Shown here: positions 1 to 60,078 of the stretch, piece by piece
How the letters are laid out: the number at the start of each line of letters is the position of its first letter
How positions within the stretch are numbered: position 1 is the stretch's first letter
Virus record (IMG/VR): IMGVR_UViG_3300044475_000064
Span: 1-60,078 of that record
DNA from: a virus
Strand: one strand, 5' to 3'
DNA length: 60,078 bases
Notes under the pieces: generated by a model
Database searches by the model: none
Seen by the model: only the letters and a program-made list of their open reading frames with translations
Told to the model about the DNA's origin: nothing
Translations under genes and position numbers: made by a program

Positions 1-127
1 CCTGTTGTTCTTCGGGTGTCAGTTCTTCGGCATCAGGATCTCGCATACCAGTTACCTGACGGATACGCTTAACAAGCTCATCACGTCCTGCAAGATCCAT
101 TTCCTCAACGATCAGATCGAGCATGAC
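1..127. repeat. Terminal overlap: nt 1-127 are identical to nt 59952-60078 (circular or permuted genome, unit length 59,951 bp)
   Basis: First and last 127 nt compared base by base with no mismatch seen. An exact short end overlap is the usual signature of a circular contig from an assembler. Confidence 0.95.
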
Positions 128-1855
128 CAATGCAATTTGTGGTGCGACTGGTGCAAGCTGCTGTAACAGTGCAAATAGTTCTTCTGTTTGCGCCTGACGG
201 ACAGTAGCTCGCCAATCTTGATCGCTGATAATGAAGTCCGCTTTAGTTCGGATAATATCATTTTCAGGCAAACCGTCATTAATTGTAATGTATTCAGGCG
301 TGCCACGCATGTTGGTGATACGAAATTCTTTCTGTTCACTGAAAAATTGCTCAATAAGAGAAAGTTCTTTCTCGCCGTGTACTTGGACTGCAAAGCGTAG
401 GTTGTCAAAGATCCCTGCAGTGGTCATGCTGCCTTGTTCTTGACGCGCCGTGATCGCTCGACCACTTGTGGCGTTTGTAGATCGACCCATGTTCTCATCG
501 GTCACGCCCGACAGTGTTTGAATCATTGCTATAGATTGACTCATGAGCTGCATGTGTGCAGGTGCAAGCTCACGCTCAACATTGATCTCAAGTGACTTGC
601 CTGATTTTTTGATGATAATACCATCAGGGCGGCTTACTTCCTCAGCGAACTCATCAAGATCATCAACTGCACCCTCGTCCATAACAACCTTGTTGGTAGA
701 AAGGATATGAAGCGCCTTCGATGCACGCTTGTTGATGTCCTCCTGCATGTCACGCATACCACGGACCATACCATAAGGCATTCCATCACGGCCACGGCGG
801 TAACACCAAATTGGCGTAAATGGGAACTGGTTGTGCCGATACGGACTTTCACCATGCCAAAGCATCCCAGTATTGCAGAAAATAGCAACGTGCATACGCA
901 TCATTGTCCGAGACATCGGAACGGCTTTGCCTTCTGCGATCTCAGCTTCATGTGCGGCCGCAGGATCTTTCTCGTCGTAGACTTCACCTGAGAAATCCCC
1001 ACCGACCATGCGCTTAACATTGGTTGGCTTGCGATACCAGCATTCGATTAGACGTACACGGTCACGGCGGTATCCATTTATCGAATTGCGTATTGATGCA
1101 TAACCACCAAGCGCATCCTCGGTTGAATCCATTGGCTCATCGCCGTCACTGTCCAATCCATATGAGCGTGTACCTGCAGCGCTCGCGCGGACTATACCGA
1201 CACGATCAGGAAACATTGCCTCAGCAATATCGAGATCGACCCACTTTGAACGGAAAATATAGCGGCAGTCGCTCAGATCCTTTTCAGTACATGCGCTATC
1301 CCAAATGATATTCCGCCATGATTCATAGCGGTTATAGATCGGCTCGCCGTCATCTTCGTTCTGTACGCCACTTTCGATCCAGCCGATGCCAGTCTTAACG
1401 CAATCCTCGAATGCACGAGAGCGATGGAACGGCGAACGGTTCACATCACTTAGGTATTTCATCAACTGAGTTTTGCGCTCTGCAGGTTTACCTGCATCCT
1501 TACGCCGTGGCAGGATCTTATAGTCAGTACGTCCACGCTTCTCAGTACCAAGCACCCAATTGATGCTCGATGAGATCACGTTATAGACCAATGGAACTTG
1601 ACCACGTTCCTTTAAGATCCGTGCATCTTCCTCACGCCACTGGATATTATCGTAGAAATCCTCATCCGTGGCTTGATCAACTCGGTTCTCTGCCTGTCGA
1701 TCTAGCTCATCTTCGTACAAGCACATGAGACGGCGGCGCTGTGCTTCCATCGCTTCACTGTCAAGCTTGTGACGTTTCTTTCGCCCTTGTGTCTCTGACT
1801 CAGGCATACGAGTCCAAGGATCTGTTGTATCAACACGACCATTGGAGAAATCCAT
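1..1855 (-). CDS. Portal protein, N-terminal about 618 aa. The CDS runs off the window edge and continues at 59951..59500.
   Basis: Manual translation of the minus strand is open from ATG 1855 (alternative ATG 1807). Checked codon by codon over 1262-1855 and 124-220: MDFSNGRVDTTDPWTRMPESETQGRKKRHK..YDNIQWREEDARILKERGQVPLVYNVISSSINWVLGTEKRGRTDYKILPRR.. It is absent from the ORF track because its stop lies beyond nt 1. It joins in frame with ORF 59500..60075 through the overlap, about 768 aa in total. It sits between terminase and scaffold/capsid. Confidence 0.8.
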   Translation of the reverse strand, partial: MDFSNGRVDTTDPWTRMPESETQGRKKRHKLDSEAMEAQRRRLMCLYEDELDRQAENRVDQATDEDFYDNIQWREEDARILKERGQVPLVYNVISSSINWVLGTEKRGRTDYKILPRRKDAGKPAERKTQLMKYLSDVNRSPFHRSRAFEDCVKTGIGWIESGVQNEDDGEPIYNRYESWRNIIWDSACTEKDLSDCRYIFRSKWVDLDIAEAMFPDRVGIVRASAAGTRSYGLDSDGDEPMDSTEDALGGYASIRNSINGYRRDRVRLIECWYRKPTNVKRMVGGDFSGEVYDEKDPAAAHEAEIAEGKAVPMSRTMMRMHVAIFCNTGMLWHGESPYRHNQFPFTPIWCYRRGRDGMPYGMVRGMRDMQEDINKRASKALHILSTNKVVMDEGAVDDLDEFAEEVSRPDGIIIKKSGKSLEINVERELAPAHMQLMSQSIAMIQTLSGVTDENMGRSTNATSGRAITARQEQGSMTTAGIFDNLRFAVQVHGEKELSLIEQFFSEQKEFRITNMRGTPEYITINDGLPENDIIRTKADFIISDQDWRATVRQAQTEELFALLQQLAPVAPQIALVMLDLIVEEMDLAGRDELVKRIRQVTGMRDPDAEELTPEEQQ

Positions 1856-1877
1856 TCCACTGTCTTTGTTGTCTGCA

Positions 1878-2300
1878 TCAAACACGTTCGATCACCTCTT
1901 TGTGCGTGACCTTTCCTGTGTCGTGGTCAGTTTGGAATGCATCGGCTACAACAACATCCTCAGTCTGCTTAGGAGGGATGCGAAGTAAGTCACCTAGATG
2001 ATCGTGAATGAGTGAAGCTACCTTCATTGAAGTGAATGCATTGCTCGCATCCATTCCGTTTTGAAGTAGGAATAATCCGATCAACTGGGCGCTACGGCGT
2101 GGATCTGCATCAATGTCGTCAGGTTGCCATTGCCAGGCATCATCGACCTCGACAACTAGTGGAACTGTTTTACCCATGCGATAAGCAGGGAGAACAACGA
2201 GACACGGACGCAAACGCTGCCCGTGCCATGCGCCGTAAAGCATTAGATCGCCTCGCTTTTTCTCGAAGTGAGGCTTTGTGAGATCGAGATCGTACCGCAT
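1878..2300 (-). CDS. Hypothetical protein (140 aa)
   Basis: Long ORF tightly packed upstream of the portal. Its stop is 23 nt from the portal start. No motif recognised. Confidence 0.65.
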   Translation of the reverse strand: MRYDLDLTKPHFEKKRGDLMLYGAWHGQRLRPCLVVLPAYRMGKTVPLVVEVDDAWQWQPDDIDADPRRSAQLIGLFLLQNGMDASNAFTSMKVASLIHDHLGDLLRIPPKQTEDVVVADAFQTDHDTGKVTHKEVIERV

Positions 2301-2371
2301 CGTTTGATTCTCCGTTGCTGTAATAGCCTATTTGTTGTCATTCTAGCAACAGAATGGGCACGAATGTAAGG

Positions 2372-2572
2372 TTATTGCGACTCTTGCAGAATTTGACTTT
2401 CAGTGTGTGAGTCGTCGCCAATGTCGCTATCGATGCGGTGTCCTGCTGCGATTTCTTGTGGGGTGGCGTGTCTTATCAATCCTTGTGAAACGAACATTTC
2501 TAGGCACTGTTGATATTCCATTACAGAATTACCCATTGCTGCAAAAATGATTTTATCCCCGACCTTAAACAT
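2372..2572 (-). CDS. Hypothetical small protein (66 aa)
   Basis: Internal ATG 2572 is preceded by a strong RBS (GGAGGTGA). The track start 2626 would overlap the upstream gene by 62 nt. Confidence 0.55.
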   Translation of the reverse strand: MFKVGDKIIFAAMGNSVMEYQQCLEMFVSQGLIRHATPQEIAAGHRIDSDIGDDSHTESQILQESQ

Positions 2573-2888
2573 GCTCACCTCCAATTGCCTCGTAGTCTGC
2601 GATGGCTTTATATAAAACATGCTCAATCATTGCAGAACGAAGTGATTCACTATTCATTTTCTTTTTTGCTTCAACAAGTCCTCCACATACTTCAACCAGC
2701 TCCACGCTCTTAACTAGGCGCTTGAGGTCTTCAATACGGACATTGCTTTCGATATTCATCATGTGATAATCATCAATAGCAGGGCTAAAGTATTTGAAAA
2801 GATTCGGGGCTACTGTGTCTTTCTGCCCATTGATAATTTTTCTAGCCTTATCAACACCGTGCAGCTGGATGAAATTGATCGCGTTCAT
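2565..2888 (-). CDS. Hypothetical protein (107 aa)
   Basis: ORF in a translationally coupled chain (4-nt overlap with 2885..3142). Confidence 0.6.
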   Translation of the reverse strand: MNAINFIQLHGVDKARKIINGQKDTVAPNLFKYFSPAIDDYHMMNIESNVRIEDLKRLVKSVELVEVCGGLVEAKKKMNSESLRSAMIEHVLYKAIADYEAIGGEHV

Positions 2889-3142
2889 ACAGCCTCCTTA
2901 TGGAAGCTTTCATCTAGTTGAGCATAATCAGACTCTTTGTTATCCCACACCATAAGCAAGTGATTGCAGCCGCATGTGTAAAAATGCTCTGCTTGTTCCT
3001 CTAATAGATTTCCTTGTTTATCCCAACTTTGGCTGTAAACATTGCGGTATAGATTAGGTTTGACATTAGAGCACCCATGTTCACAGGCCCATTCTTGGTT
3101 TTCGCTTAAAGTTGGTAGTTTATATATCGGTCTTGCATTCAT
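2885..3142 (-). CDS. Hypothetical Cys-containing small protein (85 aa)
   Basis: ORF with the Cys pairs CEHGC and CGC, so possibly metal-binding. Confidence 0.55.
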   Translation of the reverse strand: MNARPIYKLPTLSENQEWACEHGCSNVKPNLYRNVYSQSWDKQGNLLEEQAEHFYTCGCNHLLMVWDNKESDYAQLDESFHKEAV

Positions 3143-3175
3143 ATTGCATATCCTACGCAGTAAATTGAAAAAATA

Positions 3176-3667
3176 TTATATCTTTAAAGCCTCAGCTCGG
3201 ACAGTGACTTGTGTATTACTACTGTCTTTTCGCTTGAATGAAATGGTATTAGCGTTTGTGATACCACGGATCTGACGTGTCTGACCTGCAGGGATGATCA
3301 TGGTCAAGCCTGCACCGCCACGGCGATACTCAAGATCTGTACCAGTGTCGTTGACGACTTCCAGTATCTCACAAGCGAGAGAGCCGAACGCCGTCCAGTT
3401 TATACCGACTGCATCAGTTGTGAGGTTTGTGATGGTGACAGTGGTGTATTTAGGCGCATAGATTGCCTGAGTGATGTCTTTCAATCGACCTAGCACGGTG
3501 TTCGCTGCAGGATTGGTAGACACATCGCCATAGCGTGTGACCAATGGAGATAGATCGGTTGATCCAGCGGCTACAGGTGTGCCTGATTCATCCACGACAA
3601 TGACATAAGCACCGCCGTTCTTTCCTTGTTGTGGCTGTATGCGACCACGGTCATCTTGATAGCTCAT
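3176..3667 (-). CDS. Hypothetical protein (163 aa), beta-rich composition, possibly virion-associated
   Basis: ORF directly downstream of TerL. Thr/Val/Gly-rich sequence. No family recognised. Confidence 0.6.
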   Translation of the reverse strand: MSYQDDRGRIQPQQGKNGGAYVIVVDESGTPVAAGSTDLSPLVTRYGDVSTNPAANTVLGRLKDITQAIYAPKYTTVTITNLTTDAVGINWTAFGSLACEILEVVNDTGTDLEYRRGGAGLTMIIPAGQTRQIRGITNANTISFKRKDSSNTQVTVRAEALKI

Positions 3668-3768
3668 ACATGATTACCCTCATAAGTTATTGATTGTTCG
3701 TAGCGTGTACGTGAATAGAGCAGCATAACTGCCCACACAAAATGATTTCATTCACGTAGATCGTCCGA

Positions 3769-5400
3769 TTAAGCAGCCATACCGCCCTTATTACGGCGTT
3801 TTGGTCGCTTACCTGATTGTACAGCGTGACTATTGTTCACGAAAGTCTGAGCAGCTTGACGGAATGAGTCAGCGCCTTCCGTATGAATATCTTTAAGCGG
3901 CTCATCACTGAATGTCTGTGTCGATTCAACAAACTTCTTGCGATAGCTATCAAGGTGTAAGATACCTTCCTTACAACCTTCCTCATCGATCATGACCGAT
4001 GACATATAGTTACGTGTTGCACTAATCCCGTGCTGCAGCTCAGAGACACGAGGAACGACTTCAATATGTTTGAAGCCGAGGTTTTCGAGCATTGTGCGTG
4101 GTGAAATGTTGCTGACTTCGCCCTGACGTTCGTGTGCGCCGTCATGAGGCAGGTAGTGTCTGCCCCATATGCAGCCAGTCTGCTCCTGATATTTCTGCAT
4201 CAATCCGACAAAATGAGAGTAAGGCTCGCCCCACCCCTCAAAGAAACCAATAAACCGATGCCATGCGCCAACCTGTTGATGCAGCCACACGGCGCATCCG
4301 TCACCGCTGCCAATATCCCAAAACGAATTGACAGGAATACCAGGTTCAAACGGAACTTTACCTATGCGGCCATCTTTGCGCATCTTAGTCATTTGAACGG
4401 TGTAATAGCAGCCTTTGGTTGACTGTTGGAAAGCCTCGTCAGGTGTGGATGGATATTCCTGCCACATCGACTCATCTTCACCAGCGTAGAAACCATCGCG
4501 CATAGAGATCCACCAAGCACGTTGCTCGATGTCGATAAAGCACTTCATTTCAGCTTCGATGCGGTCAAAATATTCATGCTCTTTTTTAGATATAGCGATC
4601 AGATCTGCATCAACACGGTAGCTTTTATCATCCCACCACGGGAAAAAGTGGAACATGAACTCTTTACCAGTCATACGACGGCCAAGAGATTGCACACGGC
4701 GCGACTGCTGCACCATGTTGTAGAACTCGCCGCCACGACCTTCCGCCGTGGATTCAATGAAGATCAAGCCACGTTCTGCAGCTGGAAGTGCACCGCGCTG
4801 GATCTCCTTTGCTCGATCAGGATAGAGCGCACAGATCTTACCGTATTCAGAGATGTGCAGGTGTGTAAGCGTTCCTGAACGTCCTGACTGAGTTACACGG
4901 ATCTTTGAATTGTTATGCGCGAACTCAAGTGCATCAGCTCTGTTACGGCGTAGCGTGAAGATCGTAAGCAGCATTTCAGGCAGGTTTTCATAAGCGAACT
5001 TGACCTTATCCCCGAAAATTTCCTCTGCATCGTCCTTGGTGTGCGCAATGATCGCCGCCGTGACTGGCTTCTTCTTGTCAGCGAATAAAGCGCAGTCGAG
5101 ATAATAGATTGCAATGAATGTCGTGAAACCGAGCTGACGAGCCTTGAGAATGATATTGCGCTTATGAAAGCGTTTAAGCAGCTTTCTCTGTGCTCTGTTG
5201 GGCTTGAAGTAAACGACACGCTCAGCCTGTTCGCCGTTCGCATCATCTTCGGGCTTCGTTTTGATCTTATAGAGCTGTCCCGAACAAATCCGCCACATCG
5301 GATCTGACAAACACCAAGCGAACTCTTTTGGAGTGCTCGGTACAAACGTAAGCGGCACATCGCCTGGCTTAACTTGTTTAAGATCTTCGGGAATATTCAT
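3769..5400 (-). CDS. terL: Terminase large subunit
   Basis: 543 aa. The ATPase Walker-A-like segment NIILKARQLGFTTFIAIYY is followed by LIFIESTAEG. The C-terminal nuclease-like segment is FWDIGSGDGCAVWLHQ. Length and position are typical of TerL. Confidence 0.85.
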   Translation of the reverse strand: MNIPEDLKQVKPGDVPLTFVPSTPKEFAWCLSDPMWRICSGQLYKIKTKPEDDANGEQAERVVYFKPNRAQRKLLKRFHKRNIILKARQLGFTTFIAIYYLDCALFADKKKPVTAAIIAHTKDDAEEIFGDKVKFAYENLPEMLLTIFTLRRNRADALEFAHNNSKIRVTQSGRSGTLTHLHISEYGKICALYPDRAKEIQRGALPAAERGLIFIESTAEGRGGEFYNMVQQSRRVQSLGRRMTGKEFMFHFFPWWDDKSYRVDADLIAISKKEHEYFDRIEAEMKCFIDIEQRAWWISMRDGFYAGEDESMWQEYPSTPDEAFQQSTKGCYYTVQMTKMRKDGRIGKVPFEPGIPVNSFWDIGSGDGCAVWLHQQVGAWHRFIGFFEGWGEPYSHFVGLMQKYQEQTGCIWGRHYLPHDGAHERQGEVSNISPRTMLENLGFKHIEVVPRVSELQHGISATRNYMSSVMIDEEGCKEGILHLDSYRKKFVESTQTFSDEPLKDIHTEGADSFRQAAQTFVNNSHAVQSGKRPKRRNKGGMAA

Positions 5401-5521
5401 TGTAAATATTATTCAGCGAATCAATGCACTTAATTATGGGGTAATAGCGTGAATAGCACAATTGCGCCGTGAGATACATGGTTTATGTTACACATCGTTA
5501 CAATTGCATAATGGCGTTTAA

Positions 5522-5550
5522 TTGATCGTATCATGCACATGATATATAAT
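5522..5550 (+). promoter_or_regulatory. Sigma70-like promoter of the plus-strand accessory island (TTGATC-17 nt-TATAAT)
   Basis: -35 at 5522-5527 and -10 at 5545-5550, with exactly 17 nt between. Located 55 nt upstream of ATG 5605. Confidence 0.6.
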
Positions 5551-5604
5551 ACAGTCATAAGGTTGACCAATATCAACTAACTATCACTAACAACGGGGAA
5601 ATAT

Positions 5605-6105
5605 ATGTCTATTCAATCAATGCTAAACGAACAAGCACTAGACAATGTTCGTACTGCTGTGAACAACTACCGTCGCTTATCTGCTGCTCACTCTGAATGG
5701 GTGTCATACATGAACCATAAGGCGGTTAAGCGGTTCACTGAATCAGAGATTCCATTTGATGTGATGGATGACGTTCAAAAGGAAAAGTTTAAAGCTAAAT
5801 TCAATAACTGGGTTCACCGTGAGATCGAAAAGCTTGGCGGTGAAGTCGAAGGCTACTGCGTGACGAATGGTCTAATGGTTCATCGTGAGGGAATGGGTAA
5901 GCCGCAATTGCTAAAGATCTCTTTTGCAAAGCTTGAGAATAATGTTGTTGTAGCGACTGTTGAGAGCGCTCGTAATCTAAGTACCCTGCGCTCGTTTGGA
6001 ATACATTATATGACACGCGATGCACTGCGCGATATGCCCGAAGATCCGTATAACAATATGGTATTCAATAAAGCAGCTTTCGCATTATTTGGCTTGAGCA
6101 TCTGA
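5605..6105 (+). CDS. Hypothetical protein (166 aa), first gene of the island
   Basis: ORF with RBS GGGGA 6 nt upstream. No motif recognised. Confidence 0.7.
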   Translation: MSIQSMLNEQALDNVRTAVNNYRRLSAAHSEWVSYMNHKAVKRFTESEIPFDVMDDVQKEKFKAKFNNWVHREIEKLGGEVEGYCVTNGLMVHREGMGKPQLLKISFAKLENNVVVATVESARNLSTLRSFGIHYMTRDALRDMPEDPYNNMVFNKAAFALFGLSI

Positions 6106-6109
6106 TCGC

Positions 6110-6295
6110 ATGAAATCCATCATTCTGCTTTGGGCTGTGTTCAACAGTCCAACTGATCTCACTGTAACTCAGGGCATGGTTGATAACGTGTCCTTCAATA
6201 GCGTGGTTTCATGCGAGGCTTATAAGAAACGCATGGGATATAAAAATAGTAAAGCATTGCAGTTTCGATGCTTACCACAAAGGAAATATGTATGA
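6110..6295 (+). CDS. Small protein with a hydrophobic N-terminus (61 aa)
   Basis: MKSIILLWAVF.. looks like a signal or anchor segment. 4-nt gap to the upstream gene. Confidence 0.5.
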   Translation: MKSIILLWAVFNSPTDLTVTQGMVDNVSFNSVVSCEAYKKRMGYKNSKALQFRCLPQRKYV

Positions 6296-6378
6296 AGTGT
6301 CCGTTATGGTTCGGCAGCATGTTGTTTGCTGCATCGTTCTACATCATTTTAGCTTTTCTCTACAAAATAACCTCATAG
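6292..6378 (+). CDS. Hydrophobic micropeptide (28 aa), putative single-pass membrane peptide
   Basis: ATGA overlap with the upstream stop and RBS AAAGGA. Manual translation gives MKCPLWFGSMLFAASFYIILAFLYKITS. It is below the track size cut-off. Confidence 0.4.
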   Translation: MKCPLWFGSMLFAASFYIILAFLYKITS

Positions 6379-6386
6379 GTGACGTT

Positions 6387-6470
6387 ATGCGCTTAAACAA
6401 AGAACAAAAGTACGGTTTTTCTTTCCTAGCTGTGTATTTCATTTTCATTCTGATTTCTTGGAATTTTTAA
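6387..6470 (+). CDS. Hydrophobic micropeptide (27 aa), putative single-pass membrane peptide
   Basis: RBS AGGTGA. Translation is MRLNKEQKYGFSFLAVYFIFILISWNF. Its stop overlaps the next start (TAATG). Confidence 0.4.
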   Translation: MRLNKEQKYGFSFLAVYFIFILISWNF

Positions 6471-6748
6471 TGCCTGAACAAATTAAAACGGCGCTGCAGG
6501 ATCTCCTTGCAGCGTACTTTGAGATCCAGCTCAGTGAGCTTGGTATTTACCTCTCGATCAGCGGCAATACGAGTGGTTACAACTTAGTTCTAAGTGACCG
6601 CGATCCTGCTGGATCAGTCTATATGACTGACGTTTGGCACAAAACCGACAATCCCAACGATGCTGCTGTGATCGCTATGCGGTTGAGCGACATCGAGGAT
6701 GTCAAAAAGAAACTTAATCAATTTTCACAAGGGCACAAAAATGGCTAA
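6470..6748 (+). CDS. Hypothetical protein (92 aa)
   Basis: ATG 6470 is coupled by TAATG to the upstream peptide. MPEQIKTALQDLL.. Confidence 0.6.
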   Translation: MPEQIKTALQDLLAAYFEIQLSELGIYLSISGNTSGYNLVLSDRDPAGSVYMTDVWHKTDNPNDAAVIAMRLSDIEDVKKKLNQFSQGHKNG

Positions 6749-7046
6749 ATACTTTTGCGATACGTGCAACAAACCTCAGCGCATTGATCCAACTACGCTG
6801 CAGGTTGGTGATGAGGTGAATTTTACTGTTTCGACCATTGGCCGCAGTAAGGCGAGCTTTAAGTCTCGTGCTGGTACGATCACAGCCATTTACGGCGACA
6901 AATGCAGTATCGAGACTGGTCGTGGAAAAAACAAAACGATCATTGTGCGAAGCCTTAGCGAACTCACACCATCAGACGCACCAAGTCCACTGACTTACGC
7001 TTTTGGTGAGTGCAAGTGTGGTCAAGGAGAAGCCAATGGATCTTAA
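6741..7046 (+). CDS. Hypothetical protein with CxxC..CxC (101 aa)
   Basis: ATG 6741 overlaps the upstream gene by 8 nt. MAKYFCDTCNKPQ...GECKCGQGE suggests a small zinc-ribbon-like fold. Confidence 0.55.
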   Translation: MAKYFCDTCNKPQRIDPTTLQVGDEVNFTVSTIGRSKASFKSRAGTITAIYGDKCSIETGRGKNKTIIVRSLSELTPSDAPSPLTYAFGECKCGQGEANGS

Positions 7047-7956
7047 ACAATACACTGGCTCAATCCGCTTTGGTGACGCAAGCATCCACATCAATGCTGA
7101 GGCTAATCTTGGTCGAGGTTATAATCCTGAGCGTGAAGCGTGGGAAGTCAAATACAAGCGTGATGTGTTCAAGCGAATAGTACAGCAACTTAATCGTCTA
7201 GGTTGGACCTGCGCTATACCCGAAGAATATATCAAGAACTACCAAATGTCTTTTGCACGTAATTATCGTGAATGTCGCAAAGGTGATGTACACGGAAAAC
7301 TGGAAATAATTGGACAGCAAATTAAATTTGAAATGTGGCAAAACGTCAATGTTCCGAAGTCTGAGCGAGAAGATGGTAGGGGGCAATTTCTTTACAACAA
7401 AGAGAAGTACGCACCCTATCCGCTACTACTGGAAATGAAGCGTACACGTAACCGCATCAGAAAGTATCTTGAGAACGTCTGCAGCTTCAAATTTGAGCCT
7501 AAAAAGCCTTCACAAATGGAAGTAGGACCAAATCAATTAACTGCTTATGAATTTATCAAGGCACGTTGGGAGGATTGTTGGCATTACAAACCTGAACTTG
7601 GTCGCCGTGATGGTGAGGAGTATGAGTGGAACTCAAAAAGTGCAGATAATGGATCTCTGCATCACGATATGCCTGTTTGGTTCTATGATCGAAAAGGCCG
7701 CTTAAACAAGGGCACGGCGTACTACAACATAAATAATATGTGGTGGGTAATCTCAGGAAAATATGGCTGTCGAAATCTATGTTGTCGAGATCTGTATATT
7801 GACTTACCAAATGATCCACGAGTGAAGAACAATGCTGATAAGCGAGCACGAGCAATTAATAATGAGCTTGGGCAGGCAATTAGTGCTGAAAATTATGAAC
7901 GTGCGATTGTATTACGCGATCTAAAAAGAAAGGATGACCAAGCCCATGTCGTTTAA
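7036..7956 (+). CDS. Hypothetical protein (306 aa) with a C-terminal UVR-like motif
   Basis: ATG 7036 has RBS AAGGAG. The C-terminal ELGQAISAENYERAIVLRDLKRK resembles the UvrB/UvrC (UVR) helical motif. The rest is unrecognised. Confidence 0.65.
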   Translation: MDLKQYTGSIRFGDASIHINAEANLGRGYNPEREAWEVKYKRDVFKRIVQQLNRLGWTCAIPEEYIKNYQMSFARNYRECRKGDVHGKLEIIGQQIKFEMWQNVNVPKSEREDGRGQFLYNKEKYAPYPLLLEMKRTRNRIRKYLENVCSFKFEPKKPSQMEVGPNQLTAYEFIKARWEDCWHYKPELGRRDGEEYEWNSKSADNGSLHHDMPVWFYDRKGRLNKGTAYYNINNMWWVISGKYGCRNLCCRDLYIDLPNDPRVKNNADKRARAINNELGQAISAENYERAIVLRDLKRKDDQAHVV

Positions 7957-8305
7957 AGTACCTGAAAAACACCGCCTGACTAGCGGATCTCTTAAAACCA
8001 AGCCAAACAGCGGTAATAACGGCGCTTTCTCCTTTCTGTTTGGCAACACCAAATTTAATGCCATTGCGAGTGACGGCGATGGTTGGGAACACGTAAGCGT
8101 CACAACACATGGCCGCTGTCCAACATGGGAAGAAATGTGTCGAGTGAAGTCAATGTTTTGGGATGTAGAGGATTGTGTGGTCCAGTACCACCCACCGAAA
8201 AGCCAATACGTGAACAATCATCCGAACTGCCTACACCTGTGGCGACCTATTAACGATAATGTACCGACACCTCCGACTTACATGGTTGGTGTTAAGGGGC
8301 AATAA
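7934..8305 (+). CDS. Conserved phage protein of unknown function (123 aa)
   Basis: The motif GWEHVSVTTHGRCPTWEEMCRVKSMFWDVEDCVVQYHPPKSQYVNNHPNCLHLW matches a widespread phage/prophage family that I recall only as uncharacterised. Alternative start at 7946. Confidence 0.65.
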   Translation: MTKPMSFKVPEKHRLTSGSLKTKPNSGNNGAFSFLFGNTKFNAIASDGDGWEHVSVTTHGRCPTWEEMCRVKSMFWDVEDCVVQYHPPKSQYVNNHPNCLHLWRPINDNVPTPPTYMVGVKGQ

Positions 8306-8535
8306 TGCGCAGTGAAGCACAGAAACGAGCAGACAAGGCGCATGGGGAAAAGATGCGCCGCATCCCTCTAAATTTCAATCGTGAGGACAATCAAGATAAG
8401 ATCCGTATCGCATACCTTGAGACGCAGCCAAACATGACTGCATTCATTAAGGAATTGATTGACCGTGATATGGAATTAAAAGCATTCATGAAAAACTACG
8501 ATGCTGAATGCGAGCAGAAAGGTCTTGCTGGATGA
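8305..8535 (+). CDS. Putative ribbon-helix-helix (Arc/CopG-like) DNA-binding protein (76 aa)
   Basis: RRIPLNFNREDNQDKIRIAYLETQPNMTAFIKELIDRDM fits a beta-strand plus two-helix RHH pattern. ATG overlaps the upstream stop. Confidence 0.4.
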   Translation: MRSEAQKRADKAHGEKMRRIPLNFNREDNQDKIRIAYLETQPNMTAFIKELIDRDMELKAFMKNYDAECEQKGLAG

Positions 8536-8556
8536 CCAAGGAAATGTAGCTAAATG

Positions 8557-8580
8557 ACCCTGCCAAGTGCAGGGTTATTT
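8557..8580. terminator. Convergent rho-independent terminator between the island and terS
   Basis: 7-bp GC-rich stem ACCCTGC/GCAGGGT with loop CAAGT, followed by TATTTGT. It overlaps the terS stop. Confidence 0.55.
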
Positions 8581-9399
8581 GTCATCATCGTTAGGCTTCA
8601 ACGTATTACCAGGAAGTGACCGTAATAGTACCTCAAGCGGATTCTCGGCATCGCCCCTAATCGTCAGTTTGTCATTAAACATGCCCAAGTGACGGGCCAC
8701 ACTAACCAGTGCTTGACCTTGATCCTGAGTCTTTACCTCAAATCCATCCTTAGTCTGTTTCACACCTGCATACAAGGCCTGTGCTTGCGGTGAGAGCTGA
8801 CGTGTATCAGCAAAAAATACATCTAAATTACCCTCACCCCAACATTTCGGGCATTCCTCATGAGGCTGAGCGACTGGGATAAAACCATAGCCACCCTCAT
8901 CAGATGGATATGTTGCTCGATAGTTAGGATCATCCTGCTGTATCGCTTCCTCCTCAGCCGCTACTGCAGCAAACATTTTCTCGTACTCAGCTTCGTCCTT
9001 CCATTGGAATTTATGGTCAATGCCGTGGCAGTGACGGCAGTTCAAACGGCGTACCTGTTGCAGCTCGTTAGGATCTGCGATAGCAATGTTCCATAGGCGC
9101 TCAAGTACCTTATCCGCTGTAATCTGAGTACGAACAGATCGGTTTTCCATCTGCTCCTGAATAGCTTTGTAAACGAGTGGTTTGGTCTCAGGATTAGATA
9201 CCCAACCAAAGGACCGAACACGAGCAACAGACTCAGTATATCCTGCTGCCATAGCCGCACGTCGGGGATTCAGATCGATCAGATACTCTTTGATAAATAC
9301 CTCATCACGTGGAGTCATTTTTTGCTCAATGCTCTCATTTCCCGTATTTTTTTCCTTAGACTCTTGAGTTGATTTTCCTTGTTTTTCCGCTTTAGTCAT
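8575..9399 (-). CDS. terS: Terminase small subunit (Terminase_2-like) with a C-terminal double CxxC extension
   Basis: FIKEYLIDLNPRRAAMAAGYTESVARVRSFGWVSNPETKPLVYKAIQEQ matches the Terminase_2 N-terminal HTH signature. NCRHCHG and CPKCWGEG lie downstream. Start 9399 is preferred (RBS GAGGG) because ATG 9420 sits at the predicted transcription start. Confidence 0.8.
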   Translation of the reverse strand: MTKAEKQGKSTQESKEKNTGNESIEQKMTPRDEVFIKEYLIDLNPRRAAMAAGYTESVARVRSFGWVSNPETKPLVYKAIQEQMENRSVRTQITADKVLERLWNIAIADPNELQQVRRLNCRHCHGIDHKFQWKDEAEYEKMFAAVAAEEEAIQQDDPNYRATYPSDEGGYGFIPVAQPHEECPKCWGEGNLDVFFADTRQLSPQAQALYAGVKQTKDGFEVKTQDQGQALVSVARHLGMFNDKLTIRGDAENPLEVLLRSLPGNTLKPNDDDK

Positions 9400-9426
9400 G
9401 ATTTTTCCCTCGCTTGTCATATTGTC

Positions 9427-9455
9427 ATTGTAGAAATGGGGATTGCAAAATGCAA
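9427..9455 (-). promoter_or_regulatory. Sigma70-like promoter upstream of terS (TTGCAT-17 nt-TACAAT)
   Basis: Read on the minus strand: -35 at 9455-9450 and -10 at 9432-9427, 17-nt spacer. Confidence 0.5.
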
Positions 9456-9497
9456 ATAATCAAGGAAGCTATTAGATTATATTTTGGATATTAGAAT

Positions 9498-9534
9498 AAA
9501 AAAAACCGAGTACAGACGTTGAAACTGTACTCGG
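9498..9534 (-). terminator. Strong rho-independent terminator (minus strand) upstream of the terS promoter
   Basis: 10-bp stem CCGAGTACAG/CTGTACTCGG with a 9-nt loop, followed on the minus strand by T8 (A-run 9498-9505 on plus). A second 7-bp hairpin lies at 9540-9560. Confidence 0.75.
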
Positions 9535-9588
9535 CGAAAGACTGACAACAAGGTCAGTCGGGGATTGGATATATTCTAAATGCTGTAA

Positions 9589-9617
9589 TTGTAAACTGCA
9601 AATAATACTTATAAAAT
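9589..9617 (+). promoter_or_regulatory. Sigma70-like promoter of the solitary gene 9647..10177 (TTGTAA-17 nt-TAAAAT)
   Basis: -35 at 9589-9594 and -10 at 9612-9617, 17-nt spacer. RBS GAGGA lies before ATG 9647. Confidence 0.5.
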
Positions 9618-9646
9618 TAGTAACTCTTTTACACGAGGATTACAAA

Positions 9647-10177
9647 ATGCATCAACCAACTGACATCGTTACACCTGACGATCTTTATAACTTTATCCGT
9701 CAGTCAGCAGTTTCAGAAGAATTAGCAACGGGCATCAAGTTACTACGCCGTGCTGCAGATACAATTGCATGGAATAATTCAGAGCTTTATCGCCTTGAAG
9801 ATAAATTAGAAAGTTTAGACGGCGATAACCAAGGGCAAACCAATTTTGATGAACAATGGCAAGCTGCAGGTGAGAAATTGGCAACTGCACTTGGTAGTCC
9901 AGTAAATTTATCGTTTGATCAGATTCTACAAGCGATCATCGAACTACGAGAGTTCAAGGAACAATATGATGAGCCTTGCGATAGAGCATGTGGATCAGTT
10001 GCAGACGGCAACGCCTACAGTGAAACAGGTAAAGCTGTAGATCCTAATGACTGGGCAAAACAAGTAACTAACTTTGCGCACACGGTTTATGGCTTCTCAC
10101 TAGCTTCTGATTCACCACATAGCGGTTATCTTAGAACTATGGCGAAGGACATCATTAATACATCACCTGTAAAATAG
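9647..10177 (+). CDS. Hypothetical protein (176 aa) in a stand-alone, moron-like cassette
   Basis: ORF with its own promoter and terminator, opposite in orientation to both neighbours. No motif recognised. Confidence 0.7.
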   Translation: MHQPTDIVTPDDLYNFIRQSAVSEELATGIKLLRRAADTIAWNNSELYRLEDKLESLDGDNQGQTNFDEQWQAAGEKLATALGSPVNLSFDQILQAIIELREFKEQYDEPCDRACGSVADGNAYSETGKAVDPNDWAKQVTNFAHTVYGFSLASDSPHSGYLRTMAKDIINTSPVK

Positions 10178-10191
10178 TCCTATATACTAAT

Positions 10192-10236
10192 AAAAATGCC
10201 GCCGTTTCGCATAGTTTGCGTCAGGCGGCATTTTTA
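10192..10236. terminator. Bidirectional rho-independent terminator
   Basis: Stem ATGCCGCC/GGCGGCAT, with an inner CGCA/TGCG pairing, flanked by A5 and T5 runs. It closes both gene 9647..10177 and the minus-strand early operon. Confidence 0.75.
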
Positions 10237-10280
10237 TGGCTTATCTTATGCAGACATAACACTCTTAAATTTAGATTGCC

Positions 10281-10541
10281 TTATCCGCTTCTCCTTGTTC
10301 CTTTCTCAAAATCAATGAGATCGTACTTTCGACCTGTTATCTTCAAACCGTATTCGATATTTCTAAAACCAAGTTCGCTGGAATTATCCCAACGCTTACG
10401 TTCCTCGTTCCAGTACATGAGACAATTACGGCTCGATTCCCATGTGCCACGCTTGTAGTATTTGCAATATCGTTTAGCGCCGTGGACGATCAGCACAAAA
10501 CTTGCACCAATCGCCTGAGCTGCTTCTTGTAGCTTGCTCAT
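10281..10541 (-). CDS. Hypothetical protein (86 aa)
   Basis: Last ORF of the minus early operon. Confidence 0.55.
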   Translation of the reverse strand: MSKLQEAAQAIGASFVLIVHGAKRYCKYYKRGTWESSRNCLMYWNEERKRWDNSSELGFRNIEYGLKITGRKYDLIDFEKGTRRSG

Positions 10542-10543
10542 CC

Positions 10544-10783
10544 CTATAGGATCTCGCCCAATTTGCCCTGCACGTGCTTCAATGCATCGGCATAGCCTTG
10601 GTGATACGCATCTGCACCATCACGCCAAAGATCCATATTCTCAGCGTACTCCCTTTCGAGATCCTGGATCAGTCGCTTCAACTTCTCGACTTTGTGCTTG
10701 TTCACGTCCTTGGCAAAGCTCGGCTTGTGTCCACCACGTTTGGCGTTCTTGAGTTGTTTCGCTAGGTTTTCTGCTGTGTTCAT
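10544..10783 (-). CDS. Hypothetical protein (79 aa), helical and charged
   Basis: ORF 2 nt from the downstream gene. Confidence 0.55.
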   Translation of the reverse strand: MNTAENLAKQLKNAKRGGHKPSFAKDVNKHKVEKLKRLIQDLEREYAENMDLWRDGADAYHQGYADALKHVQGKLGEIL

Positions 10784-10799
10784 TGTCTTTTTTCCTTAT

Positions 10800-11717
10800 T
10801 CATACTGCACCACCAAAAATACAAAGTTGACTTGATACAGGTTGCTGTACATAGAAGTTTGCTGAATTAACAGACTCGATTCTTGCTCGCATAACAGCAG
10901 CTCGCATCTCTTTAGTCGGCGGCATGTAGTTGCCTTTCCATGCTTGGTCAATTCCGATATTTCGTGCAATGTTTGTTGAATCTGCTGATTCAAGAGGAAG
11001 CTTTGAAAAGATTACTGGATTAAGCATTCGCAATCCATGCATTTTGACCAGCGGAAAACCATCCTTATCACAGACGACATTCATCATTTGATTCATGCGA
11101 ATCCACCATTCATTTGTCCCAATATCAGCAAACTCACCAGACGAACCCAGTGCTACACGTGAGTAATCAGTAGCCAAGCGCTCTAAACGGTCCAATGACT
11201 CATGCATGTGATAAACTGGTACAGCAAACTCTTTAGAAACTGGACATTCTGCAAGTAACGCATCGTTATCCGCTTCTGTACCATCAATCACATCGGGAAT
11301 CACAATCCAATCGCAATGCGGATATCGCATACAGTTCAATGCAAAGTTATAAAATTCAGTCCAATCCGTAATAGGCTTGCCTGACTTCCATGCGCTAAAT
11401 GCTCCGTTGTCTACCGCAAAGCTTTGACAAACTTCGATAGCAACTCCAATTTGTTGTTTGTGTGCAAAACTTACAAATGCATGTCCCTGTTTAACCGCTT
11501 CATAAGCTGCCGTTGCAGGTGTAATTGGCAAGCCGTGGTAGTGCTTCATCGCCCTTGTCCCTCGCACCTGGTCATGCTTGCCTTTGCTTTTTCCAGCATC
11601 CAATTCAATCGCAATTTTAAATACATGCGATTGGCTTCTAGTGTTTCTTTCGTCCTGATCCCTTGATTGTATTTGCTTCTCAAGGTTATCATTGTTCTGT
11701 AGTTCACCCTTCACCAT
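10800..11717 (-). CDS. dpdA: DpdA-like tRNA-guanine-transglycosylase-family protein (candidate DNA 7-deazaguanine inserting enzyme)
   Basis: Ordered motifs MKHYHGLPITP, FAVDNGAFSAW, DWIVIPDVIDG, VALGSSGEF, KMHGLRML and LESADSTNIARN are collinear with the DpdA pattern as I recall it (lDSGaFs .. wa.qDw .. GlGS .. lHgfG .. SaDS). The track N-terminus (to 11831) overlaps the upstream gene. Alternative start at 11549. Confidence 0.6.
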   Translation of the reverse strand: MVKGELQNNDNLEKQIQSRDQDERNTRSQSHVFKIAIELDAGKSKGKHDQVRGTRAMKHYHGLPITPATAAYEAVKQGHAFVSFAHKQQIGVAIEVCQSFAVDNGAFSAWKSGKPITDWTEFYNFALNCMRYPHCDWIVIPDVIDGTEADNDALLAECPVSKEFAVPVYHMHESLDRLERLATDYSRVALGSSGEFADIGTNEWWIRMNQMMNVVCDKDGFPLVKMHGLRMLNPVIFSKLPLESADSTNIARNIGIDQAWKGNYMPPTKEMRAAVMRARIESVNSANFYVQQPVSSQLCIFGGAV

Positions 11718-12714
11718 CCTTGGATGCGAGATCCCAACTACACATATACAAATTTTCAAACTGGTCGGCTGACATTGGATTGTTATCGTTTGGCGCAACA
11801 CCAAGCTCATATTCAAGCTGCTCAAGTGCAACCTGATTTGCTGATTTTGGTTGGAAAATCATCTTCACACCATCCAACATGCAAGAAAATGGCAAGCCAT
11901 CTTCACGGCGACCATATACGCGCCCATCTTCAAAACGATCTACAATGCCATATCCTTCAAACTTTCCATCTAGCTCTCCGTGACTGTTTCCATCCTTGAT
12001 CACGTAATTCACAATATCAAAACTGACGTAAACACGAGCACCCTTTTCGATATGCGTCACACCCTCTGCAGCAATCTGAAACATACCCGATCCAGTGTGG
12101 CACATATCTGCAAAAACCTGCTCCAATCCGCTTGCAGTTGTAATCAACTTGGGAAATGATTTGCTCCAACGTTGTTCAGAAAAATGTTTGGTACGGATTC
12201 GATTGAAAACAGGCTGATTTAGTCCAGTCATCACCCTCATTTGATCACGTTTCCATTGTGGCCACTGGCTAACCGTTTCCTCACACTTGTCGAGGTACTG
12301 CAGTAGTGTAGGCGGCTGACCGATTGGCGGTTTCATCATCTCCCCACCGTTGTCGGTGTATCCAAGGCGTTCAAGTTGCCATTTCAATGATGCAATTTGT
12401 TGGTTTTGTGCATTGAAGCGCTCACCTTGTTCTCTAAATTGCTTACTGATTTCACCCCAGCGAGTGATAGCATGGTTCTTTTCATCCCGACACATTTGAG
12501 CTTTTGAATTAGCTTCATCAATTTCTGCCTGACGGTGCTGCCATTGTTCCCATAACTGCTGCTTGATCCATCCTGAATAATTCCCATTTGACATCATCGT
12601 GCATTTATCGTTCGGATGTGTTTTTGCATAATACTGCTCAAATTGTTCACTTGGTTTATTCATTGCCCATATACTCCGCTGCTGTCGTTGTCGCTGTTTC
12701 TGCCGTTTGTTCAT
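11704..12714 (-). CDS. Hypothetical protein (336 aa) with an N-terminal coiled-coil-like region
   Basis: ATGA overlap with the upstream gene. No family recognised. Confidence 0.7.
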   Translation of the reverse strand: MNKRQKQRQRQQRSIWAMNKPSEQFEQYYAKTHPNDKCTMMSNGNYSGWIKQQLWEQWQHRQAEIDEANSKAQMCRDEKNHAITRWGEISKQFREQGERFNAQNQQIASLKWQLERLGYTDNGGEMMKPPIGQPPTLLQYLDKCEETVSQWPQWKRDQMRVMTGLNQPVFNRIRTKHFSEQRWSKSFPKLITTASGLEQVFADMCHTGSGMFQIAAEGVTHIEKGARVYVSFDIVNYVIKDGNSHGELDGKFEGYGIVDRFEDGRVYGRREDGLPFSCMLDGVKMIFQPKSANQVALEQLEYELGVAPNDNNPMSADQFENLYMCSWDLASKDGEG

Positions 12715-13577
12715 TGAGGATCTACCTCAGTCATTTCTACTAATTGCTGAAAGTTTTTAACTTCGCTCGTAAGATCTCGTAATGCACGTTTCAATGCCTG
12801 TTGACACCGCTTCACCTGCCCGTCTTTTGAAAGCATCTGTTTTTGCAGATCCAGTGCTTGACGAATATCCCAAGTGTTCGACCCTGCAGGCAGACCAAGA
12901 CACTCGCAAAGGCCATGTTGCAACTTTTCGAGATCCTGCCTTTCAGTCTCAAGTATTTTTTGCTGACGCTCGGCATGATGGATTATATCTGTCGCACCGA
13001 TCTGTTTTTGAAGTTCCTCAGTGCGGAAATCTAATTTTCTCTGCGCTTGGTCACGGCGCGATAAAGCCATCGCAAGATCATCACCGTACTTTTTAGAGAT
13101 TGCTCTCCCTGTACGGATCTCAATGCCATGCGTGTAAGCTTGCGCTCGTTGTGAGCGATTCACGCCATCAATCACCAGCTTGATCCAAAAGTCTTTCGGT
13201 AGATCATTGGCTATTGGTATCAGTGTTGGGCCCTTCGCCATACGCCAACCGTTCTCGCTGCGGACGATCAATCCGCATCCTTTCGGAATATCATCTTTAG
13301 TGATGAGACCTTGTGGCACAGCAAAGATCACGCCTGATGCGTATTTTAGATAACTTTGCCACTTACCCTTTGTGATGTCTGATCGGAAGTCAGAAACAGA
13401 AATCTTGCACTCATAAGCGAGTGGTTTGAAATTGCTATATGACTTCGGTATAGAAAAAACATCAGGACGTGGTGATCCTGCAGGACCAAGTTGCATATCC
13501 GTCCAAATTATTCGATCTGTGTTCTTACCCAAATGCTCTGCTAAGTCATTTGCTAGTTCATCATGTCCCCATTTCAC
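12711..13577 (-). CDS. PD-(D/E)xK-type nuclease-like protein (MmcB-like N-terminal domain) with a helical C-terminal half
   Basis: SPRPDVFSI..(22 aa)..AYECKISVSDFRSD gives a D..E-x-K arrangement, as in MmcB-family proteins. Confidence 0.5.
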   Translation of the reverse strand: MKWGHDELANDLAEHLGKNTDRIIWTDMQLGPAGSPRPDVFSIPKSYSNFKPLAYECKISVSDFRSDITKGKWQSYLKYASGVIFAVPQGLITKDDIPKGCGLIVRSENGWRMAKGPTLIPIANDLPKDFWIKLVIDGVNRSQRAQAYTHGIEIRTGRAISKKYGDDLAMALSRRDQAQRKLDFRTEELQKQIGATDIIHHAERQQKILETERQDLEKLQHGLCECLGLPAGSNTWDIRQALDLQKQMLSKDGQVKRCQQALKRALRDLTSEVKNFQQLVEMTEVDPQ

Positions 13578-14322
13578 GCCCTTTCTCCTGGTTCTCGTAT
13601 AATTGATTGATCACTTCCGCCTTACGCCTTTCATTTGCTTGGCGTACCGCATCGTGTGTGTTCACATGATCTTTCCATCGCTGCTCGCTGTTGATTCTGA
13701 GCTTATTTGACAGTTCTTTGAGGCGTTCTGACATCACCTGACGACGATTTTCAGCCTCCTGATCATCCTGTAAGCTAGGATGGTTAGGTGCAGGAAGCGC
13801 TGCAAGCTGCTCTGTCATTGATAGCAAACCTACAGACACGGCGTTTTTAACTGCAAGCTCACGCATGTTGGCATCCCAACCTGCCGAGATCTCATAGTGC
13901 GGTAAACGGCTCTCACGCTTCGCCTGATCAACAAAACGCTCGTATGCAGGGATGAATGCCATCCGTGCGCCAATCTTGTCACCACCGTCAAGAATGGGCT
14001 TAGAAACCGCCCATGCCTTTGCCATTTCCTGAGTCCAAACCACTGTAGCGGCTTCATCGGCTGCAGGTAGGGCAAGTGCCCATGCCTCATTAGCACTGAT
14101 CCAACCGCCTGCAGGTGCAAGGAGATCAAGAATAACTTTGAGTGTCAGCTTACCTGTATGCTCACGACGAACACGAGTAAGCGCCTGCAGAACGTCAACA
14201 AGTTGATAACCATTGAGATCATCGACTATTACGAGTGCTACGTTCGGCTTGATCTCACCACCCATAACTTCGGCTGTAGCCATAAGCGCTAAGATTAATT
14301 TTTCTTGTTCGTCAAGAGTCAT
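13561..14322 (-). CDS. Hypothetical protein (253 aa), possible replication accessory or helicase-loader role by position only
   Basis: Coupled directly downstream of the initiator gene. No ATPase motif seen. Confidence 0.6.
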   Translation of the reverse strand: MTLDEQEKLILALMATAEVMGGEIKPNVALVIVDDLNGYQLVDVLQALTRVRREHTGKLTLKVILDLLAPAGGWISANEAWALALPAADEAATVVWTQEMAKAWAVSKPILDGGDKIGARMAFIPAYERFVDQAKRESRLPHYEISAGWDANMRELAVKNAVSVGLLSMTEQLAALPAPNHPSLQDDQEAENRRQVMSERLKELSNKLRINSEQRWKDHVNTHDAVRQANERRKAEVINQLYENQEKGREMGT

Positions 14323-15287
14323 CAGTGATAAGCCTCCTGCCCTCGGTTGCGTAGCATCGCAATCGCTTCATCAGCGGCACTTGCGTTCGCTTGGGTGCTA
14401 TCAATTTGCTGAGCACGTGTCTGAGTCATCGCCCGACCCATTGCCCACTGAGTGCGATAAGATTCAGCGTCTTTGAGCAACAAACCAAGGTCATGCGTTT
14501 TCTGAACAACGAAACGCTCGTTCACCTGGTACACGTAGAACTCAGCAACCAATGCCCCTTCTTCACCAAGTCGCTGAACGATCTGCTTGACCTGTGTGTT
14601 CACCTTGGCATTACGAACAGGATCAAGTCCGTATCTTTCTCGGAATGCAGCCTTGTACATCGCCCAAAGCAATCGGCATTTCGACTGAAAAACGGTTTCA
14701 GATTGATCCACCTGTTTCTCGTTTGACAACACTGCAGGTACAGATTCGTCAACGTCGCACGATGCGGATTTATCCGCTTCGTCAATTTGTTGAATATCAG
14801 TCTTTGTTTCTTCTTTCATTCCTTGTTGATATTCATTCTTTATTAGTGGGGGATTTACCGTCAGCGGTTCATCCGTGGACGGTTCATCCGTCGACGGATT
14901 ATCCGTCTGCGGTGGCTTGTCCGTGACCGTGTTTTCCGTTTGCGGCTCTTTGCCTTGTTCTTCGTGCTTAATTGGTAACTCATGCACAACGTAATCCATA
15001 CCGTTGAACGTACCACCTTCCTGTCTGCGCACGTCAGCTTTCATGTAACCAGCATCAGTCAGCTCCTTGATAATCCCACGAACGGCATCACGTCCTGACG
15101 GTTTTTGGCTATCCTCTGTTTGCTTGATTAGGTGTGCAACAGACACCTCCCAATTATCAGGCTTACCGAGTAGGAAAATGAGCATTCCACGAGCTGCCCA
15201 GGATAATCCTGTATCCTCAGACAGATCCTTATTGACCGTATAAAATCGTGTGTCGGGGCGTGGGCCACGTCTAATGCTCATAAGCAA
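14322..15287 (-). CDS. Replication initiator / replisome organiser (N-terminal winged-HTH)
   Basis: N-terminal DTGLSWAARGMLIFLLGKPDNWEVSVAHLIKQ..GRDAVRGIIKELTDAGYM resembles DnaD/phage-O-type wHTH. The central linker is encoded by iteron repeats, a lambda-O-like arrangement. Confidence 0.55.
   Translation of the reverse strand: MLMSIRRGPRPDTRFYTVNKDLSEDTGLSWAARGMLIFLLGKPDNWEVSVAHLIKQTEDSQKPSGRDAVRGIIKELTDAGYMKADVRRQEGGTFNGMDYVVHELPIKHEEQGKEPQTENTVTDKPPQTDNPSTDEPSTDEPLTVNPPLIKNEYQQGMKEETKTDIQQIDEADKSASCDVDESVPAVLSNEKQVDQSETVFQSKCRLLWAMYKAAFRERYGLDPVRNAKVNTQVKQIVQRLGEEGALVAEFYVYQVNERFVVQKTHDLGLLLKDAESYRTQWAMGRAMTQTRAQQIDSTQANASAADEAIAMLRNRGQEAYH
14850..14942. repeat. Array of six roughly 15-bp iteron-like direct repeats (putative origin of replication) inside the initiator gene
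   Basis: GGGATTTACCGTCAG / CGGTTCATCCGTGGA / CGGTTCATCCGTCGA / CGGATTATCCGTCTG / CGGTGGCTTGTCCGTGAC / CGTGTTTTCCGTTTG. GACGGATTATCCGTC is a perfect 7+1+7 palindrome. A related palindrome GCGGATTTATCCGC lies at 14764-14777 and an AT-rich stretch at 14778-14849. Confidence 0.6.
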
Positions 15288-15583
15288 GCCCCTTGCTCAG
15301 CTTCACGCTTCACAAACTGTATGTCCTCATCTTCAAGTGGACTAAGGAATTTTTCGGAAGTGACACCACCAATTGAATAACCAATTTCACCCGTATCTGT
15401 ATTGATCACCTTCAAAGGCTCATTGTGGTAGACTCGCACATTCCACCCATCATCAAACTTTTGACCGTAGTACGAGTCACTGACTGGTCCATAAAAATCC
15501 TCGACGATGACCACGCGCCCTAAGTTCTCTGAAAACTCATCGTTAATGATCAATGCCAACATGCCAGGTTGCAACCGTTTCAT
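15278..15583 (-). CDS. Hypothetical protein (101 aa)
   Basis: ORF in the operon, overlapping the downstream gene by 10 nt. Confidence 0.6.
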   Translation of the reverse strand: MKRLQPGMLALIINDEFSENLGRVVIVEDFYGPVSDSYYGQKFDDGWNVRVYHNEPLKVINTDTGEIGYSIGGVTSEKFLSPLEDEDIQFVKREAEQGACL

Positions 15584-15622
15584 AATATCCCCTTGATTTA
15601 CTTATTTTTAAAATAGAGTATG

Positions 15623-16711
15623 TTACTCACAAAGCCCATAAATTGATGAGCATGAAAAATTCCCTTCATCAATCGCAGTGATCAGATCAAATTGCTTACC
15701 ACCGCGTGAGGTTTTTGACCAAGCTACATGGTCATATACTCCGTGGCCACGTTGTTCGTCTGATGTAAAAAATGTTGCTGATTGCCTTCTTGAAACGATA
15801 GAGACAAGTCTCTCCCATTCAGCAATCCGTGTAATTTCATCAGGAAATCTCTTAGCAATCTCAGATAATTCCGCCTTGCGTGCATGGATGCATGGCATAC
15901 ACCCAACACGACCCATTCCCATCTTGTAAAGCGGATTAGGATCAATGCCGTGTTTTTTATGCATATCAAAGCAATCTTGAGCTGTCCAACTTAGGATTGG
16001 GCGATAGTTGATTAGACCTGATCCACCAAGATCCTCAATCTCAGTCAATTTTGACCGAGATTCAGATTCATCTGCGCGAACTCCCTGCCATGACCAAACC
16101 TCGTCATGCAGATCCAAAAGCGGCATGATTACCTGGAATTGAATAGGTACACGCTTTAATTCCTGAGAGCAGAACCGTGCTTTAGTTGATGGAAAACGTC
16201 CTTTCCAAAGACATAGATCAAGGAATGGATTTCCTGTCGGAACAAGGAGATCAGACGCTCGCTGAACAATTTGATCAGCAATTTCAGGCTCAATAGGTTT
16301 ACGCGCTGGAGTCCATACCCATTTACCACCGTCTGTCTCAATAGCCGCACTCTGATAGATTTCGGATGGTCTTGCAGGCTCACTGACAGGCTTTAACGCT
16401 TCATCAACATCAGTATCTTTCTTCCAATTCCACTCACCATCAAAGCCATTGACAAAATAGTCAAACCATGTGGTGAGTACATTGTTACGCTTACGCTCTA
16501 TCTCTACAGAAAAATTAGCACGCACCCACTGAATGTTAATTTTCAGCTTGTCTGCTAAATAGCGCACATAGTCATAAGTCATTTGATGCTCATTACCCGT
16601 ATCAGCAAAAACAGCGTCAAACTCAACACCACGCTCTATGGCGAGCAGTAGCATCGCTGTTGAGTCCTTTCCGCCTGACAGGGAAATCACATTCTTTTTT
16701 GTATTATCCAT
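15623..16711 (-). CDS. PAPS-reductase-family (PP-loop ATP pyrophosphatase) protein with a large internal insertion
   Basis: VISLSGGKDSTAMLLLA (SGGxDS PP-loop), VFADTGNEH, FCSQELKRVP and C-terminal GCMPCIH match the PAPS reductase/DndC-like family pattern. About 100 extra residues lie between the N- and C-terminal blocks. Confidence 0.7.
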   Translation of the reverse strand: MDNTKKNVISLSGGKDSTAMLLLAIERGVEFDAVFADTGNEHQMTYDYVRYLADKLKINIQWVRANFSVEIERKRNNVLTTWFDYFVNGFDGEWNWKKDTDVDEALKPVSEPARPSEIYQSAAIETDGGKWVWTPARKPIEPEIADQIVQRASDLLVPTGNPFLDLCLWKGRFPSTKARFCSQELKRVPIQFQVIMPLLDLHDEVWSWQGVRADESESRSKLTEIEDLGGSGLINYRPILSWTAQDCFDMHKKHGIDPNPLYKMGMGRVGCMPCIHARKAELSEIAKRFPDEITRIAEWERLVSIVSRRQSATFFTSDEQRGHGVYDHVAWSKTSRGGKQFDLITAIDEGNFSCSSIYGLCE

Positions 16712-16756
16712 AGCTTATACCTTGATTAGTTCATTGCAATTTTGATTTTAAAAATA

Positions 16757-17200
16757 CTAGCGGCAAGAAAAATCTTCGACATTCCATCCGCCTCCATTCT
16801 TTTCAGCGACCTTGATGCACTTGTAAAAGCGAAACCACGGCAACGCCTCGGCAGCGAGCTTGATCTTCATCTGTCCTTTCTCACTGGTGTACTCGCCCTT
16901 GGTCTCATGTATGGCAACTGCCATGTCCTTATGCAGAACAAGGAAATCGACCTCATAAAACGTATTGGCCGCTAGACGCACATTCATCGGATGAAATTTC
17001 CAATCTAGGATCTCACCTTGATGCTTGAGCATTTCTAAACGCTGAGCATAGGCAGCTTCGGTTTTATTCATCTGCCCTTTAGGTAGCCGTCCAAGCGCCT
17101 GCCAACGCTTCACACCGTCAGATTGTTTTTCCTTTGTAGGCTTTGGCTTGTTCTTCTGCTCTTGGTATCGAGCATAATCAGCCTCAGTCCAATTGCTCAC
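16757..17200 (-). CDS. DUF1064-like (PD-(D/E)xK, Holliday-junction-resolvase-like) protein
   Basis: MNKTEAAYAQRLEMLKHQGEILDWKFHP...YEVDFLV...IHETKGEYT matches the DUF1064 layout as I recall it. Confidence 0.5.
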   Translation of the reverse strand: MSNWTEADYARYQEQKNKPKPTKEKQSDGVKRWQALGRLPKGQMNKTEAAYAQRLEMLKHQGEILDWKFHPMNVRLAANTFYEVDFLVLHKDMAVAIHETKGEYTSEKGQMKIKLAAEALPWFRFYKCIKVAEKNGGGWNVEDFSCR

Positions 17201-17532
17201 GGCGCTTCTGCCAGTAGCGTATTTGCCTGACTGAGCAGACCAATAACCTTGCTGATCGCCAATGTCTTCCCATTGGTCAGCAACTCAACAAAGCGCTGAA
17301 ATTCCTCGCTCTGACAGTCTGTTGGGATACCAAGTCCATAATGTAGGAACAAAAGTCGCTTGGTTTCAGTTGGGATCTGACTCCGACCAATTTCATAACT
17401 GCAACCTGTTGTGACTGGAACACCGAGAGCAGCCCAAAATGTCGTTTGAGACTCTTTACGAGACTTGCGGAACTGTATCAAAAATTCGGGAACGATCTGA
17501 TCGTATGTCGTAAGTTGCAAATTAGATTGCAT
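17197..17532 (-). CDS. XRE/Cro-like helix-turn-helix transcriptional regulator (111 aa)
   Basis: ESQTTFWAALGVPVTTGCSYEIGRSQIP is an HTH pattern. It is the first gene of the minus early operon. ATG 17532 has RBS AGGACAGGA, and the track start 17598 lies inside the promoter. Confidence 0.6.
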   Translation of the reverse strand: MQSNLQLTTYDQIVPEFLIQFRKSRKESQTTFWAALGVPVTTGCSYEIGRSQIPTETKRLLFLHYGLGIPTDCQSEEFQRFVELLTNGKTLAISKVIGLLSQANTLLAEAP

Positions 17533-17605
17533 AAAATCCTGTCCTATTGCTATTTTGATAACAATGTTTGCAGAAAACGAAACAAAAAGCAATAACATGA
17601 ATTAT

Positions 17606-17634
17606 TATTTATATAGCCATTAATAATCTATCAA
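17606..17634 (-). promoter_or_regulatory. Leftward early sigma70-like promoter (TTGATA-17 nt-TAAATA)
   Basis: Minus strand: -35 at 17634-17629 and -10 at 17611-17606. Confidence 0.45.
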
Positions 17635-17703
17635 TAAATGCAAGATTGAAAGTAAGGCGAGATTTATCAGTAACAGGCAATTAAAAATATTTAAAAATAC
17701 TGT

Positions 17704-17733
17704 TTGCAATCTAGTAATATTTTATTCTAATAT
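17704..17733 (+). promoter_or_regulatory. Rightward early sigma70-like promoter (TTGCAA-18 nt-TAATAT)
   Basis: -35 at 17704-17709 and -10 at 17728-17733. The GGCGAGATAATTGCC motif lies immediately downstream, at 17742-17756. Confidence 0.45.
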
Positions 17734-17824
17734 AGCAACACGGCGAGATAATTGCCGTATTTAAAGTTGTTGTGCAGGTTACTGCCATCAATGGTCTGAC
17801 TGTAGATGTATTCCAGTTAGGCGC

Positions 17825-17861
17825 TGCATAGGTAGCTATGCAAACAGCTCGGTATCGAGCT
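17825..17861 (+). promoter_or_regulatory. Two tandem hairpins in the leader of the rightward early operon
   Basis: TGCATA-GGTAGC-TATGCA (17825-17842) and AGCTCG-GTAT-CGAGCT (17846-17861). Neither is followed by a T-run. Confidence 0.3.
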
Positions 17862-17889
17862 AATCAAAAACATAAATCCTAGTAATAGG

Positions 17890-19050
17890 ATGGGGAATAA
17901 CATGGCACTAAAACTTGTGACTCCTGATCAGCCATTATTGATCAAGAGTATCATCTTCTATCTATATTGTGATCCTGGTATCGGGAAAACTTCACTTTCG
18001 CATACTGCAGACAAACCAATTTGCTATGACTTTGATAAAGGTGCTCATCGAGCTGGTGCGCTACGTCGCGGTACTGTAGTTCAGGTTGAGAACTGGCTTG
18101 ATGTAGCTGATCAAACCGTACAGGATCTTGAGCCGTACAACACGATTGTATGTGATACAAACGGCGCAATGCTTGACTGTATCAAAGCTCATTTGCAAAA
18201 AAACCCTCAGAATCGCCAGTTTGATGGAACATTGACGATTAAAGCTCAGGGCTTAGCGACTAAAACTTTTTCCGATGTCGTTAATTTTTGGCTATCACTT
18301 GGGAAAGATGTCGTATTCATCGCCCATGCCATTGAGGAAGAAGTCGGCAAAGATAAGATCAAAGTAATGCGACCTGACATCGCAGGTCGAAACCGTCACT
18401 GGTTGTATCGTATTGCCGATGTCATGGGATATATGAGTAATACAACAAATAAAGAGGGTAATATCCTTCGATTCATCCGCTTTAATCCTGGTACAAATCA
18501 TCACGCCAAAAACTCAGGTCAGCTAGGCGATGCAAACGGTGATGTATGGATTCCTGACTTGATGCAGAATCCGACATTTTTAGCGGATCTAATCAAACAA
18601 GCAAAAGATCACATCAATACGATGACACCTGCACAGATCTCAGAAGCGAAAGCAGTTGATGATCTACGTGTATTTACTCAGAACTGTGAGGAAGTAACTT
18701 ACACCAGTGAGCTGAATCAACTCACAGAATCACTGCGCCTTGATAAAGAGCATCGCTATTACAAGCAAATGCGACAAGTCCTGTATAAAAAAGCGATGGC
18801 GATGAACTGTAGTTACGATGAAGAAAAACGTCGTTGGCTTGAGCCTCCTGAGTTTATCGGTATCACTGATAAACAGCGTGATGAGCTGCAGGATCTCCTT
18901 ACTAAACAGAAAATGGATGTAAAAGCATTCTGCGAAGCCAATAACCTTGAAACTTTACTGCAGATCCATGCAAGTAAATTTAATGACTGTAAGGCATTCA
19001 TCCTGAATGGTTGCAGACAAGAGCAATATCAGGAGAATGACAATGCCTAG
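17890..19050 (+). CDS. AAA_24/Sak4-like RecA-fold ATPase with a C-terminal extension
   Basis: Walker A is YCDPGIGKTS and Walker-B-like is TIVCDTNG. The layout resembles phage AAA_24 ATP-binding proteins. Alternative start at 17902 (RBS GGGGA). Confidence 0.6.
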   Translation: MGNNMALKLVTPDQPLLIKSIIFYLYCDPGIGKTSLSHTADKPICYDFDKGAHRAGALRRGTVVQVENWLDVADQTVQDLEPYNTIVCDTNGAMLDCIKAHLQKNPQNRQFDGTLTIKAQGLATKTFSDVVNFWLSLGKDVVFIAHAIEEEVGKDKIKVMRPDIAGRNRHWLYRIADVMGYMSNTTNKEGNILRFIRFNPGTNHHAKNSGQLGDANGDVWIPDLMQNPTFLADLIKQAKDHINTMTPAQISEAKAVDDLRVFTQNCEEVTYTSELNQLTESLRLDKEHRYYKQMRQVLYKKAMAMNCSYDEEKRRWLEPPEFIGITDKQRDELQDLLTKQKMDVKAFCEANNLETLLQIHASKFNDCKAFILNGCRQEQYQENDNA

Positions 19051-19525
19051 TCAAGATTTTGATTTTGCACGTCGTAATGACTACCTGAATGAGCTTCGTG
19101 CAGGTGTGATCGAGCAAAAGCAATCGTTACGTGAAAAAATTGAGATAGCACTTGCTGAGTTCGAGGCAAGTGGTGGAAGTATAAATGAAATTCCATCAAA
19201 TCCTCGTGTTCCACGTCAGCCATGCCCTAACCCTGAGCCGTACCCGAAGCGGAAGAATCCAAAGCCGTTTGAACACTACAAGTACAATACTGTCCTCCGT
19301 GACTGGTTATGTGCAGTCGAGGGGCGTGCATCGAAACTCGCCATAGAAAGTAACTACTCTGAGCCTTGGATCTCAGGTCGCCGCCACGGTTTTTTTCAAT
19401 TGCTTCTCATAGATTATGAAGTGTTGAAAAAGTGCATGGATAAGATCGAAAAGTTTGAAAACGAAACAAAGCTACGCGAATTAGCTGAAAAGTATGCAGG
19501 TGATAAAAATGACCACAAAAACTAA
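19043..19525 (+). CDS. Hypothetical protein (160 aa)
   Basis: ATG 19043 has RBS AGGAG and overlaps the upstream stop. Confidence 0.6.
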   Translation: MPSQDFDFARRNDYLNELRAGVIEQKQSLREKIEIALAEFEASGGSINEIPSNPRVPRQPCPNPEPYPKRKNPKPFEHYKYNTVLRDWLCAVEGRASKLAIESNYSEPWISGRRHGFFQLLLIDYEVLKKCMDKIEKFENETKLRELAEKYAGDKNDHKN

Positions 19526-20090
19526 GAAGAAGATCAAAACGGTCAAGCGTCCTACTGTCCACAAGTTGACGATGGCATGGGAAGTACAGGAAAAAGATCG
19601 TCGTGTGCAAATGTGGCGTTTATTAAATGGTAAAGATGATCACGACCTGATCCCGATGAACATGTTCCTAGAGATCCATACAGGAGATCTCGGTATTGCG
19701 CTCCGTAAGCACCTAATCCCTGAAAAGCAGGTGTTTCACATCCACGCAAAGATCCATGCTTGCAATGATGTCACTGGTGAGACAGTTGATGTCGATTATG
19801 AGCTAAAGATACCTGAGCGAATCTCACTATGGCAGTTCATGGAGGGATATGACGAGCGCTACCCTGACGAAGTTATTTACGTCAATAAGGGGCATGGTCT
19901 TCGCACAAAATGGGAGGGCTTAAACGTCGAACTTGAGCGCTACCTAGAGACTGTGGGTGATGATGATTACAAGATGATCACCAACCACTGCACCCTGACT
20001 TGTTACTCAGCGTTCAATAACTTTGATGATGCTGCCCAGTTGCAGGCAATCAAAATGTATCACTTAAAGACGATAGGGATAGGCACATGA
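19509..20090 (+). CDS. Hypothetical protein (193 aa) with a basic N-terminus
   Basis: ATG 19509 has RBS AGGTGA. Confidence 0.6.
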   Translation: MTTKTKKKIKTVKRPTVHKLTMAWEVQEKDRRVQMWRLLNGKDDHDLIPMNMFLEIHTGDLGIALRKHLIPEKQVFHIHAKIHACNDVTGETVDVDYELKIPERISLWQFMEGYDERYPDEVIYVNKGHGLRTKWEGLNVELERYLETVGDDDYKMITNHCTLTCYSAFNNFDDAAQLQAIKMYHLKTIGIGT

Positions 20091-20191
20091 GTAACATCGA
20101 GGAAAAGTCATCCCACAAGCGTTGGATGCTTTTATTTTTGGTCATTGGCGCTGTGTTCATCCGTGGTATGCAGCAAGGTTGGTTTTTATGA
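20087..20191 (+). CDS. Membrane micropeptide (34 aa)
   Basis: ATGA overlaps at both ends. Manual translation gives MSNIEEKSSHKRWMLLFLVIGAVFIRGMQQGWFL. Confidence 0.4.
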   Translation: MSNIEEKSSHKRWMLLFLVIGAVFIRGMQQGWFL

Positions 20192-20604
20192 GTGAGTCTT
20201 ACAAGCCGAATCATTCTATTTCAATTAATACTGATAAGCAGATTATCCAATTTAAAAGAAATCGAAGTGAGCAACGGTGTAATCACAGGAATGTGAAGAT
20301 CTTTGAGGATGAGTCAGAGGTTGATTGTGTTGATTGTGGCCAGAAAATTAATCCTATTCATTGGATTTTGGCTCACTTATCTCATATTAATTCAGCAAGT
20401 CGAAAAAACAGAGCATACCTTGCAGAATGGCAGGTAATTGAGTCAAAACTCAAAGGTAAAAACAAATTTTTATGCACTCATTGTCATGAAGTAAACACAA
20501 TTGATTTTAAACGACTACCCTCTCAATCTGCAGTGACGCGAAAGCTTAATGTAATTGAGTCAGAGAAGTCTGATGATTATACGATTGAGGAAGGGAAACT
20601 ATGA
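20188..20604 (+). CDS. Zinc-ribbon-like protein (138 aa)
   Basis: CVDCGQKINP ... CTHCHEVN. The start is coupled to the upstream micropeptide. Confidence 0.55.
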   Translation: MSESYKPNHSISINTDKQIIQFKRNRSEQRCNHRNVKIFEDESEVDCVDCGQKINPIHWILAHLSHINSASRKNRAYLAEWQVIESKLKGKNKFLCTHCHEVNTIDFKRLPSQSAVTRKLNVIESEKSDDYTIEEGKL

Positions 20605-21197
20605 GCTTACTAGACAAATCGGTTGTTTTGCTCCCTCCGTATGCGACAAAAAGCATTTATACGGTAGTCAAGGAATTTGAGCATAAAGGGAGGGCGAAAG
20701 TTCGCCTGCGTCATCCTAAAACTGGATCTGAGCACGCTAAGTTGGTGAGCGAGATCCGCATCGCCAGCGATCAGGAGCAGGCATGCGGCCACCGCATTGA
20801 TCCCCACAAGGCGTTTGAGGAATGGTTCAAGAAGCAACCGTTCTATGGAAAGCTTGTATATATGTGCGGTGATCGGATCTTTGATTTCGATTATGCCGAC
20901 CAAACCTATCGCACGCTGACCGTCAATGTATCGTGGATCACTTGGCAATATAAAAATCCTGATGCTAAAGAGTTCAGTCATCTTAGGTCATTGGATGAAA
21001 TGACTATTAATCATCTTGGTCATGCTAATCAGGAATGGCAATTGAAGTGTCATAAGCTGCAAAAGCAGGTGGATGCTATCAATCAATTGATTGAAGATTA
21101 CAAAGATCCAAGTATCACCTCGGATAAATCATTCCAGCATGGACTATTGCTTGTCGTTAGAGAGTTAGAGCAAGCGCTCAAAGGCGGTGCTGAATGA
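20601..21197 (+). CDS. Hypothetical protein (198 aa)
   Basis: ATGA-coupled ORF. Confidence 0.65.
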   Translation: MSLLDKSVVLLPPYATKSIYTVVKEFEHKGRAKVRLRHPKTGSEHAKLVSEIRIASDQEQACGHRIDPHKAFEEWFKKQPFYGKLVYMCGDRIFDFDYADQTYRTLTVNVSWITWQYKNPDAKEFSHLRSLDEMTINHLGHANQEWQLKCHKLQKQVDAINQLIEDYKDPSITSDKSFQHGLLLVVRELEQALKGGAE

Positions 21198-21466
21198 GCT
21201 TTTTCATCAAACGCCGTGACCAGGAAGGTTTCAAAATTTGGTTATCTCTCCTTGGTTACGTGCGCAAGGATCTGCCTGACGGCGGATGTACATTTAAAGG
21301 CAAGGGCACAAAGCACGAGTATGTGCTCATTACCAAGGATCTCTCAGGAAATCACACCTGTAAGATTTTGTACGCAGAGTATCGCGTGCATTTGTTAACG
21401 CCTGATATGTCGGCAACGGACATCGGGATTCAAAATATCAATAATGCAATTATGGGAAAACGATGA
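21194..21466 (+). CDS. Hypothetical protein (90 aa)
   Basis: ATGA-coupled ORF. Confidence 0.6.
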   Translation: MSFFIKRRDQEGFKIWLSLLGYVRKDLPDGGCTFKGKGTKHEYVLITKDLSGNHTCKILYAEYRVHLLTPDMSATDIGIQNINNAIMGKR

Positions 21467-21735
21467 TGAGCAACAATAAAATTTACAGCTACAGAGCAAG
21501 CGGCAACGGTAGCAAAGTGAAGGGCCGTATCTGTGCAGCGAATATGAATGATGCAACCAATCAGGTTGTTGCGATCCTGCAAGAGCTTGACCTCCGAGGC
21601 ATGAACGTCAGCATTAATGAGCTGAAAAACCAAGCTAAAGCAATGAAAGAATGGCAGGAAGATCAGCAGCTAAATGCACTTGCTGACAGCCGCCAAGATC
21701 AAAAGCGAATCCCTGTTGACATTAACAGTCTATAA
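21463..21735 (+). CDS. Hypothetical protein (90 aa)
   Basis: ATGA-coupled ORF. Confidence 0.6.
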   Translation: MMSNNKIYSYRASGNGSKVKGRICAANMNDATNQVVAILQELDLRGMNVSINELKNQAKAMKEWQEDQQLNALADSRQDQKRIPVDINSL

Positions 21736-21758
21736 TTTGCAAAGGAACAATCCATTGT

Positions 21759-22448
21759 ATGAACGCACTCATTTTAGACACCGAAACGCATGACCTAGAT
21801 GGTCTACCAATAGAAATTGCACACGTTCCTTTCTATTTTTATCAAGATGCGCCTCATGTTGAAGGCTCAATGCTTTTTGATGAATACTTTTCTATCGATC
21901 AGCCGATCTCACATGCAGCTATGGCAGTGCATCACATTCTTGAATCTGATCTTGTGGGCAAGCCATCGTATAAAACTTTTAAGTTGCCTGAGAACACTAC
22001 TTACATCATTGGCCACAATGTTGATTACGATATTAATGCGCTGAAACGCATTGATCCCGACATCAATGTGAAAGGGATCTGCACCTTGGCACTTGCTCGC
22101 AAAGCATGGCCTGATGCCCCTGCGCATAACCTTTCTACCCTGTACTACATGATCCACGGCGGAAATGCGCTTACTCGTAGAGAGCTACGCAATGCGCATA
22201 ATGCTGGTGCTGACATCATGTTCACCACATCGATCCTTGAGCACATTACGGATGTACTCGGCATCAAAGACATCGAGGCGCTATTTGAGGCTTCGGAAGG
22301 TGCTCGCATTCCTGAGATCATCCATTTTGGGAAACATAAGGGCACACGTATTAAGGATCTGCCAGGCGATTACATTGCTTGGTTGCTACGCCAACCTGAT
22401 TTAGATCCATACCTAAAAATCGCATTGGAGAAAACTAATGCAAGATAA
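21759..22448 (+). CDS. DEDDh 3'-5' exonuclease (DnaQ/ExoX-like) fused to a C-terminal DUF3820-like motif
   Basis: Exo I is ILDTETHD, Exo II is IIGHNVDYDINAL and Exo III is HNAGADIMF. The C-terminal FGKHKGTRIKDLPGDYIAWLL motif is as I recall it from ExoX-type proteins. Confidence 0.8.
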   Translation: MNALILDTETHDLDGLPIEIAHVPFYFYQDAPHVEGSMLFDEYFSIDQPISHAAMAVHHILESDLVGKPSYKTFKLPENTTYIIGHNVDYDINALKRIDPDINVKGICTLALARKAWPDAPAHNLSTLYYMIHGGNALTRRELRNAHNAGADIMFTTSILEHITDVLGIKDIEALFEASEGARIPEIIHFGKHKGTRIKDLPGDYIAWLLRQPDLDPYLKIALEKTNAR

Positions 22449-22740
22449 AAAAATTAAAATGCTTGGAGGTGCAGACACTTGGTTAGAGGCAGTAACCTTA
22501 GCAGCCAAGGAACTTGAAAAGCACATAACACCTGACTGTTTCTTATTGATCACAAAGGATGAACAAGGTCATCCTGCTACAGTCGTATCCGCTGATCCTG
22601 CTGCGACGGCTTACTTGCTCACAAGAGCAATTGAGATTATTGCAGGTCAACAAAACATGCAGCCTTTGCAATACATATTCATGTTACAAGAGTTCATTGG
22701 AAAGGGTGATACACACCAAACATCAACAAAAGTTTGCTAA
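22438..22740 (+). CDS. Hypothetical protein (100 aa)
   Basis: ORF overlapping the upstream gene by 11 nt. Confidence 0.6.
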   Translation: MQDKKIKMLGGADTWLEAVTLAAKELEKHITPDCFLLITKDEQGHPATVVSADPAATAYLLTRAIEIIAGQQNMQPLQYIFMLQEFIGKGDTHQTSTKVC

Positions 22741-22753
22741 GAGGAATGCTTCA

Positions 22754-23179
22754 ATGACAAATCAAGAAATTTACGTGCTCAATTCACTAAGCGGAAAGCC
22801 CTTAGAGCTTGTTGCGCAAATCACAGCAATCATTCCCGATCTTATCCAGTCGGTTGAGGAATCAGGTTGGGTCAAGATCGATGATGAGCACCAACCGCCA
22901 CAAGATCAACTTGTTCGCATTTGGAACGATACATTTCAGCAGGAAATGGTTGGCAAGTACATCGGTGAGTTCACGGTATGCAATGATGATTCACCATTTG
23001 CAGGTGACACTGAATACGATGAACAAACTGATAAGTGCTATTGGCCCGAAGGTTGGTACTTGTTTTCAGAACATGCAACAGATGTCATTTACTCTCACTG
23101 CCTAGACATCATTACCCACTTTAAGCCGCTAGTACGTCCATCATTTTTACCAAAAATTGAGGGTGATAATCATGGGTAA
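22754..23179 (+). CDS. Hypothetical protein (141 aa)
   Basis: ATG 22754 has RBS AAGAGGA. The track start 22559 would overlap the upstream gene in another frame. Confidence 0.6.
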   Translation: MTNQEIYVLNSLSGKPLELVAQITAIIPDLIQSVEESGWVKIDDEHQPPQDQLVRIWNDTFQQEMVGKYIGEFTVCNDDSPFAGDTEYDEQTDKCYWPEGWYLFSEHATDVIYSHCLDIITHFKPLVRPSFLPKIEGDNHG

Positions 23180-23690
23180 ACGTTTTGGAAGAAATCAGAA
23201 ACGAGCTATGCGTGAGCAGATTCGCCAAAATAAGCAATGTATTGATACAAAGAATCAATCGATCTTGGAACTAAAGCGGATGCTAAATGAATCCAACACC
23301 GTGATCGAGCGCACGTCTCAGGTGTTAGGTGATCATTTTGTTACGCTGCCAGTTAAGACAGTTGCGGTTAAGGAAATCCTTGAACGGTTTCAGGTGTCAA
23401 TATTTCAGCCACACCGCAGCTATGCAATCAACTCTGCAGTGATTCAAGCTTTAGATCTCATTGATATTATTGATATTGATACATATCAAGCAAGTCTGAA
23501 CGTAGACGAGCTAAGAGGCACAGTCCACATGCGCTACCAGTCGATTAATGGCAGTGTTGGCTATGGCTTATCAGAACATGCTTGGCGCAAGCTATCAGAA
23601 GCTCATCTTATTGACTTGCTGACAAAGCAGATTGCACCTGAAATGGCTAAACACCTGATCAAAAATCGCAACAATCGCTCTTTTAATTAA
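23172..23690 (+). CDS. Hypothetical protein (172 aa)
   Basis: ATG 23172 has RBS GAGGGTGA. Confidence 0.6.
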   Translation: MGKRFGRNQKRAMREQIRQNKQCIDTKNQSILELKRMLNESNTVIERTSQVLGDHFVTLPVKTVAVKEILERFQVSIFQPHRSYAINSAVIQALDLIDIIDIDTYQASLNVDELRGTVHMRYQSINGSVGYGLSEHAWRKLSEAHLIDLLTKQIAPEMAKHLIKNRNNRSFN

Positions 23691-23732
23691 TTTATACGGC
23701 GGCCAGTCGGTCGCCACACTCAGGAAAGGATT

Positions 23733-25499
23733 ATGAAAGAATATAAAATTGTAATTGGCCGCAACAAGGTAATTGCAACAGAGGTTAAGCATCTTGTTCG
23801 TGATCTTGGTTATTATAATAACTGGTCATTTGGTGAATATGATGCCTATGGTTGGACTTTTGCTAAAGATAGTTGTGGCTCAACTCAACACGAGCACACA
23901 TTTGAAGAATACAATTCTGCGCTAATTACACTGCATGATCTTCGCATGATGCTTGTTTCAAAAAATATCTTAGAACGTAATCAAATAAGTGATGCCAATT
24001 ACGAGGATGGATCTAATAAATTTTTTAAAACTTATAGCGGTGATCTTTATCATTTTTTTGATGGTTTATGGATTAAATGCAGTAGCTTAACAGCTGTATC
24101 AGAAACGTTAAAACCAATCCAATCTCAAGCGTTTGTCATAGCAGGTTTTGTCGTAGCAGGTGATGACCATTTCACTGCAGAGGCTAAGCCTTTGCTCACT
24201 GATTTTCGAATTAAAATTGATAGCAATAAAATGTGTGAAGAAGCACAGGAATTACTATTTAAGTTAGGTAAGAGTTGGAGTTGTGCTGGTTACAACTATA
24301 GCTATCCTCAAAAAGATATTTGGCTTCATACATCGGCGACTCAAATATTTTGGTGTCACGATAGCGATATTTTAGATTATAGCTATAAAGAAATAGTGAG
24401 CATTGATGATCTAAGGGAAATGCTTGTTAAGCAAGAGTATGTACCAACAGAATATTTGGATGCTGACGATAACTTCAAATACTATAAAACAACTAGCCCC
24501 ACATTCATAAGCGCCAGTTGGATCGAAATCCCTAATGATGCAGAAGCTTATTGGGCAAGCACCGATTTTGAAGGCTTTATCAAACATGACTCATGTGGTG
24601 CTTTGATGCTCTTTGAAAAAGAGCAATGGATATACGGTACAGGGATATTCAAAAATAAACTTAACAAAGCGATTTGGGTGCGGACTCAGCCTCCATCTGA
24701 GCCTGATCCATTCTTAAAAGAATACCTGACACCTGATTTCCGCCTCATGTTGGCAAGTGACCCTCATCCTAGCTGGATTGACGTGCCTAATGGAGCTAGA
24801 ACAGCTCTGCTTTGGGATGAGGGCACACTAGGTCAAGTCATCGAGTTCTATCGTGAGGACAATGTATATTTCAGTAATGAAAAACATCAGTGGTTACGTG
24901 GTATGAATTGGCAGGCTAAGTCAAAAACTGACTCTAGAGTTATATGGCAACGAGATCCGCAGCCCGTAACTGAACCTGATCCATTTATGAAAGAATATCT
25001 TGCACCCGAAGAAGGCTATGCACTTAAATTGGCAAGTGCGCCTAATGATGGATGGATTGAAGTGCCTGACGAATCAGTACATGCGATTGAACTTATAAGC
25101 ACTGTAGATTCATTTGTTGGCACAGTCCTATTTATGAATGCTGCAGGTCTTATATTCATACATGGTAAAACTAAAGAATTTGTGAATGGAACATATGATA
25201 CCGTTAAGGGATATGTTGATGATGGTGATTTGCTAGTTTGGTCACGCTATCCAAAATCTAATGAAACTGATAGTTCTGACCTCCCTAGTAGCATTGAATT
25301 TGCACCAATTGAAACGGTGTATCACTATTCAGCTTCGATCAATACGGCACGCGGCTCGGTCAGCTATGACGGCGTAGTCACCTTCACTGGTCGCATCACA
25401 GGCATCGAGGATTATCAGAAAGTCCGTGCTGAGATCGCCAAAGACGGCAGCGTTGCACCCGATCAAGTGAATATTCACAGCCTCACGATTGTAGGTTGA
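23733..25499 (+). CDS. Hypothetical 588-aa protein built from internal repeats
   Basis: Three repeats of about 95 aa start EYL(D/T/A).. and contain WIE(I/V)P or WIDVP. Two of them end (I/V)W(V/Q)R..P..EPDPF(L/M)K. The N-terminal module is duplicated (ITLHDLRMMLVSKN versus SIDDLREMLVKQEY). Confidence 0.75.
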   Translation: MKEYKIVIGRNKVIATEVKHLVRDLGYYNNWSFGEYDAYGWTFAKDSCGSTQHEHTFEEYNSALITLHDLRMMLVSKNILERNQISDANYEDGSNKFFKTYSGDLYHFFDGLWIKCSSLTAVSETLKPIQSQAFVIAGFVVAGDDHFTAEAKPLLTDFRIKIDSNKMCEEAQELLFKLGKSWSCAGYNYSYPQKDIWLHTSATQIFWCHDSDILDYSYKEIVSIDDLREMLVKQEYVPTEYLDADDNFKYYKTTSPTFISASWIEIPNDAEAYWASTDFEGFIKHDSCGALMLFEKEQWIYGTGIFKNKLNKAIWVRTQPPSEPDPFLKEYLTPDFRLMLASDPHPSWIDVPNGARTALLWDEGTLGQVIEFYREDNVYFSNEKHQWLRGMNWQAKSKTDSRVIWQRDPQPVTEPDPFMKEYLAPEEGYALKLASAPNDGWIEVPDESVHAIELISTVDSFVGTVLFMNAAGLIFIHGKTKEFVNGTYDTVKGYVDDGDLLVWSRYPKSNETDSSDLPSSIEFAPIETVYHYSASINTARGSVSYDGVVTFTGRITGIEDYQKVRAEIAKDGSVAPDQVNIHSLTIVG

Positions 25500-25502
25500 T
25501 AC

Positions 25503-25910
25503 ATGAAAGCCCTATCCATTCGCCAGCCGTGGGCGTGGTTGATCATTCACGGTGGGAAAGACATCGAAAATCGATCTTGGCATACAAAGCACCGTGGACG
25601 GTTTCTCGTCCATGCTGCTCAGGTCATGACACGCAAAGAGTATTATGATTGCAATCAGTTCGCTGAGCGCATCGGTGTCCGCATTCCTCCATTCGAGGAT
25701 CTGCAGCGTGGCGGTATCATCGGATCGGTTGAGTTAGTCGATAGCGTCAATAGCCATAAGTCGCCTTGGTACATGGGTGAAAAGGCTTTCGTGCTCCGAG
25801 ATCCTAAGCCACTCTCATACAAGCCATTAAACGGAAAGCTCGGATTTTTCGATGTGTCTGATGAACTATTTTCTGCGTCACATATCATATCGGAATATCA
25901 CGTTCGCTAA
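25503..25910 (+). CDS. ASCH (PUA-like) domain protein
   Basis: MKALSIRQPWAWLIIHGGKDIENRSW.. is the characteristic ASCH N-terminal signature. Confidence 0.75.
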   Translation: MKALSIRQPWAWLIIHGGKDIENRSWHTKHRGRFLVHAAQVMTRKEYYDCNQFAERIGVRIPPFEDLQRGGIIGSVELVDSVNSHKSPWYMGEKAFVLRDPKPLSYKPLNGKLGFFDVSDELFSASHIISEYHVR

Positions 25911-25929
25911 TGAGTCTTATTTTTCACAT

Positions 25930-25964
25930 AAAAAACCGCCATGCTGGAAACATGGCGGTTTTTT
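25930..25964. terminator. Rho-independent terminator ending the plus-strand early arm
   Basis: 8-bp stem CCGCCATG/CATGGCGG followed by T6 and preceded by an A-run. Confidence 0.8.
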
Positions 25965-26119
25965 GCGGATTACTTCAAAATGACAATGATATGTTTTACC
26001 AATCTGCCCCAACATCAAGCAGTACCATACTCACCAAGGAATACGAAACAAGTAACGCAGGCTTTCGGTATTCTGTGACATATCAGCACACAAAATAAAT
26101 ATAGCACTAATCTAAGCAT

Positions 26120-26148
26120 AAAAAAACCGCCATTTAAGGCGGTTTTTT
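26120..26148. terminator. Bidirectional rho-independent terminator ending the minus-strand late arm and tRNA cluster
   Basis: Stem ACCGCC/GGCGGT flanked by A7 and T6. Confidence 0.8.
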
Positions 26149-26155
26149 CTGAAAC

Positions 26156-26232
26156 TGGTTGCGAGAGTTGGATTTGAACCAACGACCTTCGGGTTATGAG
26201 CCCGATGAGCTACCAAGCTGCTCTATCACGCA
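26156..26232 (-). tRNA. tRNA-Met (anticodon CAT), initiator-like, CCA encoded
   Basis: Cloverleaf folded by hand, 77 nt: TGCGTGA TA GAGC AGCTTGGTA GCTC A TCGGG CTCATAA CCCGA AGGTC GTTGG TTCAAAT CCAAC TCTCGCA A CCA. It has a GGG/CCC anticodon stem and A11:T24 like bacterial tRNA-fMet. There is one T:T mismatch in the acceptor stem. Confidence 0.8.
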
Positions 26233-26236
26233 ATAT

Positions 26237-26312
26237 TGGTGCAAAGAAATGGGATCGAACCATTGACCTGCGGATCTTCAATCCACCACTCTACCGACTG
26301 AGTTATCTTTGC
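26237..26312 (-). tRNA. tRNA-Phe (anticodon GAA), CCA encoded
   Basis: 76 nt: GCAAAGA TA ACTC AGTCGGTA GAGT G GTGGA TTGAAGA TCCGC AGGTC AATGG TTCGATC CCATT TCTTTGC A CCA. All stems pair. Confidence 0.85.
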
Positions 26313-26318
26313 ATTTTG

Positions 26319-26396
26319 CTCGATGGGCCGGACTTGAACCAGCGACCTCCAAAGGGCTTTATACCTTTGCTACTCTACCGACTGAGCTACCAACGA
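26319..26396 (-). tRNA. tRNA-like gene with a non-canonical anticodon arm (possible pseudo-tRNA or unusual decoder). No CCA encoded.
   Basis: The acceptor stem (one T:T mismatch), D-arm (GCTC AGTCGGTA GAGT) and T-arm (GCTGG TTCAAGT CCGGC) are canonical. The anticodon arm is GCAAAGG-TATAAAGC-CCTTTGG, a 6-7 bp stem with an 8-nt loop. Confidence 0.55.
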
Positions 26397-26437
26397 AGTG
26401 TGAATATTAGCCAAACAAAAATATAATTGCAATAATA

Positions 26438-26460
26438 AAGCCGCATTTATTTTCGGCTTT
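26438..26460 (-). terminator. Weak hairpin between the endolysin and the tRNA cluster (attenuator or processing site?)
   Basis: Stem AAAGCCG/CGGCTTT with a 9-nt loop and an AT-rich tail. Confidence 0.35.
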
Positions 26461-26464
26461 ATTA

Positions 26465-26998
26465 TCATGCTGCTTTAGCTTCTTCAATGAGTACCTTGGC
26501 AACAGCCTTAGCAATCAACCATTTCTTGTCCTGCCATATCTTTAACTCAGCATCATTTGAGATAAAGAATACTTCGAGAATGATCCCACCACCACGGACA
26601 TAACCAAGTCGACTATGTTGGCCGCTATCTTCGGGCTTCCAGCCTTGAGCGCCACGCAAAGGAATGCCAGTAGCTTCATTGACTGCTTTGCAAAGCTTTT
26701 GGCTGATCAGTCGATCTTTGACTGCAGCAAGCGCCTCAACACCTTCGGCCTTTTTATTGGTTGATGCATTACAGTGGAACTCAACGGCGATGGCACTATC
26801 TTTAATCAGCTTGATCGCCTCATTAAGTGGTGCATTGCCTTTACCTTCGCCGTCAGTATGAATTGGTATACCTTCTGCAAGAAGATAATGTGCAACCATA
26901 TTGCGCATATCCTGGGCAATATCAGCCTCTCTGAAAATACCATTCACCGCGCCTGGATCTGTGTTGCTATGACCTGCAGTAATCGTAATTGTACGCAT
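26465..26998 (-). CDS. Endolysin, N-acetylmuramoyl-L-alanine amidase (Amidase_3-like)
   Basis: ITITAGHSNTDPGAV.. READIAQD .. AVEFHCNAS .. GVEAL follows the Amidase_3 zinc-ligand pattern. It lies adjacent to the holin. Confidence 0.8.
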   Translation of the reverse strand: MRTITITAGHSNTDPGAVNGIFREADIAQDMRNMVAHYLLAEGIPIHTDGEGKGNAPLNEAIKLIKDSAIAVEFHCNASTNKKAEGVEALAAVKDRLISQKLCKAVNEATGIPLRGAQGWKPEDSGQHSRLGYVRGGGIILEVFFISNDAELKIWQDKKWLIAKAVAKVLIEEAKAA

Positions 26999-27001
26999 AA
27001 C

Positions 27002-27280
27002 TTAACCTCCCCACTTATCAACATTCTTCTTGAGGTATTCCTCAATAAATGTACTACCCAATATACCCAATCCACTTGCGATACCAACTAAAGCCAGTGG
27101 AGGAATATTGGGCATTTGTAATAAAACGACACCAGCAATCAACGAAGTTGCTGCTCCTAGAATTGTCCGACCGATAATCAGACGAGCCGACAAAGGCTCT
27201 TTGGTGACGAGAAGTTTACTCATACCGATCAACCCACCGATGACGATAATCATTAAAATACTTTTCTCATGCTCTTGCAT
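27002..27280 (-). CDS. Putative holin (92 aa, three hydrophobic segments)
   Basis: Segments ILMIIVIGGLIGM, ILGAATSLIAGVVLL and LALVGIASGLGILG with a charged C-terminus. RBS AGGAG. It is immediately upstream of the endolysin. Confidence 0.65.
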   Translation of the reverse strand: MQEHEKSILMIIVIGGLIGMSKLLVTKEPLSARLIIGRTILGAATSLIAGVVLLQMPNIPPLALVGIASGLGILGSTFIEEYLKKNVDKWGG

Positions 27281-27336
27281 GTGTGCTTACTCCTATTGTT
27301 AGCACATCATGCGCTAGGTATGTCATGTTTGTTACC

Positions 27337-27366
27337 ATTATAGACAAGCCATTTTCAGTTCAACAA
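27337..27366 (-). promoter_or_regulatory. Sigma70-like promoter of the lysis cassette (perfect TATAAT -10)
   Basis: Minus strand: TATAAT at 27342-27337. Candidate -35 is TTGAAC (15-nt spacer) or TTGTTG (18-nt spacer). Confidence 0.4.
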
Positions 27367-27379
27367 CACGAAAATATAT

Positions 27380-27406
27380 AAAAACCCCACCGAAGTGAGG
27401 TTTTTT
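27380..27406. terminator. Rho-independent terminator directly after the giant gene
   Basis: On the minus strand the stem is CCTCAC/GTGGGG (one G:U pair) with loop TTCG, followed by T5. T6 lies on the plus side. Confidence 0.65.
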
Positions 27407-27408
27407 GC

Positions 27409-30400
27409 TTAATTGTAGATAGATGGTGACTGATCCTCAACCAAACGATCACGCAGCTTGTTGTTATAGCGCATACCACCTACGGCGTTGTCAGCACCTT
27501 TATCACGGTTTTTACGTGATTGAGAAATACTGCGAGGTGTGATCTTCTGCTCAGGATTCTTCTCATTGAACTTGTCAATTTTCTCAGCAAGTTTATCGAG
27601 CTTCTTCTCATCACCCTCTTGGTTGGCCTTATAGTAATCATCCATGATGCTCTTGCGCTCTTTGATGATCGTTTGTTGCATGTTGAAGCTGGCGTTATTG
27701 GTCTGATACTGTTCCGCAATACCTGCAGGTGTAAAACCAAGTGCCTGTTTGATCACATCAGAAGTGGTCACATCCGTAACAGTATCACCACGCATATTTT
27801 TCGCGCCTTCCGTTTCATAGCGATAGGCTTTCATCGGATCTTTAAGCATCTTCGGCATCATGGTCTCAATACCACGATAAACCTCACCCTTGCCGATATA
27901 ACTCAAACCACGGGCAAATTGAGCACCAATTGCAGGTACAGCACCAAGCAACTGGCTTTGCCAAAATTGTAAAGCTTCCTCACCTTCTTTCTCGCTGTCA
28001 GGTGATCTAAACCAAAGGTCAGCCATACCAACCGAAGCGGACAATGATGTGCCTGTTACATAACCAGGTACGCCGTGCAGTGCCAATCCTGCCAATTTTG
28101 GACCAATTGATTTTATCATTGCTTTTTTAAGTTCTTCTTTTGGATCTTCACCGTCATCCATGAACATCCCTGCCATCACCATCGCAATACCAAACAACCA
28201 TGTACCTGTGATACCTGCGTTCAACATCATCATGCCTGTAATACCAGCAAGCTGAGAGAATGCCTCCTTACGGACTTCCTTAGTCTCACCATTCAATGCT
28301 TGGTGAGTATCACGGAATAGGCGATAGAGCATGTTGATTTGGAAATTACGGAATACGAGTAAGATCTTCATCGTGTCATTGTGCATCAGTCGAGGGCGCG
28401 ATGTATTTGAATAATCAAAATGCGTTTTCCAAGTCAGATCGCCTGCTTTTGTCACTGCAGCATCATGGCTAAGACCTTTTTTGCGAGCAAGACGGTATGC
28501 AGCAAGGAATGTGACCTCACGGTTTAGACGTTCAGCATGATGGAAGCCCCAAGAAATGATTTTCATTGCACGCTCACGGGCAGCACTGTACTCAACACCA
28601 GTCTCACCAACACCTGCAAGGTCATGCCCTTGTGTACGCTCGATCACGCCTGCCTCATAACCGTCAGCCATTGCCTTGCGTTCTTCTGCAGTCAAACCAC
28701 TTGAACGCTCTGCAAAACCCTTACCTTTGGTGAAGTCAACGAGCGCATTGGTCAGCTCCTTACCTGCACGAGCAATACCATTCAGACCGCCTGCATATGC
28801 GCCAAGGATCGGCACACCCATGATCGGTGTCTGAAATAAGTTCATGATCGCAGCTTTTGGACTACCTGCGAGATACCATACGAATGCGAAACTTGATGCC
28901 CATTGAGCCAATGCGCCACCAGTCGGTGACATCACAAACTTATGGCGCTTCTCCATTTCATTAACGATCAAGCTGCTACGCTTAGGATTCTTGGTTTCAC
29001 GAGCATCATCCCGTGCTTGATCAAGTGCATCCTCTAGATCCATGCTGTGCGCCATACGTGCCAACTGGTGAGATCCGTGGAACATATGACTACCGAAAGC
29101 ACGGACGGCATCGGCGTTATAGCCTTCACGCCCTTTACGATGGATACGAGCCTTACGCACTGACATATCAGGCAATGACTCAAGATAACGTTGCCATACT
29201 TCATCCTTGACCTGCTCAGCGTTCGGCAGATCAGCAAGAATATCTTCAACATCGGCAACAAAATTTGGATCTACTGCTTTTCGCTCAGCTGCCCCATCAA
29301 TCAAAGCACCTTCTTCAACTTTATAATTTGCATCCTTTCTCATTTCCTCAGCAAAACGGCGCTGTTCGGTCGGATCTTCAAAGCGAGAGAACGATACTAC
29401 TTCCCCAGTCTTGGCATCGCGTACGGTGACAAATAGCGATCCAAACCGTGCTAATGGGAAATATGGTCCTTGGAGACGCTGCGTTTCAAACTGCTTGCGT
29501 AGGCGCGTCATACGAGCCTTACGATTCCATGCAATTTTAGTCTTAGCATTATTAAGAGCACGGTCAGCTGCAGCAATTGCATCATCACGCTCCTGTCCTT
29601 GCAATCCCTCATCAGTGATGCGCTCCATTTCACGGCCATGCTCACGCTCAGCTTTTTTGATACGGACATTGATTGCCTTTTCCATATTAGCAAGCAGTAT
29701 CTCATCAAAGGCATCAGCGAGATCCGTGTACGTGTCACGCACCTTTTTATAGATCTCTTTTGCTTCTGCAGACAATGGATCAAAACGTTCTTTCAGTACG
29801 TCATAGGCTTCTTCACGCTTGTCATCAAGTTCCTGTTTCAAGGTCAGTTCAGCTCTGAGATTTGCATTCAGATTAGGATTGGCCAAAGATCTTTTTTCTT
29901 GTGGAGTCATCAAGCTTTGGAACGGCATGGACGGATCAACCTGGTTTAAGGTCGATTCATGCATAATATCCATCAGCTCACGGTTTTCGTCCTTGTTCTT
30001 GATGCGATATTTCAACCACTCTTGAGCAACGGCATCGGTCTTAGCGTGCCATTTATTGCGCATGGTATCCATTTTGTCCTTGACGCGCAGATAAACCTTG
30101 GCAGACGGTAGATCACTCGCCATTTCATTGAGCATCTGGCGTAATGGAATCAAACCTAGCGCACCGTTTGTCATCAACTTGGTTAGTTTGTCAGATGGTA
30201 ATTTTTTGGCTTCATCCCACCACTGTTTAAGCTTCATTGCATACTCATCTTCTGAAACAGGGCCGAGATCATCATCAGCACGGCTGAAACGGATGTCAGG
30301 ATTGGTCGGATCGAATGCTCCAGTGTTATCAGTGGCAGATTTAATTTGCTCAGAATCAAAAACAGATAACGTTTGATGACCATCATCGGAAAAAATAATA

Positions 30401-33400
30401 GCGTCATATCCAAGTTCTTTAAGCTTAGGTACTAAATCGTTTGCCCAATGCTTATTTTTAAACTCATGTTTTGTTGAGTTCCAATCGAAATACCCATCCT
30501 TAGCCTGGTTCACAACACTCTGACCAAAGCGGCTGCTTGCTTGGATACCTGCCAAAACTTTCAAACCATGATCAGTATTTAGATCAAGTGGATTTTCAGA
30601 ACGCACATAGATCGGCTTAATACGAGCATCAGGATAAATTGGATTGATGTCTCCATAATCCATCATGTCCTGAATATCACGAGCGCTTAGGCGAGATCCA
30701 TCCTGACGGTTCACGTACTCATTACCATCAATTTCATAGATATTACCGTCATTGTCTTGATACACTGGATCGCTACGCTTACGCCCACCACCAGCACCTT
30801 GCGCATAACGATCAGCAATATCCATATCGTCAGTGGTATGAATCAGACCACCTGCCTTATCCTTATCCCATTGTGACCAGTTATCTCGTGTGCCGTGATA
30901 GCGAATTTGTGGTTTCCCATCCTCATCCACCACCTTACTGTCACCAAACCACTTTTTAAATTCAGGTGTGTTTGTCTGATCTTCACGGCTAAAACGAGAG
31001 CCTGATCCATGACTCGCATTGAAAGCAATCAGATAATTTTCATAGACTGTTTTCTCCTGATCCACGATCTTGAATCCTGCATCCGCATCAGGAATATAAC
31101 CCTCTTTGGTCTTGTCACCATTGCCACCAATAACAACGCCATCCTTACCAAGCAGCCAAACATAGCTATCAGTTTTCGGCGCAAAGCGCTTATCAAAACC
31201 AGTTCTTCGGCTATATGGCTGATCAGAATATTCGCTTATTGATAAAGCATTGACGCTTACACCCTCTCTAAAGCCATCTGTCAAAATTGGTTCACGGTTA
31301 GATTCACCACCTCTGAAATCAACATGGATGCTCTTATATTTTTTAAAGAACTGTTTTTTAGTGAGTGGCTTATTTGATGTGTCAGCCTTGCTGAAACGGC
31401 GCATACCATTTGCATCGCGATTGCCAAGCGTATTGACCATACGCTCAGCCAAGGCGAGTACATCATTCGCATTCAGATTGAGATTTAAGCCAAGCTTATC
31501 CACTGCCCATGCTTTGACGGCGGCAACGATGCGATTGACAAGAGTTTGCACACCTGGTCGCTTGTTCTGCGCACGAGCTGCAACGGTGATCAGATACGGA
31601 AGATACTCATCCTGACGAGCAGCTGCATCTGTCTCACGCTCAGCAAGGCGTTTTGCCTCAAGTGCGATAGGATCTTTAGCAGCCACCAAGCGATCAAACT
31701 GATCCATCAGGTTCTTGTAGGCAGTCGGCTTCATCACGCCCTGCATACCAGCGTGACCACCGAGCTCATGCAGAAACACTGGAACAATGGTGTCAGGTGT
31801 TAGAGCGTTTGCAACGAGCGTTACGTTCCCATCCTGCGCATAACCCTCGACACCTGCAATACGGAAACTGTCATCAATGCTCAGAATGCCTTGATCCTCA
31901 AGACGAGTGATCACGTCCTTGCCGAAACGCTCAATCAGACGATTGCGGACATCGGCAACAGTTATGCCAGTACCCTTCCGATCACCTTGGCTGAATAGTA
32001 GTTTTTCCTGCTGTGCGATGATGCGAGCACGATCACCTTCTGATTTAGGATCATAGGTTTTGATCTTTAATCCTGCATCACGTAGTACCTGCAGCGCATC
32101 TTTATCCATACCCTTTGGCACAACAGCGGTATTGAACTCGCTGAATTGAACGGCACGCTGAGCCTTCGCCTCAAAGTACGCCGTTGGTAGGTTTGCAAGG
32201 TAACTGGTCAGGTCGGCAATGATCTTGCGTGACTCAGGTGTGACCTTAAATGCCTCACGAATGCCTTTCTGCCCCTCCGCGATTGCAGATCCAGCATCAT
32301 TGAGATAGCCCCAACCGTTCGTGTCGTATTTGTAGAATGGTTTGAGACGTTCAAGCGCATCCTCAAATACCTTGGACGATTCCTCTTTTAGCTTCTCCAT
32401 TTCAGCCTCAGTGACGATCTGATCACGGCGAGATTGGATGTCTTTGAGCGTTTTCATTTCATTGGCGTAAGCAGAGCGTGCGCTACCTGCACCATAGAAT
32501 GTGCCCTCACCTGCCTGTAGCTGCTGAGTCATTTCAGACACGACGTTCTCAAGCGTGTAAGGCAGATATTTTTTGTTTCCTGCATTGGTAAAGCCTTTAA
32601 ATAAGGTCTTACCAGTCACCATCGAATTGAATTTATCGGTTGCCCATTTCTCGAAAGCTGCGCGTGTTTTTTCATTACGCATCTTTTCCGAAAGATCGCT
32701 TCTCAATTGAGCATAATCGTAACCACCACTTTTGCGGTAGTTGTCTGCTTTCATAGCTAAGTCATCAAGTGCATACGGCTTGAGCGTACCATCCTCGTTG
32801 TAATAACGTGCCTTTGCACGAGCCACGCCTTTTTGATTGATCTCACGCATAACCTCCTTTGCATCATCAGGCAAAGCAGGATCAATTGGCTTCTCGTACT
32901 CAGCGATGCGAGACTCAAAATACTTTTTAGCAATGGCAGCAAATTTTGGATCTTGTGGCCATGAGAAGCGAGATCCTTCCAGTTTTGCAGCGTTCTTGAT
33001 GTATGGATTGACCTTAGCCTGTTTCAATTTTGGTGCTTTGCCGATCTCATTGAGATATGCAAGCTGCATTGCATCTGATCGAACAAAGTTTTCAGCTCCG
33101 TCTGTACCACTCGCCTCATCGAGACTCGGCAAGCGAAGTCCGTTTGCATTCTGTTCAAGCTCGCTGAGCAGCGCATTAAATTTCTTCTTGTCTAGCTCAT
33201 AGCTTGCCCGTGGCTGACGTGGAGAATAAATATCTGCATCGAACGTGCGGATCTTTGAATCCTCAAGAAGCTTCGGATCTGCCAATAGGGTGACTTCACC
33301 AAAGCCTGAGAAGTCAGACACATCAGAACGAGCGACGGCGATAGATGGTGCAGCAAGCCCACCTAGATCGTTCGCAGCCAAAATGTTCGATGCGCTCAGG

Positions 33401-36400
33401 TTGTGAGCGACAAATAGATTTTTAGGTTGTTCATCAGTCTTTGAAAACTGAGCTTTCTCACCGTTCAGATTAACAATTTCTGAATATCCGTACTTATCCT
33501 TGGTCACAACCGCATCGTAACCAGCCCTTTTGATCGCTGCAGACAGCGCCTTACCTGTCTTGCCGTCAAACATTTCCGACAAGTCTTTTTTCCACCCACT
33601 GCTGTCAGTGGATTTATGCTCAAGCACAAGCGGATTTTTGAACGAGATCACACCGTACTGCCAACCAGGACTGTTCATGGCTGACATATCATCAGTCGCA
33701 ATGTTCATGTACTCGCCTGCAGGTTCTAAATCCTGCCCAAAGTCCATGCCTTGTGGATAGTTCTTGCTGCTGACTGTGTTGCGAGAGAAATACGCATTAA
33801 TTGGCTTACCAGTCTCAGCATCTTTCGGATCTGTGAGATCAGCGCGGCTGAAACGAATATCAGGATTGGTCGGATCGAATGCACCAGTGTTGTCAGTGGC
33901 GGATTTGATTTGCTCAGGACTGAATGTCACATAGATTGTTGAAGGTTTATAAATATCCTTGGCAACCTTTTCAGCTCGCTTTAGATCTGCAGCATCTAAT
34001 GAGTCAACCTCGACATATTCACCATCAAGCTTAATATAACTTCCATAATCAATAACATTAGAAAGAATAGCACCATCTTTTCCATCGTTTTTTGCACGAT
34101 GAGCCATAAGGTTCGTATCACTTACACCAAACAAGGCCTCGTCAATTTCAAAATCTTGAAGGTTATGATGTTCCGCAAATGACTTTGCGTCTTTCTCAGA
34201 ATCGAAAATAAATTGGCCATTATCACCAATAAATGTATCAAAACCATCTACAGTGATTTGATAAGCTTTTTTTTCTCCTTGGATTGTTCCATTCCACATA
34301 TTTCCACGGTAGTTGGCAAGTTGTGGATCTCTAATATTTAGGAATACTGGATAAATTCCAGGTGATGCCTCATCGCTATCATACTCATCACTTGCTTTTG
34401 CTTCGTCAATAGATCCTGCATAACTAACTGCGACATCACGATTTGCCGCAAAAAATGAAGATCCAGGCGGTGTCTCAGAGAAGCGAGGCTCAGCGTCGTT
34501 ATCAAATTCAGAAAAACCAGCCTGTTTCGCTCCATGATAAACCACCAACGGCTCACCATTCTCATCAACCACCTGTGATGCGTTGGAAGCATCGTTTTCC
34601 CAATCACCAAACCAGTTTTTAAATGACGGCGTGCGTACCTGCAACCATTGCTGCTCATTCAAATTGGTTAGTTTTCCGTTAGGCGCTTTCATCCATTGGT
34701 CAGTGCCTTCGTACTGTTTGCGCACATCATTTATCTCAGAATTTTGATTGTCCGCACGGCTGAAACGTAACTTCTTGTCAAACCAATAATCCTCTAGGAA
34801 CTTGCCAAGGCTTTCAGGATTCGTACCTGAGAATAGTAGCTGCCCGTCTTGGCGCTCGATGCGAATGCGACCTTTCTTCTCAACGATACGAACGCCTGTG
34901 TCCTTGCCCTTATTGGATAGTATCGCGCCGTCAGAATTGACTGAGCGACCATATTGCTGTGCTACATCATCGTACTTCTGAAATTTGTTTTCAGTATTGG
35001 ATTCTTCGGCTGGTTTCGCCTTAGTAGTATGCTTCGCTTTCGGCGTAGGTGTATCTATAAGTCGCATTTCACTTAACGGCGTACCAACATCCACACCCTT
35101 ACGAGTGAACAAAATAGAGCCATCATCCAAAATTTTACGATCAAAACGTGGCTGAATTAACTGACGTGTAAGTGGGCGTAATTTTATGCCTTTTTGGATA
35201 AGGATTTGATCAATCGCATCCATACCAATAAAGTCAGTCACATATTCACGACCTGTAATGTCGCCAGTACCAGGCTTATAGTTTTCCTTGCCTGATACTG
35301 CATCGCCACGCATCTGAACTAAGATGCCTTTGTTAGCACCCTGACCCATTGCGAGATCAATATTATCGGCAACATACAATTGGGATGTGTTGCCGCCGCC
35401 ATTAGTCAATGTATTGCGTGTTAGATCATATAAGCCTTCCGCATCCATTTCACGGTAAACAGTTTTGCCAATAGGTGTTGTTTTTCCTGTGAATGGTCCA
35501 ACATTATAATTTTTTGGCATGGATGGACGTTCGGTCTTAGCCGCTTCCTTTTTAGCCATAGTGTCTTTAACAACTAGTGTTTTTACGGCTTCCTGTGCCT
35601 CAGCTAGAGTGTCGTAGTATCCATATTCATTACCATTATTCTCATCACGATACAGTGTAAAAATAGGATACGGCTTATCATTACGCATACGAGACTCATC
35701 AACAATGATCATACCGTTTGATGCAATCCACGTTTTATCACGAGTATCATGTGTCGACCATGTGATTTTTGTCTCATCACTGATCTTCTTCTCGATTTCC
35801 TTGTTTTTACGATACTCAATGTAACGTTTGAGGTCAGCTTTCTCATTGAGCAGGCTTTCTTTCATGCGCTCAGCTTTATTTACAGCACGTTTCTCATGAG
35901 CTTTAGGATCATTAATAATTGCATCCTGCTCAGCAATGTTCTGATCAATTCTAGGAAAATCTGCTTGTAGCTTCTCAATAGATATATGACCTTTGCTTTG
36001 GTCATAGTCTTTGATATTTCTTTCAAAAGAAATCTGATCCTTAGATTTTTTAGCAACAGGCGTAGTCTTAGGCTGACTGGTATCTACAGTCGAACTAGGG
36101 AACTCATGAGCAGTCACAACTAGGTCACGAATAGGCGCATTCAGGCGAATGACTTTCACATCCTCACCAGTTTCACGCGCAGCCATCCATTGATGATGAC
36201 CATCAAGAACATGGTTATCACTTGAGATCAGGATTGATCGGTTGCCACCTTCATAATTTTTAGCCTTATCAACCTTCTCCTGCGAGAACTCGGCTTGTGT
36301 CGGTTTTAGGCTGTCAGCGGTAACTGTTTCCTCCTGGTGTGAGATACCGCGTGCATTCATAAAGTTGACCATTGCGCCACGGTGTTCGGCTTTGATCTGT

Positions 36401-39400
36401 GGCATTTCTGCACGAGGAATACCGATAGTGCCTGACTGGTCAGAAAATTCAGACCAACCGTCACCAATATCCTTGCCTTTGATGTCCTGTATGGTATCAG
36501 GTGTTTTTGTTTCAGCAGCATTTGATTTTATTTCAATCATGCCGCTTGATTTTGCCATATCAATGTTAGTGTGAGTCTTTCCTTTCTGAAACCAATCACC
36601 ACGCCCAGTCCATTCATTTGATGCTGTTTTTTCCCAAAATAAGCCACGTTCTTCCGAGAACTCACTTGGGCGGAAGCGAGTTCCAATTGGTTTGTTGAGG
36701 TAGCTCTCCGCTTGATTTTCAAGTGCTTTCTGCTGCACTTCAAGTTGCAATTTTTTAATATCACCAAGGTATTCTCGCGTGATCGCTTTTACTTCTTCAT
36801 CCGTACTTAGAATAATTTGTTTCTGACGTTTTTCTTCTTCAAGGAGACCTTGCTCTTTCGCTTTTTTGTGCGCATCTACTGCGTCGTTATAGCGCTTAAT
36901 TGCATTATCTCTTTTTTCCTGTAGCGAATGTGTCTTAGGCTTGCCATACTTACTTAAATATCTCTCGTAGGCACTTTCAAGTGTCTTGCCGCGAGCATAC
37001 TCATCGGGAGAATGCCCGATTGACCAGGTGTTAGATTCTTTAGAGATATTCCACTTATCTTTTCCAGTATACAACTTGCTATCAGGATAGCCGCTAGGAA
37101 CATATCCATTGTAACCATCCTTGTCCTTACCAAATGCATCAGCTTCTTTTTGCATTTCAGCTTGTTCAGTAAAGTATTTATTTAGTTGTTTTTGTGTTGT
37201 ACTAGGTAACTCATTAAATGACTTTGTGCCCATGTCTTTTGCAGAAGCCTGAGCCTTACCTTGTGCAGTAGAATAGCCAATAGTTTGAAGGATTCTAATG
37301 CGGTAAATAGGGTCTAAACCATCCCAAGCAACATCACTATTCGTCACCTCTGTTGTGACAGATACAGTATTTGACGGCGTAGGTTCAGGCGATTTCAGAT
37401 TCACATACTGAGATCCATCCCATTCCTGCAGATTGCTCATTTCAATTTGATCGTTGGTGCTTCTTGACGCTTCATTCAATGCATCTTGAACATCCTTCGC
37501 GCCGATCATAATCCAGCCGTACTGACCTTTGTATCGGTAGCTCTTTAGACCATCTGCAGCCAATGGCTTATCTGTGGTTTTCTGCTCAACCTTTTGCTCT
37601 ACAGGCTTAGCCTTCCCAGTCTCATATGCATCAACAATACGTTTTACATCAGCAAATACCTGTGACCGTGTACGACCTGACTTTTTGATCTCAGCCTGAA
37701 TCAATCGCGTTTTCTGTGATGGATTATTGATATGAGCATCAAGGAAAAGCTCATCAAATGACGGCGTTTTCGATGCTTCTTTTTTTGTTTCTGCATCGTT
37801 ACGTGCTACGCCGTGCCAAACATCATCGGCTGTTTTCACACCAATAACAGTGACACTTCCATCATCATTTTTTTGAACGTTATAGTTTGGATTGCTCAGT
37901 GCAGCCTGAATTGAATCCTCCTTACGGTAAGTCAGTCGATCTGTCTTATTATCACGGACGTACTCAGCTACTTGATCACGCGCACCCTCATCCATACTAC
38001 GGCTGATCTCTGACATACCTTGCTTGATCTGCTCAGCGGTGCTTGATAACTCCGTTGTTTTTTCAGCTGCAGCTTGCTTTTTAGCAAGCTTATTGATTGC
38101 TGCTTCAACCTTACGGCGTTCGGCTGTAAGGATCTTATCCCAACCGCCATTAGTTTTTGCCAAAGTTGCAAGGTACTTCATGCGAGCACGAAGTTCAGCA
38201 TCAGTCATACGACCGAGTGTTTTCTCGGCTGGCTCTATCTCAACGGACGTAATAGGTGGCGTATCGACTGATTGCCCCTCAGTGGTATCAAAGGTCGATA
38301 GGTTCGGATCTTCTGCAGCCTTTGCAGGTTGTGTCGGCTGATAACCAAAATCAGTTAAATCAGGTACGTTCGATGCTGCTTCTGCATTTCCTGACGGAAC
38401 ATCCGTTCCGCTATCTCCTTGTACTGCTGCAATTCGCGGATCTTCTTGGATTGCTCGATTTGAGATAGTCTGATCATCCGTTGAAATTCCATCGGTGGTC
38501 TGTACATCATTTACTTGCTCCACTGTAGTCGTATCAGTAACAGGCTGTGCAAAATTCACATCACCCTGACCAAATTGCATCGGCGTACCATCTTGATCAC
38601 GCGCAAAAACATCGCCGTTCTCATATCCATCTACTGTAACCGTATAGACGGCATTAGGATCTGCTTTAGGCGAGATCTGTGTAACTGTACCAGGTTCACC
38701 GAGCCATTGATCTTGAGAAGCTTGCACGGCGTTACGCTCAGCTTCGATCTGAGCATCAAGGTTATCACCACCGATTGCTCGCTCAATTGGACCAGTTCTG
38801 CGAGCAGGTTGCTGCTCAGGCTGAATTGGCTGTTCAGGTGCAATGTCCTGCGTTGGTGTGTCTGTTCCTGCCTGTGGATCATCCTGTATAGACTCGTCGA
38901 TCTGTGGCGGAATGTTTGTACGATGTCCAGCTGCACCGAGACCGCCGCCCATAATACTACCAAGCACCGCACCACCTGCAGCTTGGTTTGCAACACCCTT
39001 TGTCAATGAACGGTTAGGATCTGCCTCTTGAACAGCATAGTTTTGAGCGACCTGTTGCAATGCGCTCTGTGGCATTTCCTCAAGTAAACCCTCAGCCACG
39101 GCAGCGCTTGCCGCGCTCTTGAATCGGCTTTTCGTACCCTCTGTAATAACCTTGGCAATAGCACGGTCTCCCATACCACCAAAGATACCAGTTCCAATAC
39201 CTGCCAATACAAATGCTTTAGTCGCTGCGTCCTCAGCAATTAGGTTACGTGCCTGCTCAAAGCTCTTACCATCTGCTATGAGTGCTTTCATCGCATCCGA
39301 GTTTTTAAGCATATCCTCAGACATGCTATTGATCTCTTTGCGGACATCAATTGCAGCATGAGCACCACCAAAACCACCCTCAATCAAGCCACCTGCAATC

Positions 39401-40746
39401 GTCGCCGTCGCCGCAGCTTTCTTTGCAGCGACTTCACGAGTTGCCCCAGTTGTGATTGCTTTTTTAAATGCACCTTTGGCCAACGCTAAAGATCCACCCA
39501 TAGACATCGCCATTTCAGGCGTGCTCTCTACGATACCAGCGTAGTAAGCTCGTGGATCTTTCCATGCTTCACCAAGACCCCAACTTGTTGCAGTTGTGCC
39601 ATCATCAAGCTTATCACCTGGTTCAACAACCCAAAGTTTTTTACGTGCTTCTGTAGTCTTAGTAGATAGATTCCCTTCATATTTTTTCTTAGCTTCGTCA
39701 ATAATCTGCTGAGACGTTTTGCCAGTAAAATACTGATCAATTTTATCCATAGCACCAACAAGATGCTTTACACCAGGAATGCGATTGGTGATCTCGTATG
39801 CGGCTTCCGCACTACTGCTCAAGCCTGTAAGTAGCAAATTACCAGTATCAGACAAAAAGCTAGGTTCTTCTTTATTTTTTGGATTTTTCTGAGTTGGTTG
39901 CTGTGCAATTTTGATCGGTTTAGCACCTGTAAATGGAATGAACTCATCCAATCCCTGCTCTTGAGCAGCTTGCATACGCGCCATTTCAGTTGCAGACAAT
40001 GGGCGATAACGGCCACCATCGGTATTTTCCTGTTTTGATTGTGTCGCTTGTGGCTGCGCATTAGATGCAAGGCTCTGACCTGATCCAATCGAACTATAAT
40101 AGCCCTTTACATTATTAATATATGGGATTGTCTCTTGTGGACGTGGTAGATAGGCTTTCCAGTCACCACCCTGCTCACGAGAACGGCGAACGGCTTTATC
40201 GACATTACCCTCACCTGCATTGTACGCAGCAAGCGCCTTATCGACATCGCCGTTATAGCGAGACATCATTGCCTCAAATTTACCGAGACCAAGACGTACA
40301 TTCTCACGCACCGAGCCATCACGAAGCGGCTTAATACCATAACCAGGTTTAGCACCTGTATCGGGCATGACCTGCATAAATCCGAATGCGCCCACTGGCG
40401 ATCTAGCGTTTGGATTCCCTGCACTTTCCTGAGCACCAATCGCAGCAATCCAGTGCATTTGTTCAGGTGAGTACCCTGCAAATTCATTAGGATTATTTTG
40501 GATAAATCCCATTGACCCCTGTAGTTTTTTATCAAAACCTACACCGCCGCTTGCAGCCTCGCGTTGGCTGTTGAGATCAAGAACACGCGCATCAAACTGC
40601 TGATTGACGTTCTTGCGGCGTGATTCAGCATTAATGCGATCTTGCTCAAACTGCTTTTTGAGATCGTCAGGCAATCCATAGGATGCAGAATCAGCTTCCT
40701 GTAGTGCGGCTTCAAGTGGAGACTGTTGCAGTCCTTTACGATCCAT
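27409..40746 (-). CDS. Giant polyvalent virion/ejection protein (4,445 aa): SLT lytic transglycosylase, Gly-zipper hydrophobic region, ParB-like domain, two ART-like modules, PLxRFG domain, C-terminal TM cluster
   Basis: Uninterrupted ORF with RBS GAGGA. Motifs:
- AIGAQESAGNPNARSPVGAFGFMQVMP (SLT)
- LKPTQAEF..VLDGHHQWMAARETG (ParB-like)
- two copies of RFSR.D..FK.WFGD..VVDE.G.P..YHG .. EQIKSATDNTGAFDPTNPDIRFSRAD
- GPYFPLARFG (PLxRFG)
- hydrophobic AGITGMMMLNAGITGTWLFGIAMVMAGMF. Confidence 0.85.
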   Translation of the reverse strand: MDRKGLQQSPLEAALQEADSASYGLPDDLKKQFEQDRINAESRRKNVNQQFDARVLDLNSQREAASGGVGFDKKLQGSMGFIQNNPNEFAGYSPEQMHWIAAIGAQESAGNPNARSPVGAFGFMQVMPDTGAKPGYGIKPLRDGSVRENVRLGLGKFEAMMSRYNGDVDKALAAYNAGEGNVDKAVRRSREQGGDWKAYLPRPQETIPYINNVKGYYSSIGSGQSLASNAQPQATQSKQENTDGGRYRPLSATEMARMQAAQEQGLDEFIPFTGAKPIKIAQQPTQKNPKNKEEPSFLSDTGNLLLTGLSSSAEAAYEITNRIPGVKHLVGAMDKIDQYFTGKTSQQIIDEAKKKYEGNLSTKTTEARKKLWVVEPGDKLDDGTTATSWGLGEAWKDPRAYYAGIVESTPEMAMSMGGSLALAKGAFKKAITTGATREVAAKKAAATATIAGGLIEGGFGGAHAAIDVRKEINSMSEDMLKNSDAMKALIADGKSFEQARNLIAEDAATKAFVLAGIGTGIFGGMGDRAIAKVITEGTKSRFKSAASAAVAEGLLEEMPQSALQQVAQNYAVQEADPNRSLTKGVANQAAGGAVLGSIMGGGLGAAGHRTNIPPQIDESIQDDPQAGTDTPTQDIAPEQPIQPEQQPARRTGPIERAIGGDNLDAQIEAERNAVQASQDQWLGEPGTVTQISPKADPNAVYTVTVDGYENGDVFARDQDGTPMQFGQGDVNFAQPVTDTTTVEQVNDVQTTDGISTDDQTISNRAIQEDPRIAAVQGDSGTDVPSGNAEAASNVPDLTDFGYQPTQPAKAAEDPNLSTFDTTEGQSVDTPPITSVEIEPAEKTLGRMTDAELRARMKYLATLAKTNGGWDKILTAERRKVEAAINKLAKKQAAAEKTTELSSTAEQIKQGMSEISRSMDEGARDQVAEYVRDNKTDRLTYRKEDSIQAALSNPNYNVQKNDDGSVTVIGVKTADDVWHGVARNDAETKKEASKTPSFDELFLDAHINNPSQKTRLIQAEIKKSGRTRSQVFADVKRIVDAYETGKAKPVEQKVEQKTTDKPLAADGLKSYRYKGQYGWIMIGAKDVQDALNEASRSTNDQIEMSNLQEWDGSQYVNLKSPEPTPSNTVSVTTEVTNSDVAWDGLDPIYRIRILQTIGYSTAQGKAQASAKDMGTKSFNELPSTTQKQLNKYFTEQAEMQKEADAFGKDKDGYNGYVPSGYPDSKLYTGKDKWNISKESNTWSIGHSPDEYARGKTLESAYERYLSKYGKPKTHSLQEKRDNAIKRYNDAVDAHKKAKEQGLLEEEKRQKQIILSTDEEVKAITREYLGDIKKLQLEVQQKALENQAESYLNKPIGTRFRPSEFSEERGLFWEKTASNEWTGRGDWFQKGKTHTNIDMAKSSGMIEIKSNAAETKTPDTIQDIKGKDIGDGWSEFSDQSGTIGIPRAEMPQIKAEHRGAMVNFMNARGISHQEETVTADSLKPTQAEFSQEKVDKAKNYEGGNRSILISSDNHVLDGHHQWMAARETGEDVKVIRLNAPIRDLVVTAHEFPSSTVDTSQPKTTPVAKKSKDQISFERNIKDYDQSKGHISIEKLQADFPRIDQNIAEQDAIINDPKAHEKRAVNKAERMKESLLNEKADLKRYIEYRKNKEIEKKISDETKITWSTHDTRDKTWIASNGMIIVDESRMRNDKPYPIFTLYRDENNGNEYGYYDTLAEAQEAVKTLVVKDTMAKKEAAKTERPSMPKNYNVGPFTGKTTPIGKTVYREMDAEGLYDLTRNTLTNGGGNTSQLYVADNIDLAMGQGANKGILVQMRGDAVSGKENYKPGTGDITGREYVTDFIGMDAIDQILIQKGIKLRPLTRQLIQPRFDRKILDDGSILFTRKGVDVGTPLSEMRLIDTPTPKAKHTTKAKPAEESNTENKFQKYDDVAQQYGRSVNSDGAILSNKGKDTGVRIVEKKGRIRIERQDGQLLFSGTNPESLGKFLEDYWFDKKLRFSRADNQNSEINDVRKQYEGTDQWMKAPNGKLTNLNEQQWLQVRTPSFKNWFGDWENDASNASQVVDENGEPLVVYHGAKQAGFSEFDNDAEPRFSETPPGSSFFAANRDVAVSYAGSIDEAKASDEYDSDEASPGIYPVFLNIRDPQLANYRGNMWNGTIQGEKKAYQITVDGFDTFIGDNGQFIFDSEKDAKSFAEHHNLQDFEIDEALFGVSDTNLMAHRAKNDGKDGAILSNVIDYGSYIKLDGEYVEVDSLDAADLKRAEKVAKDIYKPSTIYVTFSPEQIKSATDNTGAFDPTNPDIRFSRADLTDPKDAETGKPINAYFSRNTVSSKNYPQGMDFGQDLEPAGEYMNIATDDMSAMNSPGWQYGVISFKNPLVLEHKSTDSSGWKKDLSEMFDGKTGKALSAAIKRAGYDAVVTKDKYGYSEIVNLNGEKAQFSKTDEQPKNLFVAHNLSASNILAANDLGGLAAPSIAVARSDVSDFSGFGEVTLLADPKLLEDSKIRTFDADIYSPRQPRASYELDKKKFNALLSELEQNANGLRLPSLDEASGTDGAENFVRSDAMQLAYLNEIGKAPKLKQAKVNPYIKNAAKLEGSRFSWPQDPKFAAIAKKYFESRIAEYEKPIDPALPDDAKEVMREINQKGVARAKARYYNEDGTLKPYALDDLAMKADNYRKSGGYDYAQLRSDLSEKMRNEKTRAAFEKWATDKFNSMVTGKTLFKGFTNAGNKKYLPYTLENVVSEMTQQLQAGEGTFYGAGSARSAYANEMKTLKDIQSRRDQIVTEAEMEKLKEESSKVFEDALERLKPFYKYDTNGWGYLNDAGSAIAEGQKGIREAFKVTPESRKIIADLTSYLANLPTAYFEAKAQRAVQFSEFNTAVVPKGMDKDALQVLRDAGLKIKTYDPKSEGDRARIIAQQEKLLFSQGDRKGTGITVADVRNRLIERFGKDVITRLEDQGILSIDDSFRIAGVEGYAQDGNVTLVANALTPDTIVPVFLHELGGHAGMQGVMKPTAYKNLMDQFDRLVAAKDPIALEAKRLAERETDAAARQDEYLPYLITVAARAQNKRPGVQTLVNRIVAAVKAWAVDKLGLNLNLNANDVLALAERMVNTLGNRDANGMRRFSKADTSNKPLTKKQFFKKYKSIHVDFRGGESNREPILTDGFREGVSVNALSISEYSDQPYSRRTGFDKRFAPKTDSYVWLLGKDGVVIGGNGDKTKEGYIPDADAGFKIVDQEKTVYENYLIAFNASHGSGSRFSREDQTNTPEFKKWFGDSKVVDEDGKPQIRYHGTRDNWSQWDKDKAGGLIHTTDDMDIADRYAQGAGGGRKRSDPVYQDNDGNIYEIDGNEYVNRQDGSRLSARDIQDMMDYGDINPIYPDARIKPIYVRSENPLDLNTDHGLKVLAGIQASSRFGQSVVNQAKDGYFDWNSTKHEFKNKHWANDLVPKLKELGYDAIIFSDDGHQTLSVFDSEQIKSATDNTGAFDPTNPDIRFSRADDDLGPVSEDEYAMKLKQWWDEAKKLPSDKLTKLMTNGALGLIPLRQMLNEMASDLPSAKVYLRVKDKMDTMRNKWHAKTDAVAQEWLKYRIKNKDENRELMDIMHESTLNQVDPSMPFQSLMTPQEKRSLANPNLNANLRAELTLKQELDDKREEAYDVLKERFDPLSAEAKEIYKKVRDTYTDLADAFDEILLANMEKAINVRIKKAEREHGREMERITDEGLQGQERDDAIAAADRALNNAKTKIAWNRKARMTRLRKQFETQRLQGPYFPLARFGSLFVTVRDAKTGEVVSFSRFEDPTEQRRFAEEMRKDANYKVEEGALIDGAAERKAVDPNFVADVEDILADLPNAEQVKDEVWQRYLESLPDMSVRKARIHRKGREGYNADAVRAFGSHMFHGSHQLARMAHSMDLEDALDQARDDARETKNPKRSSLIVNEMEKRHKFVMSPTGGALAQWASSFAFVWYLAGSPKAAIMNLFQTPIMGVPILGAYAGGLNGIARAGKELTNALVDFTKGKGFAERSSGLTAEERKAMADGYEAGVIERTQGHDLAGVGETGVEYSAARERAMKIISWGFHHAERLNREVTFLAAYRLARKKGLSHDAAVTKAGDLTWKTHFDYSNTSRPRLMHNDTMKILLVFRNFQINMLYRLFRDTHQALNGETKEVRKEAFSQLAGITGMMMLNAGITGTWLFGIAMVMAGMFMDDGEDPKEELKKAMIKSIGPKLAGLALHGVPGYVTGTSLSASVGMADLWFRSPDSEKEGEEALQFWQSQLLGAVPAIGAQFARGLSYIGKGEVYRGIETMMPKMLKDPMKAYRYETEGAKNMRGDTVTDVTTSDVIKQALGFTPAGIAEQYQTNNASFNMQQTIIKERKSIMDDYYKANQEGDEKKLDKLAEKIDKFNEKNPEQKITPRSISQSRKNRDKGADNAVGGMRYNNKLRDRLVEDQSPSIYN
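30277..30353. repeat. Intragenic 77-nt repeat, copy 1 (about 91 percent identical to 33841..33917)
   Basis: Aligned by eye with 7 mismatches in 77 nt. It encodes EQIKSATDNTGAFDPTNPDIRFSRAD at the end of ART-like module 2. Confidence 0.85.
33841..33917. repeat. Intragenic 77-nt repeat, copy 2
   Basis: Encodes the same 26-aa peptide at the end of ART-like module 1. Confidence 0.85.
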
Positions 40747-40763
40747 AAGAACATCCTCAATAA

Positions 40764-41990
40764 TTATCTGTAAACGACTGTACCTGTTTTGGTATCCATA
40801 TACGGCGTTAGCCCTTTAGACTGCTGACCGCCGTTAGGAAATGGATTTGCGACCTCACCACTATTCTGATTACTCGCACCATCCACCATCGCAATGTAGT
40901 CTTTTGCTTGTTTGATTTTCTCAGCACTGCTAAGTTTACCAAAAGACATGTCAATTTCCGATAATGTTTTAATTGTATCTTCGATACGAGTAGCCATATT
41001 TTTTGAATTATTTTGCACGCCTAATAGTGCAGGAACATACGCACGGATCTGTTCCTCGGTATAATTATTTTTACGCAAATAAGCCGCTGCAGATTCAGCC
41101 TGAGCAACTTTATCATTACCTTTTGCACCAGTTGTACCATTAGCACCATCAAGTTGCGACTTGGTAACTGCGGCGCTTCTCTGTTGAGTTATTGTATTTG
41201 CAGACTGGTTATTATCTTTAGCAAGTCCATAGCCTTGCTGAATAGCCATTTTTGTCTGTTCTTGCTTCCAGTCTCGCTCATCTTTGATTTGCTGAGCTTT
41301 AATTGCCTGTGCCTGCTTCTGTTGATCGTAAGCATATTCCACGATCTTGTCAGGCATAGCGTTGTTACGGATAAAACCGATCAGCTCGTTCTGATTATTG
41401 AATGTCAACGACTGTGGCTTACCTGCAGAATCAATAAAATCAAGCTTTGCACCGCCTGTTAGTTGGCCTTTAGCATCTTTTAGTTCAGTGACAGACTTAA
41501 ATTTGTAACTACCACCATCACCGACAATGCTGTTAGACACATTGAGAATATCCTCAATCGCAGGACCAAGATTTTGATAATCACCCATACTGGCCATACG
41601 GATTGCACCAGCCGAAGCCTCTGTGAGTTGCTTCGCCTGTTTGGTCTCCATAAACTTACCAAGCATGTCTGCAGCTTCAACCTTACCTGATGAGATCAGG
41701 TGTTGCTGCTGCTTTGGAATCGTAGTGTTGTAATAGTAGTCCAACACTTTTTTATTATCACCGCCGTATTTAGTCTGAGCATCGTTGATGCCGATCTGCC
41801 CAATGCGTTCAACCTCTGCCTGAATGTCAGAATTACGTTGCTTTTCTGCATAATCCTGCTCAGCTTGCTTCACCTGCATATCACGCAATTTATTTTGACT
41901 TTTTGCATTCTGAATGCCTTGGTATGCCTGAGCACCTTGCGATACACCACTCAGAAATGAACCTAGCCCGATACCAAAATTACCAGCCAT
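40764..41990 (-). CDS. Putative internal virion/ejection protein (408 aa)
   Basis: Gln/Ala/Lys-rich helical sequence with RBS GAGGTG. It is immediately upstream of the giant gene. Function is inferred from synteny only. Confidence 0.65.
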   Translation of the reverse strand: MAGNFGIGLGSFLSGVSQGAQAYQGIQNAKSQNKLRDMQVKQAEQDYAEKQRNSDIQAEVERIGQIGINDAQTKYGGDNKKVLDYYYNTTIPKQQQHLISSGKVEAADMLGKFMETKQAKQLTEASAGAIRMASMGDYQNLGPAIEDILNVSNSIVGDGGSYKFKSVTELKDAKGQLTGGAKLDFIDSAGKPQSLTFNNQNELIGFIRNNAMPDKIVEYAYDQQKQAQAIKAQQIKDERDWKQEQTKMAIQQGYGLAKDNNQSANTITQQRSAAVTKSQLDGANGTTGAKGNDKVAQAESAAAYLRKNNYTEEQIRAYVPALLGVQNNSKNMATRIEDTIKTLSEIDMSFGKLSSAEKIKQAKDYIAMVDGASNQNSGEVANPFPNGGQQSKGLTPYMDTKTGTVVYR

Positions 41991-42002
41991 AAAATCACCT
42001 CA

Positions 42003-42767
42003 TTAAAATAGCTTTTTGATGCCCTTAGCGAGCTTGCCAATTGTTCCGTTTTCCAATGCCTTTCCTGCATTCTTAAAGTCACCTGACATTAGCTCGCCAA
42101 ATGCCTTTTGTTCATGACCAATACCAGTCTTGTCATTTTCAAGATCTTTACCATAAAGCTTAGGCAACCAACGTTGGTTGAAATCTTGCTCGATAACCTT
42201 TCCACCAAGAAGATCCTTGGCATAATCACCGCTATCCTCATCACGATAACCGCCTTTCTTGGCATTATCTTCATTGGCGATGATCACAGCAGCAAGCGCC
42301 GCCCACCAACCGCCTGCCATACCGCCGCCTGCAGCAGATCCACCTGCACTACCTGCGGCACTACCACCTGCAGCACCGCCCATGCTTGATGCACCACCCA
42401 TGCCGCCCATCGTACTCCCTGCTCCAACGGTGCTACTACCCCCACCACCAAACAAAGAGCCTAAACCCCAACCACCACTGCTACCACCACCTGCGGCACT
42501 ACTCCCTGCTGATGAAGCTCCCGAAGCACCACCACCGCCGCCAAACATACTTTGTAACTTGGATGGATCAACTGATCCTGACATTCCACCCATAAAGTTA
42601 CCAAAGTTGGCTTGACCACCAGTACCACCAGCTGCTTGCTGTGGTTGCTGTGATGTATTTGAACTCTCACGCGCTAATCGTTCTTGTAGCTGCCGTGTTT
42701 CTTCCATTTGACGCAATCGTTCTTGTTCTTGCTGCTGGACGTATGCATCCAATCCATAATCAGGCAT
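42003..42767 (-). CDS. Gly/Ser/Ala-rich low-complexity protein (254 aa), putative internal virion protein
   Basis: About 120 aa of GGxGGS-type low complexity followed by a globular C-terminus. Strong RBS AGGAGGA. Confidence 0.65.
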   Translation of the reverse strand: MPDYGLDAYVQQQEQERLRQMEETRQLQERLARESSNTSQQPQQAAGGTGGQANFGNFMGGMSGSVDPSKLQSMFGGGGGASGASSAGSSAAGGGSSGGWGLGSLFGGGGSSTVGAGSTMGGMGGASSMGGAAGGSAAGSAGGSAAGGGMAGGWWAALAAVIIANEDNAKKGGYRDEDSGDYAKDLLGGKVIEQDFNQRWLPKLYGKDLENDKTGIGHEQKAFGELMSGDFKNAGKALENGTIGKLAKGIKKLF

Positions 42768-44061
42768 GATGGCGTTCCTCCTGTTTCTTCATTTTCGGCA
42801 GACCAACGCTTGCATCAGCGATTTTATCAACCTTGCTACTAAGCTCTTGAACTGCTTTCATTGTTAAGCCTAAGCCATCAATTAGATTGATACTCTTACC
42901 ATCACCTAAGCCTGTTTTTTCTTGGAAATCTTCGGCATATGGACCAATGTGATGACCTTCATCAGAAACACCTTTTTTGTATTTCCATTTCTCAACTGGC
43001 ATCGACTCAATTGCATCTAATGCGCCGTCAATTGGCTCTTTTTCTTCCTTTAGTTCCTTGGATGACATTGCCATCATACCCATGCCTGCCAAGTTCCCGA
43101 TACCGCCCCACATACCACTTGATGCAGCTGAGTCTGAGGCGTTCTTAGCCTGCCATGCATTGAGCTGATTAGCATATTGAGAATTAAGAATACTTGCTTG
43201 ATTACCATATCCTGACATCGCTGCCTGATAACCCTGCCCCATAATATTACCTAATCCTGCTGCCTGTGCATTATTCCCTGCAGCAGTTCCAAAAGCAGCA
43301 GATCCAGTTTGTGAGCTTAATCCTAATGACGTTGCTGGATTAACAGCGAGACCATTACCCATGTTCACGGCATCTGCTTTCATCGCAACACCTTCCTTAC
43401 GGACGGTATTACGTGCATTGTTCTCTGCACCTGCAGCAGCTAATCCAGTTGCGAGAGATCCTGACCGATCTACCCCTGCCCATTTTCCACTCGTAGGATC
43501 GACACCCATAGATGCCATGTTTCGCTCAGAAGCTTGACGTGCTTGGGATGCATTATTTAGTACGTCGGCTTTTGCCTCAGCTGCTCGTGCGCTCTGACGA
43601 TCTGCACTATCCCAGTTTTTCGCCGTATCAATAAACTCATCTTGAAGCGGCTTAAATACCTCGTCATATCGTTTACGATCTGCAGTCGCCCAACCTTGTG
43701 CCTGCTTTGATGCATCAAGCTGATTTTGAGTGACTTCATTGGCAAGCTTGTCTTGCTCTTTTTGTCGCTCGGTACTCGTGGCAAACTGATCACGGGCAAA
43801 AGTAAGCCAATCTTCGCCAAGCTCTGCGTTCTTGATTGCGGCTTCTCCAATACGAGGATCGGGAGAAGGTGCAGAACTACCACCACCTTTTTTAAACATA
43901 GCGATGTCATGCCATGCAGGACGTTCTTCCTTTTCGGTGACTTCACCTAAATGGTCGAGTCCAGCATAAGCATAAGCAAATTCAAACGGCGGTCGAAAAT
44001 TGCGGATGATAAAGTACGCAATGGCCAACCATGCAAACAACATTAAATATTCAATATTCAT
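42760..44061 (-). CDS. Membrane-anchored protein with a C-terminal Peptidase_S74-like intramolecular chaperone domain
   Basis: N-terminal TM segment YLMLFAWLAIAYFII. C-terminal SSKELKEEKEPIDGALDAIESMPVEKWKYKKG..HIGPYAEDFQEKTGLGDG..INLIDGLGLTMKAVQELSSKVDKI matches the S74 auto-cleaving chaperone pattern. ATG 44061 has RBS AGGTGA. Confidence 0.65.
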   Translation of the reverse strand: MNIEYLMLFAWLAIAYFIIRNFRPPFEFAYAYAGLDHLGEVTEKEERPAWHDIAMFKKGGGSSAPSPDPRIGEAAIKNAELGEDWLTFARDQFATSTERQKEQDKLANEVTQNQLDASKQAQGWATADRKRYDEVFKPLQDEFIDTAKNWDSADRQSARAAEAKADVLNNASQARQASERNMASMGVDPTSGKWAGVDRSGSLATGLAAAGAENNARNTVRKEGVAMKADAVNMGNGLAVNPATSLGLSSQTGSAAFGTAAGNNAQAAGLGNIMGQGYQAAMSGYGNQASILNSQYANQLNAWQAKNASDSAASSGMWGGIGNLAGMGMMAMSSKELKEEKEPIDGALDAIESMPVEKWKYKKGVSDEGHHIGPYAEDFQEKTGLGDGKSINLIDGLGLTMKAVQELSSKVDKIADASVGLPKMKKQEERHHA

Positions 44062-44071
44062 AGGATCACCT

Positions 44072-44497
44072 TTAAACTCTATGACTTTGCGGAATATACT
44101 TACATTCTTCACGAAGCATACCTAGAACGATTATATCGTCATCAGGTAGCGCATTGCGTAAATAACCTTCTTGCTTGAATCCAAGGTGAAGATCAAATCG
44201 CAATGCTTTCTTGTTCTTAGCAGGTACAAGCCCTGTGACACGGCGCAAATCCCACTGGACAAATGGATGCATGAAAGCAGCAATCAGAAATGCACGACTT
44301 AACCAGCCAGTTTTTTCATCACTCGCAATATGAATATTGCAATCACACTTGGAAAAACTGTCATATAAGACAACAGCTCTAAGCTCACTGTTCTCACGCC
44401 AACCTACTGCAACAACATCAGGGCGTGGCTCAAAACCAATGATCTTAGAAGCCCATTCGACCATCTGACCGCCATCGTCATAAATCATCTGACCCAT
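44072..44497 (-). CDS. GNAT-fold acetyltransferase-like protein (141 aa)
   Basis: The C-terminal ..VPAKNKKALRFDLHLGFKQEGYLRNAL resembles the GNAT C-terminal beta-alpha unit. The canonical Q/RxxGxG/A motif is not evident. Confidence 0.45.
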   Translation of the reverse strand: MGQMIYDDGGQMVEWASKIIGFEPRPDVVAVGWRENSELRAVVLYDSFSKCDCNIHIASDEKTGWLSRAFLIAAFMHPFVQWDLRRVTGLVPAKNKKALRFDLHLGFKQEGYLRNALPDDDIIVLGMLREECKYIPQSHRV

Positions 44498-45192
44498 AGC
44501 GCACCGCCTAAGCCAATTTCAATTATGGTGAGGTTGCCGTTGTAGACAGCACCAGTGTCAATCCAAATGCAGTTGTCACGTTTGCATGGCTGCGATGTAA
44601 CGGTATGACCTAAGATCACAGCATCAACGCCGTTTACATGCATATATTGTTTTGCATCAGGATCTAGGCGCTCACGACCCCACATTGCATGATCAACTGG
44701 ATCTCTGCCTAAATAATTACCTTGTCTTGAGTTAAACAATGTTTGTTTAAATTCTTCCCAGTCATTCTGCTCAATGTGACCGTGTACAAAGCCATATTTA
44801 TAACCGTTGTAGCTAATCTCCATTGCAATAGGTAGCTCAGAAAATACCTTAGCAATGTTGTACATTGATTGACTATCAAGTTGATAAAACCATTCACCGC
44901 CGTTGTCTATGTGGCAGCGTTTGTATGACTGATCATGAAGCCCTAGAATGCACAGTTCTTCATGATTGCCTCGTACTGCTACAAACCAAGGTTTAGAAAG
45001 CAATTCGACGCATTGAATATTCTGAGATCCACGGTCTACAAGGTCGCCAACTGAGACAAGTAGATCCTTTTCAAAGTCAAAGCCAATATGCTCTAACTTC
45101 GCCATAAGGAGGTTATACATGCCATGCAGATCACCCATAGAAAATAAACGTCCGATGATCGGACGATCCAAAATTTTGACTAATTCACCCAT
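44485..45192 (-). CDS. Lambda-type Ser/Thr protein phosphatase (calcineurin-like metallophosphoesterase)
   Basis: GDLHG, GDLVDRG, RGNHE, VHGH, ILGHT and IDTGAV are collinear with lambda PPase. 19 residues precede GDLHG when the start is ATG 45192. The track start 45240 is a TTG without an RBS. Confidence 0.85.
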   Translation of the reverse strand: MGELVKILDRPIIGRLFSMGDLHGMYNLLMAKLEHIGFDFEKDLLVSVGDLVDRGSQNIQCVELLSKPWFVAVRGNHEELCILGLHDQSYKRCHIDNGGEWFYQLDSQSMYNIAKVFSELPIAMEISYNGYKYGFVHGHIEQNDWEEFKQTLFNSRQGNYLGRDPVDHAMWGRERLDPDAKQYMHVNGVDAVILGHTVTSQPCKRDNCIWIDTGAVYNGNLTIIEIGLGGALWVR

Positions 45193-45259
45193 GCCGAAAA
45201 CACCGTTGTCGCTATAACAACAGTGTAATCCAATTGACAATACGAAAGTAGCGAAAAGG

Positions 45260-45835
45260 CTAGGTGATTGCGTTTTTCAGGCTGTTCATCGCCGTGGTCA
45301 ATGCTGCGATGTCGGCAACCAATCCATTGAAGTTTGCTGCAGTTGGTGGTGCTGAGATAGTACCCTGTGACGGCGTAGGGATCGTAACTGCAGTGACATC
45401 GGTCACGATACCATTGAGTTGTGTTTGTGTAGCGTTCGCTGTTGTTTGTAGGCTTGATATATTGGTTTGTGCTGCAGCAATATCGGCATTGAGTTGTGTT
45501 AGGCTTGTTTGGGCATCAGCAATATCCCCCTCTATTTGAGAGACGACAGTCTGTAGATTTCCAACGGTAGCACCAAGTGTATTAACGTCTGTTGTAAGAC
45601 CATCAACACTTGTGGAAAGATCATTAAGTTGTGTTTGTGTTTGATCAAGCGCAATATTCAGTGCATTCAGATCACCCTGCAATGATGTGGTCTGACCTTT
45701 AAGTTGACTAATAAGATTCTGCAGCTGAGCAAGCACAATCATGCGGATTGCAGCAAACTCAGGATTACCGCGCTCACCAGCAAGTATCTCAACTTTTTCC
45801 TTTAGGATCTGCCATTCTTGCAAATTTGCGACCAT
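45260..45835 (-). CDS. Coiled-coil fibrous protein (191 aa), probable tail-fibre or neck-associated
   Basis: Long heptad-like T/Q/L/N-rich repeats (LNALNIALDQTQTQLNDLSTSVDGLTTDVNTLGATVGNLQT..). ATG 45835 lies 1 nt after the upstream stop. Confidence 0.6.
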   Translation of the reverse strand: MVANLQEWQILKEKVEILAGERGNPEFAAIRMIVLAQLQNLISQLKGQTTSLQGDLNALNIALDQTQTQLNDLSTSVDGLTTDVNTLGATVGNLQTVVSQIEGDIADAQTSLTQLNADIAAAQTNISSLQTTANATQTQLNGIVTDVTAVTIPTPSQGTISAPPTAANFNGLVADIAALTTAMNSLKNAIT

Positions 45836-45836
45836 G

Positions 45837-47576
45837 TTATCCCTCTGCAATATCCATTGGTGTGTAAGCCAATACAATCGCCGTCACCATTTGATTACCA
45901 CGTACCTCAACCTCCCATGTACGAGCCGTGAAGCCTGACGGCAGAGGAATAGGTGTATTCATATGGAAAACCGTAGTAATTAGCTGATCATCTGCGTAAA
46001 CGGCGACTGAAAAGCTTTGTTCATTCTCAGAGATTGGCTGTAATAAGCTCCCTGCCAATGGAAACATATTCAAGGCTAATGCATTGATTGTACCACCAGT
46101 CTCATCATTATCTAGCATTTGACGGTTGAGAGCGCGGATCTCGGCATTACGTGTCATTTCCTGTGCTTTTTGCGCACTGGTCATGACATCCTCACCCTCG
46201 ACCATGATGCAACCGTAATTGGTAAATGCCTGCATCACAAATTTTTTAGAACGCCAAACCTGCTCGCCGTATGGTTCACCTATCGCATCCCACTCATAAA
46301 CGTCACGACTGTTACGAAGCAGGAATAAGCGACCAGTACCCAACTCAAAATACATCGCATCTGCATCATCGCTTACTCGCACAATAAACGGTTGCGCACC
46401 TGATAGATCAAATACGACCATACCGCGCCGATCTATACCAGTCGCATCCGTGTAGTTATAGGAAACCATATATCGCCCTGCATATTGCCCTGCAATAAAT
46501 GAATCAGGCTGTATTTCCTTCCATTGATCCACGGTCATCAATGCAGCCGATGCAACGACTGCACCGCTTTGTGAGATTGTGACAAGCCCCTGTGGTGATG
46601 CGTATGCAACGGAATAACCAAGATCCACGATACTGTTTGCACTAACACACGGAAGATTGACCTCAAGCCGTTGGCTGGTCATTGCATCAGGTGATGTGCC
46701 TTGCATGACATAAGGCATACCCTGCGTGAGTACTGCAACTGCAGATCCGAACACACCAAGACCGACAATAGGATAGTCCACGGTCATCACATACTTTTCA
46801 GGCCATGCGTGCGGACGATAGCGCTCACAAAAATAGATCTTTTTACCTGAAAATGCTGCCATAAAACCATTAGGCAAGGACACTAGACCCTGCAGATCAT
46901 CAGGCGGTGGATTGTAGTCTGTGGATGGAATAACCTCATTCATCGGATACGTTGCTTGGTCATAGACGAAATTTGCAGTTGATGCAGCACGCTCAGCAAT
47001 AAAATATAGCGTCGTCTGACCAAGGGCACTTGTCTGTGATCTGTATATCCGCATACGGTTCACGGCGCGACCTGTCGGTGGTGCGCTGAATCCTGACACC
47101 GTAATAGATAATGAAGGACTCCATAAAACGCCGTCACTTAAATCAGACGGCTCAGATTCCTCGTCGAACTCCGTCACCCATGTATAAGCAAATAGCACTG
47201 TACTTGATAAAGCAGGATCGGGTGTACCGCTGACCACTGCAGTCACCTTGCTTGTCGGTCTAGCCACGGCGAGATCATAGGTTACACCACCGACAATGAT
47301 CTTAGGCTTACCATCACCAGTAACGTATAGCCGATCCGATGCAACTGGTGCAGGTTCAACGTTTACAAAATTCTCCCATCCCAACCATTCGCCGTTATAT
47401 AGATAAATGGTTTTGCAATCGAATGGCATCCGATGCATGTATTTACCACGGCGAATCGGCACTAAAGCGCCATTTTCGAGTTTTGTATTCTGCGCAATCT
47501 GAGCATAATTTTGATTGAGCAGTCGTGGAATGAGCTTAGGGATTTCCCCTGCAAATGAAGCAATGCGGATCGCCAT
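45837..47576 (-). CDS. Virion structural protein (579 aa), tail-associated by position
   Basis: Large ORF in the tail module. No enzymatic motif recognised. Confidence 0.7.
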   Translation of the reverse strand: MAIRIASFAGEIPKLIPRLLNQNYAQIAQNTKLENGALVPIRRGKYMHRMPFDCKTIYLYNGEWLGWENFVNVEPAPVASDRLYVTGDGKPKIIVGGVTYDLAVARPTSKVTAVVSGTPDPALSSTVLFAYTWVTEFDEESEPSDLSDGVLWSPSLSITVSGFSAPPTGRAVNRMRIYRSQTSALGQTTLYFIAERAASTANFVYDQATYPMNEVIPSTDYNPPPDDLQGLVSLPNGFMAAFSGKKIYFCERYRPHAWPEKYVMTVDYPIVGLGVFGSAVAVLTQGMPYVMQGTSPDAMTSQRLEVNLPCVSANSIVDLGYSVAYASPQGLVTISQSGAVVASAALMTVDQWKEIQPDSFIAGQYAGRYMVSYNYTDATGIDRRGMVVFDLSGAQPFIVRVSDDADAMYFELGTGRLFLLRNSRDVYEWDAIGEPYGEQVWRSKKFVMQAFTNYGCIMVEGEDVMTSAQKAQEMTRNAEIRALNRQMLDNDETGGTINALALNMFPLAGSLLQPISENEQSFSVAVYADDQLITTVFHMNTPIPLPSGFTARTWEVEVRGNQMVTAIVLAYTPMDIAEG

Positions 47577-47579
47577 ATA

Positions 47580-47903
47580 TCACCCCAACTGACCATTACC
47601 TTTAAGTTCGTACAAAGCGGCCGCCGTCACTCGCAGTTCAACAACATCGTCTGTGGTGAATGCTCGCGGCTGTGTACCCTCTACTCCACGTTGCACAGTG
47701 ATCAAATCACCTTGTCGTCCAGTCGCCTTTAGGATTTCTATATTCCCATTTTCATCTTCTATGGTAAGAGGAAACCAGTCACCTATAGCACTCGGTTGAG
47801 GATAGCGACTGCCATGCCCTGCACGAACACGAATTGACGTATCTGTTGCTTTTATTGAAGTGGCAAGCAGACTACGTGCATTATTTGAAAATAGAACTGA
47901 CAT
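47580..47903 (-). CDS. Small tail-fibre-N-terminal-domain-like protein (107 aa)
   Basis: ARSLLATSI..DTSIRV....FPLTIED.NGN.EILKATGRQGDLITVQRGVEGTQPRAF resembles the N-terminal module seen on many tail fibre proteins. It is in frame with the downstream gene across a TGA. Confidence 0.6.
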   Translation of the reverse strand: MSVLFSNNARSLLATSIKATDTSIRVRAGHGSRYPQPSAIGDWFPLTIEDENGNIEILKATGRQGDLITVQRGVEGTQPRAFTTDDVVELRVTAAALYELKGNGQLG

Positions 47904-47934
47904 ACTACCTCACAGCCTTCTAGATTATAAGATA

Positions 47935-47953
47935 AAGCCCCATATTGGGGCTT
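47935..47953 (-). terminator. Hairpin or weak terminator after the SGNH tail-spike gene
   Basis: Stem AAGCCCC/GGGGCTT with a 5-nt loop, followed on the minus strand by TATCTTAT. Confidence 0.45.
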
Positions 47954-47965
47954 ACCATTTTACAG

Positions 47966-50900
47966 TTAGATTGCTTTTAATGCCGCTGTTAAAGCGTCAG
48001 CAATTTGTTGATAACCTGATGTGTCAGGATGAACGCCGTTACTTTGACGAACCATAGTATTTGTGTTGCGTGAATTGATAGCAACGGTCTCAGTTGGGTA
48101 ATTATTCACAGTGTCTATGGCAACATTTGTTGGAACAAGATAGATGCGATTTGCTTCTTGTCCACTGTACTTAGCGATCATAGATTGTGCCCAAAGTACA
48201 ATATTGCGCTTGTGTCGCCATGCTGTTTCTCCAACAAGATAATTCTTGCCAAACGCATCCTGTCCTGCAGGCGGCGGCGGTATCATCAATAATACTTTAA
48301 TCGTTCCATTTACTGCTTTAATTGATGCAATTAATGTATCAAGTTGATTTAGTCGAGTTGTTGCGGTACTTGTCGCATTTGCATCAGAAGTCTGAGCAAA
48401 TACGTCGTTGATACCAAGCATAATAGCTACAAAATCGGGTGTCACAAGACTGTTATTTACTAGATATTGTGCATAATTCACAGCACCACTGATCCAAAAC
48501 GGATTGCCTGGTTGAGATGCTGATGCGCTGAATGCAATTGTTGCATCGCCTGCAACTGCATTCGATTTAGTCAAAGTTCCAGATGCGGTTGGTGCGTTAG
48601 ATCCGCTTTGTACGCTGCAAACGATAGTACCTGCACCACCCGTTAAATTTACCGATTGAACTCGGAACGTTGTACCGTTATTTGTATACTCTGTCGCGTT
48701 AATCAACGGTGTAACTGTTACTCCTGATACCGTGAATGCCCAGTATGTAGGACCTGCGGTAGTGTAACTATTGATTCCCCATCCGCCTCTGCCTTCATGT
48801 TTGTTTAGACCAGTTCCAAGTGTTCCAATCAGCTGTACACCCATGACATCAGTTGATGCATTATCAAGTAATGTTTGAGTGATTGTACCAGCAGAAGTCA
48901 ATGAGTCTCCAATTACCGAAACCTTTTGAGTAGTACCACTTTTTGCACTACTTGCAACTACTTGCAAACTTGTTGTCGCCGTAGCTAATTGTGTGCCAGT
49001 TTTTTTATCTGATAATGTTATTGTTGCATTTGCTGTTGATGCTGTTGCAGAGTTTATAACTAATCGTTCGCACTGCTGAATACCAACTGACGCAGAAACA
49101 TCAACTAAAAAGTCGGATACTGGTCCAGTCAATAAGTTATTGAAATAAACATTCATTTCCTTATTCTGAACAGCATAAACTTTTGGTGGAATAATAATGA
49201 TCGGGGGCGCAATGCTTGGCAATGCTGCTTCAAGCGCTTTTAATGCAGTATCAACATTTGATGATCCATATCGAATATTCACAGCATCACAGCGAAAATC
49301 AAACTCACCATATAAGCGCAACAATGCCATTGAAGTTGCGCCATAACCAAGTGGAGCAGAAGATATTCCAATAGTTCCATTCCAGTCACTTATCGTACTC
49401 AGTGCAAATCCGTGTCGGGCAGGCGTAGCTGATGCATCATAAGACCAAATCTTATTGTTAAAAGCACCACCATCAGTAGCTTTGAATAAGACGTATAGCA
49501 GTTCGCCTGCATTTAAATATATATCAGCAGGGAACTTAATGTAAAAATCTTGATCAGTCGTCGGGAAATTTGCAGCAGCGATAGTAAATGACTGATTTGG
49601 TGTGATCAAACTTGGATTGAAAGCTAGTGAGTCAGTTGATAGGCGCTTGTAAATACGAACATCAACGTCACTTGGAATAGATTTCCAAATTCGACATTGA
49701 ACAGCATTAACGTTACCTGCCTTTGCCGCGACTTCATAAAAGCCACCCATCTTGATAAGACCATATGTACCGTTTCCGACTTTCTCGGTTGAGTGTTTAC
49801 TATTGATGTATACATCAAATGGGGCTGCAATTCTTCCGACTAGATCATTATAACGAAGTGTTGGAAGCGGTGTTCTATATAAAGGAAATTGAGATACCGT
49901 GCTTATTGTTCCAATACTTACCCAATGACCAATAACGTCAAATCCAACTGTTCCGCTGGCATTATATGGATAAACAATGAGACGGTCTGCACCAGCAGGT
50001 ACGGTTAAGGTTAAACGCAACCATTTAGGTGTGGTTAGACTTGTTGCAAGTATATTCGTACCTGCTTCATTTAACATAAGCGGACTACCGCCGTAAACAT
50101 TCCCAACAGCATCTTGGAAGCGAGCAACAGAATACACATTAGATGCATTGCCGACACATAAAACATATGCAGTGATCGAATCACCAGTAACAACGCCCAA
50201 TTCATCTAAATGTGTTACAAATCCTGATAGAGTTGTTACATTATAACCATCTGCTCTGCGCATAGCTTTTCCGCCAAAAAATGCATTTTGCACTTTTGAC
50301 CAGCCACCAAAGCCATTCCACATACGCTCGCGGCCAAAGTAGTTCCTATTTGTCAAATCAAGTAATTCAAAAGCAGGATCAAACCATCCATTGAATTGAG
50401 CGCTTCTTTGAATTTCAGCCTTAGCTTGATCAAGTTCGCTTAAACCTGTATCAGTCCATGTTCCTGCAGGCGCACCAGGTTTCTGCCATAACCAAACTTT
50501 TTTTGTATCAAGGGCTTTGGCTGCTTTTTTAGTGACTGACGGCGTTGTGGCGAGCAGTTCAGCCTGAGTCAAGTAATATTCTTGGCCATTATTGAGCGCC
50601 GTGATCGTAACAGCGATATTTTCAGCACTGGCTGCGCTTGCTGCAGAGTTCGCAGCATATCCTGCTGATTCATTTGCAGACTGGCTTGAACGGTTTGCTG
50701 CAGCAGAGGCATCGGCAATCTCAGCCATCCACTGCTCAACTGTTCCCGTATATCCCATCAATGCAGCTTGTTGATATGCGCTTAGACCAGGATCTCCTTT
50801 AAATCCTCGCTTACCTTGAGCAACAATGACCATTGTGATCGGCGTACCTTCATCATCAACGACTGTAATGATGCAATCAACTAGTGAGTTACCAAGGATC

Positions 50901-51157
50901 GCATTGGTAGGCGGTGTAAGTGCGATATAAAATGTTTTGTCAGGACCAACCGTTGATTGGCCATACACGATGACCTGTACCTGCTTCTCTGTCTCGCCAG
51001 GTAGGAATGTAACAACGCCGCTTGCAGCTTGGTAGTCGATACCTGCTTTCGCTGTACCGTCTTTTGTTGACCATGCGACATCAACTGGTTCTGTGAGCGC
51101 AACACTCAAACTAATAGCAAACGCTGCAGTTGTTGCCCCGATTAAAGGATCAGTCAT
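47966..51157 (-). CDS. Tail spike/fibre with an N-terminal Calx-beta domain and a C-terminal SGNH/GDSL hydrolase domain (1,063 aa)
   Basis: Calx-beta: DGTAKAGIDYQAASGVVTFLPGETEKQVQVIVYG. SGNH block I is VSVIGDSLTSAG, block III is IMLGINDV and block V-like is NGVHPDTSGY. Confidence 0.7.
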   Translation of the reverse strand: MTDPLIGATTAAFAISLSVALTEPVDVAWSTKDGTAKAGIDYQAASGVVTFLPGETEKQVQVIVYGQSTVGPDKTFYIALTPPTNAILGNSLVDCIITVVDDEGTPITMVIVAQGKRGFKGDPGLSAYQQAALMGYTGTVEQWMAEIADASAAANRSSQSANESAGYAANSAASAASAENIAVTITALNNGQEYYLTQAELLATTPSVTKKAAKALDTKKVWLWQKPGAPAGTWTDTGLSELDQAKAEIQRSAQFNGWFDPAFELLDLTNRNYFGRERMWNGFGGWSKVQNAFFGGKAMRRADGYNVTTLSGFVTHLDELGVVTGDSITAYVLCVGNASNVYSVARFQDAVGNVYGGSPLMLNEAGTNILATSLTTPKWLRLTLTVPAGADRLIVYPYNASGTVGFDVIGHWVSIGTISTVSQFPLYRTPLPTLRYNDLVGRIAAPFDVYINSKHSTEKVGNGTYGLIKMGGFYEVAAKAGNVNAVQCRIWKSIPSDVDVRIYKRLSTDSLAFNPSLITPNQSFTIAAANFPTTDQDFYIKFPADIYLNAGELLYVLFKATDGGAFNNKIWSYDASATPARHGFALSTISDWNGTIGISSAPLGYGATSMALLRLYGEFDFRCDAVNIRYGSSNVDTALKALEAALPSIAPPIIIIPPKVYAVQNKEMNVYFNNLLTGPVSDFLVDVSASVGIQQCERLVINSATASTANATITLSDKKTGTQLATATTSLQVVASSAKSGTTQKVSVIGDSLTSAGTITQTLLDNASTDVMGVQLIGTLGTGLNKHEGRGGWGINSYTTAGPTYWAFTVSGVTVTPLINATEYTNNGTTFRVQSVNLTGGAGTIVCSVQSGSNAPTASGTLTKSNAVAGDATIAFSASASQPGNPFWISGAVNYAQYLVNNSLVTPDFVAIMLGINDVFAQTSDANATSTATTRLNQLDTLIASIKAVNGTIKVLLMIPPPPAGQDAFGKNYLVGETAWRHKRNIVLWAQSMIAKYSGQEANRIYLVPTNVAIDTVNNYPTETVAINSRNTNTMVRQSNGVHPDTSGYQQIADALTAALKAI

Positions 51158-51167
51158 ATTAATTTCC

Positions 51168-53702
51168 TTATGAAACGCGATACCAAGCCGCTAGTTTAAT
51201 GAATTGGTTTACAACATTTAAAGCAGTGCCACTACCTAATGCTGCGGTTTTTGCACCATTAAGAGTGTGATTGTGCGAGCCAATATCAACAGTATGGTTA
51301 TGATCACCTGCAGCATTTGTACTTTTGCTTGCTAGAGAATAACCAGTACCTTGGAATCCAACACCCGAACCAGGAACAGCATTCGCATCAGGAATTGTAT
51401 GTGTATGCGATCCAGTTGTATTCGTTGTTTTAGTGCCAAGATCTGTATTAGAGATCGTACCAGTTACATCGATCTGCACATTAGGAAGATTAGCTTGTCC
51501 AATTGTAACAGTATCACTGCCACCAGTACCAAGGATGTCACTATCATCTGCAGCTGAAAGTCGAATTGTTTTCCCGACACCAGGTACGCGCACCCATGAC
51601 TGTCCTGTATATTTCGTGTTTGGATCAACATGAGTAGCAAAGAAATGTACTTCACCAGGCTCATACAGACGATCACGAGCAGCATCCAAGAACGCCGTGA
51701 GTGTAATTGCTAGATCCTTTCCATCCTGAGCAAATAGCAGCTGCCCATTGTCCTCAACATGATCCCAAGCCAACGGCGATAAGCCTGACAAATAGGACGG
51801 CGTAATGTTACTTAACATCATACTAATAAGCCCTAATTTAAATGATTGTTCGGTGATCCAATCGTTCTGCAGGATGCCACCTGTTTCACTATCGCTTGGA
51901 TTAAGCGCCCAATAAGCAAATGAAATACCTTTGTCAGTGCTTTGCAGATAGCGTGTATCACCACCATCAAAATATCCATCCATATACCGCTGTAGATGAT
52001 AGATCCATTGACGCTCAAACTGCACGTTATTTGACATTGTGAGTTGACCGCTGCCGTCGATACCAAATTTACCACCGACCTCACCAATCCAAATAGGTGC
52101 AATAGCTTCCTCGAAAATAAAGCCCCAATGCTGCTGCCAAATGCCGTATAAATTGAATGGCCAACCAAGCGGAATTGTTAAATCCTTAGCAAGCCAAGGT
52201 TGATCTCCAACTGAAATTCCATACTCATGAACTGAGTAAACAAGTCGATTAGGCTCTATTAATACAATTGGGCGATCACGCACGCCTGACAGCTCACCGC
52301 CCCACCAGTAGTTATTTTCAAATGACCCGTAACTACCGACACCCTCAACAAAAATTAGCCAGTGCGGTACTGTTTCATGTAGATAGTTTCCAGCACTTTC
52401 TGCTAGGTTTGCCCACGTTGCCCAATTTAGTAAGTGAGGCTCATTGTGAAGATCTGCACCGAGCACAAACTCAATATCTCCGTATCGGTCAGCCATGAAC
52501 TTCCATGAAGTTTTCCAATTTTCATACGTGTAGTCCAATGCAATTGGTGTACCATCAGCGCCGTTACCTGCTTTACGACGGTGATGGTCGAGAATAATAT
52601 AAATATCTTTCTCATCTAAATATGAAATGATTGCATCAAAAACTTCAATCGCTGTCTTATTAATTAACTCGACATTAACGGCGTAATTAATCGTACCATT
52701 ACCAACCATACGATCTATACTGCAGAGATCTCCACTGAACGGCAAACGAACGCTATTGAATCCCATACTCGCAATATGATCGATAATCGCCTTGTAGTTG
52801 CGAGACAATAGACCATGTGGCACGTATGATTCTGTTTCAGCACCAAACCAGTTGATTGATTTAAGCTTGAATGTCTCACCACCAGGCTTGATCAACTGAT
52901 TACCCGAAGTTTGTATTTGACTTCCCGATATAGCCGACCCTGTGAATGTAACAAGTTGCTTTAAGCCATCGCCGTAATCCACACTCATAGATCCAGTGTG
53001 TTCACCCAATGTCGTCGGCTTATATGTGATTGTGACCTGAACAAAACCGTTTGGATCAATCTGCTGCTGACCTGCATTGTGCTGTACGAATTGGCCATCT
53101 ATATCAATACTGAGGATAAATGCAGGAGCATCACCCTCATTTTTTAGAACAACAACCTGTGATGATTCCCCCGTGGATGCTATCAACCAAGGAAATGTTA
53201 GTGTGCTTGGATATGCAACAAGTAAAGGCGCAAGATCAGGATCTATTGGTGTTTGAGTATTTAATCCAACATTAACGTCAATATCTGCAGCAGTTACAAT
53301 AGCGAGATTTTCCGCCGTTCCAAAAGTATGCACGATAAACTGGACGAGCTTGATGCGACCTAGACTGGTACTCACCTCGACATTGACGGTTTGACGCACA
53401 TCATCGCCGCCACCTGCAAGCCAAGCAACTACACCAGTCGCCGTATACTCAAGCCGAGTCATGATCAGGCTATCAGGATCACACCATGCTACTGCACCGA
53501 TGACATCCTCGTTTGGCTCAAGCCAATTCATCATATCAACGGTATAGTCTAATAATTCCTCTGCACGCTTGGTCTCAAATGGCAGTGCGCAGCATGAATC
53601 TAAATAGACGATCTTACGGTCATTAGATCTAGGTAGCTCACCACTCAAGATCGGGCGAGCATATACCTTAGAAAAAGTTTGGTTTGGTACGTTTTCGGGC
53701 AC
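51168..53702 (-). CDS. Tail spike/fibre with a glycoside hydrolase family 5 domain and a C-terminal tail-collar-like HxH tip (844 aa)
   Basis: GH5 blocks are INWFGAETE, NSVRLPF, ILDHH, ADLHNEPH (acid/base NEP), VHEYG and IWIGEVGG (nucleophile). The C-terminus has TIGQANLPN..GSHTHTIP..GDHNHTVDIGSHNHTL. GTG start with RBS AGAGGA. Confidence 0.75.
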   Translation of the reverse strand: MPENVPNQTFSKVYARPILSGELPRSNDRKIVYLDSCCALPFETKRAEELLDYTVDMMNWLEPNEDVIGAVAWCDPDSLIMTRLEYTATGVVAWLAGGGDDVRQTVNVEVSTSLGRIKLVQFIVHTFGTAENLAIVTAADIDVNVGLNTQTPIDPDLAPLLVAYPSTLTFPWLIASTGESSQVVVLKNEGDAPAFILSIDIDGQFVQHNAGQQQIDPNGFVQVTITYKPTTLGEHTGSMSVDYGDGLKQLVTFTGSAISGSQIQTSGNQLIKPGGETFKLKSINWFGAETESYVPHGLLSRNYKAIIDHIASMGFNSVRLPFSGDLCSIDRMVGNGTINYAVNVELINKTAIEVFDAIISYLDEKDIYIILDHHRRKAGNGADGTPIALDYTYENWKTSWKFMADRYGDIEFVLGADLHNEPHLLNWATWANLAESAGNYLHETVPHWLIFVEGVGSYGSFENNYWWGGELSGVRDRPIVLIEPNRLVYSVHEYGISVGDQPWLAKDLTIPLGWPFNLYGIWQQHWGFIFEEAIAPIWIGEVGGKFGIDGSGQLTMSNNVQFERQWIYHLQRYMDGYFDGGDTRYLQSTDKGISFAYWALNPSDSETGGILQNDWITEQSFKLGLISMMLSNITPSYLSGLSPLAWDHVEDNGQLLFAQDGKDLAITLTAFLDAARDRLYEPGEVHFFATHVDPNTKYTGQSWVRVPGVGKTIRLSAADDSDILGTGGSDTVTIGQANLPNVQIDVTGTISNTDLGTKTTNTTGSHTHTIPDANAVPGSGVGFQGTGYSLASKSTNAAGDHNHTVDIGSHNHTLNGAKTAALGSGTALNVVNQFIKLAAWYRVS

Positions 53703-54273
53703 GTTGCTGTCCTCTCATGTTCTGAGCAAAATTTTTATCCAATGCTTGCTGAAATTTACCTTCAAAGACACCTGCCATTTGCGGATTAGTAAACGGCTGG
53801 TTTGTAATTAACAGCAGTGTGGCTAAAGCACCGTTTGCGAGATCAAGACCATAATCGGTGACTAAAAAATCAGGCAATTCCAATGCTGTAGGTATAGGAA
53901 ATAGAAACATACTTATCTCAAGTAATCCAACGGCGTGAGGTTCGATGCTCAGGCATGTCGGATTTACCTGTGTTATGTACTTTGGCTGAGTGTAGCCTTC
54001 CAGCATATGATATGTATCGGCTTGTGGTGTAATCGGCTCAAGTTCTCGCCCATCAAATCGCGCCCATTCAACCTCAAGCAGACGTGCATCAGCAGGCACG
54101 GCAACAATTTCATGATGATCGCCTCGTGTCTGAAATTTATCAATGAAGCGCCAGCAACGAGTGCGTTTACAGAAACGCTCTGCAGCATCACGCAAATGCT
54201 TTACCGCCGTTGGTTCTGCACAACCTGGTGCATACGGCAGTACGTTTGGCAATAGATCCTCGATGTCACGCAT
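53668..54273 (-). CDS. Virion structural protein (201 aa), neck/adaptor-like by position
   Basis: MRDIEDLLPNVLPYAPGCAEPTAVKHLRDAAERFCKRTRCWRF is an N-terminal pattern I recall from phage neck/tail proteins, with no family name I can assert. Confidence 0.6.
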   Translation of the reverse strand: MRDIEDLLPNVLPYAPGCAEPTAVKHLRDAAERFCKRTRCWRFIDKFQTRGDHHEIVAVPADARLLEVEWARFDGRELEPITPQADTYHMLEGYTQPKYITQVNPTCLSIEPHAVGLLEISMFLFPIPTALELPDFLVTDYGLDLANGALATLLLITNQPFTNPQMAGVFEGKFQQALDKNFAQNMRGQQRARKRTKPNFF

Positions 54274-54436
54274 GTTTATCTACCTTAAATGATGAGATAT
54301 AAAGCAACGTTACGAAAGCACCTGCAATGCCATTAGCTGCAGATCCTAGCGCATCACCATCGATTAGTGCGCAAAATGAAAGCAATATCAAAAAAGCAAT
54401 ATCAAATAGCATAACAATATGAAATGATTTAGACAT
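54266..54436 (-). CDS. Small membrane protein (56 aa)
   Basis: Manual translation gives MSKSFHIVMLFDIAFLILLSFCALIDGDALGSAANGIAGAFVTLLYISSFKVDKHA. It overlaps both neighbours (8 nt each side) and fills an otherwise empty 155-nt gap. Confidence 0.45.
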   Translation of the reverse strand: MSKSFHIVMLFDIAFLILLSFCALIDGDALGSAANGIAGAFVTLLYISSFKVDKHA

Positions 54437-55187
54437 TTTTCACCTCAGCAAGTGTACGGCGTACATCTTCAAGCTTGTAATGTGTGCCCTTATTGCTAAC
54501 ACCAAAGATAAATTTATCAGTGCAATAGCCATGTCTCTTGAAATGCTCATTGTACTCATCAACGAAATAAACAGCATCATCAGGGCAAGCTATAATCGCC
54601 TCAAGCTCATTGATACCAATACGGTTGATTAGGGATACGATACGATCCTCTTTCTCAGGTTTTACACCACCAAAGACTAAAGGAATACGGTGACGATGTG
54701 AGATCTCAATCTGACGGTATTCATGCTCATCAAATAAACCTAGCATTGCTTCTGCAACTTCTTCATCAGTTTCGTAGCCTACGCCGTAGCAATTATCAGG
54801 ACCACGAATACCCTGAATAAAATCAACAATCGTGTAATAGCCTTTACCGAAAATTGTCTTTGTTAGGATTGCAAATTCCTCACGCACAGCGCGAACTGTC
54901 CAAGCGTAATTTTTTTCCTGATTGAATCTAACCTTTTGACCAACCTTTAGCGGATTACCAGCAAGCGCATTACGCAGGTGATCTAGCTTGTATATCTCGA
55001 TACCTTCGTATGGTTTCCATGCTTCGTGATTCCAACGGCTTGTGTCGGGCAGATAAAATCCGTGAATTTCCGTATTATCAGGACATGGACCATCGCAGTA
55101 CCAAACGCTGTCTGCAGATGCGCGAGCTAAAATACCATCGATCACCAAAGCATCTTGACCTGCAACAAATAAACGTACTTTTTCCAT
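54429..55187 (-). CDS. Hypothetical protein (252 aa), not obviously structural
   Basis: ORF in the head-tail module. Globular, Cys/His-containing composition. No family recognised. Confidence 0.65.
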   Translation of the reverse strand: MEKVRLFVAGQDALVIDGILARASADSVWYCDGPCPDNTEIHGFYLPDTSRWNHEAWKPYEGIEIYKLDHLRNALAGNPLKVGQKVRFNQEKNYAWTVRAVREEFAILTKTIFGKGYYTIVDFIQGIRGPDNCYGVGYETDEEVAEAMLGLFDEHEYRQIEISHRHRIPLVFGGVKPEKEDRIVSLINRIGINELEAIIACPDDAVYFVDEYNEHFKRHGYCTDKFIFGVSNKGTHYKLEDVRRTLAEVKNV

Positions 55188-55190
55188 AAA

Positions 55191-55931
55191 TTACCCCGAC
55201 TGAACTACGCCACCAGCAGCATACGGCGCACCAGCTTTAATGTTAGGTGATGTGTTCGCTTCAACGTTGATACGAATACCAAGGGCATTGGCGAACTGCT
55301 GATAATGCAGCGCCGCACGTTGCAAGCTACCTGCGTCTTGAGAGTCTTTAGAGCGAGCACGATAAAGGATGTAATCGAGCAATGCGCCGAAATAGATGTC
55401 ATCTAGCGGTATATTGAACTCGTATGATGTGAGATCTTCGGGCTTTAATGGATCTGTCGGTACAAGCTTGGTTGGTGCTGCACACAACACGAGTTCAATT
55501 GCACCAGTACCATCATTACCAGGATAAACGTAATATGCCCGTGGATTAGCTTCATCAAAAATCAGGTGTTTTGCTTGCTGAGTAAATGGCACGGAATAAG
55601 TATCGTGCCATGTAGGATTAAGCGCACTAAGCTGATCGTCAGGAACGACGCTAATATTACGCCGTGGCTTACGATCTGAGGAAGTAGTGCGCATATTTCG
55701 CACGGGACGAAGGATACTGATATATCCATCAGGAATAGACTGCAGCGTACCATGTACTAGCGATAAGGTGACGCTCTTTGCTGTGGCGCTTGGCTTTTGA
55801 AGCACGACCGCACCAATACCATCATTCAACCATCCGCATAATTCAGATAGTGGCCAACGACGTGCAGCGAATGCACCCGTATCATTGAGCAGTACGCCTG
55901 CCTTTTCAAATAATTCCCGTGCTTTGTACAT
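55191..55931 (-). CDS. Virion structural protein (246 aa), possible head-tail adaptor
   Basis: Position is downstream of the capsid genes. TAATG coupling to the upstream gene. Confidence 0.6.
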   Translation of the reverse strand: MYKARELFEKAGVLLNDTGAFAARRWPLSELCGWLNDGIGAVVLQKPSATAKSVTLSLVHGTLQSIPDGYISILRPVRNMRTTSSDRKPRRNISVVPDDQLSALNPTWHDTYSVPFTQQAKHLIFDEANPRAYYVYPGNDGTGAIELVLCAAPTKLVPTDPLKPEDLTSYEFNIPLDDIYFGALLDYILYRARSKDSQDAGSLQRAALHYQQFANALGIRINVEANTSPNIKAGAPYAAGGVVQSG

Positions 55932-56647
55932 TAATCATCATCCTCACTGAGCGCACGACGAATGTCGTCAACTTTCATTTTAGATGATGGCTTGCGACCA
56001 AACTTTTTCTCGTAGGCTGCGATGAGTGCTTCGCCTTTGAGATCAGCAAGATTTTCAGAAATGCTATTAGCATTTACAGGTGAATCATTAACATCTGCAG
56101 ACTCAGTTGAGACAGAGGTGTCTTGATTTTCAGTTGTGTCTGCAGCAGTGTCGATTTGTGCAGACTGACCAACTGGATCGCTTGATTCTGTAGTGGATTG
56201 ATCCGCTTGTATCTGAGTTGTTTGCTCAGTACCTTCGCCGTGCTCACCATCAACAAGCTCCTTTAATGTAGTATCGATATAGGCATAACGATCATTATCA
56301 TCGAGTGCATTCCATTCTTCCTCAGCCAAACCTGAGTCATCAAATGCCATATCGACTAGATCAGACAATGCAATTGTGTCGCCACCTTTGATCGTATATG
56401 AAGCGTTATGAACTGTAGACCCATTTAAGTGACGATCATTGTCATCATCTTGACCAAACTCTGCATCATCATCCACGGCGCGATAACCTTCTTTGATACG
56501 CAGTAAGGCTTTTGCATGGTGCTCAACATCAACCAAAGCAATGTGACGAGAATCTATATCACTGGGCTTAAAGTGATACTGACGATACGGCGATTCCATA
56601 TCAACGACTGATCCGCCAGCACGTTGAATAAGACATTCGATATTCAT
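55931..56647 (-). CDS. Highly acidic protein (238 aa) with a C-terminal HeH/Rho_N-like motif
   Basis: Asp/Glu-rich throughout. The C-terminal LADLKGEALIAAYEKKFGRKPSSKMKVDDIRRAL resembles a helix-extended-helix motif. Confidence 0.6.
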   Translation of the reverse strand: MNIECLIQRAGGSVVDMESPYRQYHFKPSDIDSRHIALVDVEHHAKALLRIKEGYRAVDDDAEFGQDDDNDRHLNGSTVHNASYTIKGGDTIALSDLVDMAFDDSGLAEEEWNALDDNDRYAYIDTTLKELVDGEHGEGTEQTTQIQADQSTTESSDPVGQSAQIDTAADTTENQDTSVSTESADVNDSPVNANSISENLADLKGEALIAAYEKKFGRKPSSKMKVDDIRRALSEDDD

Positions 56648-56660
56648 TCTTGTTGCTCCA

Positions 56661-56691
56661 AAATAAATAAAAGGGGCTAATTGCCCCTTTT
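56661..56691 (-). terminator. Rho-independent terminator after the capsid/decoration genes
   Basis: 9-bp stem AAAAGGGGC/GCCCCTTTT with loop TAATT. An A/T-rich run follows on the minus strand. Confidence 0.7.
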
Positions 56692-56702
56692 ATAATACTT
56701 GA

Positions 56703-57158
56703 TTACTGCTTAAAGTGTAGCATCAATCCAATCTGTTTACCTGCACCTGCAGTCACGGCGGCGACCGCAAACTTCACCCCGATTGAACGTGTCTTTTCTG
56801 TTTCTGCTAGGATCAGCATGTCGGTTTTGGTTAGACGTGTAAGGCCTGCGATTGTTGAAGCAGCGAATAGTTCATTGCCGCATGTACGAGCAGATCCATC
56901 GGTGTTTGTTAATTCACCCCACTCACCACTCATCAAACCAATATCGACCGTTGCAGCACCAAGGCTACCAATTGGAACGATAGCAGCATCAACGATATTC
57001 GCATACGGTGGAAGCGCCGCAATTTCAAGGATGTCACCGATCTGAAAACCTGCTGCTGGCACATCAACTAAGAAAAGTTGACTGTGCGTAGCAAAAGCAG
57101 TCTGAGGGCGAGCAACCTGTAGGCGACCTAACGCCCATTCTGATTGATATAAAGCCAT
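56703..57158 (-). CDS. Putative capsid decoration/cement protein (151 aa)
   Basis: Immediately downstream of the major capsid gene. Ala/Gly/Ile-rich beta-type sequence. Assignment rests on position. Confidence 0.4.
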   Translation of the reverse strand: MALYQSEWALGRLQVARPQTAFATHSQLFLVDVPAAGFQIGDILEIAALPPYANIVDAAIVPIGSLGAATVDIGLMSGEWGELTNTDGSARTCGNELFAASTIAGLTRLTKTDMLILAETEKTRSIGVKFAVAAVTAGAGKQIGLMLHFKQ

Positions 57159-57173
57159 AATATAAGACCCCTA

Positions 57174-58271
57174 TTATGCGTTCGGATCTTTAGCTGCAGT
57201 ATCGATAGACACCACACCAAAATCACGATTGTTGAAACGGGTTTTACTGATACCAAGGATTGTACCAGAAGCTACGGTCGGCTCATTACCAAAGTCGTCA
57301 GTTTCTTCTTGCCAAGTCATGCGGAAACCACCTGCAGTACCATAGGCAACAACAGCTGCTTGCTTGCCGAGGAATAATGCACGAGCTGCAGCGACGTTTG
57401 AGCCTGCGCCGTAGTCAGCAAAGCGGATCGCGCTTTCATGCGAGTGAAGTACGATATTGTTAATCATACCTAAGCCACCTTTAAAGATCGGGTTGCTTTT
57501 GCCTTCCGCAGACGCAGCTGCTTTTTGCACTTCCAACCAACCTTTTTCACCAGTTTCATCACGCAAGTCGAACTCTTGGAACGGCGACATGAGCATTACA
57601 TAATGCTTTTCACCATCCACGCTGATCGGCAACAAGTTTGCCGTCTTTGGATCACGAGCACGCATCATACGCGCTTTGGTTGCAGCACGTTCGATGAGTG
57701 TACGGTTCATCTTGTCACTCGCCGTCAAGGTCGCTTTGCTTGTCGCAGCACCACCAAATAGCAAATGTTGAGAATCAGGTGCGCGTAATGGATTACCTGC
57801 ATGACCCACATAGTTTACTGGTTCGATGAAATCTTCATTCATACCGCGAGCACCTGACAAGTAGATAAATTTCAACTCATCAATGTACTGTGCCCAGTAA
57901 TCAGAAAGACGGTCTTTTGCCACCTTACGAAGATCGTGAGCAACGCGCTTACGAGACATTTTACCGCCTGCAGAAACAGACTTACGAATCTGATCGATAA
58001 TCACTTCGTCGGTATAGAATTTAAGTGCTTCTTCATTCCCTTTCAGACGATCATCACCTGCCGTTGGGCGGCCACGTAACTGAACTGAAAGGTCGAATGA
58101 GATACGATCACCAGCATCAGACTCAAGATCAGTTTTTTGCTGAATCACAGAGTTTTCGCTAGTTCCTTCAAAACGATCAAAGTAGCTCTTTTTTGTAGTT
58201 TCTACAAAGAGCTGACCTGACCATTTCTTTTGTGCCTTTGGATCTCCAAAGGGAATTGTGGTCTGACCCAT
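57174..58271 (-). CDS. Major capsid protein, N4-gp56-like family (HK97 fold)
   Basis: KKWSGQLFVETTKKSYFDRFEGTSENSVIQQKTDLESDAGDRISFDLSVQLRGRPTAGDDRLKGNEEAL matches the N-terminal signature of the N4 gp56 capsid family as I recall it. 365 aa, following the scaffold gene. Confidence 0.8.
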   Translation of the reverse strand: MGQTTIPFGDPKAQKKWSGQLFVETTKKSYFDRFEGTSENSVIQQKTDLESDAGDRISFDLSVQLRGRPTAGDDRLKGNEEALKFYTDEVIIDQIRKSVSAGGKMSRKRVAHDLRKVAKDRLSDYWAQYIDELKFIYLSGARGMNEDFIEPVNYVGHAGNPLRAPDSQHLLFGGAATSKATLTASDKMNRTLIERAATKARMMRARDPKTANLLPISVDGEKHYVMLMSPFQEFDLRDETGEKGWLEVQKAAASAEGKSNPIFKGGLGMINNIVLHSHESAIRFADYGAGSNVAAARALFLGKQAAVVAYGTAGGFRMTWQEETDDFGNEPTVASGTILGISKTRFNNRDFGVVSIDTAAKDPNA

Positions 58272-58337
58272 AGTATGTCCTCACAACATGCGGTTCTTTG
58301 GTTTACCGCACGTCATGCGCAGCCCTTTACTGTTACG

Positions 58338-58366
58338 ATTATCGCCATAGTGTTGTCAAAATGCAA
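58338..58366 (-). promoter_or_regulatory. Sigma70-like promoter upstream of the major capsid gene (TTGCAT-17 nt-GATAAT)
   Basis: Minus strand: -35 at 58366-58361 and -10 at 58343-58338. It has the same -35 hexamer as the terS promoter. Confidence 0.5.
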
Positions 58367-58386
58367 ACACTCATGACAAGTTAATT

Positions 58387-58557
58387 TTAATTTTGCTTGC
58401 AATCCTTTAAATCTTTTGATTTTGGAGGGAGTTTAATCTTTATGTCAGACGGCGCATCAATAACAAGAGAGACTTGCTGCCCTGCTTTGTGATCAAGTCG
58501 GATCTTTACATCACCGATCTCAATCGTTGTACCAATACGAAGCGAATGCTTTACCAT
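58387..58557 (-). CDS. csrA: CsrA/RsmA-like small protein (56 aa)
   Basis: Manual translation gives MVKHSLRIGTTIEIGDVKIRLDHKAGQQVSLVIDAPSDIKIKLPPKSKDLKDCKQN. It aligns to E. coli CsrA ([41 protein letters not shown]) through RxG.T..IGD and G.QV....(N/D)AP. Strong RBS AAGGAG. It is below the track size cut-off. Confidence 0.55.
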   Translation of the reverse strand: MVKHSLRIGTTIEIGDVKIRLDHKAGQQVSLVIDAPSDIKIKLPPKSKDLKDCKQN

Positions 58558-58568
58558 CTAGCTACTCC

Positions 58569-59486
58569 TTAGCCCATCCGTAGGTATTCATCGCGTTCTG
58601 AGTCAGACATTTTTTTAAGTGCAGCTTCAAATGCAATCGAATCCGAATCTGCCAAGCGATCAAGGTGAGCATATTTACCGTCATCAGTATCGTTCTGAGT
58701 GGCTGCAGGTACTTTACCGAGTGTCGGTGGAACTTCGATCTGCTTCTTGGTTTTTGGTTGCTGCTTGGTTTCTTTTGCATCAGTGTTAGTGATACCTAGA
58801 TCCTCAGACCATTGCTTATAAGCTTTTTCAAGCTCACGGCGACCAGGTTGGCCACCTTTAGCAATGATTTCCGCCGTAATGCCACGCAGTACGCTATCAA
58901 ACGAGTTCCACATGGTCGCGTTCTTTGAGATAGCAGGATGGTCAGCAACGAAAGACTGAGCTACAACTTCCCACGTTTGTTGTGACTGGCTTTGTGCTGC
59001 CTCTGCAGCAAGCTCAGCTTTCAGCTCGGCACGATCAAGACTACGCAACTCTGAATCAATTGCACGTTGCTGTTTTTGATATTCAGCGAATGTAATTTCA
59101 CCTTCATCAAATTTATCAGCGAGTGATGCAGCATCAGTATCGAGCTGTGTGCGTTTAGCTGCGATGTCTGCAGGTAGTTCAGCTTTGAATAATGGTGCAG
59201 GTGGTGCAGTTAGTGTCTCATCTTCACCATTGCCGTCATTACTCTTATCAGCACCGTCATTACCTTCGCCAGTACCAGTTGCATCGTCAGGCTTTTTGTT
59301 TGCGCCGTCACCTTGCCATTTGTCATCGTTAGATCCAGCACCATCGTTGCTAGAAGCGCCGTCACCCTGATCATTGTTGTCAGAGCCGTTGTCCTCACCG
59401 CCGTTCTCATCATCTTCCTCGTAGCCCTTACGTTCTTCGGGTGTGAGCATCGCCAAATCTTCTGCGCTTAAACCATCAATACTCAT
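58569..59486 (-). CDS. Scaffolding protein (305 aa)
   Basis: Located between portal and capsid. Acidic Asp/Gly/Asn-rich N-terminus followed by long helical segments (AELKAELAAEAAQSQSQQ). Confidence 0.6.
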   Translation of the reverse strand: MSIDGLSAEDLAMLTPEERKGYEEDDENGGEDNGSDNNDQGDGASSNDGAGSNDDKWQGDGANKKPDDATGTGEGNDGADKSNDGNGEDETLTAPPAPLFKAELPADIAAKRTQLDTDAASLADKFDEGEITFAEYQKQQRAIDSELRSLDRAELKAELAAEAAQSQSQQTWEVVAQSFVADHPAISKNATMWNSFDSVLRGITAEIIAKGGQPGRRELEKAYKQWSEDLGITNTDAKETKQQPKTKKQIEVPPTLGKVPAATQNDTDDGKYAHLDRLADSDSIAFEAALKKMSDSERDEYLRMG

Positions 59487-59499
59487 AGTGTCCTACCTT

Positions 59500-60078
59500 T
59501 CATTGTTGATACTGTTGAAGTCCTGCCGACTGATCGGATTGACCTTGTTGTTGCTGTGCAGCCATTTGTTGCTGCTGAGCTTGTTCTTGTTCTGCCTGAG
59601 CCTGTTGCTCCTGCATCATTGCTTGTTGCTGTTGGGCTTGAGCTACCGCTTGCGCAGTTTCCTCATCTTCCTCAGTACGCGATTTAAAATTTGCTTCATG
59701 AAGCATTACATCTGCTACACGTACCGCACCAGGCACGCTAATCGCAGCAAGTGCAGCTTCAAGCGCCGTTTTCTGCGTCTGAATGTTTTGACCAGCCAAT
59801 GCGCCAAGTATTTGCTTAACGTTTGCCTGATCTTTCTGAGCTGCCACCATATCACGCTGAGCTTTGGCTTCTTTGCCTGCAATAGTCGCCTCTGCATCAC
59901 GGCGTTGTAATTCAGCCTGTTGCTGAGCTGCTTGCTGTTTCTGCATTTCAGCCTGTTGTTCTTCGGGTGTCAGTTCTTCGGCATCAGGATCTCGCATACC
60001 AGTTACCTGACGGATACGCTTAACAAGCTCATCACGTCCTGCAAGATCCATTTCCTCAACGATCAGATCGAGCATGAC
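59500..60078 (-). CDS. Portal protein, C-terminal part with a Gln/Ala-rich tail
   Basis: Same frame as 1..1855 through the 127-nt overlap. The track ORF ..LDLIVEEMDLAGRDELVKRIRQVTGMRDPDAEELTPEEQQAEMQKQQAAQQQAELQ.. ends QQQQGQSDQSAGLQQYQQ. Confidence 0.8.
   Translation of the reverse strand, partial: VMLDLIVEEMDLAGRDELVKRIRQVTGMRDPDAEELTPEEQQAEMQKQQAAQQQAELQRRDAEATIAGKEAKAQRDMVAAQKDQANVKQILGALAGQNIQTQKTALEAALAAISVPGAVRVADVMLHEANFKSRTEEDEETAQAVAQAQQQQAMMQEQQAQAEQEQAQQQQMAAQQQQGQSDQSAGLQQYQQ
59952..60078. repeat. Second copy of the 127-nt terminal overlap
   Basis: Identical to nt 1-127. Confidence 0.95.

Follow-up and report, generated by a model that had tools for sequence, protein, structure and literature searches.

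The window analysed here (the whole stretch of 60,078 nucleotides) is a complete ~60-kb genome of a Bcep22/PEp14-like podophage. Its terL, portal and capsid genes agree with those of this group in homology and order, a 4445-aa ORF corresponds to the giant virion protein, the terminase genes are split, and terL is 49-63% identical to its counterparts in PEp14, SopranoGao, Parlo and JC1. Both terminase genes are on the minus strand and flank the block under study, as an earlier note had stated and as Pfam and PHROGs uphold. For terS, a start at the second methionine (9399) is likelier than one at 9420, because the alignments to the relatives begin at residue 8. The gene apparently stands apart as a unit, with terminators and a promoter-like site of its own. 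The ~3 kb between terL and terS are filled by nine supported plus-strand genes, A to I (Table 1), where ten ORFs had been counted earlier. The junctions from A to I measure 4, -4, 8, -1, -8, -11, -11 and -1 nt, matching the ATGA/TAATG-type chaining that had been noticed. The reading as an autonomous unit of transcription, reversed within the packaging module and made up of accessory genes that are non-structural, is supported. Twelve relatives, with terL 65-96% identical, were recovered for comparison; together with the window they make 13 genomes, and the block is found at the same terL-terS site in all of them.

Table 1. Genes and signals of the terL-terS region (positions in the window).
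Feature	Position	Strand	Description and evidence
terL (flank)	3769..5400	-	phrog_2; 63% aa identity to SopranoGao and PEp14 terL
Candidate terL promoter	5433..5461	-	TTGTGC-17-CATAAT (8/12); read from sequence; divergent from block promoter
Block promoter	5522..5550	+	TTGATC-17-TATAAT; -35 at 5522-5527, -10 at 5545-5550
Candidate operator	5529..5544	.	Perfect 16-bp palindrome TATCATG-CA-CATGATA; fills promoter spacer
Gene A	5605..6105	+	166 aa; C-terminal ~85-aa domain of a rare family
Gene B	6110..6295	+	61 aa; signal-peptide-like N-terminus, two conserved Cys (sequence, hydropathy)
Gene C	6292..6378	+	28-aa single-pass hydrophobic peptide; hydropathy 2.09
Gene D	6387..6470	+	27-aa single-pass hydrophobic peptide; hydropathy 1.99
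Gene E	6470..6748	+	92 aa; backbone gene
Gene F	6741..7046	+	101 aa; phrog_3728 (PHROG E = 8.8e-22)
Gene G	7036..7956	+	306 aa; phrog_7674; Pfam, PHROGs, structure model
Gene H	7946..8305	+	119 aa; DUF7694 (PF24746), phrog_7839; Pfam 107.8 bits, cut-off 27
Gene I	8305..8535	+	76 aa, basic; phrog_4223 (PHROG E = 2.5e-6)
Bidirectional intrinsic terminator	8552..8580	.	AAATGACCCTGC-CAAGT-GCAGGGTTATTT; overlaps terS stop codon
terS (flank)	8575..9420	-	Pfam Terminase_2, E = 7e-24

The near-consensus promoter reported earlier was found ahead of gene A and outranks every other sigma-70 match of the genome. A genome-wide scan gave three matches of at least 10/12, and the block promoter is the only intergenic one. 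Its -10 hexamer is kept in 13/13 genomes; the spacer is shorter in L186. The palindrome within the spacer is unique in the genome; other matches carry 3 mismatches, in the number expected by chance. It is present in the promoter spacer of all 13 genomes, and in L183 it has undergone a symmetric double change (TATCAC..GTGATA). Because the palindrome fills the promoter spacer in every genome of the set, a dedicated repressor is suggested, and the site is probably the operator of such a dimeric protein. The most economical candidate for the repressor is possibly the product of gene I; it may instead be encoded elsewhere or by the host. Upstream of terL, a candidate promoter falls under the 10/12 threshold of the scan, and both its hexamers lie in invariant columns of a seven-genome alignment. 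The block promoter and these conserved hexamers stand back to back within about 90 bp, with a unique GTTACA-N4-GTTACA repeat between them. This arrangement deserves attention as a candidate autoregulatory switch back to back with the terL promoter. At the other end, the convergent terminator described earlier is a hairpin with folding energies of -18.7 kcal/mol on the plus strand and -15.6 kcal/mol on the minus strand, followed by a T-tract. It is conserved in 13/13 genomes, with a compensatory stem change in L191.

The proximal genes are small. The domain family of gene A has 25 matches among 1.84 billion representatives, mostly stand-alone proteins of ~90 aa, and the gene is found in 6/13 genomes. 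The product of gene B, detected in 11/13, is possibly exported. Genes C and D, at 27-28 aa, are genuine coding genes: synonymous/nonsynonymous codon differences among the relatives amount to 82/45 in the frame of C against 11/116 and 2/125 in the other frames, and to 38/34 in the frame of D against 3/64 and 3/67. Gene C is present in all 13 genomes and gene D in nine. By eye, the stretch of L179 that aligns with gene D reads as an unrelated hydrophobic ORF of ~25 aa. T4 Imm and Sp are small envelope proteins of superinfection exclusion; B, C and D resemble them, by analogy only, as very small exported or membrane proteins that are probably early, and share no sequence similarity with them. Gene E (12/13 genomes) gave no family match in Pfam, PHROGs or NCBIfam. 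The core of gene F, flanked here by CxxC and CxC, has a sequence pattern suggestive of an SH3/KOW-like barrel. Gene F is present in 11/13 genomes, mostly in versions of 60-70 aa, and its homologues are found downstream of cI in temperate Acinetobacter phages.

Three recognisable pieces had been reported in the block, and two of them stood: the UVR-like motif of gene G and the widespread phage domain of unknown function of gene H, DUF7694. The third, an RHH protein at the end, amounts to a weak RHH_7 match (E = 0.021) in only one of the 19 members of the I family. The UVR domain (PF02151) of gene G scores 22.3 bits against the Pfam cut-off of 21.5, and the profile of the G family matches the UvrB C-terminus (E = 2.4e-6). 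The structure predictions proposed earlier gave confident AF2 models for G (pLDDT 94) and H (pLDDT 83), and neither could be matched to a solved fold; the G model had no significant PDB match, the viral models yielded one uncharacterised family member, and the H model had no PDB match. As modelled, G would begin with an N-terminal alpha/beta domain without known fold and continue with a Tudor/SH3-like barrel; a UVR helical hairpin at residues 267-305 would form its C-terminus. Assignment of G as a UvrB/UvrC excinuclease was rejected, as the C-terminal motif alone matches and the helicase, GIY-YIG and Endo V domains were not found. Grouped at about 60% identity, the H family comprises at least 3870 clusters, in which residues W47, H49, S51, W61, H82, H97 and W99 are invariant. 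Two proteins without known fold merit attention: the phrog_7674 protein, with its UVR motif, and DUF7694, which is small, highly conserved and very widely distributed in phages.

The surroundings of these two families elsewhere were compared. ORF families recurring near the G family (86 loci) include cI-like repressors, RdgC, YqaJ, C5-methyltransferase and DUF5131, and those near the H family (80 loci) include SF2 helicases and VRR-NUC. In 80 other viral loci each, G never adjoins H, E or I, and H never adjoins G, E or I; an F-like neighbour occurs at one G locus only. G and DUF7694 are widespread elsewhere without each other, within early replication/recombination regions, which makes the block a mosaic of genes that are independent of one another rather than a single system.

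Gene I is present in 13/13 genomes; its family is small, with 25 clusters that are confined to this clade. The profile search gave no PDB match for the protein and found no DNA-binding fold. P22 Arc, Mnt and CopG are RHH autorepressors. As with these, I is a small basic protein encoded in the operon, with a dyad-symmetric site overlapping the core promoter: in 13/13 genomes the promoter ahead of its operon holds the dyad TATCATG-N2-CATGATA within the spacer. The known autorepressors have the RHH fold, whereas the candidate I has the single weak family match given above. It is possible that I is an RHH-type DNA-binding protein.

Genes H and I are present in all 13 genomes and G in only two. B, C, D, E, F (SH3-like), H (DUF7694) and I form the conserved backbone. 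The swappable cargo occupies fixed junctions; gene A follows the promoter, gene G lies between F and H, and further genes are found in the relatives. Homology to the closest relative stops sharply at gene boundaries, and single genes are exchanged at sharp junctions between close relatives. The synteny comparison across the 13 genomes supports variable cargo slots. E, F, H and I are co-conserved across the clade, and those four may have a joint function.

Separation of terS from terL by hypothetical genes has been stated for JC1, Bcep22 and BcepIL02 (PMC9144972). It is an already published trait of Bcep22-like phages and not special to this genome (PMC9144972). The split is seen in JC1, where the gap holds 12 genes, and in Itty13, Parlo, SopranoGao and PEp14. 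The Lessievirus members Bcep22, BcepIL02 and JC1 resemble the present genome in this respect; however, in those phages the intervening genes are on the strand of the terminase genes, whereas here they make up a reversed operon equipped with a promoter, an operator-like palindrome and a bidirectional terminator of its own. In Lastavirus (SopranoGao, LASTA) and Pavtokvirus (PEp14), as here, a small opposite-strand gene converges on the terS 3' end and diverges from terL, but it is a lone Xre-type HTH gene in place of nine genes. Temperate-phage early accessory operons (cI-proximal early-left and nin-like regions) house homologues of G, F and H, adjoining cI repressors, RdgC, YqaJ, methyltransferases, SF2 helicases and VRR-NUC. 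Here, in contrast, G, F and H are within a packaging module, in a genome where no integrase or recombinase was seen among the 20 non-structural ORFs scanned. Current understanding is not overturned by these comparisons; the block is an ordinary kind of phage feature carrying unknown genes.

We favour, with moderate confidence, the reading that the block is a lineage-typical, mosaic accessory operon of a Bcep22/PEp14-like podophage, driven by the host RNA polymerase and carrying independent functions rather than one machine. Transcription would start at the near-consensus sigma-70 promoter, which faces away from the adjoining terL promoter region, run through the nine translationally chained genes and end at the bidirectional hairpin shared with the terS 3' end. 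Promoter consensus and conservation suggest that expression is most likely early. The 16-bp palindrome would serve as operator and protein I as autoregulator, presumably by repression. Elsewhere, homologues of these genes F, G and H belong to operons of the early replication, recombination or cI-proximal kind, and host takeover or modulation of DNA metabolism would therefore be the most likely function of the three here. The products of B, C and D would most likely act in envelope modification or superinfection exclusion. None of the nine operon genes was assigned a known function. The anatomy, the conservation, the mosaicism and the absence of known homologues were observed; the timing, the repression by I and the biochemical roles are inferred. 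The block may have an anti-defence or host-takeover role. The terS-terL gap is a variable plasticity site in the wider group, and in Bcep22/PEp14-like podophages it is a structured one, with a fixed promoter, operator-like palindrome, terminator and defined exchange junctions. Its fixed signals and defined junctions make this natural landing pad a convenient place to seek accessory or counter-defence genes.

Another explanation, which we hold to be rather unlikely, sees in the block chiefly a regulatory device that acts on the packaging and late genes: I, like the Xre-type HTH gene at this position in Lastavirus and Pavtokvirus, would control the divergent terL promoter. Until I shuts the block promoter, strong transcription to the right would prevent read-through from terS towards terL. 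The back-to-back promoter arrangement with its GTTACA repeat and the apparent separateness of terS are in keeping with such a device, as is the small opposite-strand gene that abuts the terS 3' end in SopranoGao and PEp14 (HTH) as well as in this clade (I). However, similarity between the HTH protein and I was not detectable, the corresponding intergenic regions of SopranoGao and PEp14 have no operator-like palindrome, and the terL promoter put forward here is an 8/12 match only. A regulator alone also leaves seven or eight further conserved genes unexplained.

The earlier note had proposed that the genes form one functional unit, an integrated defence, superinfection-exclusion or anti-defence system. 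In its favour are the translational chaining behind a single promoter and terminator, the small size and exported or membrane character of the B, C and D proteins, and the cargo of the relatives, which includes an SPFH/Band_7 family lipoprotein and a 263-aa protein with a weak match to the PADLOC candidate PDC-S02 (E = 8e-6). The proposal nevertheless appears improbable to us. The composition of the block shifts gene by gene among close relatives through single-gene swaps, G is missing from 11/13 genomes, and G and H are unlinked to each other, to E and to I at the other viral loci. Defence cargo found no backing in the window itself: eight of its ORF translations (a 96-aa D-frame ORF at 6180-6470 standing in for C and D) gave no match at E ≤ 0.1 against PADLOC-DB v2, and Pfam, PHROGs and NCBIfam held no anti-defence annotation for the window proteins. 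Prophage-borne defence is rendered less likely by the lack of an integrase or recombinase among the ORFs scanned.

A further proposal, and in our judgement also an unlikely one, is that E, F, H and I together with the palindromic operator constitute a previously undescribed phage module, with I as its switch and G acting on host nucleotide excision repair. DUF7694 would then be a new-fold, possibly metal-dependent enzyme directed at DNA or nucleotides. The clade-specific protein I would turn the module off and free the divergent terL promoter. The cargo protein G would dock its UvrB-like UVR hairpin onto host UvrB/UvrC, disabling or redirecting the repair pathway.

A strict moron, with all 3 kb acquired recently from a foreign source, is very unlikely as an explanation and largely refuted. 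Lambdoid phage morons, reportedly described by Hendrix and colleagues, are autonomous promoter-gene-terminator units inside an unrelated module. The block is similar in having its own promoter (5522-5550) and terminator (8552-8580) in opposite orientation to the neighbouring genes, and Lastavirus and Pavtokvirus carry one gene at the site. It differs from lambdoid morons in being clade-wide, multi-gene and of native composition. The block is present in close relatives and down to 65% terL identity, only more distant genera having a one-gene gap. Its GC content of 0.433, against 0.446 for the genome, lies at the 30th percentile of equal-sized windows, and the base composition is native to the genome. 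The AT-rich stretch at 6.1-6.5 kb to which the earlier note drew attention is real, the GC content of 0.392 at 6100-6500 falling within the lowest 5% of 400-nt windows, but it is mild. Apparent signs of recent exchange are confined to single genes, G and A among them. Least probable of all is a toxin-antitoxin-like pair, in which H as toxin would precede I as an RHH-like antitoxin autorepressing at the palindromic operator: in 11/13 genomes H directly precedes I, the two being joined by a TAATG overlap, and I is small and basic with a palindrome in the promoter, but the family sizes of H and I are very unequal, an I homologue is present at 0/79 unrelated H loci, other genes are inserted between the two in L181 and L191, and the promoter lies 2.4 kb upstream of H.

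The gap between the two terminase genes was compared with that of 12 relatives from public assemblies, found through proteins G and I and a scan for the H family; terL of these genomes (n=13 with the window) is 65-96% identical to the window's. A metagenome scan with I returned two loci only. A reversed operon of 1.7-3.3 kb lies in the terL-terS gap in 13/13 genomes. As an earlier note on this DNA had described, terS and terL are both on the minus strand and are separated by plus-strand ORFs; the set stands at nine supported genes, A to I, and not at the ten that had been counted. The ORFs are indeed chained, with overlaps of 1-11 nt at six of the eight junctions and gaps of 4 and 8 nt at the other two. 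The block had been correctly observed, and it stands well above chance level.

The smallest genes, C (28 aa) and D (27 aa), encode hydrophobic single-pass peptides. Their reading frames were confirmed by the substitution patterns among relatives: in frame, C has 82/45 synonymous/nonsynonymous codon differences, where the alternative frames give 11/116 and 2/125, and D has 38/34, where they give 3/64 and 3/67. A 57-60-aa ORF in the frame of D, overlapping C, was rejected as a gene because these patterns favour C and a short D. At about 1760-1850 of L179, one of the relatives' loci, D seems to be replaced by a sequence-unrelated hydrophobic ORF of about 25 aa (METIFAVILIIIGINGTLAIHFGIL; alignment read by eye), which would be an analogous and not a homologous replacement.

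Features of the terminase region and of the wider window, with the number of genomes (of 13) in which each operon element is present.
Feature	Position	Strand	Genomes	Remarks
End repeat	1-127 and 59952-60078			identical 127-nt direct repeat
terL	3769-5400	minus		
Candidate divergent terL promoter	5433-5461	minus		TTGTGC-17-CATAAT, only 8/12 match
Direct repeat	5487-5502			GTTACA-CATC-GTTACA, between divergent island and terL promoters; genome-unique
Island promoter	5522-5550	plus		TTGATC-17-TATAAT
Spacer palindrome	5529-5544		13	TATCATG-CA-CATGATA, perfect
A	5605-6105	plus	6	
B	6110-6295	plus	11	
C	6292-6378	plus	13	
D	6387-6470	plus	9	
E	6470-6748	plus	12	
F	6741-7046	plus	11	putatively SH3-like, phrog_3728
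G	7036-7956	plus	2	phrog_7674; window and closest relative, L007
H	7946-8305	plus	13	DUF7694
I	8305-8535	plus	13	phrog_4223
Convergent terminator	8552-8580	both		hairpin with 12-nt arms
terS	8575-9420	minus		start probably 9399
terS transcription unit	8552-9540	minus		apparently stand-alone
Sigma-70-like site	9456-9427	minus		TTTGCA-18-TACAAT
Hairpin and T8 run	9534-9506	minus		upstream of terS
Opposite-strand gene	9647-10177	plus		176 aa, without family match
MmcB-like protein	12711-13577	minus		
PAPS-reductase/QueC-like protein	15623-16711	minus		
172-aa ORF	19007-19525	plus		
tRNA cluster	26156-26396	minus		Met(CAT), Phe(GAA), low-scoring Phe (AAA)
Giant ORF	27409-40746	minus		4445 aa, putative virion protein

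The near-consensus promoter and the convergent terminator reported earlier are both present. Only three sites in the genome match at 10/12 or better, and of these the island promoter alone is intergenic. Sixteen of the 17 nt of its spacer form a perfect palindrome, which is kept in all the genomes compared. A symmetric double substitution in one relative, L183 (TATCAC..GTGATA), preserves the dyad, and in another, L186, the palindrome is intact although the -10 element has been shifted by a 2-nt deletion. No second copy occurs in the window genome, the remaining matches having three mismatches as expected by chance, and no operator-like palindromes were found in the intergenic regions of phages SopranoGao and PEp14. 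A dyad in the promoter spacer is the layout classically seen where a dimeric repressor occludes RNA polymerase. Since the palindrome is unique to the island promoter, a dedicated regulator is favoured. The operon's only candidate DNA-binding protein is I, which is as clade-restricted as the palindrome (25 clusters limited to the window's clade; no match by tblastn against phages); autoregulation by I through this candidate operator would be the most economical reading. The terminal RHH protein of the earlier note was not confirmed: within the I family, a weak match to RHH_7 was seen in only one of 19 members, and a PDB profile search gave nothing relevant.

The terminator hairpin overlaps the terS stop codon and has folding energies of -18.7 kcal/mol (plus strand) and -15.6 kcal/mol (minus strand); the A-tract before it and the T-tract after it make function in both directions possible. 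A compensatory stem change in the relative L191 (ACCCGC/GCGGGT) supports selection on the hairpin. At the opposite end, the candidate terL promoter has its -35-like hexamer about 60 nt left of the island -35 element, and both of its hexamers fall in invariant columns of a 7-genome alignment. The GTTACA repeat is largely conserved among relatives and has no second copy elsewhere in the genome, where other matches are at chance level; it may be a regulator-binding site for one or both divergent promoters. These elements would suit a regulatory device for terL and the late genes, a role for the block that we consider unlikely.

A strong hairpin followed by a T8 run (CCGAGTACAG..CTGTACTCGG TTTTTTTT) lies upstream of terS, a sigma-70-like site is found just 5′ of its start codon, and its stop codon coincides with the bidirectional terminator. 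Just upstream of terS is a further opposite-strand gene; most of the relatives retrieved have a plus-strand gene call of 161-204 aa at this site, and DNA homology was demonstrated for L007 only.

The proposal that the island is one functional unit was not borne out, as the G and H families occur elsewhere without their block partners. The G family comprises 157 significant clusters in a large protein database. At 80 IMG/VR loci encoding it, H, I, E, C, A and B are absent within 5 kb, and an F-like gene lies upstream at one locus only. Recurrent ORF families near G include cI-type repressors, RdgC, YqaJ recombinase-exonuclease, C5 DNA methyltransferase and DUF5131, the neighbourhood of the temperate-phage early-left region. 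The H family has at least 3870 clusters, typically 55-65% identical, and elsewhere it recurs in replication modules beside, among others, SF2 helicases and VRR-NUC nucleases; other island genes accompany it at only 1/80 viral loci, that one being a close relative of the window phage. Homologues of F in temperate Acinetobacter phages are encoded downstream of cI. A has a C-terminal domain from a rare family (25 hits, all unannotated, among 1.84 billion representatives in an exhaustive HMMER search). The evidence from these neighbourhoods says that the block genes would be independent and not a coherent system.

Defence or anti-defence cargo had been suggested, and PADLOC gave no matches for the window proteins; nothing in the searches made links the block to defence. 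NCBIfam likewise matched none of the window proteins. Apart from the UVR motif and DUF labels, PADLOC, NCBIfam, Pfam and PHROGs yielded no annotation of function for the nine proteins. The UVR-like motif in G and the widespread phage domain (DUF7694, in H) that had been noticed were both confirmed. The block as a single integrated defence or anti-defence system would accord with the chained ORFs; the partners are separate elsewhere, and this explanation appears rather improbable.

When profiles of G, H and I were searched against PDB sequences, the UvrB UVR motif was the sole hit. AlphaFold modelled G with very high confidence (pLDDT 94); the model combines an alpha/beta domain at the N terminus with a small Tudor/SH3-like barrel and, at the C terminus, a helical hairpin corresponding to the UVR motif. 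Foldseek gave no significant PDB match for this model; the sole significant match among viral models was one uncharacterised member of the same family, and other resemblances were limited to the Tudor/SH3-like sub-domain (E >= 0.03). The H model (pLDDT 83) had no PDB match (best E = 0.12). Invariant His49, His82, His97, Trp47, Trp61 and Trp99, with nearly invariant Cys residues, suggest a putative catalytic or metal site in H. A literature search on DUF7694, PF24746 and the PHROG ids found no publications.

Between the window and L007, DNA homology ends exactly at gene boundaries. Identity is 88% over terL, promoter and leader, as far as the first start codon; an unrelated 70-aa gene then stands in place of A and B, C to E are 82% identical, two other genes replace F, G to I are 79% identical, and a 103-aa gene is added ahead of the terminator. 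The cargo of other relatives differs at the same junctions and includes a ~170-aa Mu Gp12-like protein. The synteny comparison thus upheld the expected variability, at fixed junctions, and the block is a conserved operon in which a stable backbone is combined with defined cargo slots. The AT-richness noted at 6.1-6.5 kb is real but mild (GC 0.392, within the lowest 5% of 400-nt windows; genome 0.446), and the block as a whole is compositionally ordinary (0.433). With the operon in every genome compared and varied cargo swapped at gene boundaries, the block is not a recent foreign insertion, and we regard that origin as very improbable. H is widespread apart from I, and a toxin-antitoxin pair of H and I is the least credible explanation.

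Other cargo was seen among the relatives: a lipoprotein-like SPFH/Band_7 protein with a 60-aa partner between H and I (L181, 4988-5988), an Nmad5 (nucleotide-modification-associated) protein between E and F (L188, 3392-3958) and a 263-aa protein weakly matching the PADLOC candidate PDC-S02, E = 8e-6 (L191, 2474-3265).

In more distant genera the gap differs. A single opposite-strand Xre-type HTH gene fills it in SopranoGao and PEp14, whereas the window has nine plus-strand genes; Parlo has one same-strand gene, Itty13 two and JC1 twelve. Wide terS/terL separation is characteristic of Bcep22-like phages (PMC9144972). The block is a phage plasticity region in a lineage whose split terminase genes were already known.

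These results are, on balance, best accommodated by an early accessory operon that is repressor-controlled and has independently acting products, a reading held with moderate confidence. From the strong promoter of the island, host RNA polymerase would transcribe A to I, probably at an early stage of infection, as a single message with translational coupling that ends at the bidirectional hairpin, which also terminates terS. A repressor on the spacer palindrome would then switch the operon off. B, C and D would be small exported or membrane peptides which, if T4 Imm and Sp are a guide, might modify the envelope or exclude superinfecting phage. F, G and H would be cytoplasmic, with homologues accompanying replication, recombination and DNA-modification genes; host takeover or counter-defence are possible roles. 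What stands of the earlier note is that the block forms an autonomous accessory operon whose cargo varies and whose genes have no assigned function; it is neither a new insertion nor a coherent system. The most interesting leads are a promoter-operator-terminator frame that is conserved and two families, DUF7694 and phrog_7674, that match no known fold.

The identical repeat at the window ends and the portal gene divided between them indicate that the assembly is circular and complete, at about 59.95 kb. TerL is 62-64% identical to that of Klebsiella phages SopranoGao, LASTA and ZX1 and Erwinia phages PEp14 and Pavtok, and 49-58% to that of Serratia Parlo, Pseudomonas Itty13 and Burkholderia JC1. 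A megablast search of 50,697 phage genomes and a blastn search of E. coli genomes found no nucleotide match to the block, and GenBank phages gave no nucleotide-level match to the window. An IMG/VR scan with terL returned only three loci, all distant. The sole terL match in GTDB genomes was a Rhodobacter contig, 46% identical, so no host was assigned. The ~60-kb size and a giant ORF, putatively for a virion protein, are typical of Bcep22-like podophages; the related phage JC1 is annotated with a giant DarB-like virion protein, gp69 (PMC9144972).

Among annotated proteins, the closest homologues of F, G and H come from Acinetobacter: F is 37-39% identical to proteins of temperate A. baumannii phages, G 58% to an A. 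rudis prophage and H 60% to an A. baumannii protein. These similarities may be a weak hint on host or gene pool. The leftward non-structural operon encodes MmcB-like and PAPS-reductase/QueC-like proteins, and a PAPS reductase has been described as a moron in Bcep22-like phages (PMC9144972). Three clustered tRNA genes include a low-scoring Phe with the unusual anticodon AAA. The 172-aa plus-strand ORF matches the RNA-polymerase-binding domain of SutA below threshold (24.7 bits, cut-off 29.3) and may encode an RNAP-binding early protein.

Follow-up and report, generated by a model that had tools for sequence, protein, structure and literature searches.

We identified a singleton phage DpdA-family guanine transglycosylase gene (dpdA; positions 10800–11549, minus strand) in the window, the term that we use for the whole 60,078-nucleotide stretch of viral DNA analysed here (IMG/VR record IMGVR_UViG_3300044475_000064). 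The gene is a member of the phage DpdA family, its homology to the DNA-modifying DpdAs of phages is solid, and its product is a phage-type DpdA, neither a bacterial Dpd-system DpdA nor a tRNA enzyme. Its substrate would be DNA, and we favor with moderate confidence a reading in which the enzyme swaps some guanines in phage DNA for a host-made 7-deazaguanine, probably preQ0, at a low level. This is not a new system, as the use of host precursors has already been published for this class of phages (PMC6884629). New beyond the literature are the clade-specific coupling of dpdA to a YhhQ-type transporter gene, a recurrent PAPS-reductase-like neighbor and a probable Acinetobacter host.

Sequence, fold and active site of the window DpdA

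The initial annotation had assigned a DpdA-like transglycosylase to an open reading frame at 10800–11717 on the basis of five motifs. All five are present, in the order given there, in one minus-strand ORF: FAVDNGAFSAW (residues 44–54; 11388–11420), DWIVIPDVIDG (residues 80–90; 11280–11312), VALGSSGEF (residues 132–140; 11130–11156), KMHGLRML (residues 169–176; 11022–11045) and LESADSTNIARN (residues 186–197; 10959–10994). The strand and extent of the gene required correction, since it lies on the minus strand and its true start is the ATG at 11549 (MKHYHGLP..., 249 aa; stop codon at 10800–10802, minus strand). More than 5,600 homologs in the database are 245–250 aa long and align from residue 1 of this 249-aa form, and a purine-rich ribosome-binding region, read from the sequence (gagggacaagggcg; 11550–11563, minus strand), stands directly 5' of the ATG. 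The upstream ATG at 11717 was rejected as the start because it would create a 14-nt overlap with the preceding gene and because the homologs fit the 249-aa form. A search of the coding strand across the 154-nt gap that precedes dpdA gave neither a sigma-70 promoter nor a terminator.

The motif set is well past chance, as is evident from the number of homologs and from the match of the protein to PHROG 887 ('queuine tRNA-ribosyltransferase') at E = 6.5e-67. With the DpdA of phage CAjan as query, tblastn found the window ORF at E = 5e-7, and hhalign aligned the two proteins with a probability of 95.6% from a shallow alignment and 98.8% from a diverse one (E = 6e-17, 174 columns), with all motif blocks collinear. 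A tblastn search of 50,697 phage records gave an unbroken series of matches from the window DpdA to the DpdAs of Queuovirinae, headed by Acinetobacter phage AB3P2 (64% identity), continuing through P22-like Salmonella phages, Stx phages and Vibrio phages (46–57%) and Salmonella phage 7-11 (35%, E = 3e-28), and ending with CAjan, Seurat and Iggy (~25%). Pfam (including PF01702) and NCBIfam gave no match to the window DpdA at E ≤ 1, PADLOC gave none in the window, and searches of PDB sequences (phmmer/hmmsearch; one single-protein run and two profile runs) returned noise only, namely a phosphatase and GCN4 coiled coils. Alignment of the dpdA family profile to E. coli Tgt with hhalign likewise failed (no alignment; probability 0.6%). 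The genetically validated CAjan DpdA is also without any Pfam match, and the PF01702 test is therefore unable to refute DpdA membership.

An AF2 model of the protein (pLDDT 86.5, pTM 0.84) forms a (β/α)8 barrel of eight alternating β/α units. A structure search of BFVD yielded 30 matches at E ≤ 1e-3, mostly phage 'queuine tRNA-ribosyltransferase'/DpdA models, with matches to phage DpdA models ranging from E = 7.6e-10 to 1e-4. The named matches were mostly DpdA-type proteins of actinophages, Dinoroseobacter phage R5C and a Sulfolobales rod-shaped virus, and Vibrio phage nt-1 scored more weakly (E = 9.6e-3). Foldseek against the PDB returned nothing at E ≤ 1e-3, and the bacterial DpdA 7UI4 was absent from the best 50 matches. 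The top TM-scores belonged to archaeosine TGT (ArcTGT; 1iq8 and 1j2b, TMq 0.52–0.55), followed by 4hvx (0.49), at E values of 4e-3 to 2e-2; MTHFR, TrpA, pyruvate kinase (PK) and RPE scored like TGT, such that the search confirms a TIM barrel without separating TGT from other enzymes of this fold. An unrelated TIM-barrel enzyme that carries DpdA-like motifs by chance would be in keeping with these near-TGT scores of MTHFR, TrpA and pyruvate kinase and with the negative Pfam and PDB-sequence profile searches, but the collinear hhalign alignment and the tblastn match to CAjan DpdA, together with the BFVD matches to DpdAs, effectively refute this explanation, which we rate as extremely improbable.

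In an alignment of 50 relatives at 32–63% identity to the window DpdA, residues D47, H171, S188, D190 and S191 are invariant, and ≥90% of the sequences retain D86, H114, G135, G172 and L173. In bacterial DpdA, Asp95 acts as general acid/base and Asp256 as nucleophile, base stacking is provided by Phe99 and Leu236 and base reading by Asp130 and His181, and a CXCX2CX22H zinc site pins a large insertion (PMC10164549). The segment D47-N-G-A-F51 of the window protein (codons 11397–11411, minus strand) contains the putative general acid/base aspartate and base-stacking phenylalanine, corresponding to Asp95 and Phe99 with the same spacing (D47-x3-F51, Asp95-x3-Phe99) and to DSGAF of CAjan, where hhalign aligns D47 to D63. 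The putative nucleophile, D190 (SADST; codon 10980–10982, minus strand), corresponds to Asp256 and is aligned by hhalign to D207 of CAjan (CDSSS). D86 (IPDVIDG; codon 11292–11294, minus strand), a putative base-recognition aspartate equivalent to Asp130, lies in a segment aligned to SVLDG of CAjan, one column off the CAjan aspartate. Judged by strand order in the model, D86, H114 and L173 would be the counterparts of Asp130, His181 and Leu236. The only cysteines are at positions 41, 73, 79, 102, 160 and 243, with no CXCXXC, and 59 residues follow D190; given the missing cysteine cluster and this short tail, the window DpdA is without a zinc subdomain, as CAjan DpdA apparently is too (no Cys cluster). 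Taken together, PHROG 887, the hhalign and tblastn comparisons with CAjan, the BFVD matches and the conserved catalytic aspartates bear out the DpdA-like identity proposed initially; of the two profile similarities to be checked, that to DpdA was recovered (PHROG 887; CAjan, as above) and that to the TGT family PF01702 was not.

The short tail also bears on whether the protein might be a tRNA-guanine transglycosylase that acts on tRNA, which we consider very improbable. Such a role would agree with the PHROG and GenBank name 'queuine tRNA-ribosyltransferase' and with the three tRNAs encoded by the phage. However, the name is inherited from superfamily annotation and PF01702 is not matched, the ~59 residues after D190 leave no zinc subdomain or C-terminal RNA-binding region, and the nearest validated relatives act on DNA. 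The tRNA genes stand in tandem at 26156–26396 (minus strand) and comprise Met(cat), Phe(gaa) and an unusual 79-nt tRNA; this last one is called as Phe, its anticodon aaa sits at position 37, and it may be non-canonical or simply miscalled. We also rejected modification of the phage's own tRNAs, as these are Met and Phe tRNAs and not the GUN-anticodon tRNAs that receive queuosine.

Genome context and precursor genes

The window represents a complete phage genome that is circularly permuted, with a unit of 59,951 bp, and its bases 1–127 are identical to bases 59952–60078 (an exact 127-bp terminal overlap). A P22-type portal gene (768 aa; 1881..1 joined to 60078..59500, minus strand; PF16510, 8e-201) spans the junction, and ORF lists made from the linear window consequently miss it and show spurious small ORFs in 1–1880. 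The backbone resembles those of PEp14/SopranoGao/Pavtok podophages, with TerL at 63% to Klebsiella phage SopranoGao and Erwinia phages PEp14 and Pavtok; no close nucleotide match to it was found among the 50,697 phage records, and megablast of 5 kb around dpdA against phages gave no match. The closest copies of dpdA are found in Acinetobacter chromosomes, as prophages (A. lwoffii 88%, A. baumannii 83%, A. venetianus 81% and ANC 3929 79%), and for this reason the host is likely an Acinetobacter. A full queuosine pathway is present in A. baumannii genomes (PMC6884629, supplementary file 6). No integrase appeared in any Pfam scan of the genome, though the nearest dpdA copies sit in prophages.

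Several other genes of this genome deserve mention. A 4,445-aa ORF (27409–40746, minus strand), which takes up ~22% of the genome, encodes a 'polyvalent' virion-type protein with an SLT lytic transglycosylase domain, two ART-PolyVal ADP-ribosyltransferase stretches, a PBECR5 nuclease and LPD39. Enzymatic domains are also present in two large tail proteins, one with a Calx-beta and a GDSL esterase domain (47966–51157, minus strand) and the other with a GP4-type adaptor and a GH5 glycoside hydrolase domain (51168–53702, minus strand); both are probably tailspikes that serve as depolymerases and deacetylases of capsule or exopolysaccharide. A calcineurin-like metallophosphoesterase (44485–45240, minus strand; PF00149, 1.1e-17) is encoded within the structural/injection block, an unusual place for it.

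dpdA itself belongs to a leftward early operon, in which genes for an HTH regulator, a DUF1064/resolvase-like protein, a PAPS-reductase-like protein and a replication initiator (O/DnaD-like) are followed by those for an MmcB-like nuclease and a 336-aa protein without assigned function and then by dpdA. This placement among replication and repair genes fits an enzyme that works on replicating phage DNA. The 336-aa gene (11704–12714, minus strand) is the next one upstream of dpdA; it belongs to no Pfam family and its PHROG matches are only weak. Weak homologs of its product (~31–33% identity) sit beside dpdA in L003 and L005, the two viral loci that are closest.

Pfam scans of the whole genome, covering every ORF of at least 50 aa, the junction-spanning portal and the 4,445-aa ORF, detected no FolE (GTP cyclohydrolase I), QueD/PTPS, QueE radical-SAM, QueF, glutamine amidotransferase or Vut_1 protein. 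Searches of the window by tblastn with CAjan FolE, QueD, QueE, QueC and YhhQ also found nothing, which together with the scans of all ORFs confirms the genome-wide absence of preQ0 genes stated in the initial annotation. The sole PP-loop protein of the genome, missed at that stage, is encoded at 15623–16711 (minus strand) in the operon shared with dpdA. Its SGGKDS PP-loop gives a weak match to QueC (26.8 bits, residues 7–72), but the full-length protein is PAPS-reductase-like (PF01507, 1.2e-27; phrog_424, 3.8e-77, residues 3–361), and identity as QueC was rejected since the PP-loop part alone matches. The protein carries C-terminal Cys motifs and is a possible partner of DpdA. The window dpdA is thus a singleton, accompanied by no FolE, QueD, QueE, QueC, QueF, Gat-QueC or ArcS in the genome.

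Related loci and the source of the base

We compared the window with 80 related IMG/VR loci (L003–L082; 777 kb). FolE, QueD, QueE and QueC were found near dpdA in none of the 80, and the singleton state is therefore the rule for the clade of the window dpdA. In 42 of the 80 loci a YhhQ/VUT-type transporter gene lies directly downstream of dpdA on the same strand, often overlapping it by 3–42 nt. The encoded ~170-aa membrane protein is assigned to Vut_1/YhhQ (PF02592; 39 bits, with the cutoff at 27.2), and its profile matches the annotated preQ0 transporter of CAjan at 5e-13. One example from these loci adjoins a dpdA homolog at 5200–5721 in L046, and a further one, outside the 80, is located at 20741–21214 in L001. 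The same arrangement occurs in Acinetobacter phage AB3P2, where the transporter is annotated as 'hypothetical', and in Flyfo siphovirus Tbat1_6, where a transporter is annotated under the match. According to a 2019 survey, YhhQ is not correlated with any group of phages (PMC6884629).

This coupling supports the view that the clade uses a 7-deazaguanine base that is free and can be salvaged. It provides a testable handle on the base source of singleton-DpdA phages and leaves the general picture of how DpdA systems work unchanged. The window phage and its closest relatives, L003 and L005, are without the transporter, and only one of 18 bacterial prophage loci has it; phages and prophages of this kind would have to use the intracellular base pool.

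For the window phage, host-supplied preQ0 is, in our judgment, the best-supported choice of base, and the reaction can be envisaged as follows. dpdA is transcribed in the leftward early operon with genes for replication and repair. By analogy to the reaction of TGT and DpdA, D190 would attack C1' of the target deoxyguanosine in duplex phage DNA, D47 would assist the departure of guanine, and a free 7-deazaguanine base, most likely preQ0 from the host queuosine pathway, would then be joined to the sugar. Modification would probably be low (well below 1% of G) and motif-specific, and would be limited by the host preQ0 pool, as the phage has neither a precursor pathway nor a transporter. The likely benefit would be partial protection from restriction.

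The base might differ from host preQ0 even if the protein is an active DNA transglycosylase, with preQ1, queuine, CDG, ADG or an undescribed purine analog as candidates, and a phage enzyme, for instance the PAPS-reductase-like protein, might then process the inserted base further. The substrate varies between DpdA subfamilies, preQ0 probably not being the base inserted by DpdA3; phage 7-11 has dADG and not dPreQ0; and several related bases could be imported by YhhQ/VUT transporters. In addition, 21 of 100 loci have a PAPS-reductase-like homolog no more than 5 kb from dpdA (11 of these 21 also with a VUT transporter), a count for which the background frequency is uncontrolled. We regard a different base as unlikely nonetheless, since there is no residue-level sign of altered specificity, the 9g DpdA expressed alone uses preQ0, and the association of the PAPS-reductase-like gene with dpdA is without support in the literature, where we found no such link.

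Just as unlikely, in our estimate, is that the window protein produces no meaningful modification of phage DNA and is instead kept for host DNA, for a glycosylase-like or anti-defense role, or for use in some hosts only. The invariant catalytic aspartates argue for base-exchange chemistry, and the frequent coupling with a preQ0-type transporter argues for a 7-deazaguanine substrate. The opposing evidence is that phage Orion, whose host is without the pathway, has retained a singleton dpdA and is free of 7-deazaguanine, that many relatives of the window gene occupy accessory (ea/nin-type) regions of temperate phages, and that functional divergence of singleton DpdAs has been raised by Hutinet et al. 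(PMC6884629).

A bolder proposal, to which we attach little probability, is that the compact, zinc-less 250-aa DpdA clade forms a distinct salvage-type module, more than half of it translationally coupled to a YhhQ/VUT importer and about one-fifth standing beside a potentially base-derivatizing PAPS-reductase-like enzyme; the window phage, with the PP-loop enzyme and no transporter, would then make a 7-deazaguanine derivative not yet described in DNA. Returning to host-derived preQ0, an active window enzyme would make this a DpdA-only phage of a likely Acinetobacter host, and according to a 2022 survey, modified bases in Acinetobacter phages had been addressed by no study. Low-level, host-dependent 7-deazaguanine marks would affect how readily restriction enzymes cut the DNA, the signal obtained in sequencing and the vulnerability to modification-dependent defenses such as GrwAB.

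Comparison with known transglycosylase systems

The tRNA enzymes of the superfamily (bacterial Tgt and archaeal ArcTGT; PF01702) have the (β/α)8 fold in common with the window DpdA. In contrast to them, the window protein is without RNA-binding domains and the zinc subdomain, and the two show no detectable sequence similarity. Bacterial DpdA (S. Montevideo; PDB 7UI4) shares a TIM barrel, a three-aspartate active-site logic and a base-stacking phenylalanine four residues past the first aspartate with the window protein. It differs in its insertions Ins1, Ins2, Ins3 and Ins8, in its CXCX2CX22H zinc site and in its dependence on the DpdB ATPase (PMC10164549), all of which the window protein does without. 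No DpdB/ParB-like or DpdC-like Pfam match was found in the whole genome.

DpdA1 of Queuovirinae (CAjan, 9g and Seurat, and also Pseudomonas phage Iggy) has a catalytic core homologous to that of the window DpdA, as seen in the diverse hhalign alignment. The two share collinear DxGAFS, (V/I)xDG, HG/HA and xDS(S/T) motifs, and both are without the zinc Cys cluster and without a Pfam match. DpdA1 differs in sequence (~25% identity) and in length (~306 aa, with N- and C-terminal extensions), and it sits in a FolE-QueD-QueC-QueE(-YhhQ) cluster and modifies ~16.5–32% of Gs, whereas the window gene stands alone. In CAjan, dpdA is essential for dPreQ0 in the phage DNA, and the 9g DpdA alone in E. coli gives 84–790 dPreQ0 per 1e6 nt of plasmid DNA (PMC6884629).

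The closest counterparts are the 'singleton DpdA' phages defined by Hutinet et al. in 2019, which include a cluster specific to γ-Proteobacteria phages and for which the use of host-derived or imported precursors was proposed (PMC6884629). BTP1, SPN3UB and Athena1, listed as DpdA-only phages in the supplementary table of that study (PMC6884629), are among the nearest isolate relatives of the window DpdA. Their DpdAs and those of Vibrio phages are 46–57% identical to it, and that of 7-11, the nearest relative with modification measurements, is 35% identical. The measurements on singleton phages differ between cases: 7-11 carries 50 dADG per 1e6 nt (0.02% of Gs), with dADG and not dPreQ0 as the base, and Orion, whose host is without the pathway, has no 7-deazaguanine modification (PMC6884629). 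Like the window protein, the singleton DpdAs of γ-proteobacterial phages are ~245–250 aa long and have no co-encoded preQ0 pathway. The window phage differs from the 2019 set in two features found in none of its members, a ~60-kb PEp14/SopranoGao-like podophage genome and a probable Acinetobacter host.

Follow-up and report, generated by a model that had tools for sequence, protein, structure and literature searches.

Introduction

The tRNA-like gene described here raises the question of what a phage tRNA gene does when its anticodon arm presents no ordinary anticodon, and whether such a gene is a decaying remnant, an unusual decoder or an RNA with another function. Phage tRNAs are now seen as weapons in the contest over the host tRNA pool, and the known examples are ordinary decoders with small changes. 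The tRNA-Lys of phage T5 defeats PARIS, a tRNA-cleaving defence (PMC11464382), phage tRNAs are directed against retron effectors (PMC11555353), and mutation of the anticodon loop has been hypothesized to serve phage tRNAs against tRNA-cleaving defences (PMC10264068). If the explanation favoured below is true, phages would have a second strategy over the host tRNA pool, based on mimicry rather than on replacement. The gene is also a natural test of how much lengthening of the anticodon arm a tRNA body tolerates.

The window, i.e. the whole stretch of DNA that was analysed, is a complete phage genome of 60,078 bp with direct terminal repeats. Three features assign the phage to the PEp14/Pavtokvirus/Bcep22-like podophage group: a major capsid protein with 86% identity to its counterpart in Erwinia phage PEp14, a multidomain virion protein of 4,445 residues and a PAPS-reductase-like gene. 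A preliminary description had drawn attention to the gene and had offered four readings of it: a decaying pseudo-tRNA, a tRNA with a very short insertion, a quadruplet or otherwise unconventional decoder, and a tRNA-shaped regulatory or decoy RNA. In this study, we compare the gene with its orthologues, with canonical tRNA-Asn and with known unconventional tRNAs, and we describe the cassette and the lysis locus in which it resides. The explanation that we tentatively favour, as a serious possibility somewhat short of probable, is that the gene encodes a functional, tRNA-shaped RNA under selection, which derives from tRNA-Asn, has given up normal decoding and acts through its tRNA body, likeliest as a mimic or competitor.

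Architecture of the tRNA-like gene

The gene and its anticodon arm comprise the following features.

26319–26396, minus strand: odd tRNA-like gene, 78 nt (Rfam RF00005, ARAGORN, minimum-energy fold and orthologues)
26349–26370, minus strand: expanded anticodon arm, 22 nt (direct reading and Rfam; size invariant and pairing kept in three lineages)
26356–26363, minus strand: 8-nt loop UAUAAAGC (direct reading)

Direct reading places all of the features of the preliminary description at 26319–26396, on the minus strand, and every detail given there is correct. The acceptor stem, UCGUUGG/CCAUCGA, comprises 7 bp with a U4:U69 mismatch, which was reported as T:T and is conserved across the three copies of the gene discussed below. 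The D arm has a 4-bp stem, GCUC/GAGU, and the loop AGUCGGUA; the T arm has a 5-bp stem and the loop UUCAAGU, and ends in GGUUCAAGUCC. The variable loop consists of 5 nt, and the discriminator G73 is followed by CAAAAU, so that CCA is not encoded in the window copy, as had been stated. All of the core nucleotides are in place (U8, A14, G18-G19, A21, G15 with C48, and G46), A9 and A26 are present, and the T-loop UUCAAGU and the G53-C61 pair are likewise intact. By both reading and folding, the acceptor, D and T stems of 7, 4 and 5 bp and the conserved core and elbow nucleotides are those of a tRNA, and the cloverleaf is the minimum-energy fold; the canonical nature of these three arms is thus confirmed.

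The anticodon arm is different. It reads GCAAAGG-UAUAAAGC-CCUUUGG and occupies 22 nt, compared with the usual 17. The outermost 'pair' of the window copy is G.G, which leaves six Watson–Crick pairs and an 8-nt loop, and this 6-bp stem with its 8-nt loop forms the long arm of the lowest-energy cloverleaf. The Rfam tRNA model (RF00005) scores the gene at 40.2 bits, above the gathering cut-off of 29, and its alignment accommodates 12 nt in place of the 7-nt loop of the model; reading and alignment thus agree with the preliminary account of the long stem, the 8-nt loop and the 12 nt where seven are expected. In none of the three lineages does a 5-bp anticodon stem close a 7-nt loop in which U33 and purine 37 flank a triplet. 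The generic tRNA model accepts the gene, its anticodon arm does not fit that of a tRNA, and no described family matches it.

Alternative folding had been proposed as a check on the absence of an ordinary anticodon. ARAGORN calls the window copy 'tRNA-Phe (aaa)', with the anticodon at position 37; the program prints no structure, and the register that we reconstructed from this reported position requires a shifted stem with one mismatch and three unpaired junction bases. Compared with the long-arm fold, this register carries a penalty of 7.4 kcal/mol (a range of 7–8 kcal/mol overall). For the two orthologues, ARAGORN reports 'Leu (taa)' and 'Ser (cga)'. As the calls differ between orthologues and the register is unfavourable, no consistent normal anticodon is assigned by the software, and the Phe, Leu and Ser labels that annotation pipelines attach to the three orthologues are misleading.

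Two minor observations concern the arm itself. The 5′ strand of the arm and the start of the loop (GCAAAGGUAUAA; 26364–26370) resemble the 5′ end of the neighbouring tRNA-Phe (GCAAAGAUAA; 26306–26312); the resemblance is weaker in the orthologues L141 and L143 and may be a coincidence or a trace of the origin of the arm. The loop contains TATAAA, and direct reading found no usable −35 element for an internal promoter there.

Orthologues in other phages

Orthologues were reached through the closest relatives of the adjacent amidase in a large protein collection. The same arrangement directly after the lysis genes occurs in two further lineages, represented by contigs L141 (to which L142, an independent assembly, is identical) and L143, with the gene at L141:2352–2429 and L143:4111–4188. 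The two orthologues score 43.9 and 52.1 bits against RF00005. Their arms read GCAAGGG-UAUAAAGU-CCUUUGG in L141 and CCAAAGG-UAUCGAGC-CCUUUGG in L143, and the long-arm cloverleaf is the minimum-energy structure of all three copies. Comparison of homologous loci, as the preliminary description had suggested, thus yields an identical 7-8-7 arm geometry in the window, L141/L142 and L143. In L143 the outer G.G is replaced by C-G, which gives seven Watson–Crick pairs and a longer helix. The neighbouring genes are also shared: the odd tRNA is followed by tRNA-Phe(GAA) and tRNA-Met in L141 and by tRNA-Phe(GAA) in L143, where a third gene, cut off by the end of the contig, can be read as a diverged tRNA-Met, and the L142 contig ends just past tRNA-Phe.

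The window is a metagenome-assembled genome, and a spurious insertion of 5 nt into a normal tRNA during sequencing or assembly might in principle produce such an arm. The three additional contigs (ENA ERZ25038541, Logan ERR14146954 and Logan ERR11042456) come from different samples and assemblers and repeat the 22-nt geometry; an artefact is therefore ruled out, and we give this explanation practically no weight.

DNA-pattern scans of IMG/VR, JGI metagenomes and GTDB genomes and protein-based scans of IMG/VR yielded no copy; the pattern scans returned unrelated odd tRNAs, normal tRNA-Asn and tRNA-Lys genes, or chance 18-mers in coding sequence. The cultured relatives PEp14, Stean, Pavtok, Itty13 and Skulduggery carry no tRNAs at all, the cassette is present in none of the IMG/VR relatives found through flanking proteins, and the gene is absent from the amidase relatives L140, L144–L149, L152–L169 and L170 from Logan, ENA and NCBI. 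Searches of the literature yielded no account of the element. Irregular anticodon arms of other kinds are present in tRNA genes of other uncultivated phages (L046:181–258, minus strand; L039:7729–7804; L040:5449–5503); one of these genes belongs to an array of seven tRNAs and is given a four-base anticodon in its label, 'tRNA-??? (cgaa)', and the arms of the other two measure 19 nt and 25 nt, the latter with a palindromic hairpin.

Descent from tRNA-Asn

Outside the anticodon arm, the gene has the body of a tRNA-Asn. It carries U1-A72 and G73, which is the Asn/Gln signature, and canonical tRNA-Asn(GUU) likewise has U1-A72, G73 and a class I variable loop of 5 nt. In GTDB genomes, the normal tRNAs with the same D-arm and T-arm sequences are all tRNA-Asn(GUU), and the two matches to these arms in IMG/VR are one tRNA-Asn(GUU) and one tRNA-Lys(UUU). 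Among cultured phages, blastn gave its best matches to the tRNA-Asn genes of Ralstonia phages RP12 and RP31 and Burkholderia phage FLC9. From U8 to C28, i.e. through the D arm and the junction, the tRNA-Asn genes of FLC9 and of the IMG/VR contig L046 are identical to the odd gene, and the T arm is nearly identical to that of canonical tRNA-Asn, differing from that of L046 at position 63 alone. These similarities establish, at the level of sequence, that the gene descends from a tRNA-Asn gene.

The differences from canonical tRNA-Asn lie in the acceptor stem, the sequence of which is different and includes the conserved U:U mismatch, and in the arm, which has 22 nt rather than 17 and lacks both a 7-nt loop and GUU; none of the loops UAUAAAGC (window), UAUAAAGU (L141) and UAUCGAGC (L143) contains this anticodon. 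The whole arm departs from that of tRNA-Asn, beyond the 5 nt by which it is longer, and the proposal of a tRNA with a very short insertion is consequently too simple.

Conservation and selection

The three copies of the odd tRNA are 91–94% identical in pairwise comparisons, close to the 93–96% of the tRNA-Phe genes of the same three lineages. The adjacent amidase genes are 75–78% identical overall and 46–54% identical at third codon positions, a comparison that is weakened by the mobility of the cassette, which may be younger than the amidase. The non-coding flanks within the cassette are 53–65% identical, against about 49% for shuffled sequence; since they lie inside the same cassette as the gene, this second comparison is unaffected by mobility. 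The gene is thus conserved well above its flanks.

Nine positions are substituted among the three copies, with no insertion or deletion in 78 nt. Four of the nine are in stems (10:25, 27:43, 31:39 and 51:63 in tRNA numbering), and all four keep or create pairing: G.U becomes G-C, A-U becomes G.U, G.G becomes C-G and U.G becomes U-A. The other five are located in the D loop, the variable loop and the anticodon loop. The anticodon loop is the fastest-changing part, with three of its eight positions varying, including an adjacent AA to CG change, the reverse of the usual pattern in decoding tRNAs. With three distinct sequences and no double compensatory change, covariation statistics are uninformative. 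At the 3′ end, G73 is followed by CAA in the window, CTA in L141 and CCA in L143, i.e. CCA is encoded in one of the three odd copies, and it is encoded in all five of the neighbouring Phe and Met genes the 3′ ends of which lie within the fetched DNA.

These data bear on the possibility of a dead passenger, in which a tRNA-Asn gene was inactivated by rearrangement of its arm and appears conserved through recent spread of the cassette. Of the three tRNAs of the window, the odd gene scores lowest in Rfam, and it has a mismatched acceptor stem and, in two copies, no CCA; the cassette is mobile and patchy and is found as a decayed remnant in L150 and L151; and the likeness of the window arm to the 5′ end of tRNA-Phe hints at illegitimate recombination. 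The non-tRNA parts of the cassette, however, are 53–65% identical compared with 91–94% for the odd gene, and the short inter-tRNA spacers have also diverged by substitutions and indels. The neutral rate, broken pairs and indels of a pseudogene are not seen among the three sequences: none of the nine substitutions breaks a pair, and the replacement of the outer G.G by C-G in L143 lengthens the helix. Conservation like that of a tRNA, without broken pairs or indels, argues strongly against a freely decaying pseudogene. The 'decaying pseudo-tRNA' of the preliminary description is accordingly disfavoured, as the gene is conserved like the adjacent tRNA-Phe between flanks of nearly random identity and its stem changes keep pairing; we consider a dead passenger unlikely.

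Can the RNA decode?

The anticodon loop retains one feature that keeps a decoding role alive. Loop positions 3 (U36) and 7 (G40) are invariant and flank a variable triplet, as U33 and purine 37 do in a real anticodon loop. The RNA might accordingly be an unconventional decoder that is charged and used on the ribosome, reading with the triplet AAA (CGA in L143) between the U33-like uridine and the G37-like purine or with a four-base anticodon, and the CCA encoded by the L143 copy would suit such a role. Loops of 8 nt on otherwise normal bodies are known from +1 frameshift-suppressor and quadruplet tRNAs (sufD, SufB2 and engineered four-base decoders), in which they can decode (PMC7803779, PMC9094753).

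The likeness to the suppressor tRNAs ends with the loop size. In these tRNAs the stem has 5 bp, U33 immediately precedes the anticodon and the extended anticodon is defined, whereas the odd gene has six to seven pairs, an A at loop position 2 and central loop bases that vary between orthologues. The stem exceeds the standard by two pairs with normal connectors and no compensating shortening. Natural anticodon stems of more than 5 bp are found in tRNA-Sec and tRNA-Pyl, which have six pairs, compensating changes elsewhere and a normal 7-nt loop; the odd gene combines six to seven pairs with an 8-nt loop and standard connectors.

Aminoacylation poses a further difficulty for a decoder. The anticodon GUU is the main identity element for asparaginyl-tRNA synthetase and is needed for Asn identity, and Ser identity needs a long variable arm. 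The candidate anticodon of the odd gene varies among orthologues that share one body and one discriminator, which leaves no consistent synthetase identity. Nor does the phage show a need for such a decoder. The adjacent tRNA-Phe(GAA) already reads UUU; an efficient reader of UUUA, for example, would meet this quadruplet in frame 66 times in 18 intact genes that total 11,572 codons, one of them an unbroken ORF of 4,445 codons; no sign of a broken frame was seen in any protein of the subset of ORFs scanned against PHROGs or Pfam; and an almost identical phage fragment, L140, lacks the cassette. Of the proposed quadruplet or unconventional decoder, the 8-nt loop therefore stands, while the overlong stem, the varying anticodon, the in-frame UUUA and the unbroken frames make it improbable.

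The anti-defence tRNAs of phages are a parallel in setting. Like them, the odd gene belongs to a small accessory set of tRNAs and deviates chiefly in the anticodon stem-loop. They differ in being functional decoders that carry point substitutions and take the place of a cleaved host tRNA by reading the same codons; the odd RNA, which to judge from its loop has no standard anticodon, could not replace tRNA-Asn in this way. The longer helix with normal connectors, the variable 8-nt loop, the loss of GUU, the loss of CCA from most copies and the lack of a need for a special decoder are signs that normal decoding has been given up.

The tRNA cassette and its putative promoter

The odd tRNA is the first unit of a compact cassette, in the order promoter, odd tRNA, tRNA-Phe(GAA), tRNA-Met(CAU) and terminator.

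26148–26463, minus strand: swappable cassette of 316 bp, promoter to terminator (blastn of L140 against the window)
26404–26432, minus strand: putative sigma-70-like promoter, −35 TTGCAA (26432–26427), 17-bp spacer, −10 TAATAT (26409–26404)
26237–26312, minus strand: tRNA-Phe(GAA), canonical, CCA encoded (ARAGORN; Rfam, 67.2 bits)
26156–26232, minus strand: tRNA-Met(CAU), CCA encoded, U5:U68 mismatch (Rfam, 65.5 bits)
26120–26148, no strand assigned: G+C-rich hairpin between A and T runs (direct reading)

Seven nucleotides separate the putative promoter from the 5′ end of the odd tRNA. In the window it matches the consensus at 8 of 12 positions and for this reason is not listed by the promoter scanner. 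The −35/−10 pair is kept in the three lineages, with a −35 element of TTGCAA, TTGCAT or TTGTAA, a 17-bp spacer and the −10 element TAATAT, a pattern that suggests a functional promoter. The hairpin at 26120–26148 looks like a bidirectional terminator that closes both the tRNA cassette and a convergent early operon, and analogous hairpins follow tRNA-Met in L141 and L150. The acceptor stem of the window tRNA-Met has a U1-A72 pair in addition to its U5:U68 mismatch, and the odd tRNA also has a U:U mismatch in this stem (4:69).

The cassette is exchanged as a unit. L140 lacks it despite being 99.8% identical to the window over 23606–26147 (about 2.5 kb, blastn), the 316 bp between the amidase stop codon and the terminator being replaced by 196 bp. 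In L147 and L148, lysis genes of the same type are followed downstream by a related tRNA-Phe (77% identity over 83 nt), without the odd leader. In L150 (2592–2737) and L151 (1276–1421), a cassette remnant is left, comprising the −10 element and the first 21 nt of the odd tRNA, about 50 unrelated nucleotides and the 3′ part of tRNA-Met; an integrase gene lies a few hundred bases beyond it. Most close relatives are without the cassette, and any benefit that it confers would therefore be conditional.

The fixed position of the gene invites an explanation in cis, in which a former tRNA-Asn is kept as a tRNA-shaped 5′ module that offers a handle for RNase P and protects or punctuates the Phe–Met transcript, having no function once released. 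The odd gene always comes first, right after the promoter, the predicted leader is just a few nucleotides long, its body is more conserved than its arm and loop, and CCA is dispensable in two of the three copies, all of which a cis-acting leader would account for. A normal tRNA would serve equally well, however, and neither the rebuilding of the arm nor the retention of its exact size and pairing in three lineages is explained; moreover, the tRNA-Phe of L147 and L148 manages without such a leader. We regard a leader role as rather unlikely and prefer a mimic that acts in trans to a cis leader of a small operon.

A possible route to a tRNA mimic

Under the favoured explanation of a maintained, non-decoding mimic, a sigma-70-type promoter of the gene's own would drive the synthesis of a precursor of three tRNAs (odd, Phe and Met, in this order), from which host tRNA-processing enzymes would release the odd RNA, cleavage by RNase P at the 5′ end of tRNA-Phe leaving a trailer of 6 nt. 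The released RNA would be expected to adopt the normal L-shape because the elbow and core nucleotides are all intact. Its anticodon helix is predicted to be two G-C pairs longer than that of any standard tRNA and to end in an 8-nt loop without GUU for asparaginyl-tRNA synthetase, so that the RNA would most likely not be charged with Asn and would fail to read codons in the A site of the ribosome. Its most likely role would then be that of a mimic of, or competitor for, tRNAs on a protein of the host or of a rival element that binds them by the acceptor/T/D region. The mimic would form part of an accessory cassette that helps the phage to keep translation going. Expression, processing, the lack of decoding and the mimic role are all deduced here from the genes and their comparison. 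Among the four readings of the preliminary description, a tRNA-shaped regulatory or decoy RNA fits best; its example of a decoy for anticodon nucleases seems unlikely, as the loop is unlike any normal anticodon loop. The descent from tRNA-Asn, the putative promoter of the cassette and its exchange as an accessory unit had not been noted in that description. More speculatively, and with less confidence than for this one gene, phages may possess a class of 'long-arm' tRNA mimics, derived from tRNA-Asn and foldable and processable yet non-decoding, that bind or titrate a tRNA-recognizing protein in trans, such as a defence nuclease, an acceptor-end toxin or a host tRNA enzyme, and travel with helper tRNAs in a swappable anti-defence cassette.

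The lysis locus as a site of exchange

The tRNA cassette immediately follows the lysis genes and separates the convergent early operon from the holin–amidase pair. The lysis locus is a site at which accessory genes are exchanged, probably ones related to conflict. On the other side of the lysis cassette in many relatives, Tad2-like (PF11195), Sequestin (PF21825) and Phage_gp49_66 genes are present between the gene for a giant virion protein and the holin; genes just upstream of the holin occur in L140, L141, L150, L152, L159, L166 and L168, and the corresponding slot of the window (27281–27408) is empty. The occurrence of Tad2-like and Sequestin-type anti-defence genes by the same lysis cassette counts in favour of the mimic reading.

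In the window and in L141, the tRNA cassette directly follows the amidase gene (26465–26998 in the window), and there is no spanin gene at this place in the window. A Phage_lysis (Rz-type spanin) gene follows the amidase in L143, L144–L148, L150–L155, L159, L161, L166, L168 and L169.

Two other ideas about the locus were considered and set aside. The giant virion protein of the window, of 4,445 residues, has SLT, ART-PolyVal, PBECR5 and LPD39 domains, and its PBECR5 module (Barnase-EndoU-colicin E5/D-RelE-like) is encoded at 32977–33489 on the minus strand. This module is absent from the tRNA-less relatives that were examined, namely PEp14, Pavtok, Itty13 and a close IMG/VR relative covering the region. 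A link between the odd tRNA and this RNase module was dropped, since the L143 phage has the odd tRNA and no PBECR5 in its pre-computed Pfam list. An origin as an attP or integration site was likewise rejected: there is no integrase among the window ORFs scanned, and the gene is conserved as a whole tRNA. Integrases are encoded near the tRNA site in L147 and L150. L147 represents a temperate relative in which a weak, sub-threshold match to Hammerhead_HH9 (30 bits, cut-off 52) lies at 4565–4613, between tRNA-Phe and the integrase gene.

The post-lysis slot also holds another small non-coding element. The 196-bp segment of L140 contains a near-invariant element of about 95 nt (L140:1955–2075), which is also present at L049:6278–6383, L050:3118–3220, L159 and L166:2639–2741, and L161:1624–1726. 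It has no Rfam match, and RNAalifold predicts several hairpins in it. The element is 93–97% identical between phages the amidases of which differ far more, and it may be an alternative small-RNA cassette.

Follow-up and report, generated by a model that had tools for sequence, protein, structure and literature searches.

Polyvalent proteins, found in phages and conjugative elements, are described as early effectors embedded in virions (PMC5512222; PMC9503650). As described by Iyer, Burroughs, Anand, de Souza and Aravind in 2017, they combine many unrelated effector domains in one chain, are encoded in a late or virion gene context and are predicted to be injected with the DNA and to act early (PMC5512222). 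The giant-protein arrangement studied here is already known from phage JC1, in which a 4,515-aa homologue (gp69) takes up 22.1% of the genome. Mass spectrometry found gp69 in JC1 virions purified on CsCl, together with gp67 and gp68, which are encoded just upstream (PMC9144972). Giants of the Bcep22/PEp14 type [Bcep22 gp75 (4,602 aa), JC1 gp69 (4,515 aa), Pavtok gp27 (5,007 aa), Parlo gp81 (3,764 aa) and the PLxRFG protein of ZX1 (3,867 aa)] are encoded at the same place as the protein studied here, between two or three virion-protein genes and the lysis genes, and likewise take up about 22% of the genome. DarB and DdrB of phage P1 are also packaged in the capsid and delivered with the DNA against host defence, and DdrB carries a domain of the ParB/Srx superfamily (PMC5512222); P1 is, however, a myovirus with a different packaging context. 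Another giant single chain carried inside a podophage capsid is the virion RNA polymerase gp50 of phage N4 (about 3,500 aa). According to the proposed model, its subdomains of 250-300 aa exit like beads on a string through a channel of about 35 Å in the tail; the ejection proteins of N4 lack a peptidoglycan hydrolase (PMC13434306).

The window analysed here is a stretch of 60,078 nucleotides, positions 1 to 60,078 of the IMG/VR record IMGVR_UViG_3300044475_000064. Bases 1-127 are identical to bases 59952-60078, a circular-assembly overlap, and the genome is therefore circular with a length of 59,951 bp. Its major capsid protein is 86% identical to those of PEp14, Stean and Pavtok, and by sequence the phage is classified as a PEp14/Pavtok-like podophage of the PEp14/Bcep22 type. 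The window contains a gene for a protein of 4,445 aa, which belongs to the class named 'PLxRFG domain-containing protein' at NCBI. This protein is probably a giant virion protein of a PEp14/Bcep22-type podophage and a polyvalent protein as Iyer et al. (2017) define the term. Such a protein is recognised by at least two distinct effector-type domains and by a late or virion gene context. We found an SLT domain, two ART-PolyVal domains, a PBECR5 domain and an LPD39 domain in the chain, and virion structural PHROG families and lysis genes on its flanks. It thus combines ART-PolyVal, PBECR5 and LPD39, as defined by Iyer et al., with a lysozyme-like cell-wall domain, and shares with their polyvalent proteins the many unrelated domains per chain and the late/virion context (PMC5512222). 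An earlier reading of the letters alone (the sequence-only reading) had proposed a polyvalent architecture, which is supported by the profile matches to these three families defined for polyvalent proteins. The likeness to N4 gp50 is an analogy of mechanism only: the window protein has its own SLT domain, no homology to gp50 was found and no RNA-polymerase domain is present.

The giant gene and its neighbourhood

The giant gene (27409-40746, minus strand) starts with ATG, is translated without an internal stop and covers 22.2% of the circular genome. The ATG is preceded, at a distance of 7 nt, by a Shine-Dalgarno site (GAGGA), and an intrinsic-terminator-like hairpin with an 11-bp stem and a T-run (27380-27405, minus strand) directly follows the stop codon, at the place where a terminator is annotated in Bcep22. 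A single uninterrupted ORF of about 22% of the genome, as had been read from the sequence, is thereby confirmed. Three proteins of 408, 254 and 450 aa are encoded upstream (40764-44112, minus strand), as shown by PHROG profiles and neighbour order. Two of them match phrog_9667 and phrog_8003 ('virion structural protein') and the 254-aa protein has no family match. They had been put forward as three internal-protein candidates. Three proteins do precede the giant gene, but the 450-aa protein looks fibre-like and may not be an internal protein, because a Peptidase_S74 fibre-chaperone domain was found in it by profile search. Downstream, and on the same strand, lie the lysis genes (26465-27280), which encode a 92-aa holin (27002-27280; PF04550, E = 4e-27) and a 177-aa Amidase_3 endolysin (26465-26998; PF01520, E = 1e-20) of the PHROG families phrog_175 and phrog_435; the ORF was thus correctly placed upstream of a lysis cassette. 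The gene order GNAT, virion protein, hypothetical protein, virion protein, giant protein, lysis genes is shared with Pavtok, ZX1 and Parlo, and Bcep22 follows it in broad outline.

The unusual length of the ORF and a mosaic of GC3 values between its modules (0.31-0.50) raise the concern of an assembly chimera or of several genes fused by sequencing error, for which we found no other support. The exact 4,445-aa sequence is recorded on four contigs, among them JGI 3300044259, which is the window itself, and Logan SRR35899580. These contigs come from two or more assemblies made separately (JGI and Logan), which makes a chimera unlikely. Both ends of the protein are collinear with homologues of 3,764-5,007 aa from isolated, sequenced phages, and the frame has no stop and keeps its lack of cysteine over the whole length (0 Cys codons, versus 92 and 303 in the two alternative frames of this strand). 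We regard such an artefact as next to impossible. The giant gene closes the structural operon, has a Shine-Dalgarno site and a terminator-like hairpin, and would be expressed late. From the mass spectrometry of JC1 gp69 (PMC9144972) we infer by analogy that its product is packed inside the capsid and delivered with the virion.

The conserved ends of the giant protein

Comparison of the domain order with related phages revealed conserved ends, a variable middle and a shared gene slot. In BLASTP searches the giant protein was collinear at both ends with its homologues in Pavtok, ZX1 and Parlo, and only aa 246-730, 835-899, 1428-1561 and 3505-4444 aligned with Pavtok. The alignment with Bcep22 comprised the N-terminal region, the ParB/Srx-like module and the module M4 only, and the tail gave no match. 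An N-terminal SLT domain, a Gly-rich region and a motif of about 60 aa are common to the window protein and the Bcep22/PEp14-type giants. The ParB/Srx module is also shared with the relatives, but no match was detected in Parlo. A module of the M4 type is common to the window protein, ZX1, Parlo and Bcep22, and an LPD39 domain followed by a PLxRFG tail (46-64% identical) to the window protein, Pavtok, ZX1 and Parlo, whereas Bcep22 has LPD38/LPD3 in place of LPD39.

The SLT lytic transglycosylase domain predicted from the sequence was recovered at aa 99-193 (40168-40452, minus strand) as a match to PF01464 (E = 9e-19; 67.6 bits, cut-off 21.3), and the region has PDB sequence matches to Slt70-type enzymes (E = 1.7e-10). 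A conserved Gly/Ala-rich region follows at aa 296-715 (38602-39861, minus strand; phrog_938, E = 4e-50), with BLASTP identities of 38-51% to Pavtok, ZX1 and Parlo and, over a longer alignment, of 35% to Bcep22. Hydropathy (Kyte-Doolittle) and motif scans located the expected Gly-zipper hydrophobic segments within aa 444-607 (38926-39417): three moderately hydrophobic, Gly-zipper-like segments are present at aa 444-468, 503-530 and 585-607, and 21 small-xxx-small-xxx-small motifs occur in aa 380-640. An acidic low-complexity spacer (aa 641-834; net charge -24) precedes the motif of about 60 aa (aa 835-899; 38050-38244, minus strand), which is kept in all relatives and is 53-56% identical to Pavtok and Bcep22 (BLASTP). 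The N-terminal part would act on the envelope, with the SLT domain cutting peptidoglycan and the Gly-rich hydrophobic segments possibly inserting into the membrane.

At the other end, LPD39 (aa 3519-3720; 29587-30192, minus strand; PF18858, E = 9e-57) holds the same position before the tail as in Pavtok, ZX1 and Parlo. The tail itself is a PLxRFG 'tail-700' domain (aa 3760-4432; 27451-29469, minus strand) that covers positions 1-680 of 681 of NCBIfam NF032893 (E = 4e-224; 746 bits, cut-off 100). The PLxRFG motif seen in the sequence lies at the start of this domain as PLARFG (aa 3764-3769; 29440-29457). Hydrophobic segments were found by hydropathy scan at aa 3950-3992, 4162-4196 and 4266-4284, and the proposed C-terminal transmembrane cluster corresponds to one strongly hydrophobic, TM-like segment within them (aa 4172-4196; 28159-28233). 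Membrane insertion is uncertain, since the segments are moderately hydrophobic and one has a Kyte-Doolittle mean above 1.5. The stretch aa 3505-4444 is 64% identical to Pavtok (BLASTP). LPD39 and the PLxRFG tail appear to be the constant part of the family and probably serve in packaging or membrane anchoring.

The best PHROG match of the giant protein is phrog_10089 'DarB-like antirestriction' (1561 bits), and the homologues in Pavtok, Parlo and Bcep22 are so annotated and carry methylase and SNF2/ResIII helicase domains. RefSeq as well as PHROGs gives homologues this label. The protein could accordingly be read as a packaged methyltransferase and helicase that shields incoming DNA from type I restriction, like P1 DarB. 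The phrog_10089 match rests on three stretches, however, of which the best is the C-terminal tail (aa 3499-4444). No methyltransferase family was found by Pfam in the giant protein at E <= 0.1 for the whole protein or at E <= 1 for tiles, whereas the same tests found Eco57I or MTS matches in the relatives. ResIII, SNF2 and Helicase_C, all present in Pavtok, ZX1, Parlo and Bcep22, were found neither in the whole protein nor in its tiles, and the sole helicase- or restriction-related match at E <= 1 was a weak, sub-threshold one to HSDR_N (E = 0.047). The NCBIfam search lists no methyltransferase or helicase domain either, and the positions of the methylase and helicase in the relatives are held here by ART, PBECR5 and other modules. 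The mechanism behind the 'DarB-like' label is thus contradicted, the methylase and helicase domains of P1 DarB being absent, and a DarB-type antirestriction function is highly improbable.

Cargo modules of the variable middle

In the relatives, the middle of the protein consists of an Eco57I/MTS-type methylase and a SNF2/ResIII helicase together with LPD37, LPD3 or LPD38; in the window protein it contains two ART-PolyVal domains, PBECR5, modules M2 and M5, and other modules instead. Profile searches with the whole protein and with overlapping tiles placed SLT, both ART-PolyVal domains, PBECR5 and LPD39 above the Pfam cut-offs; PBECR5 and LPD39 had not been among the modules read directly from the sequence. 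More than half of the length had been left without a name, and about half is still unnamed after the searches (the stretches concerned include aa 900-1414, 1566-1724 and 2577-2918), although several stretches are recurrent modules elsewhere. An unnamed module at aa about 1725-1935 (34942-35574, minus strand) recurs in many other giant proteins, including other PLxRFG giants. An exhaustive HMMER search with aa 1566-2060 gave 3,526 matches in all, and in dozens of the 150 listed, mostly proteins of 2-4 kaa, the aa 1725-1935 stretch was matched at 36-57% identity. This module has no Pfam or PDB match.

The ParB-like domain claimed at DGHHQW was found to be a ParB/sulfiredoxin-fold module (aa 1420-1565; 36052-36489, minus strand), for which a first protein search returned 112 homologues. 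In its AF2 model (pLDDT 88.8) the top 13 Foldseek matches in the PDB are all ParB, Noc, Atu1540 or sulfiredoxin (E = 6e-3 to 0.45, probability 0.63-1.0). Matches in BFVD are phage 'ParB/Sulfiredoxin' proteins (E = 4e-12 to about 4e-9; TMq about 0.65, rmsd 1.2-3.1 Å). The fold thus supports the claim, but the window copy matches no ParB Pfam model (ParBc, ParBc_2 or ddrB-ParB) at E <= 1, and in lacking a match to ddrB-ParB it differs from the set of Iyer et al. Among 31 aligned sequences, four relatives match ParBc_2 below threshold (best E = 0.0024), and a precomputed PF18763 match is present, anywhere along the length, in 4 of the 112 homologues. We therefore assign the module at the level of the modelled fold only. 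Canonical ParB/DUF262 proteins have a DGxxR motif with Arg. In the DGHHQ[WY] motif of this module the corresponding position is Gln, invariant in all 31 sequences, and because of this exchange the module may be non-catalytic. Fifteen columns are invariant across the 31 sequences, and other invariant Arg residues exist (R42 and R89, alignment numbering).

Two ART-like modules had been suspected, and both are PF18760 ART-PolyVal domains. The first (aa 2061-2290; 33877-34566, minus strand) has a large insert and covers positions 1-140 of 140 of the model (E = 3e-19 for the tile, 1.5e-31 for the whole protein), and the second (aa about 3262-3478; 30313-30963, minus strand) matches in two stretches (E = 2e-19). 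Both copies have in common an N-terminal TPxFKxWFGD motif and a C-terminal tail of 26 aa. Between them lies module M3 (aa 2440-2918; 31993-33429, minus strand), a PBECR5 domain with an extension of about 340 aa. The PBECR5 nuclease-like domain itself was located at aa 2433-2576 (PF18814, E = 3e-18). Five metagenomic homologues (P0113, P0114, P0116, P0119 and P0120) have alignments that fall within or extend over aa 2423-3128, in four cases as a block from aa 2423-2442 onwards, and the alignments of P0114, P0116 and P0120 stop at aa 2901-2941. These alignments indicate that the extension travels with the PBECR5 domain.

Module M4 (aa 2919-3125; 31372-31992, minus strand) was identified by alignment as a candidate zincin-like peptidase. 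It contains HELGGH (HExxxH), shared with four close homologues, and the same alignment column holds HExxH (HELFH or HEAFH) in ZX1, Parlo and Bcep22. Zincin peptidases have the HExxH spacing, and with HExxxH instead M4 may be non-catalytic. The AF2 model (pLDDT 81) shows three strands followed by the motif helix. Pfam searches with M4 gave only single-member matches at E > 0.05 (DUF6782 and WLM), the PDB profile search gave no relevant match, and no Foldseek match was significant (best E 0.09; a putative Zn-peptidase at rank 7 with probability 0.16).

The variable middle would represent the cargo that reaches the cytoplasm with the DNA, made up of two predicted ADP-ribosyltransferases, the ParB/Srx-fold module as an NTP-binding or nuclease-like component, an RNase-like PBECR5 domain, the HExxxH module and several unnamed modules. 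Such cargo would presumably modify or cut host macromolecules, and thereby blunt defence or take over the cell. The N-terminal SLT domain followed by hydrophobic segments does, however, also resemble internal core proteins that form a trans-envelope channel. T7 gp16 likewise has an N-terminal transglycosylase, and if the window protein were in essence such a structural ejectosome or conduit protein, its middle modules could be spacers or decayed relics without an effector role, as the altered motifs in the ParB/Srx module (Gln for Arg) and in M4 (HExxxH) might suggest. Against this, the cargo scores well above the Pfam gathering thresholds (110 bits for ART-PolyVal, 58-67 bits for PBECR5), the ParB/Srx-like family has its 15 invariant columns and an 80-nt repeat described below differs by synonymous changes only, which together argue for purifying selection rather than decay. 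A spacer of 13 kb would also be expensive for the phage, since it would use up 22% of a genome whose size is limited by headful packaging. We consider a purely structural protein very unlikely and retain the reading as a polyvalent effector protein.

Junction motifs and absence of cysteine

The cargo block (30274-34767, minus strand) is bounded by seven motifs matching the regular expression [RKQL]FS[RKQ]x[DE]. These lie on the minus strand at 34750-34767, 33838-33855, 33433-33450, 31981-31998, 31381-31398, 30979-30996 and 30274-30291 (aa 1995, 2299, 2434, 2918, 3118, 3252 and 3487, respectively); in 2,000 shuffles the mean was 0.06 and the maximum 2. At the DNA level, a 17-nt unit occurs in five copies in the block. 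An 80-nt repeat (family D1) encoding EQIKSATDNTGAFDPTNPDIRFSRAD was found at 30274-30353 and 33838-33917 (minus strand). The two copies are 91% identical in DNA and all differences are synonymous, since the encoded peptides are identical. FS-type motifs are present at or near corresponding junctions in the homologues P0113 and P0115-P0118, of which three have the strict pattern and the others looser FS motifs. In contrast to the seven motifs of the window protein, the relatives have none or one outside the tail domain.

The giant protein contains no cysteine (0 of 4,445 residues, versus 1.1% in the other proteins of the window). All 15 PLxRFG giants examined lack cysteine: the window protein, four phage homologues and ten metagenomic proteins. 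The three upstream proteins (408, 254 and 450 aa) have no Cys, and because the capsid and other structural proteins also lack it, the absence is not specific to ejected proteins. The text of PMC5512222 does not mention 'linker', 'cysteine', 'transmembrane' or 'Bcep22', and hence that study describes neither the junction motif nor the lack of cysteine nor the constant frame formed by the N- and C-terminal parts of this subfamily. The protein may be threaded through the tail as loosely joined modules, like the beads on a string of N4. Module sizes of about 95-480 aa, a junction predicted to be disordered and the lack of cysteine would fit this, and the last would avoid disulfide trapping in the oxidising periplasm.

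The junctions might also be cleaved, in which case the protein would be a polyprotein cut at its seven junctions after packaging or ejection, possibly by its own M4, to free separate effectors. The motif always lies between modules (7 versus 0.06 expected), a motif of the same kind is found close to or at the equivalent joints of homologous modules in other proteins, and the synonymous-only change in the 80-nt repeat preserves the peptide. The junction after M4 is predicted to be disordered (AF2, pLDDT < 50). M4 aligns with the HExxH modules of the relatives and adjoins ART modules and the tail in several, though not all, other PLxRFG giants, and autoproteolytic release by metallopeptidase domains has been proposed for polyvalent proteins (Iyer et al.; PMC5512222). 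On the other hand, none of the Pfam, PDB-sequence and Foldseek searches linked M4 significantly to a peptidase, and its HExxxH spacing is unlike the HExxH of zincins. Outside the tail domain, Pavtok lacks the junction motif altogether, and ZX1, Parlo and Bcep22 each show no more than one copy; as these last three have the HExxH module, motif and module do not go together across the family. A flexible joint, or a recombination scar common to a module pool, could explain the motif equally well. We consider a polyprotein unlikely. The more specific proposal, in which the junctions are specific processing sites of a virion-delivered polyprotein, the atypical HExxxH module possibly is the cutter and cysteine avoidance is a signature of the oxidising periplasm, is slightly less likely still. 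If it were true, six or seven separate effectors would be freed, including two ADP-ribosyltransferases, a PBECR5 RNase and several unnamed enzymes, and the arrangement would be a cleavable, recombination-friendly cassette system for exchanging anti-host effectors between phages.

For the polyvalent giant itself, the methylase and SNF2-helicase cargo of the relatives would have been exchanged for the ART/PBECR set in this phage, with modules from a pool on which other PLxRFG giants also draw. Ten other PLxRFG giants contain the same modules in different arrangements, and in nine of these ten the tail is the last aligned segment.

An intact open reading frame and its domains

The single open reading frame noticed in the sequence-only reading lies at 27409..40746 (-) exactly as placed there and consists of 4,445 codons, starting with ATG and without an internal stop. 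A GAGGA Shine-Dalgarno sequence is located 7 nt 5' of the ATG, and a hairpin with an 11-bp stem followed by a T-run (27405-27380, -) starts 4 nt past the stop codon. The encoded protein, hereafter the giant, has a mass of roughly 490 kDa as estimated from its 4,445 residues. Bases 1-127 of the window are repeated exactly and directly as bases 59952-60078. The simplest explanation of this 127-bp repeat is k-mer overlap in a circular assembly, in which case the contig is a complete genome; accounting for the overlap, the genome measures 59,951 bp and the giant takes up 22.2% of it. An identical 4,445-aa product is encoded on four contigs, including JGI 3300044259 contig Ga0456009_000101 (the window) and Logan SRR35899580. 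The giant's frame contains no TGT or TGC codons, compared to 92 and 303 in the two alternative frames of that strand. The frame-specific absence of cysteine codons and the identical copies from JGI and Logan data make an assembly chimera or a frameshift very unlikely.

Profile searches confirmed the SLT module (aa 99-193, E = 9e-19), and both of the ART-like modules that had been read by eye gave significant ART-PolyVal matches (aa 2061-2290 and about aa 3262-3478). A recent whole-domain duplication as origin of the two ARTs was rejected, because the cores have diverged and only an N-terminal motif and a 26-aa tail are alike. Additional matches were a PBECR5 domain (aa 2433-2576, E = 3e-18) and an LPD39 domain (aa 3519-3720, E = 9e-57). 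The PLxRFG motif is present as PLARFG at aa 3764-3769, within the NCBIfam PLxRFG 'tail-700' domain (aa 3760-4432; 746 bits with a cut-off of 100). The anticipated Gly-zipper segments were found as three Gly-rich, moderately hydrophobic segments within aa 296-715, a region that matches phrog_938 (E = 4e-50). The proposed C-terminal transmembrane cluster was retained in part: aa 4172-4196 is the sole strongly hydrophobic segment, and the segments at aa 3950-3992 and 4266-4284 are weaker. Pfam searches with ten overlapping 600-aa tiles (E <= 1) identified no families beyond the whole-protein set and no ParBc, MPTase or further LPD match, and a PDB sequence search with the whole giant found SLT alone. 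About 2,000 residues have no assigned fold, the unnamed modules lying at aa 900-1414, 1566-1724, 1725-1935, 1905-1999, 2305-2439, 2577-2918 and 3124-3257, and the earlier remark that over half of the length carries no nameable motif still applies to about half of it.

The ParB-like domain proposed from its motifs (aa 1420-1565) was recovered as a fold and not as a Pfam family. No Pfam ParB match was obtained even at E <= 1, ParBc_2 was touched, below threshold, by 4 of the 31 aligned homologues, and a PDB sequence search with the module profile gave nothing credible. An AlphaFold model based on the 31-homologue alignment reached a pLDDT of 88.8. ParB, Noc, Atu1540 and sulfiredoxin structures account for all of the model's 13 best PDB matches, with modest E-values, and its BFVD matches are phage 'ParB/Sulfiredoxin' proteins (E = 4e-12 to about 4e-9, TM about 0.65). 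Given the confident model and these matches, the predicted ParB/sulfiredoxin (ParB/Srx) fold is considered sound. The Gln of the DGHHQW motif is invariant among the 31 aligned sequences; canonical ParB and DUF262 proteins have a DGxxR motif, with Arg at the position of this Gln. In many metagenomic matches (P0039-P0107, homologues of this module) it co-occurs with a Mu gp29-type portal domain (PF06074), which fits a location in the capsid interior; if so, a phage-interior module would be attached to the portal itself.

A constant frame with exchanged cargo

A megablast search with the giant's gene against 50,697 phage records gave no match and the phage itself is absent from this collection; relatives were therefore sought at the protein level. 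The major capsid protein shares 86% identity with that of the Erwinia phages PEp14, Stean and Pavtok, and 69-77% with that of Itty13, Skulduggery, Parlo and ZX1. On the minus strand, a GNAT gene (141 aa) is followed by genes for a 450-aa virion protein (phrog_8003), a 254-aa protein and a 408-aa virion protein (phrog_9667); then come the giant, the terminator-like hairpin, a holin (PF04550) and an Amidase_3 endolysin. The order around the giant is the same in Pavtok (giant of 5,007 aa), ZX1 (3,867 aa) and Parlo (3,764 aa) and broadly alike in Bcep22 (4,602 aa), with extra genes in between. The homologue in phage JC1 (gp69) is 4,515 aa long and occupies 22.1% of the genome, and both this protein and the products of the genes just upstream were seen by mass spectrometry in CsCl-purified virions (PMC9144972). 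One giant gene covering ~22% of the genome is thus an already described hallmark of this phage group.

In BLASTP comparisons with the homologues from Pavtok, ZX1, Parlo and Bcep22, the giant aligns only in the Gly-rich region, in a motif at aa 835-899 (60 aa), in the ParB/Srx module and over its C-terminal 940 residues, which are 64% identical to Pavtok. The middle parts of these four homologues contain Eco57I/MTS methylase and SNF2/ResIII helicase domains, whereas neither is detectable in the giant by whole-protein or tiled Pfam searches. The best PHROG of the giant is phrog_10089, labelled 'DarB-like antirestriction'. As the basis of this label, methylase plus helicase, is undetectable, the label should not be applied to the giant: the name is carried by the conserved tail and misleads here, and function is not to be transferred from the database name. 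Among phages with closely related capsids (86% identical capsid protein), the cargo is methylase plus helicase in some and of the ART and RNase type in others, and this swap on a constant frame offers a tractable comparison of packaged effectors against host defences.

An exhaustive HMMER search with aa 1566-2060 identified 3,526 proteins, many of 2-7 kaa, and resolved recurrent modules at about aa 1725-1935, at aa 1905-2003 and at the ART N-terminus. Unnamed widespread modules, such as aa 1725-1935 which occurs in many large proteins, are targets in the search for new effector domains. Ten PLxRFG-tailed proteins among the matches listed contain the modules of the giant in other orders, with the tail as last aligned segment in nine of them. 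These modules are part of a common cargo pool. Scanning IMG/VR with the cargo block, delimited by the junction motif described below, yielded 232 relatives with ART-level similarity only (25-59%), none with the same cargo order. The kind of protein is already known from Bcep22 gp75, the PLxRFG giants and polyvalent proteins more generally, and the giant is a further member in which the cargo set has been exchanged. Adjacent modules have sharply different GC3 values (0.31-0.50; 30271-35034, -), about 0.31-0.34 in both ARTs and cargo module M5 and 0.45-0.50 in cargo modules M2, M3 (aa 2440-2918, PBECR5 with an extension) and M4 and in aa 1905-1999. Such a mosaic would fit modules that differ in origin or age.

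In module M4 (aa 2919-3125) the motif reads HELGGH, as opposed to HExxH in the modules of ZX1, Parlo and Bcep22 that align with it. In the M4 model, the helix with this motif comes after three strands. The structure was predicted from an alignment of 6 sequences, without phage-record sequences. A profile search of a 5.8-billion-protein set added one extra fragment only; this set apparently holds such giants mostly as fragments, and the alignment is accordingly shallow. Foldseek of the model against PDB gave no significant match, comparison with peptidases (PDB profile, Pfam and Foldseek) gave none either, and the profile matched PDB sequences only through spurious TALE repeats. Without a significant Foldseek match, M4 as a peptidase is a motif-level hypothesis. 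M4 is also shared, at about 50% identity, with Acinetobacter 'plasmids' of 55-60 kb (H58, H63-H67), typed as non-mobilizable, which encode PLxRFG proteins and resemble phage-plasmids, or phage genomes of this group that were filed wrongly.

Probable delivery, module junctions and absence of cysteine

The interpretation as a polyvalent protein is supported: its domains are identified, its N- and C-terminal frame is constant, its gene lies in the late operon, and a homologous protein has been detected in virions. A capsid-packed, ejected polyvalent protein is the best-supported reading. The giant would pass through the tail as loosely linked modules, in analogy to what is proposed for the virion RNA polymerase of N4 (PMC13434306). 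SLT would open the peptidoglycan and the hydrophobic Gly-rich and C-terminal segments could engage membranes. The ARTs, PBECR5, ParB/Srx and the unnamed modules would then act on host macromolecules early in infection, in line with the early-effector role of polyvalent proteins (PMC5512222; PMC9503650).

The motif [RKQL]FS[RKQ]x[DE] occurs seven times between aa 1995 and 3487, each time at a module boundary (0.06 copies expected, maximum 2 in 2,000 shuffles). The closest M3 and M4 homologues have FS-type motifs at or near the matching joints, three of them strict and the rest looser. Outside the tail domain, in contrast, Pavtok has no copy of the motif, and ZX1, Parlo and Bcep22 have one at most. 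Its frequency in a set of 150 further large proteins is at background level (0.08 per 1,000 aa), which rejects it as a general feature of polyvalent proteins. At the DNA level, a 17-nt unit is present in five copies, and an 80-nt repeat (30274-30353 and 33838-33917) shows synonymous differences only. The junction after M4 is predicted to be disordered. The junctions may serve for cleavage, as flexible joints or as joints of recombination; a giant that processes itself as a polyprotein is considered improbable.

Cysteine is absent from the giant and from the three upstream proteins (408, 254 and 450 aa; 27409-44112, -), as well as from the giants of Pavtok, ZX1, Parlo and Bcep22 (21,685 residues including the window's giant) and from ten metagenomic PLxRFG giants, so that all 15 PLxRFG giants examined lack it. 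Its average is 1.1% in the other proteins of the phage and 0.15% in other large polyvalent proteins pooled. Avoidance of cysteine fits transit through the oxidising periplasm. The absence is not exclusive to the giant, since the capsid protein has no cysteine either. Iyer et al. 2017 (PMC5512222) contains neither 'linker' nor 'cysteine' and the N4 paper (PMC13434306) does not contain 'cysteine'; judged by these two papers, the junction motif, the HExxxH module and the zero cysteine count are apparently undescribed. All three are simple testable features, and the junction motif and cysteine count bear on envelope crossing and processing of the giant.

Neighbouring genes

Three proteins encoded upstream had been taken as candidate internal proteins. 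For one of these, the 450-aa virion structural protein (42760-44112, -), this is questioned by a Peptidase_S74 (endosialidase chaperone) domain at its aa 350-398. As Peptidase_S74 is typical of self-cleaving fibre or spike proteins, the 450-aa protein may not be an internal or ejection protein. The virion gene block also includes a GNAT acetyltransferase (141 aa) and a NinI-like calcineurin-type phosphoesterase (251 aa) at 44072-45240 (-). As the GNAT is conserved at this place in Pavtok, ZX1, Parlo and Bcep22, it may be packaged as well.

The lysis region (26156-27280, -) encodes a family-2 holin and an Amidase_3 endolysin, followed by three tRNA genes, and no spanin-like ORF was visible in it. 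It differs from the lysis genes of Pavtok, ZX1 and Parlo, which are endolysin, holin, a hypothetical protein and Rz. ARAGORN reported a 79-nt 'tRNA-Phe' with anticodon AAA at position 37 (26318-26396, -), adjoining a normal tRNA-Phe(GAA) and tRNA-Met(CAT); with such a length and anticodon, it may be a miscall or else an atypical tRNA. A 588-aa ORF (23733-25499, +) contains an internal repeat, seen by eye, in which …EPDPF[LM]KEYL.P…W[IE][DV]VP… occurs twice, and is followed by an ASCH-domain protein at 25503-25910.
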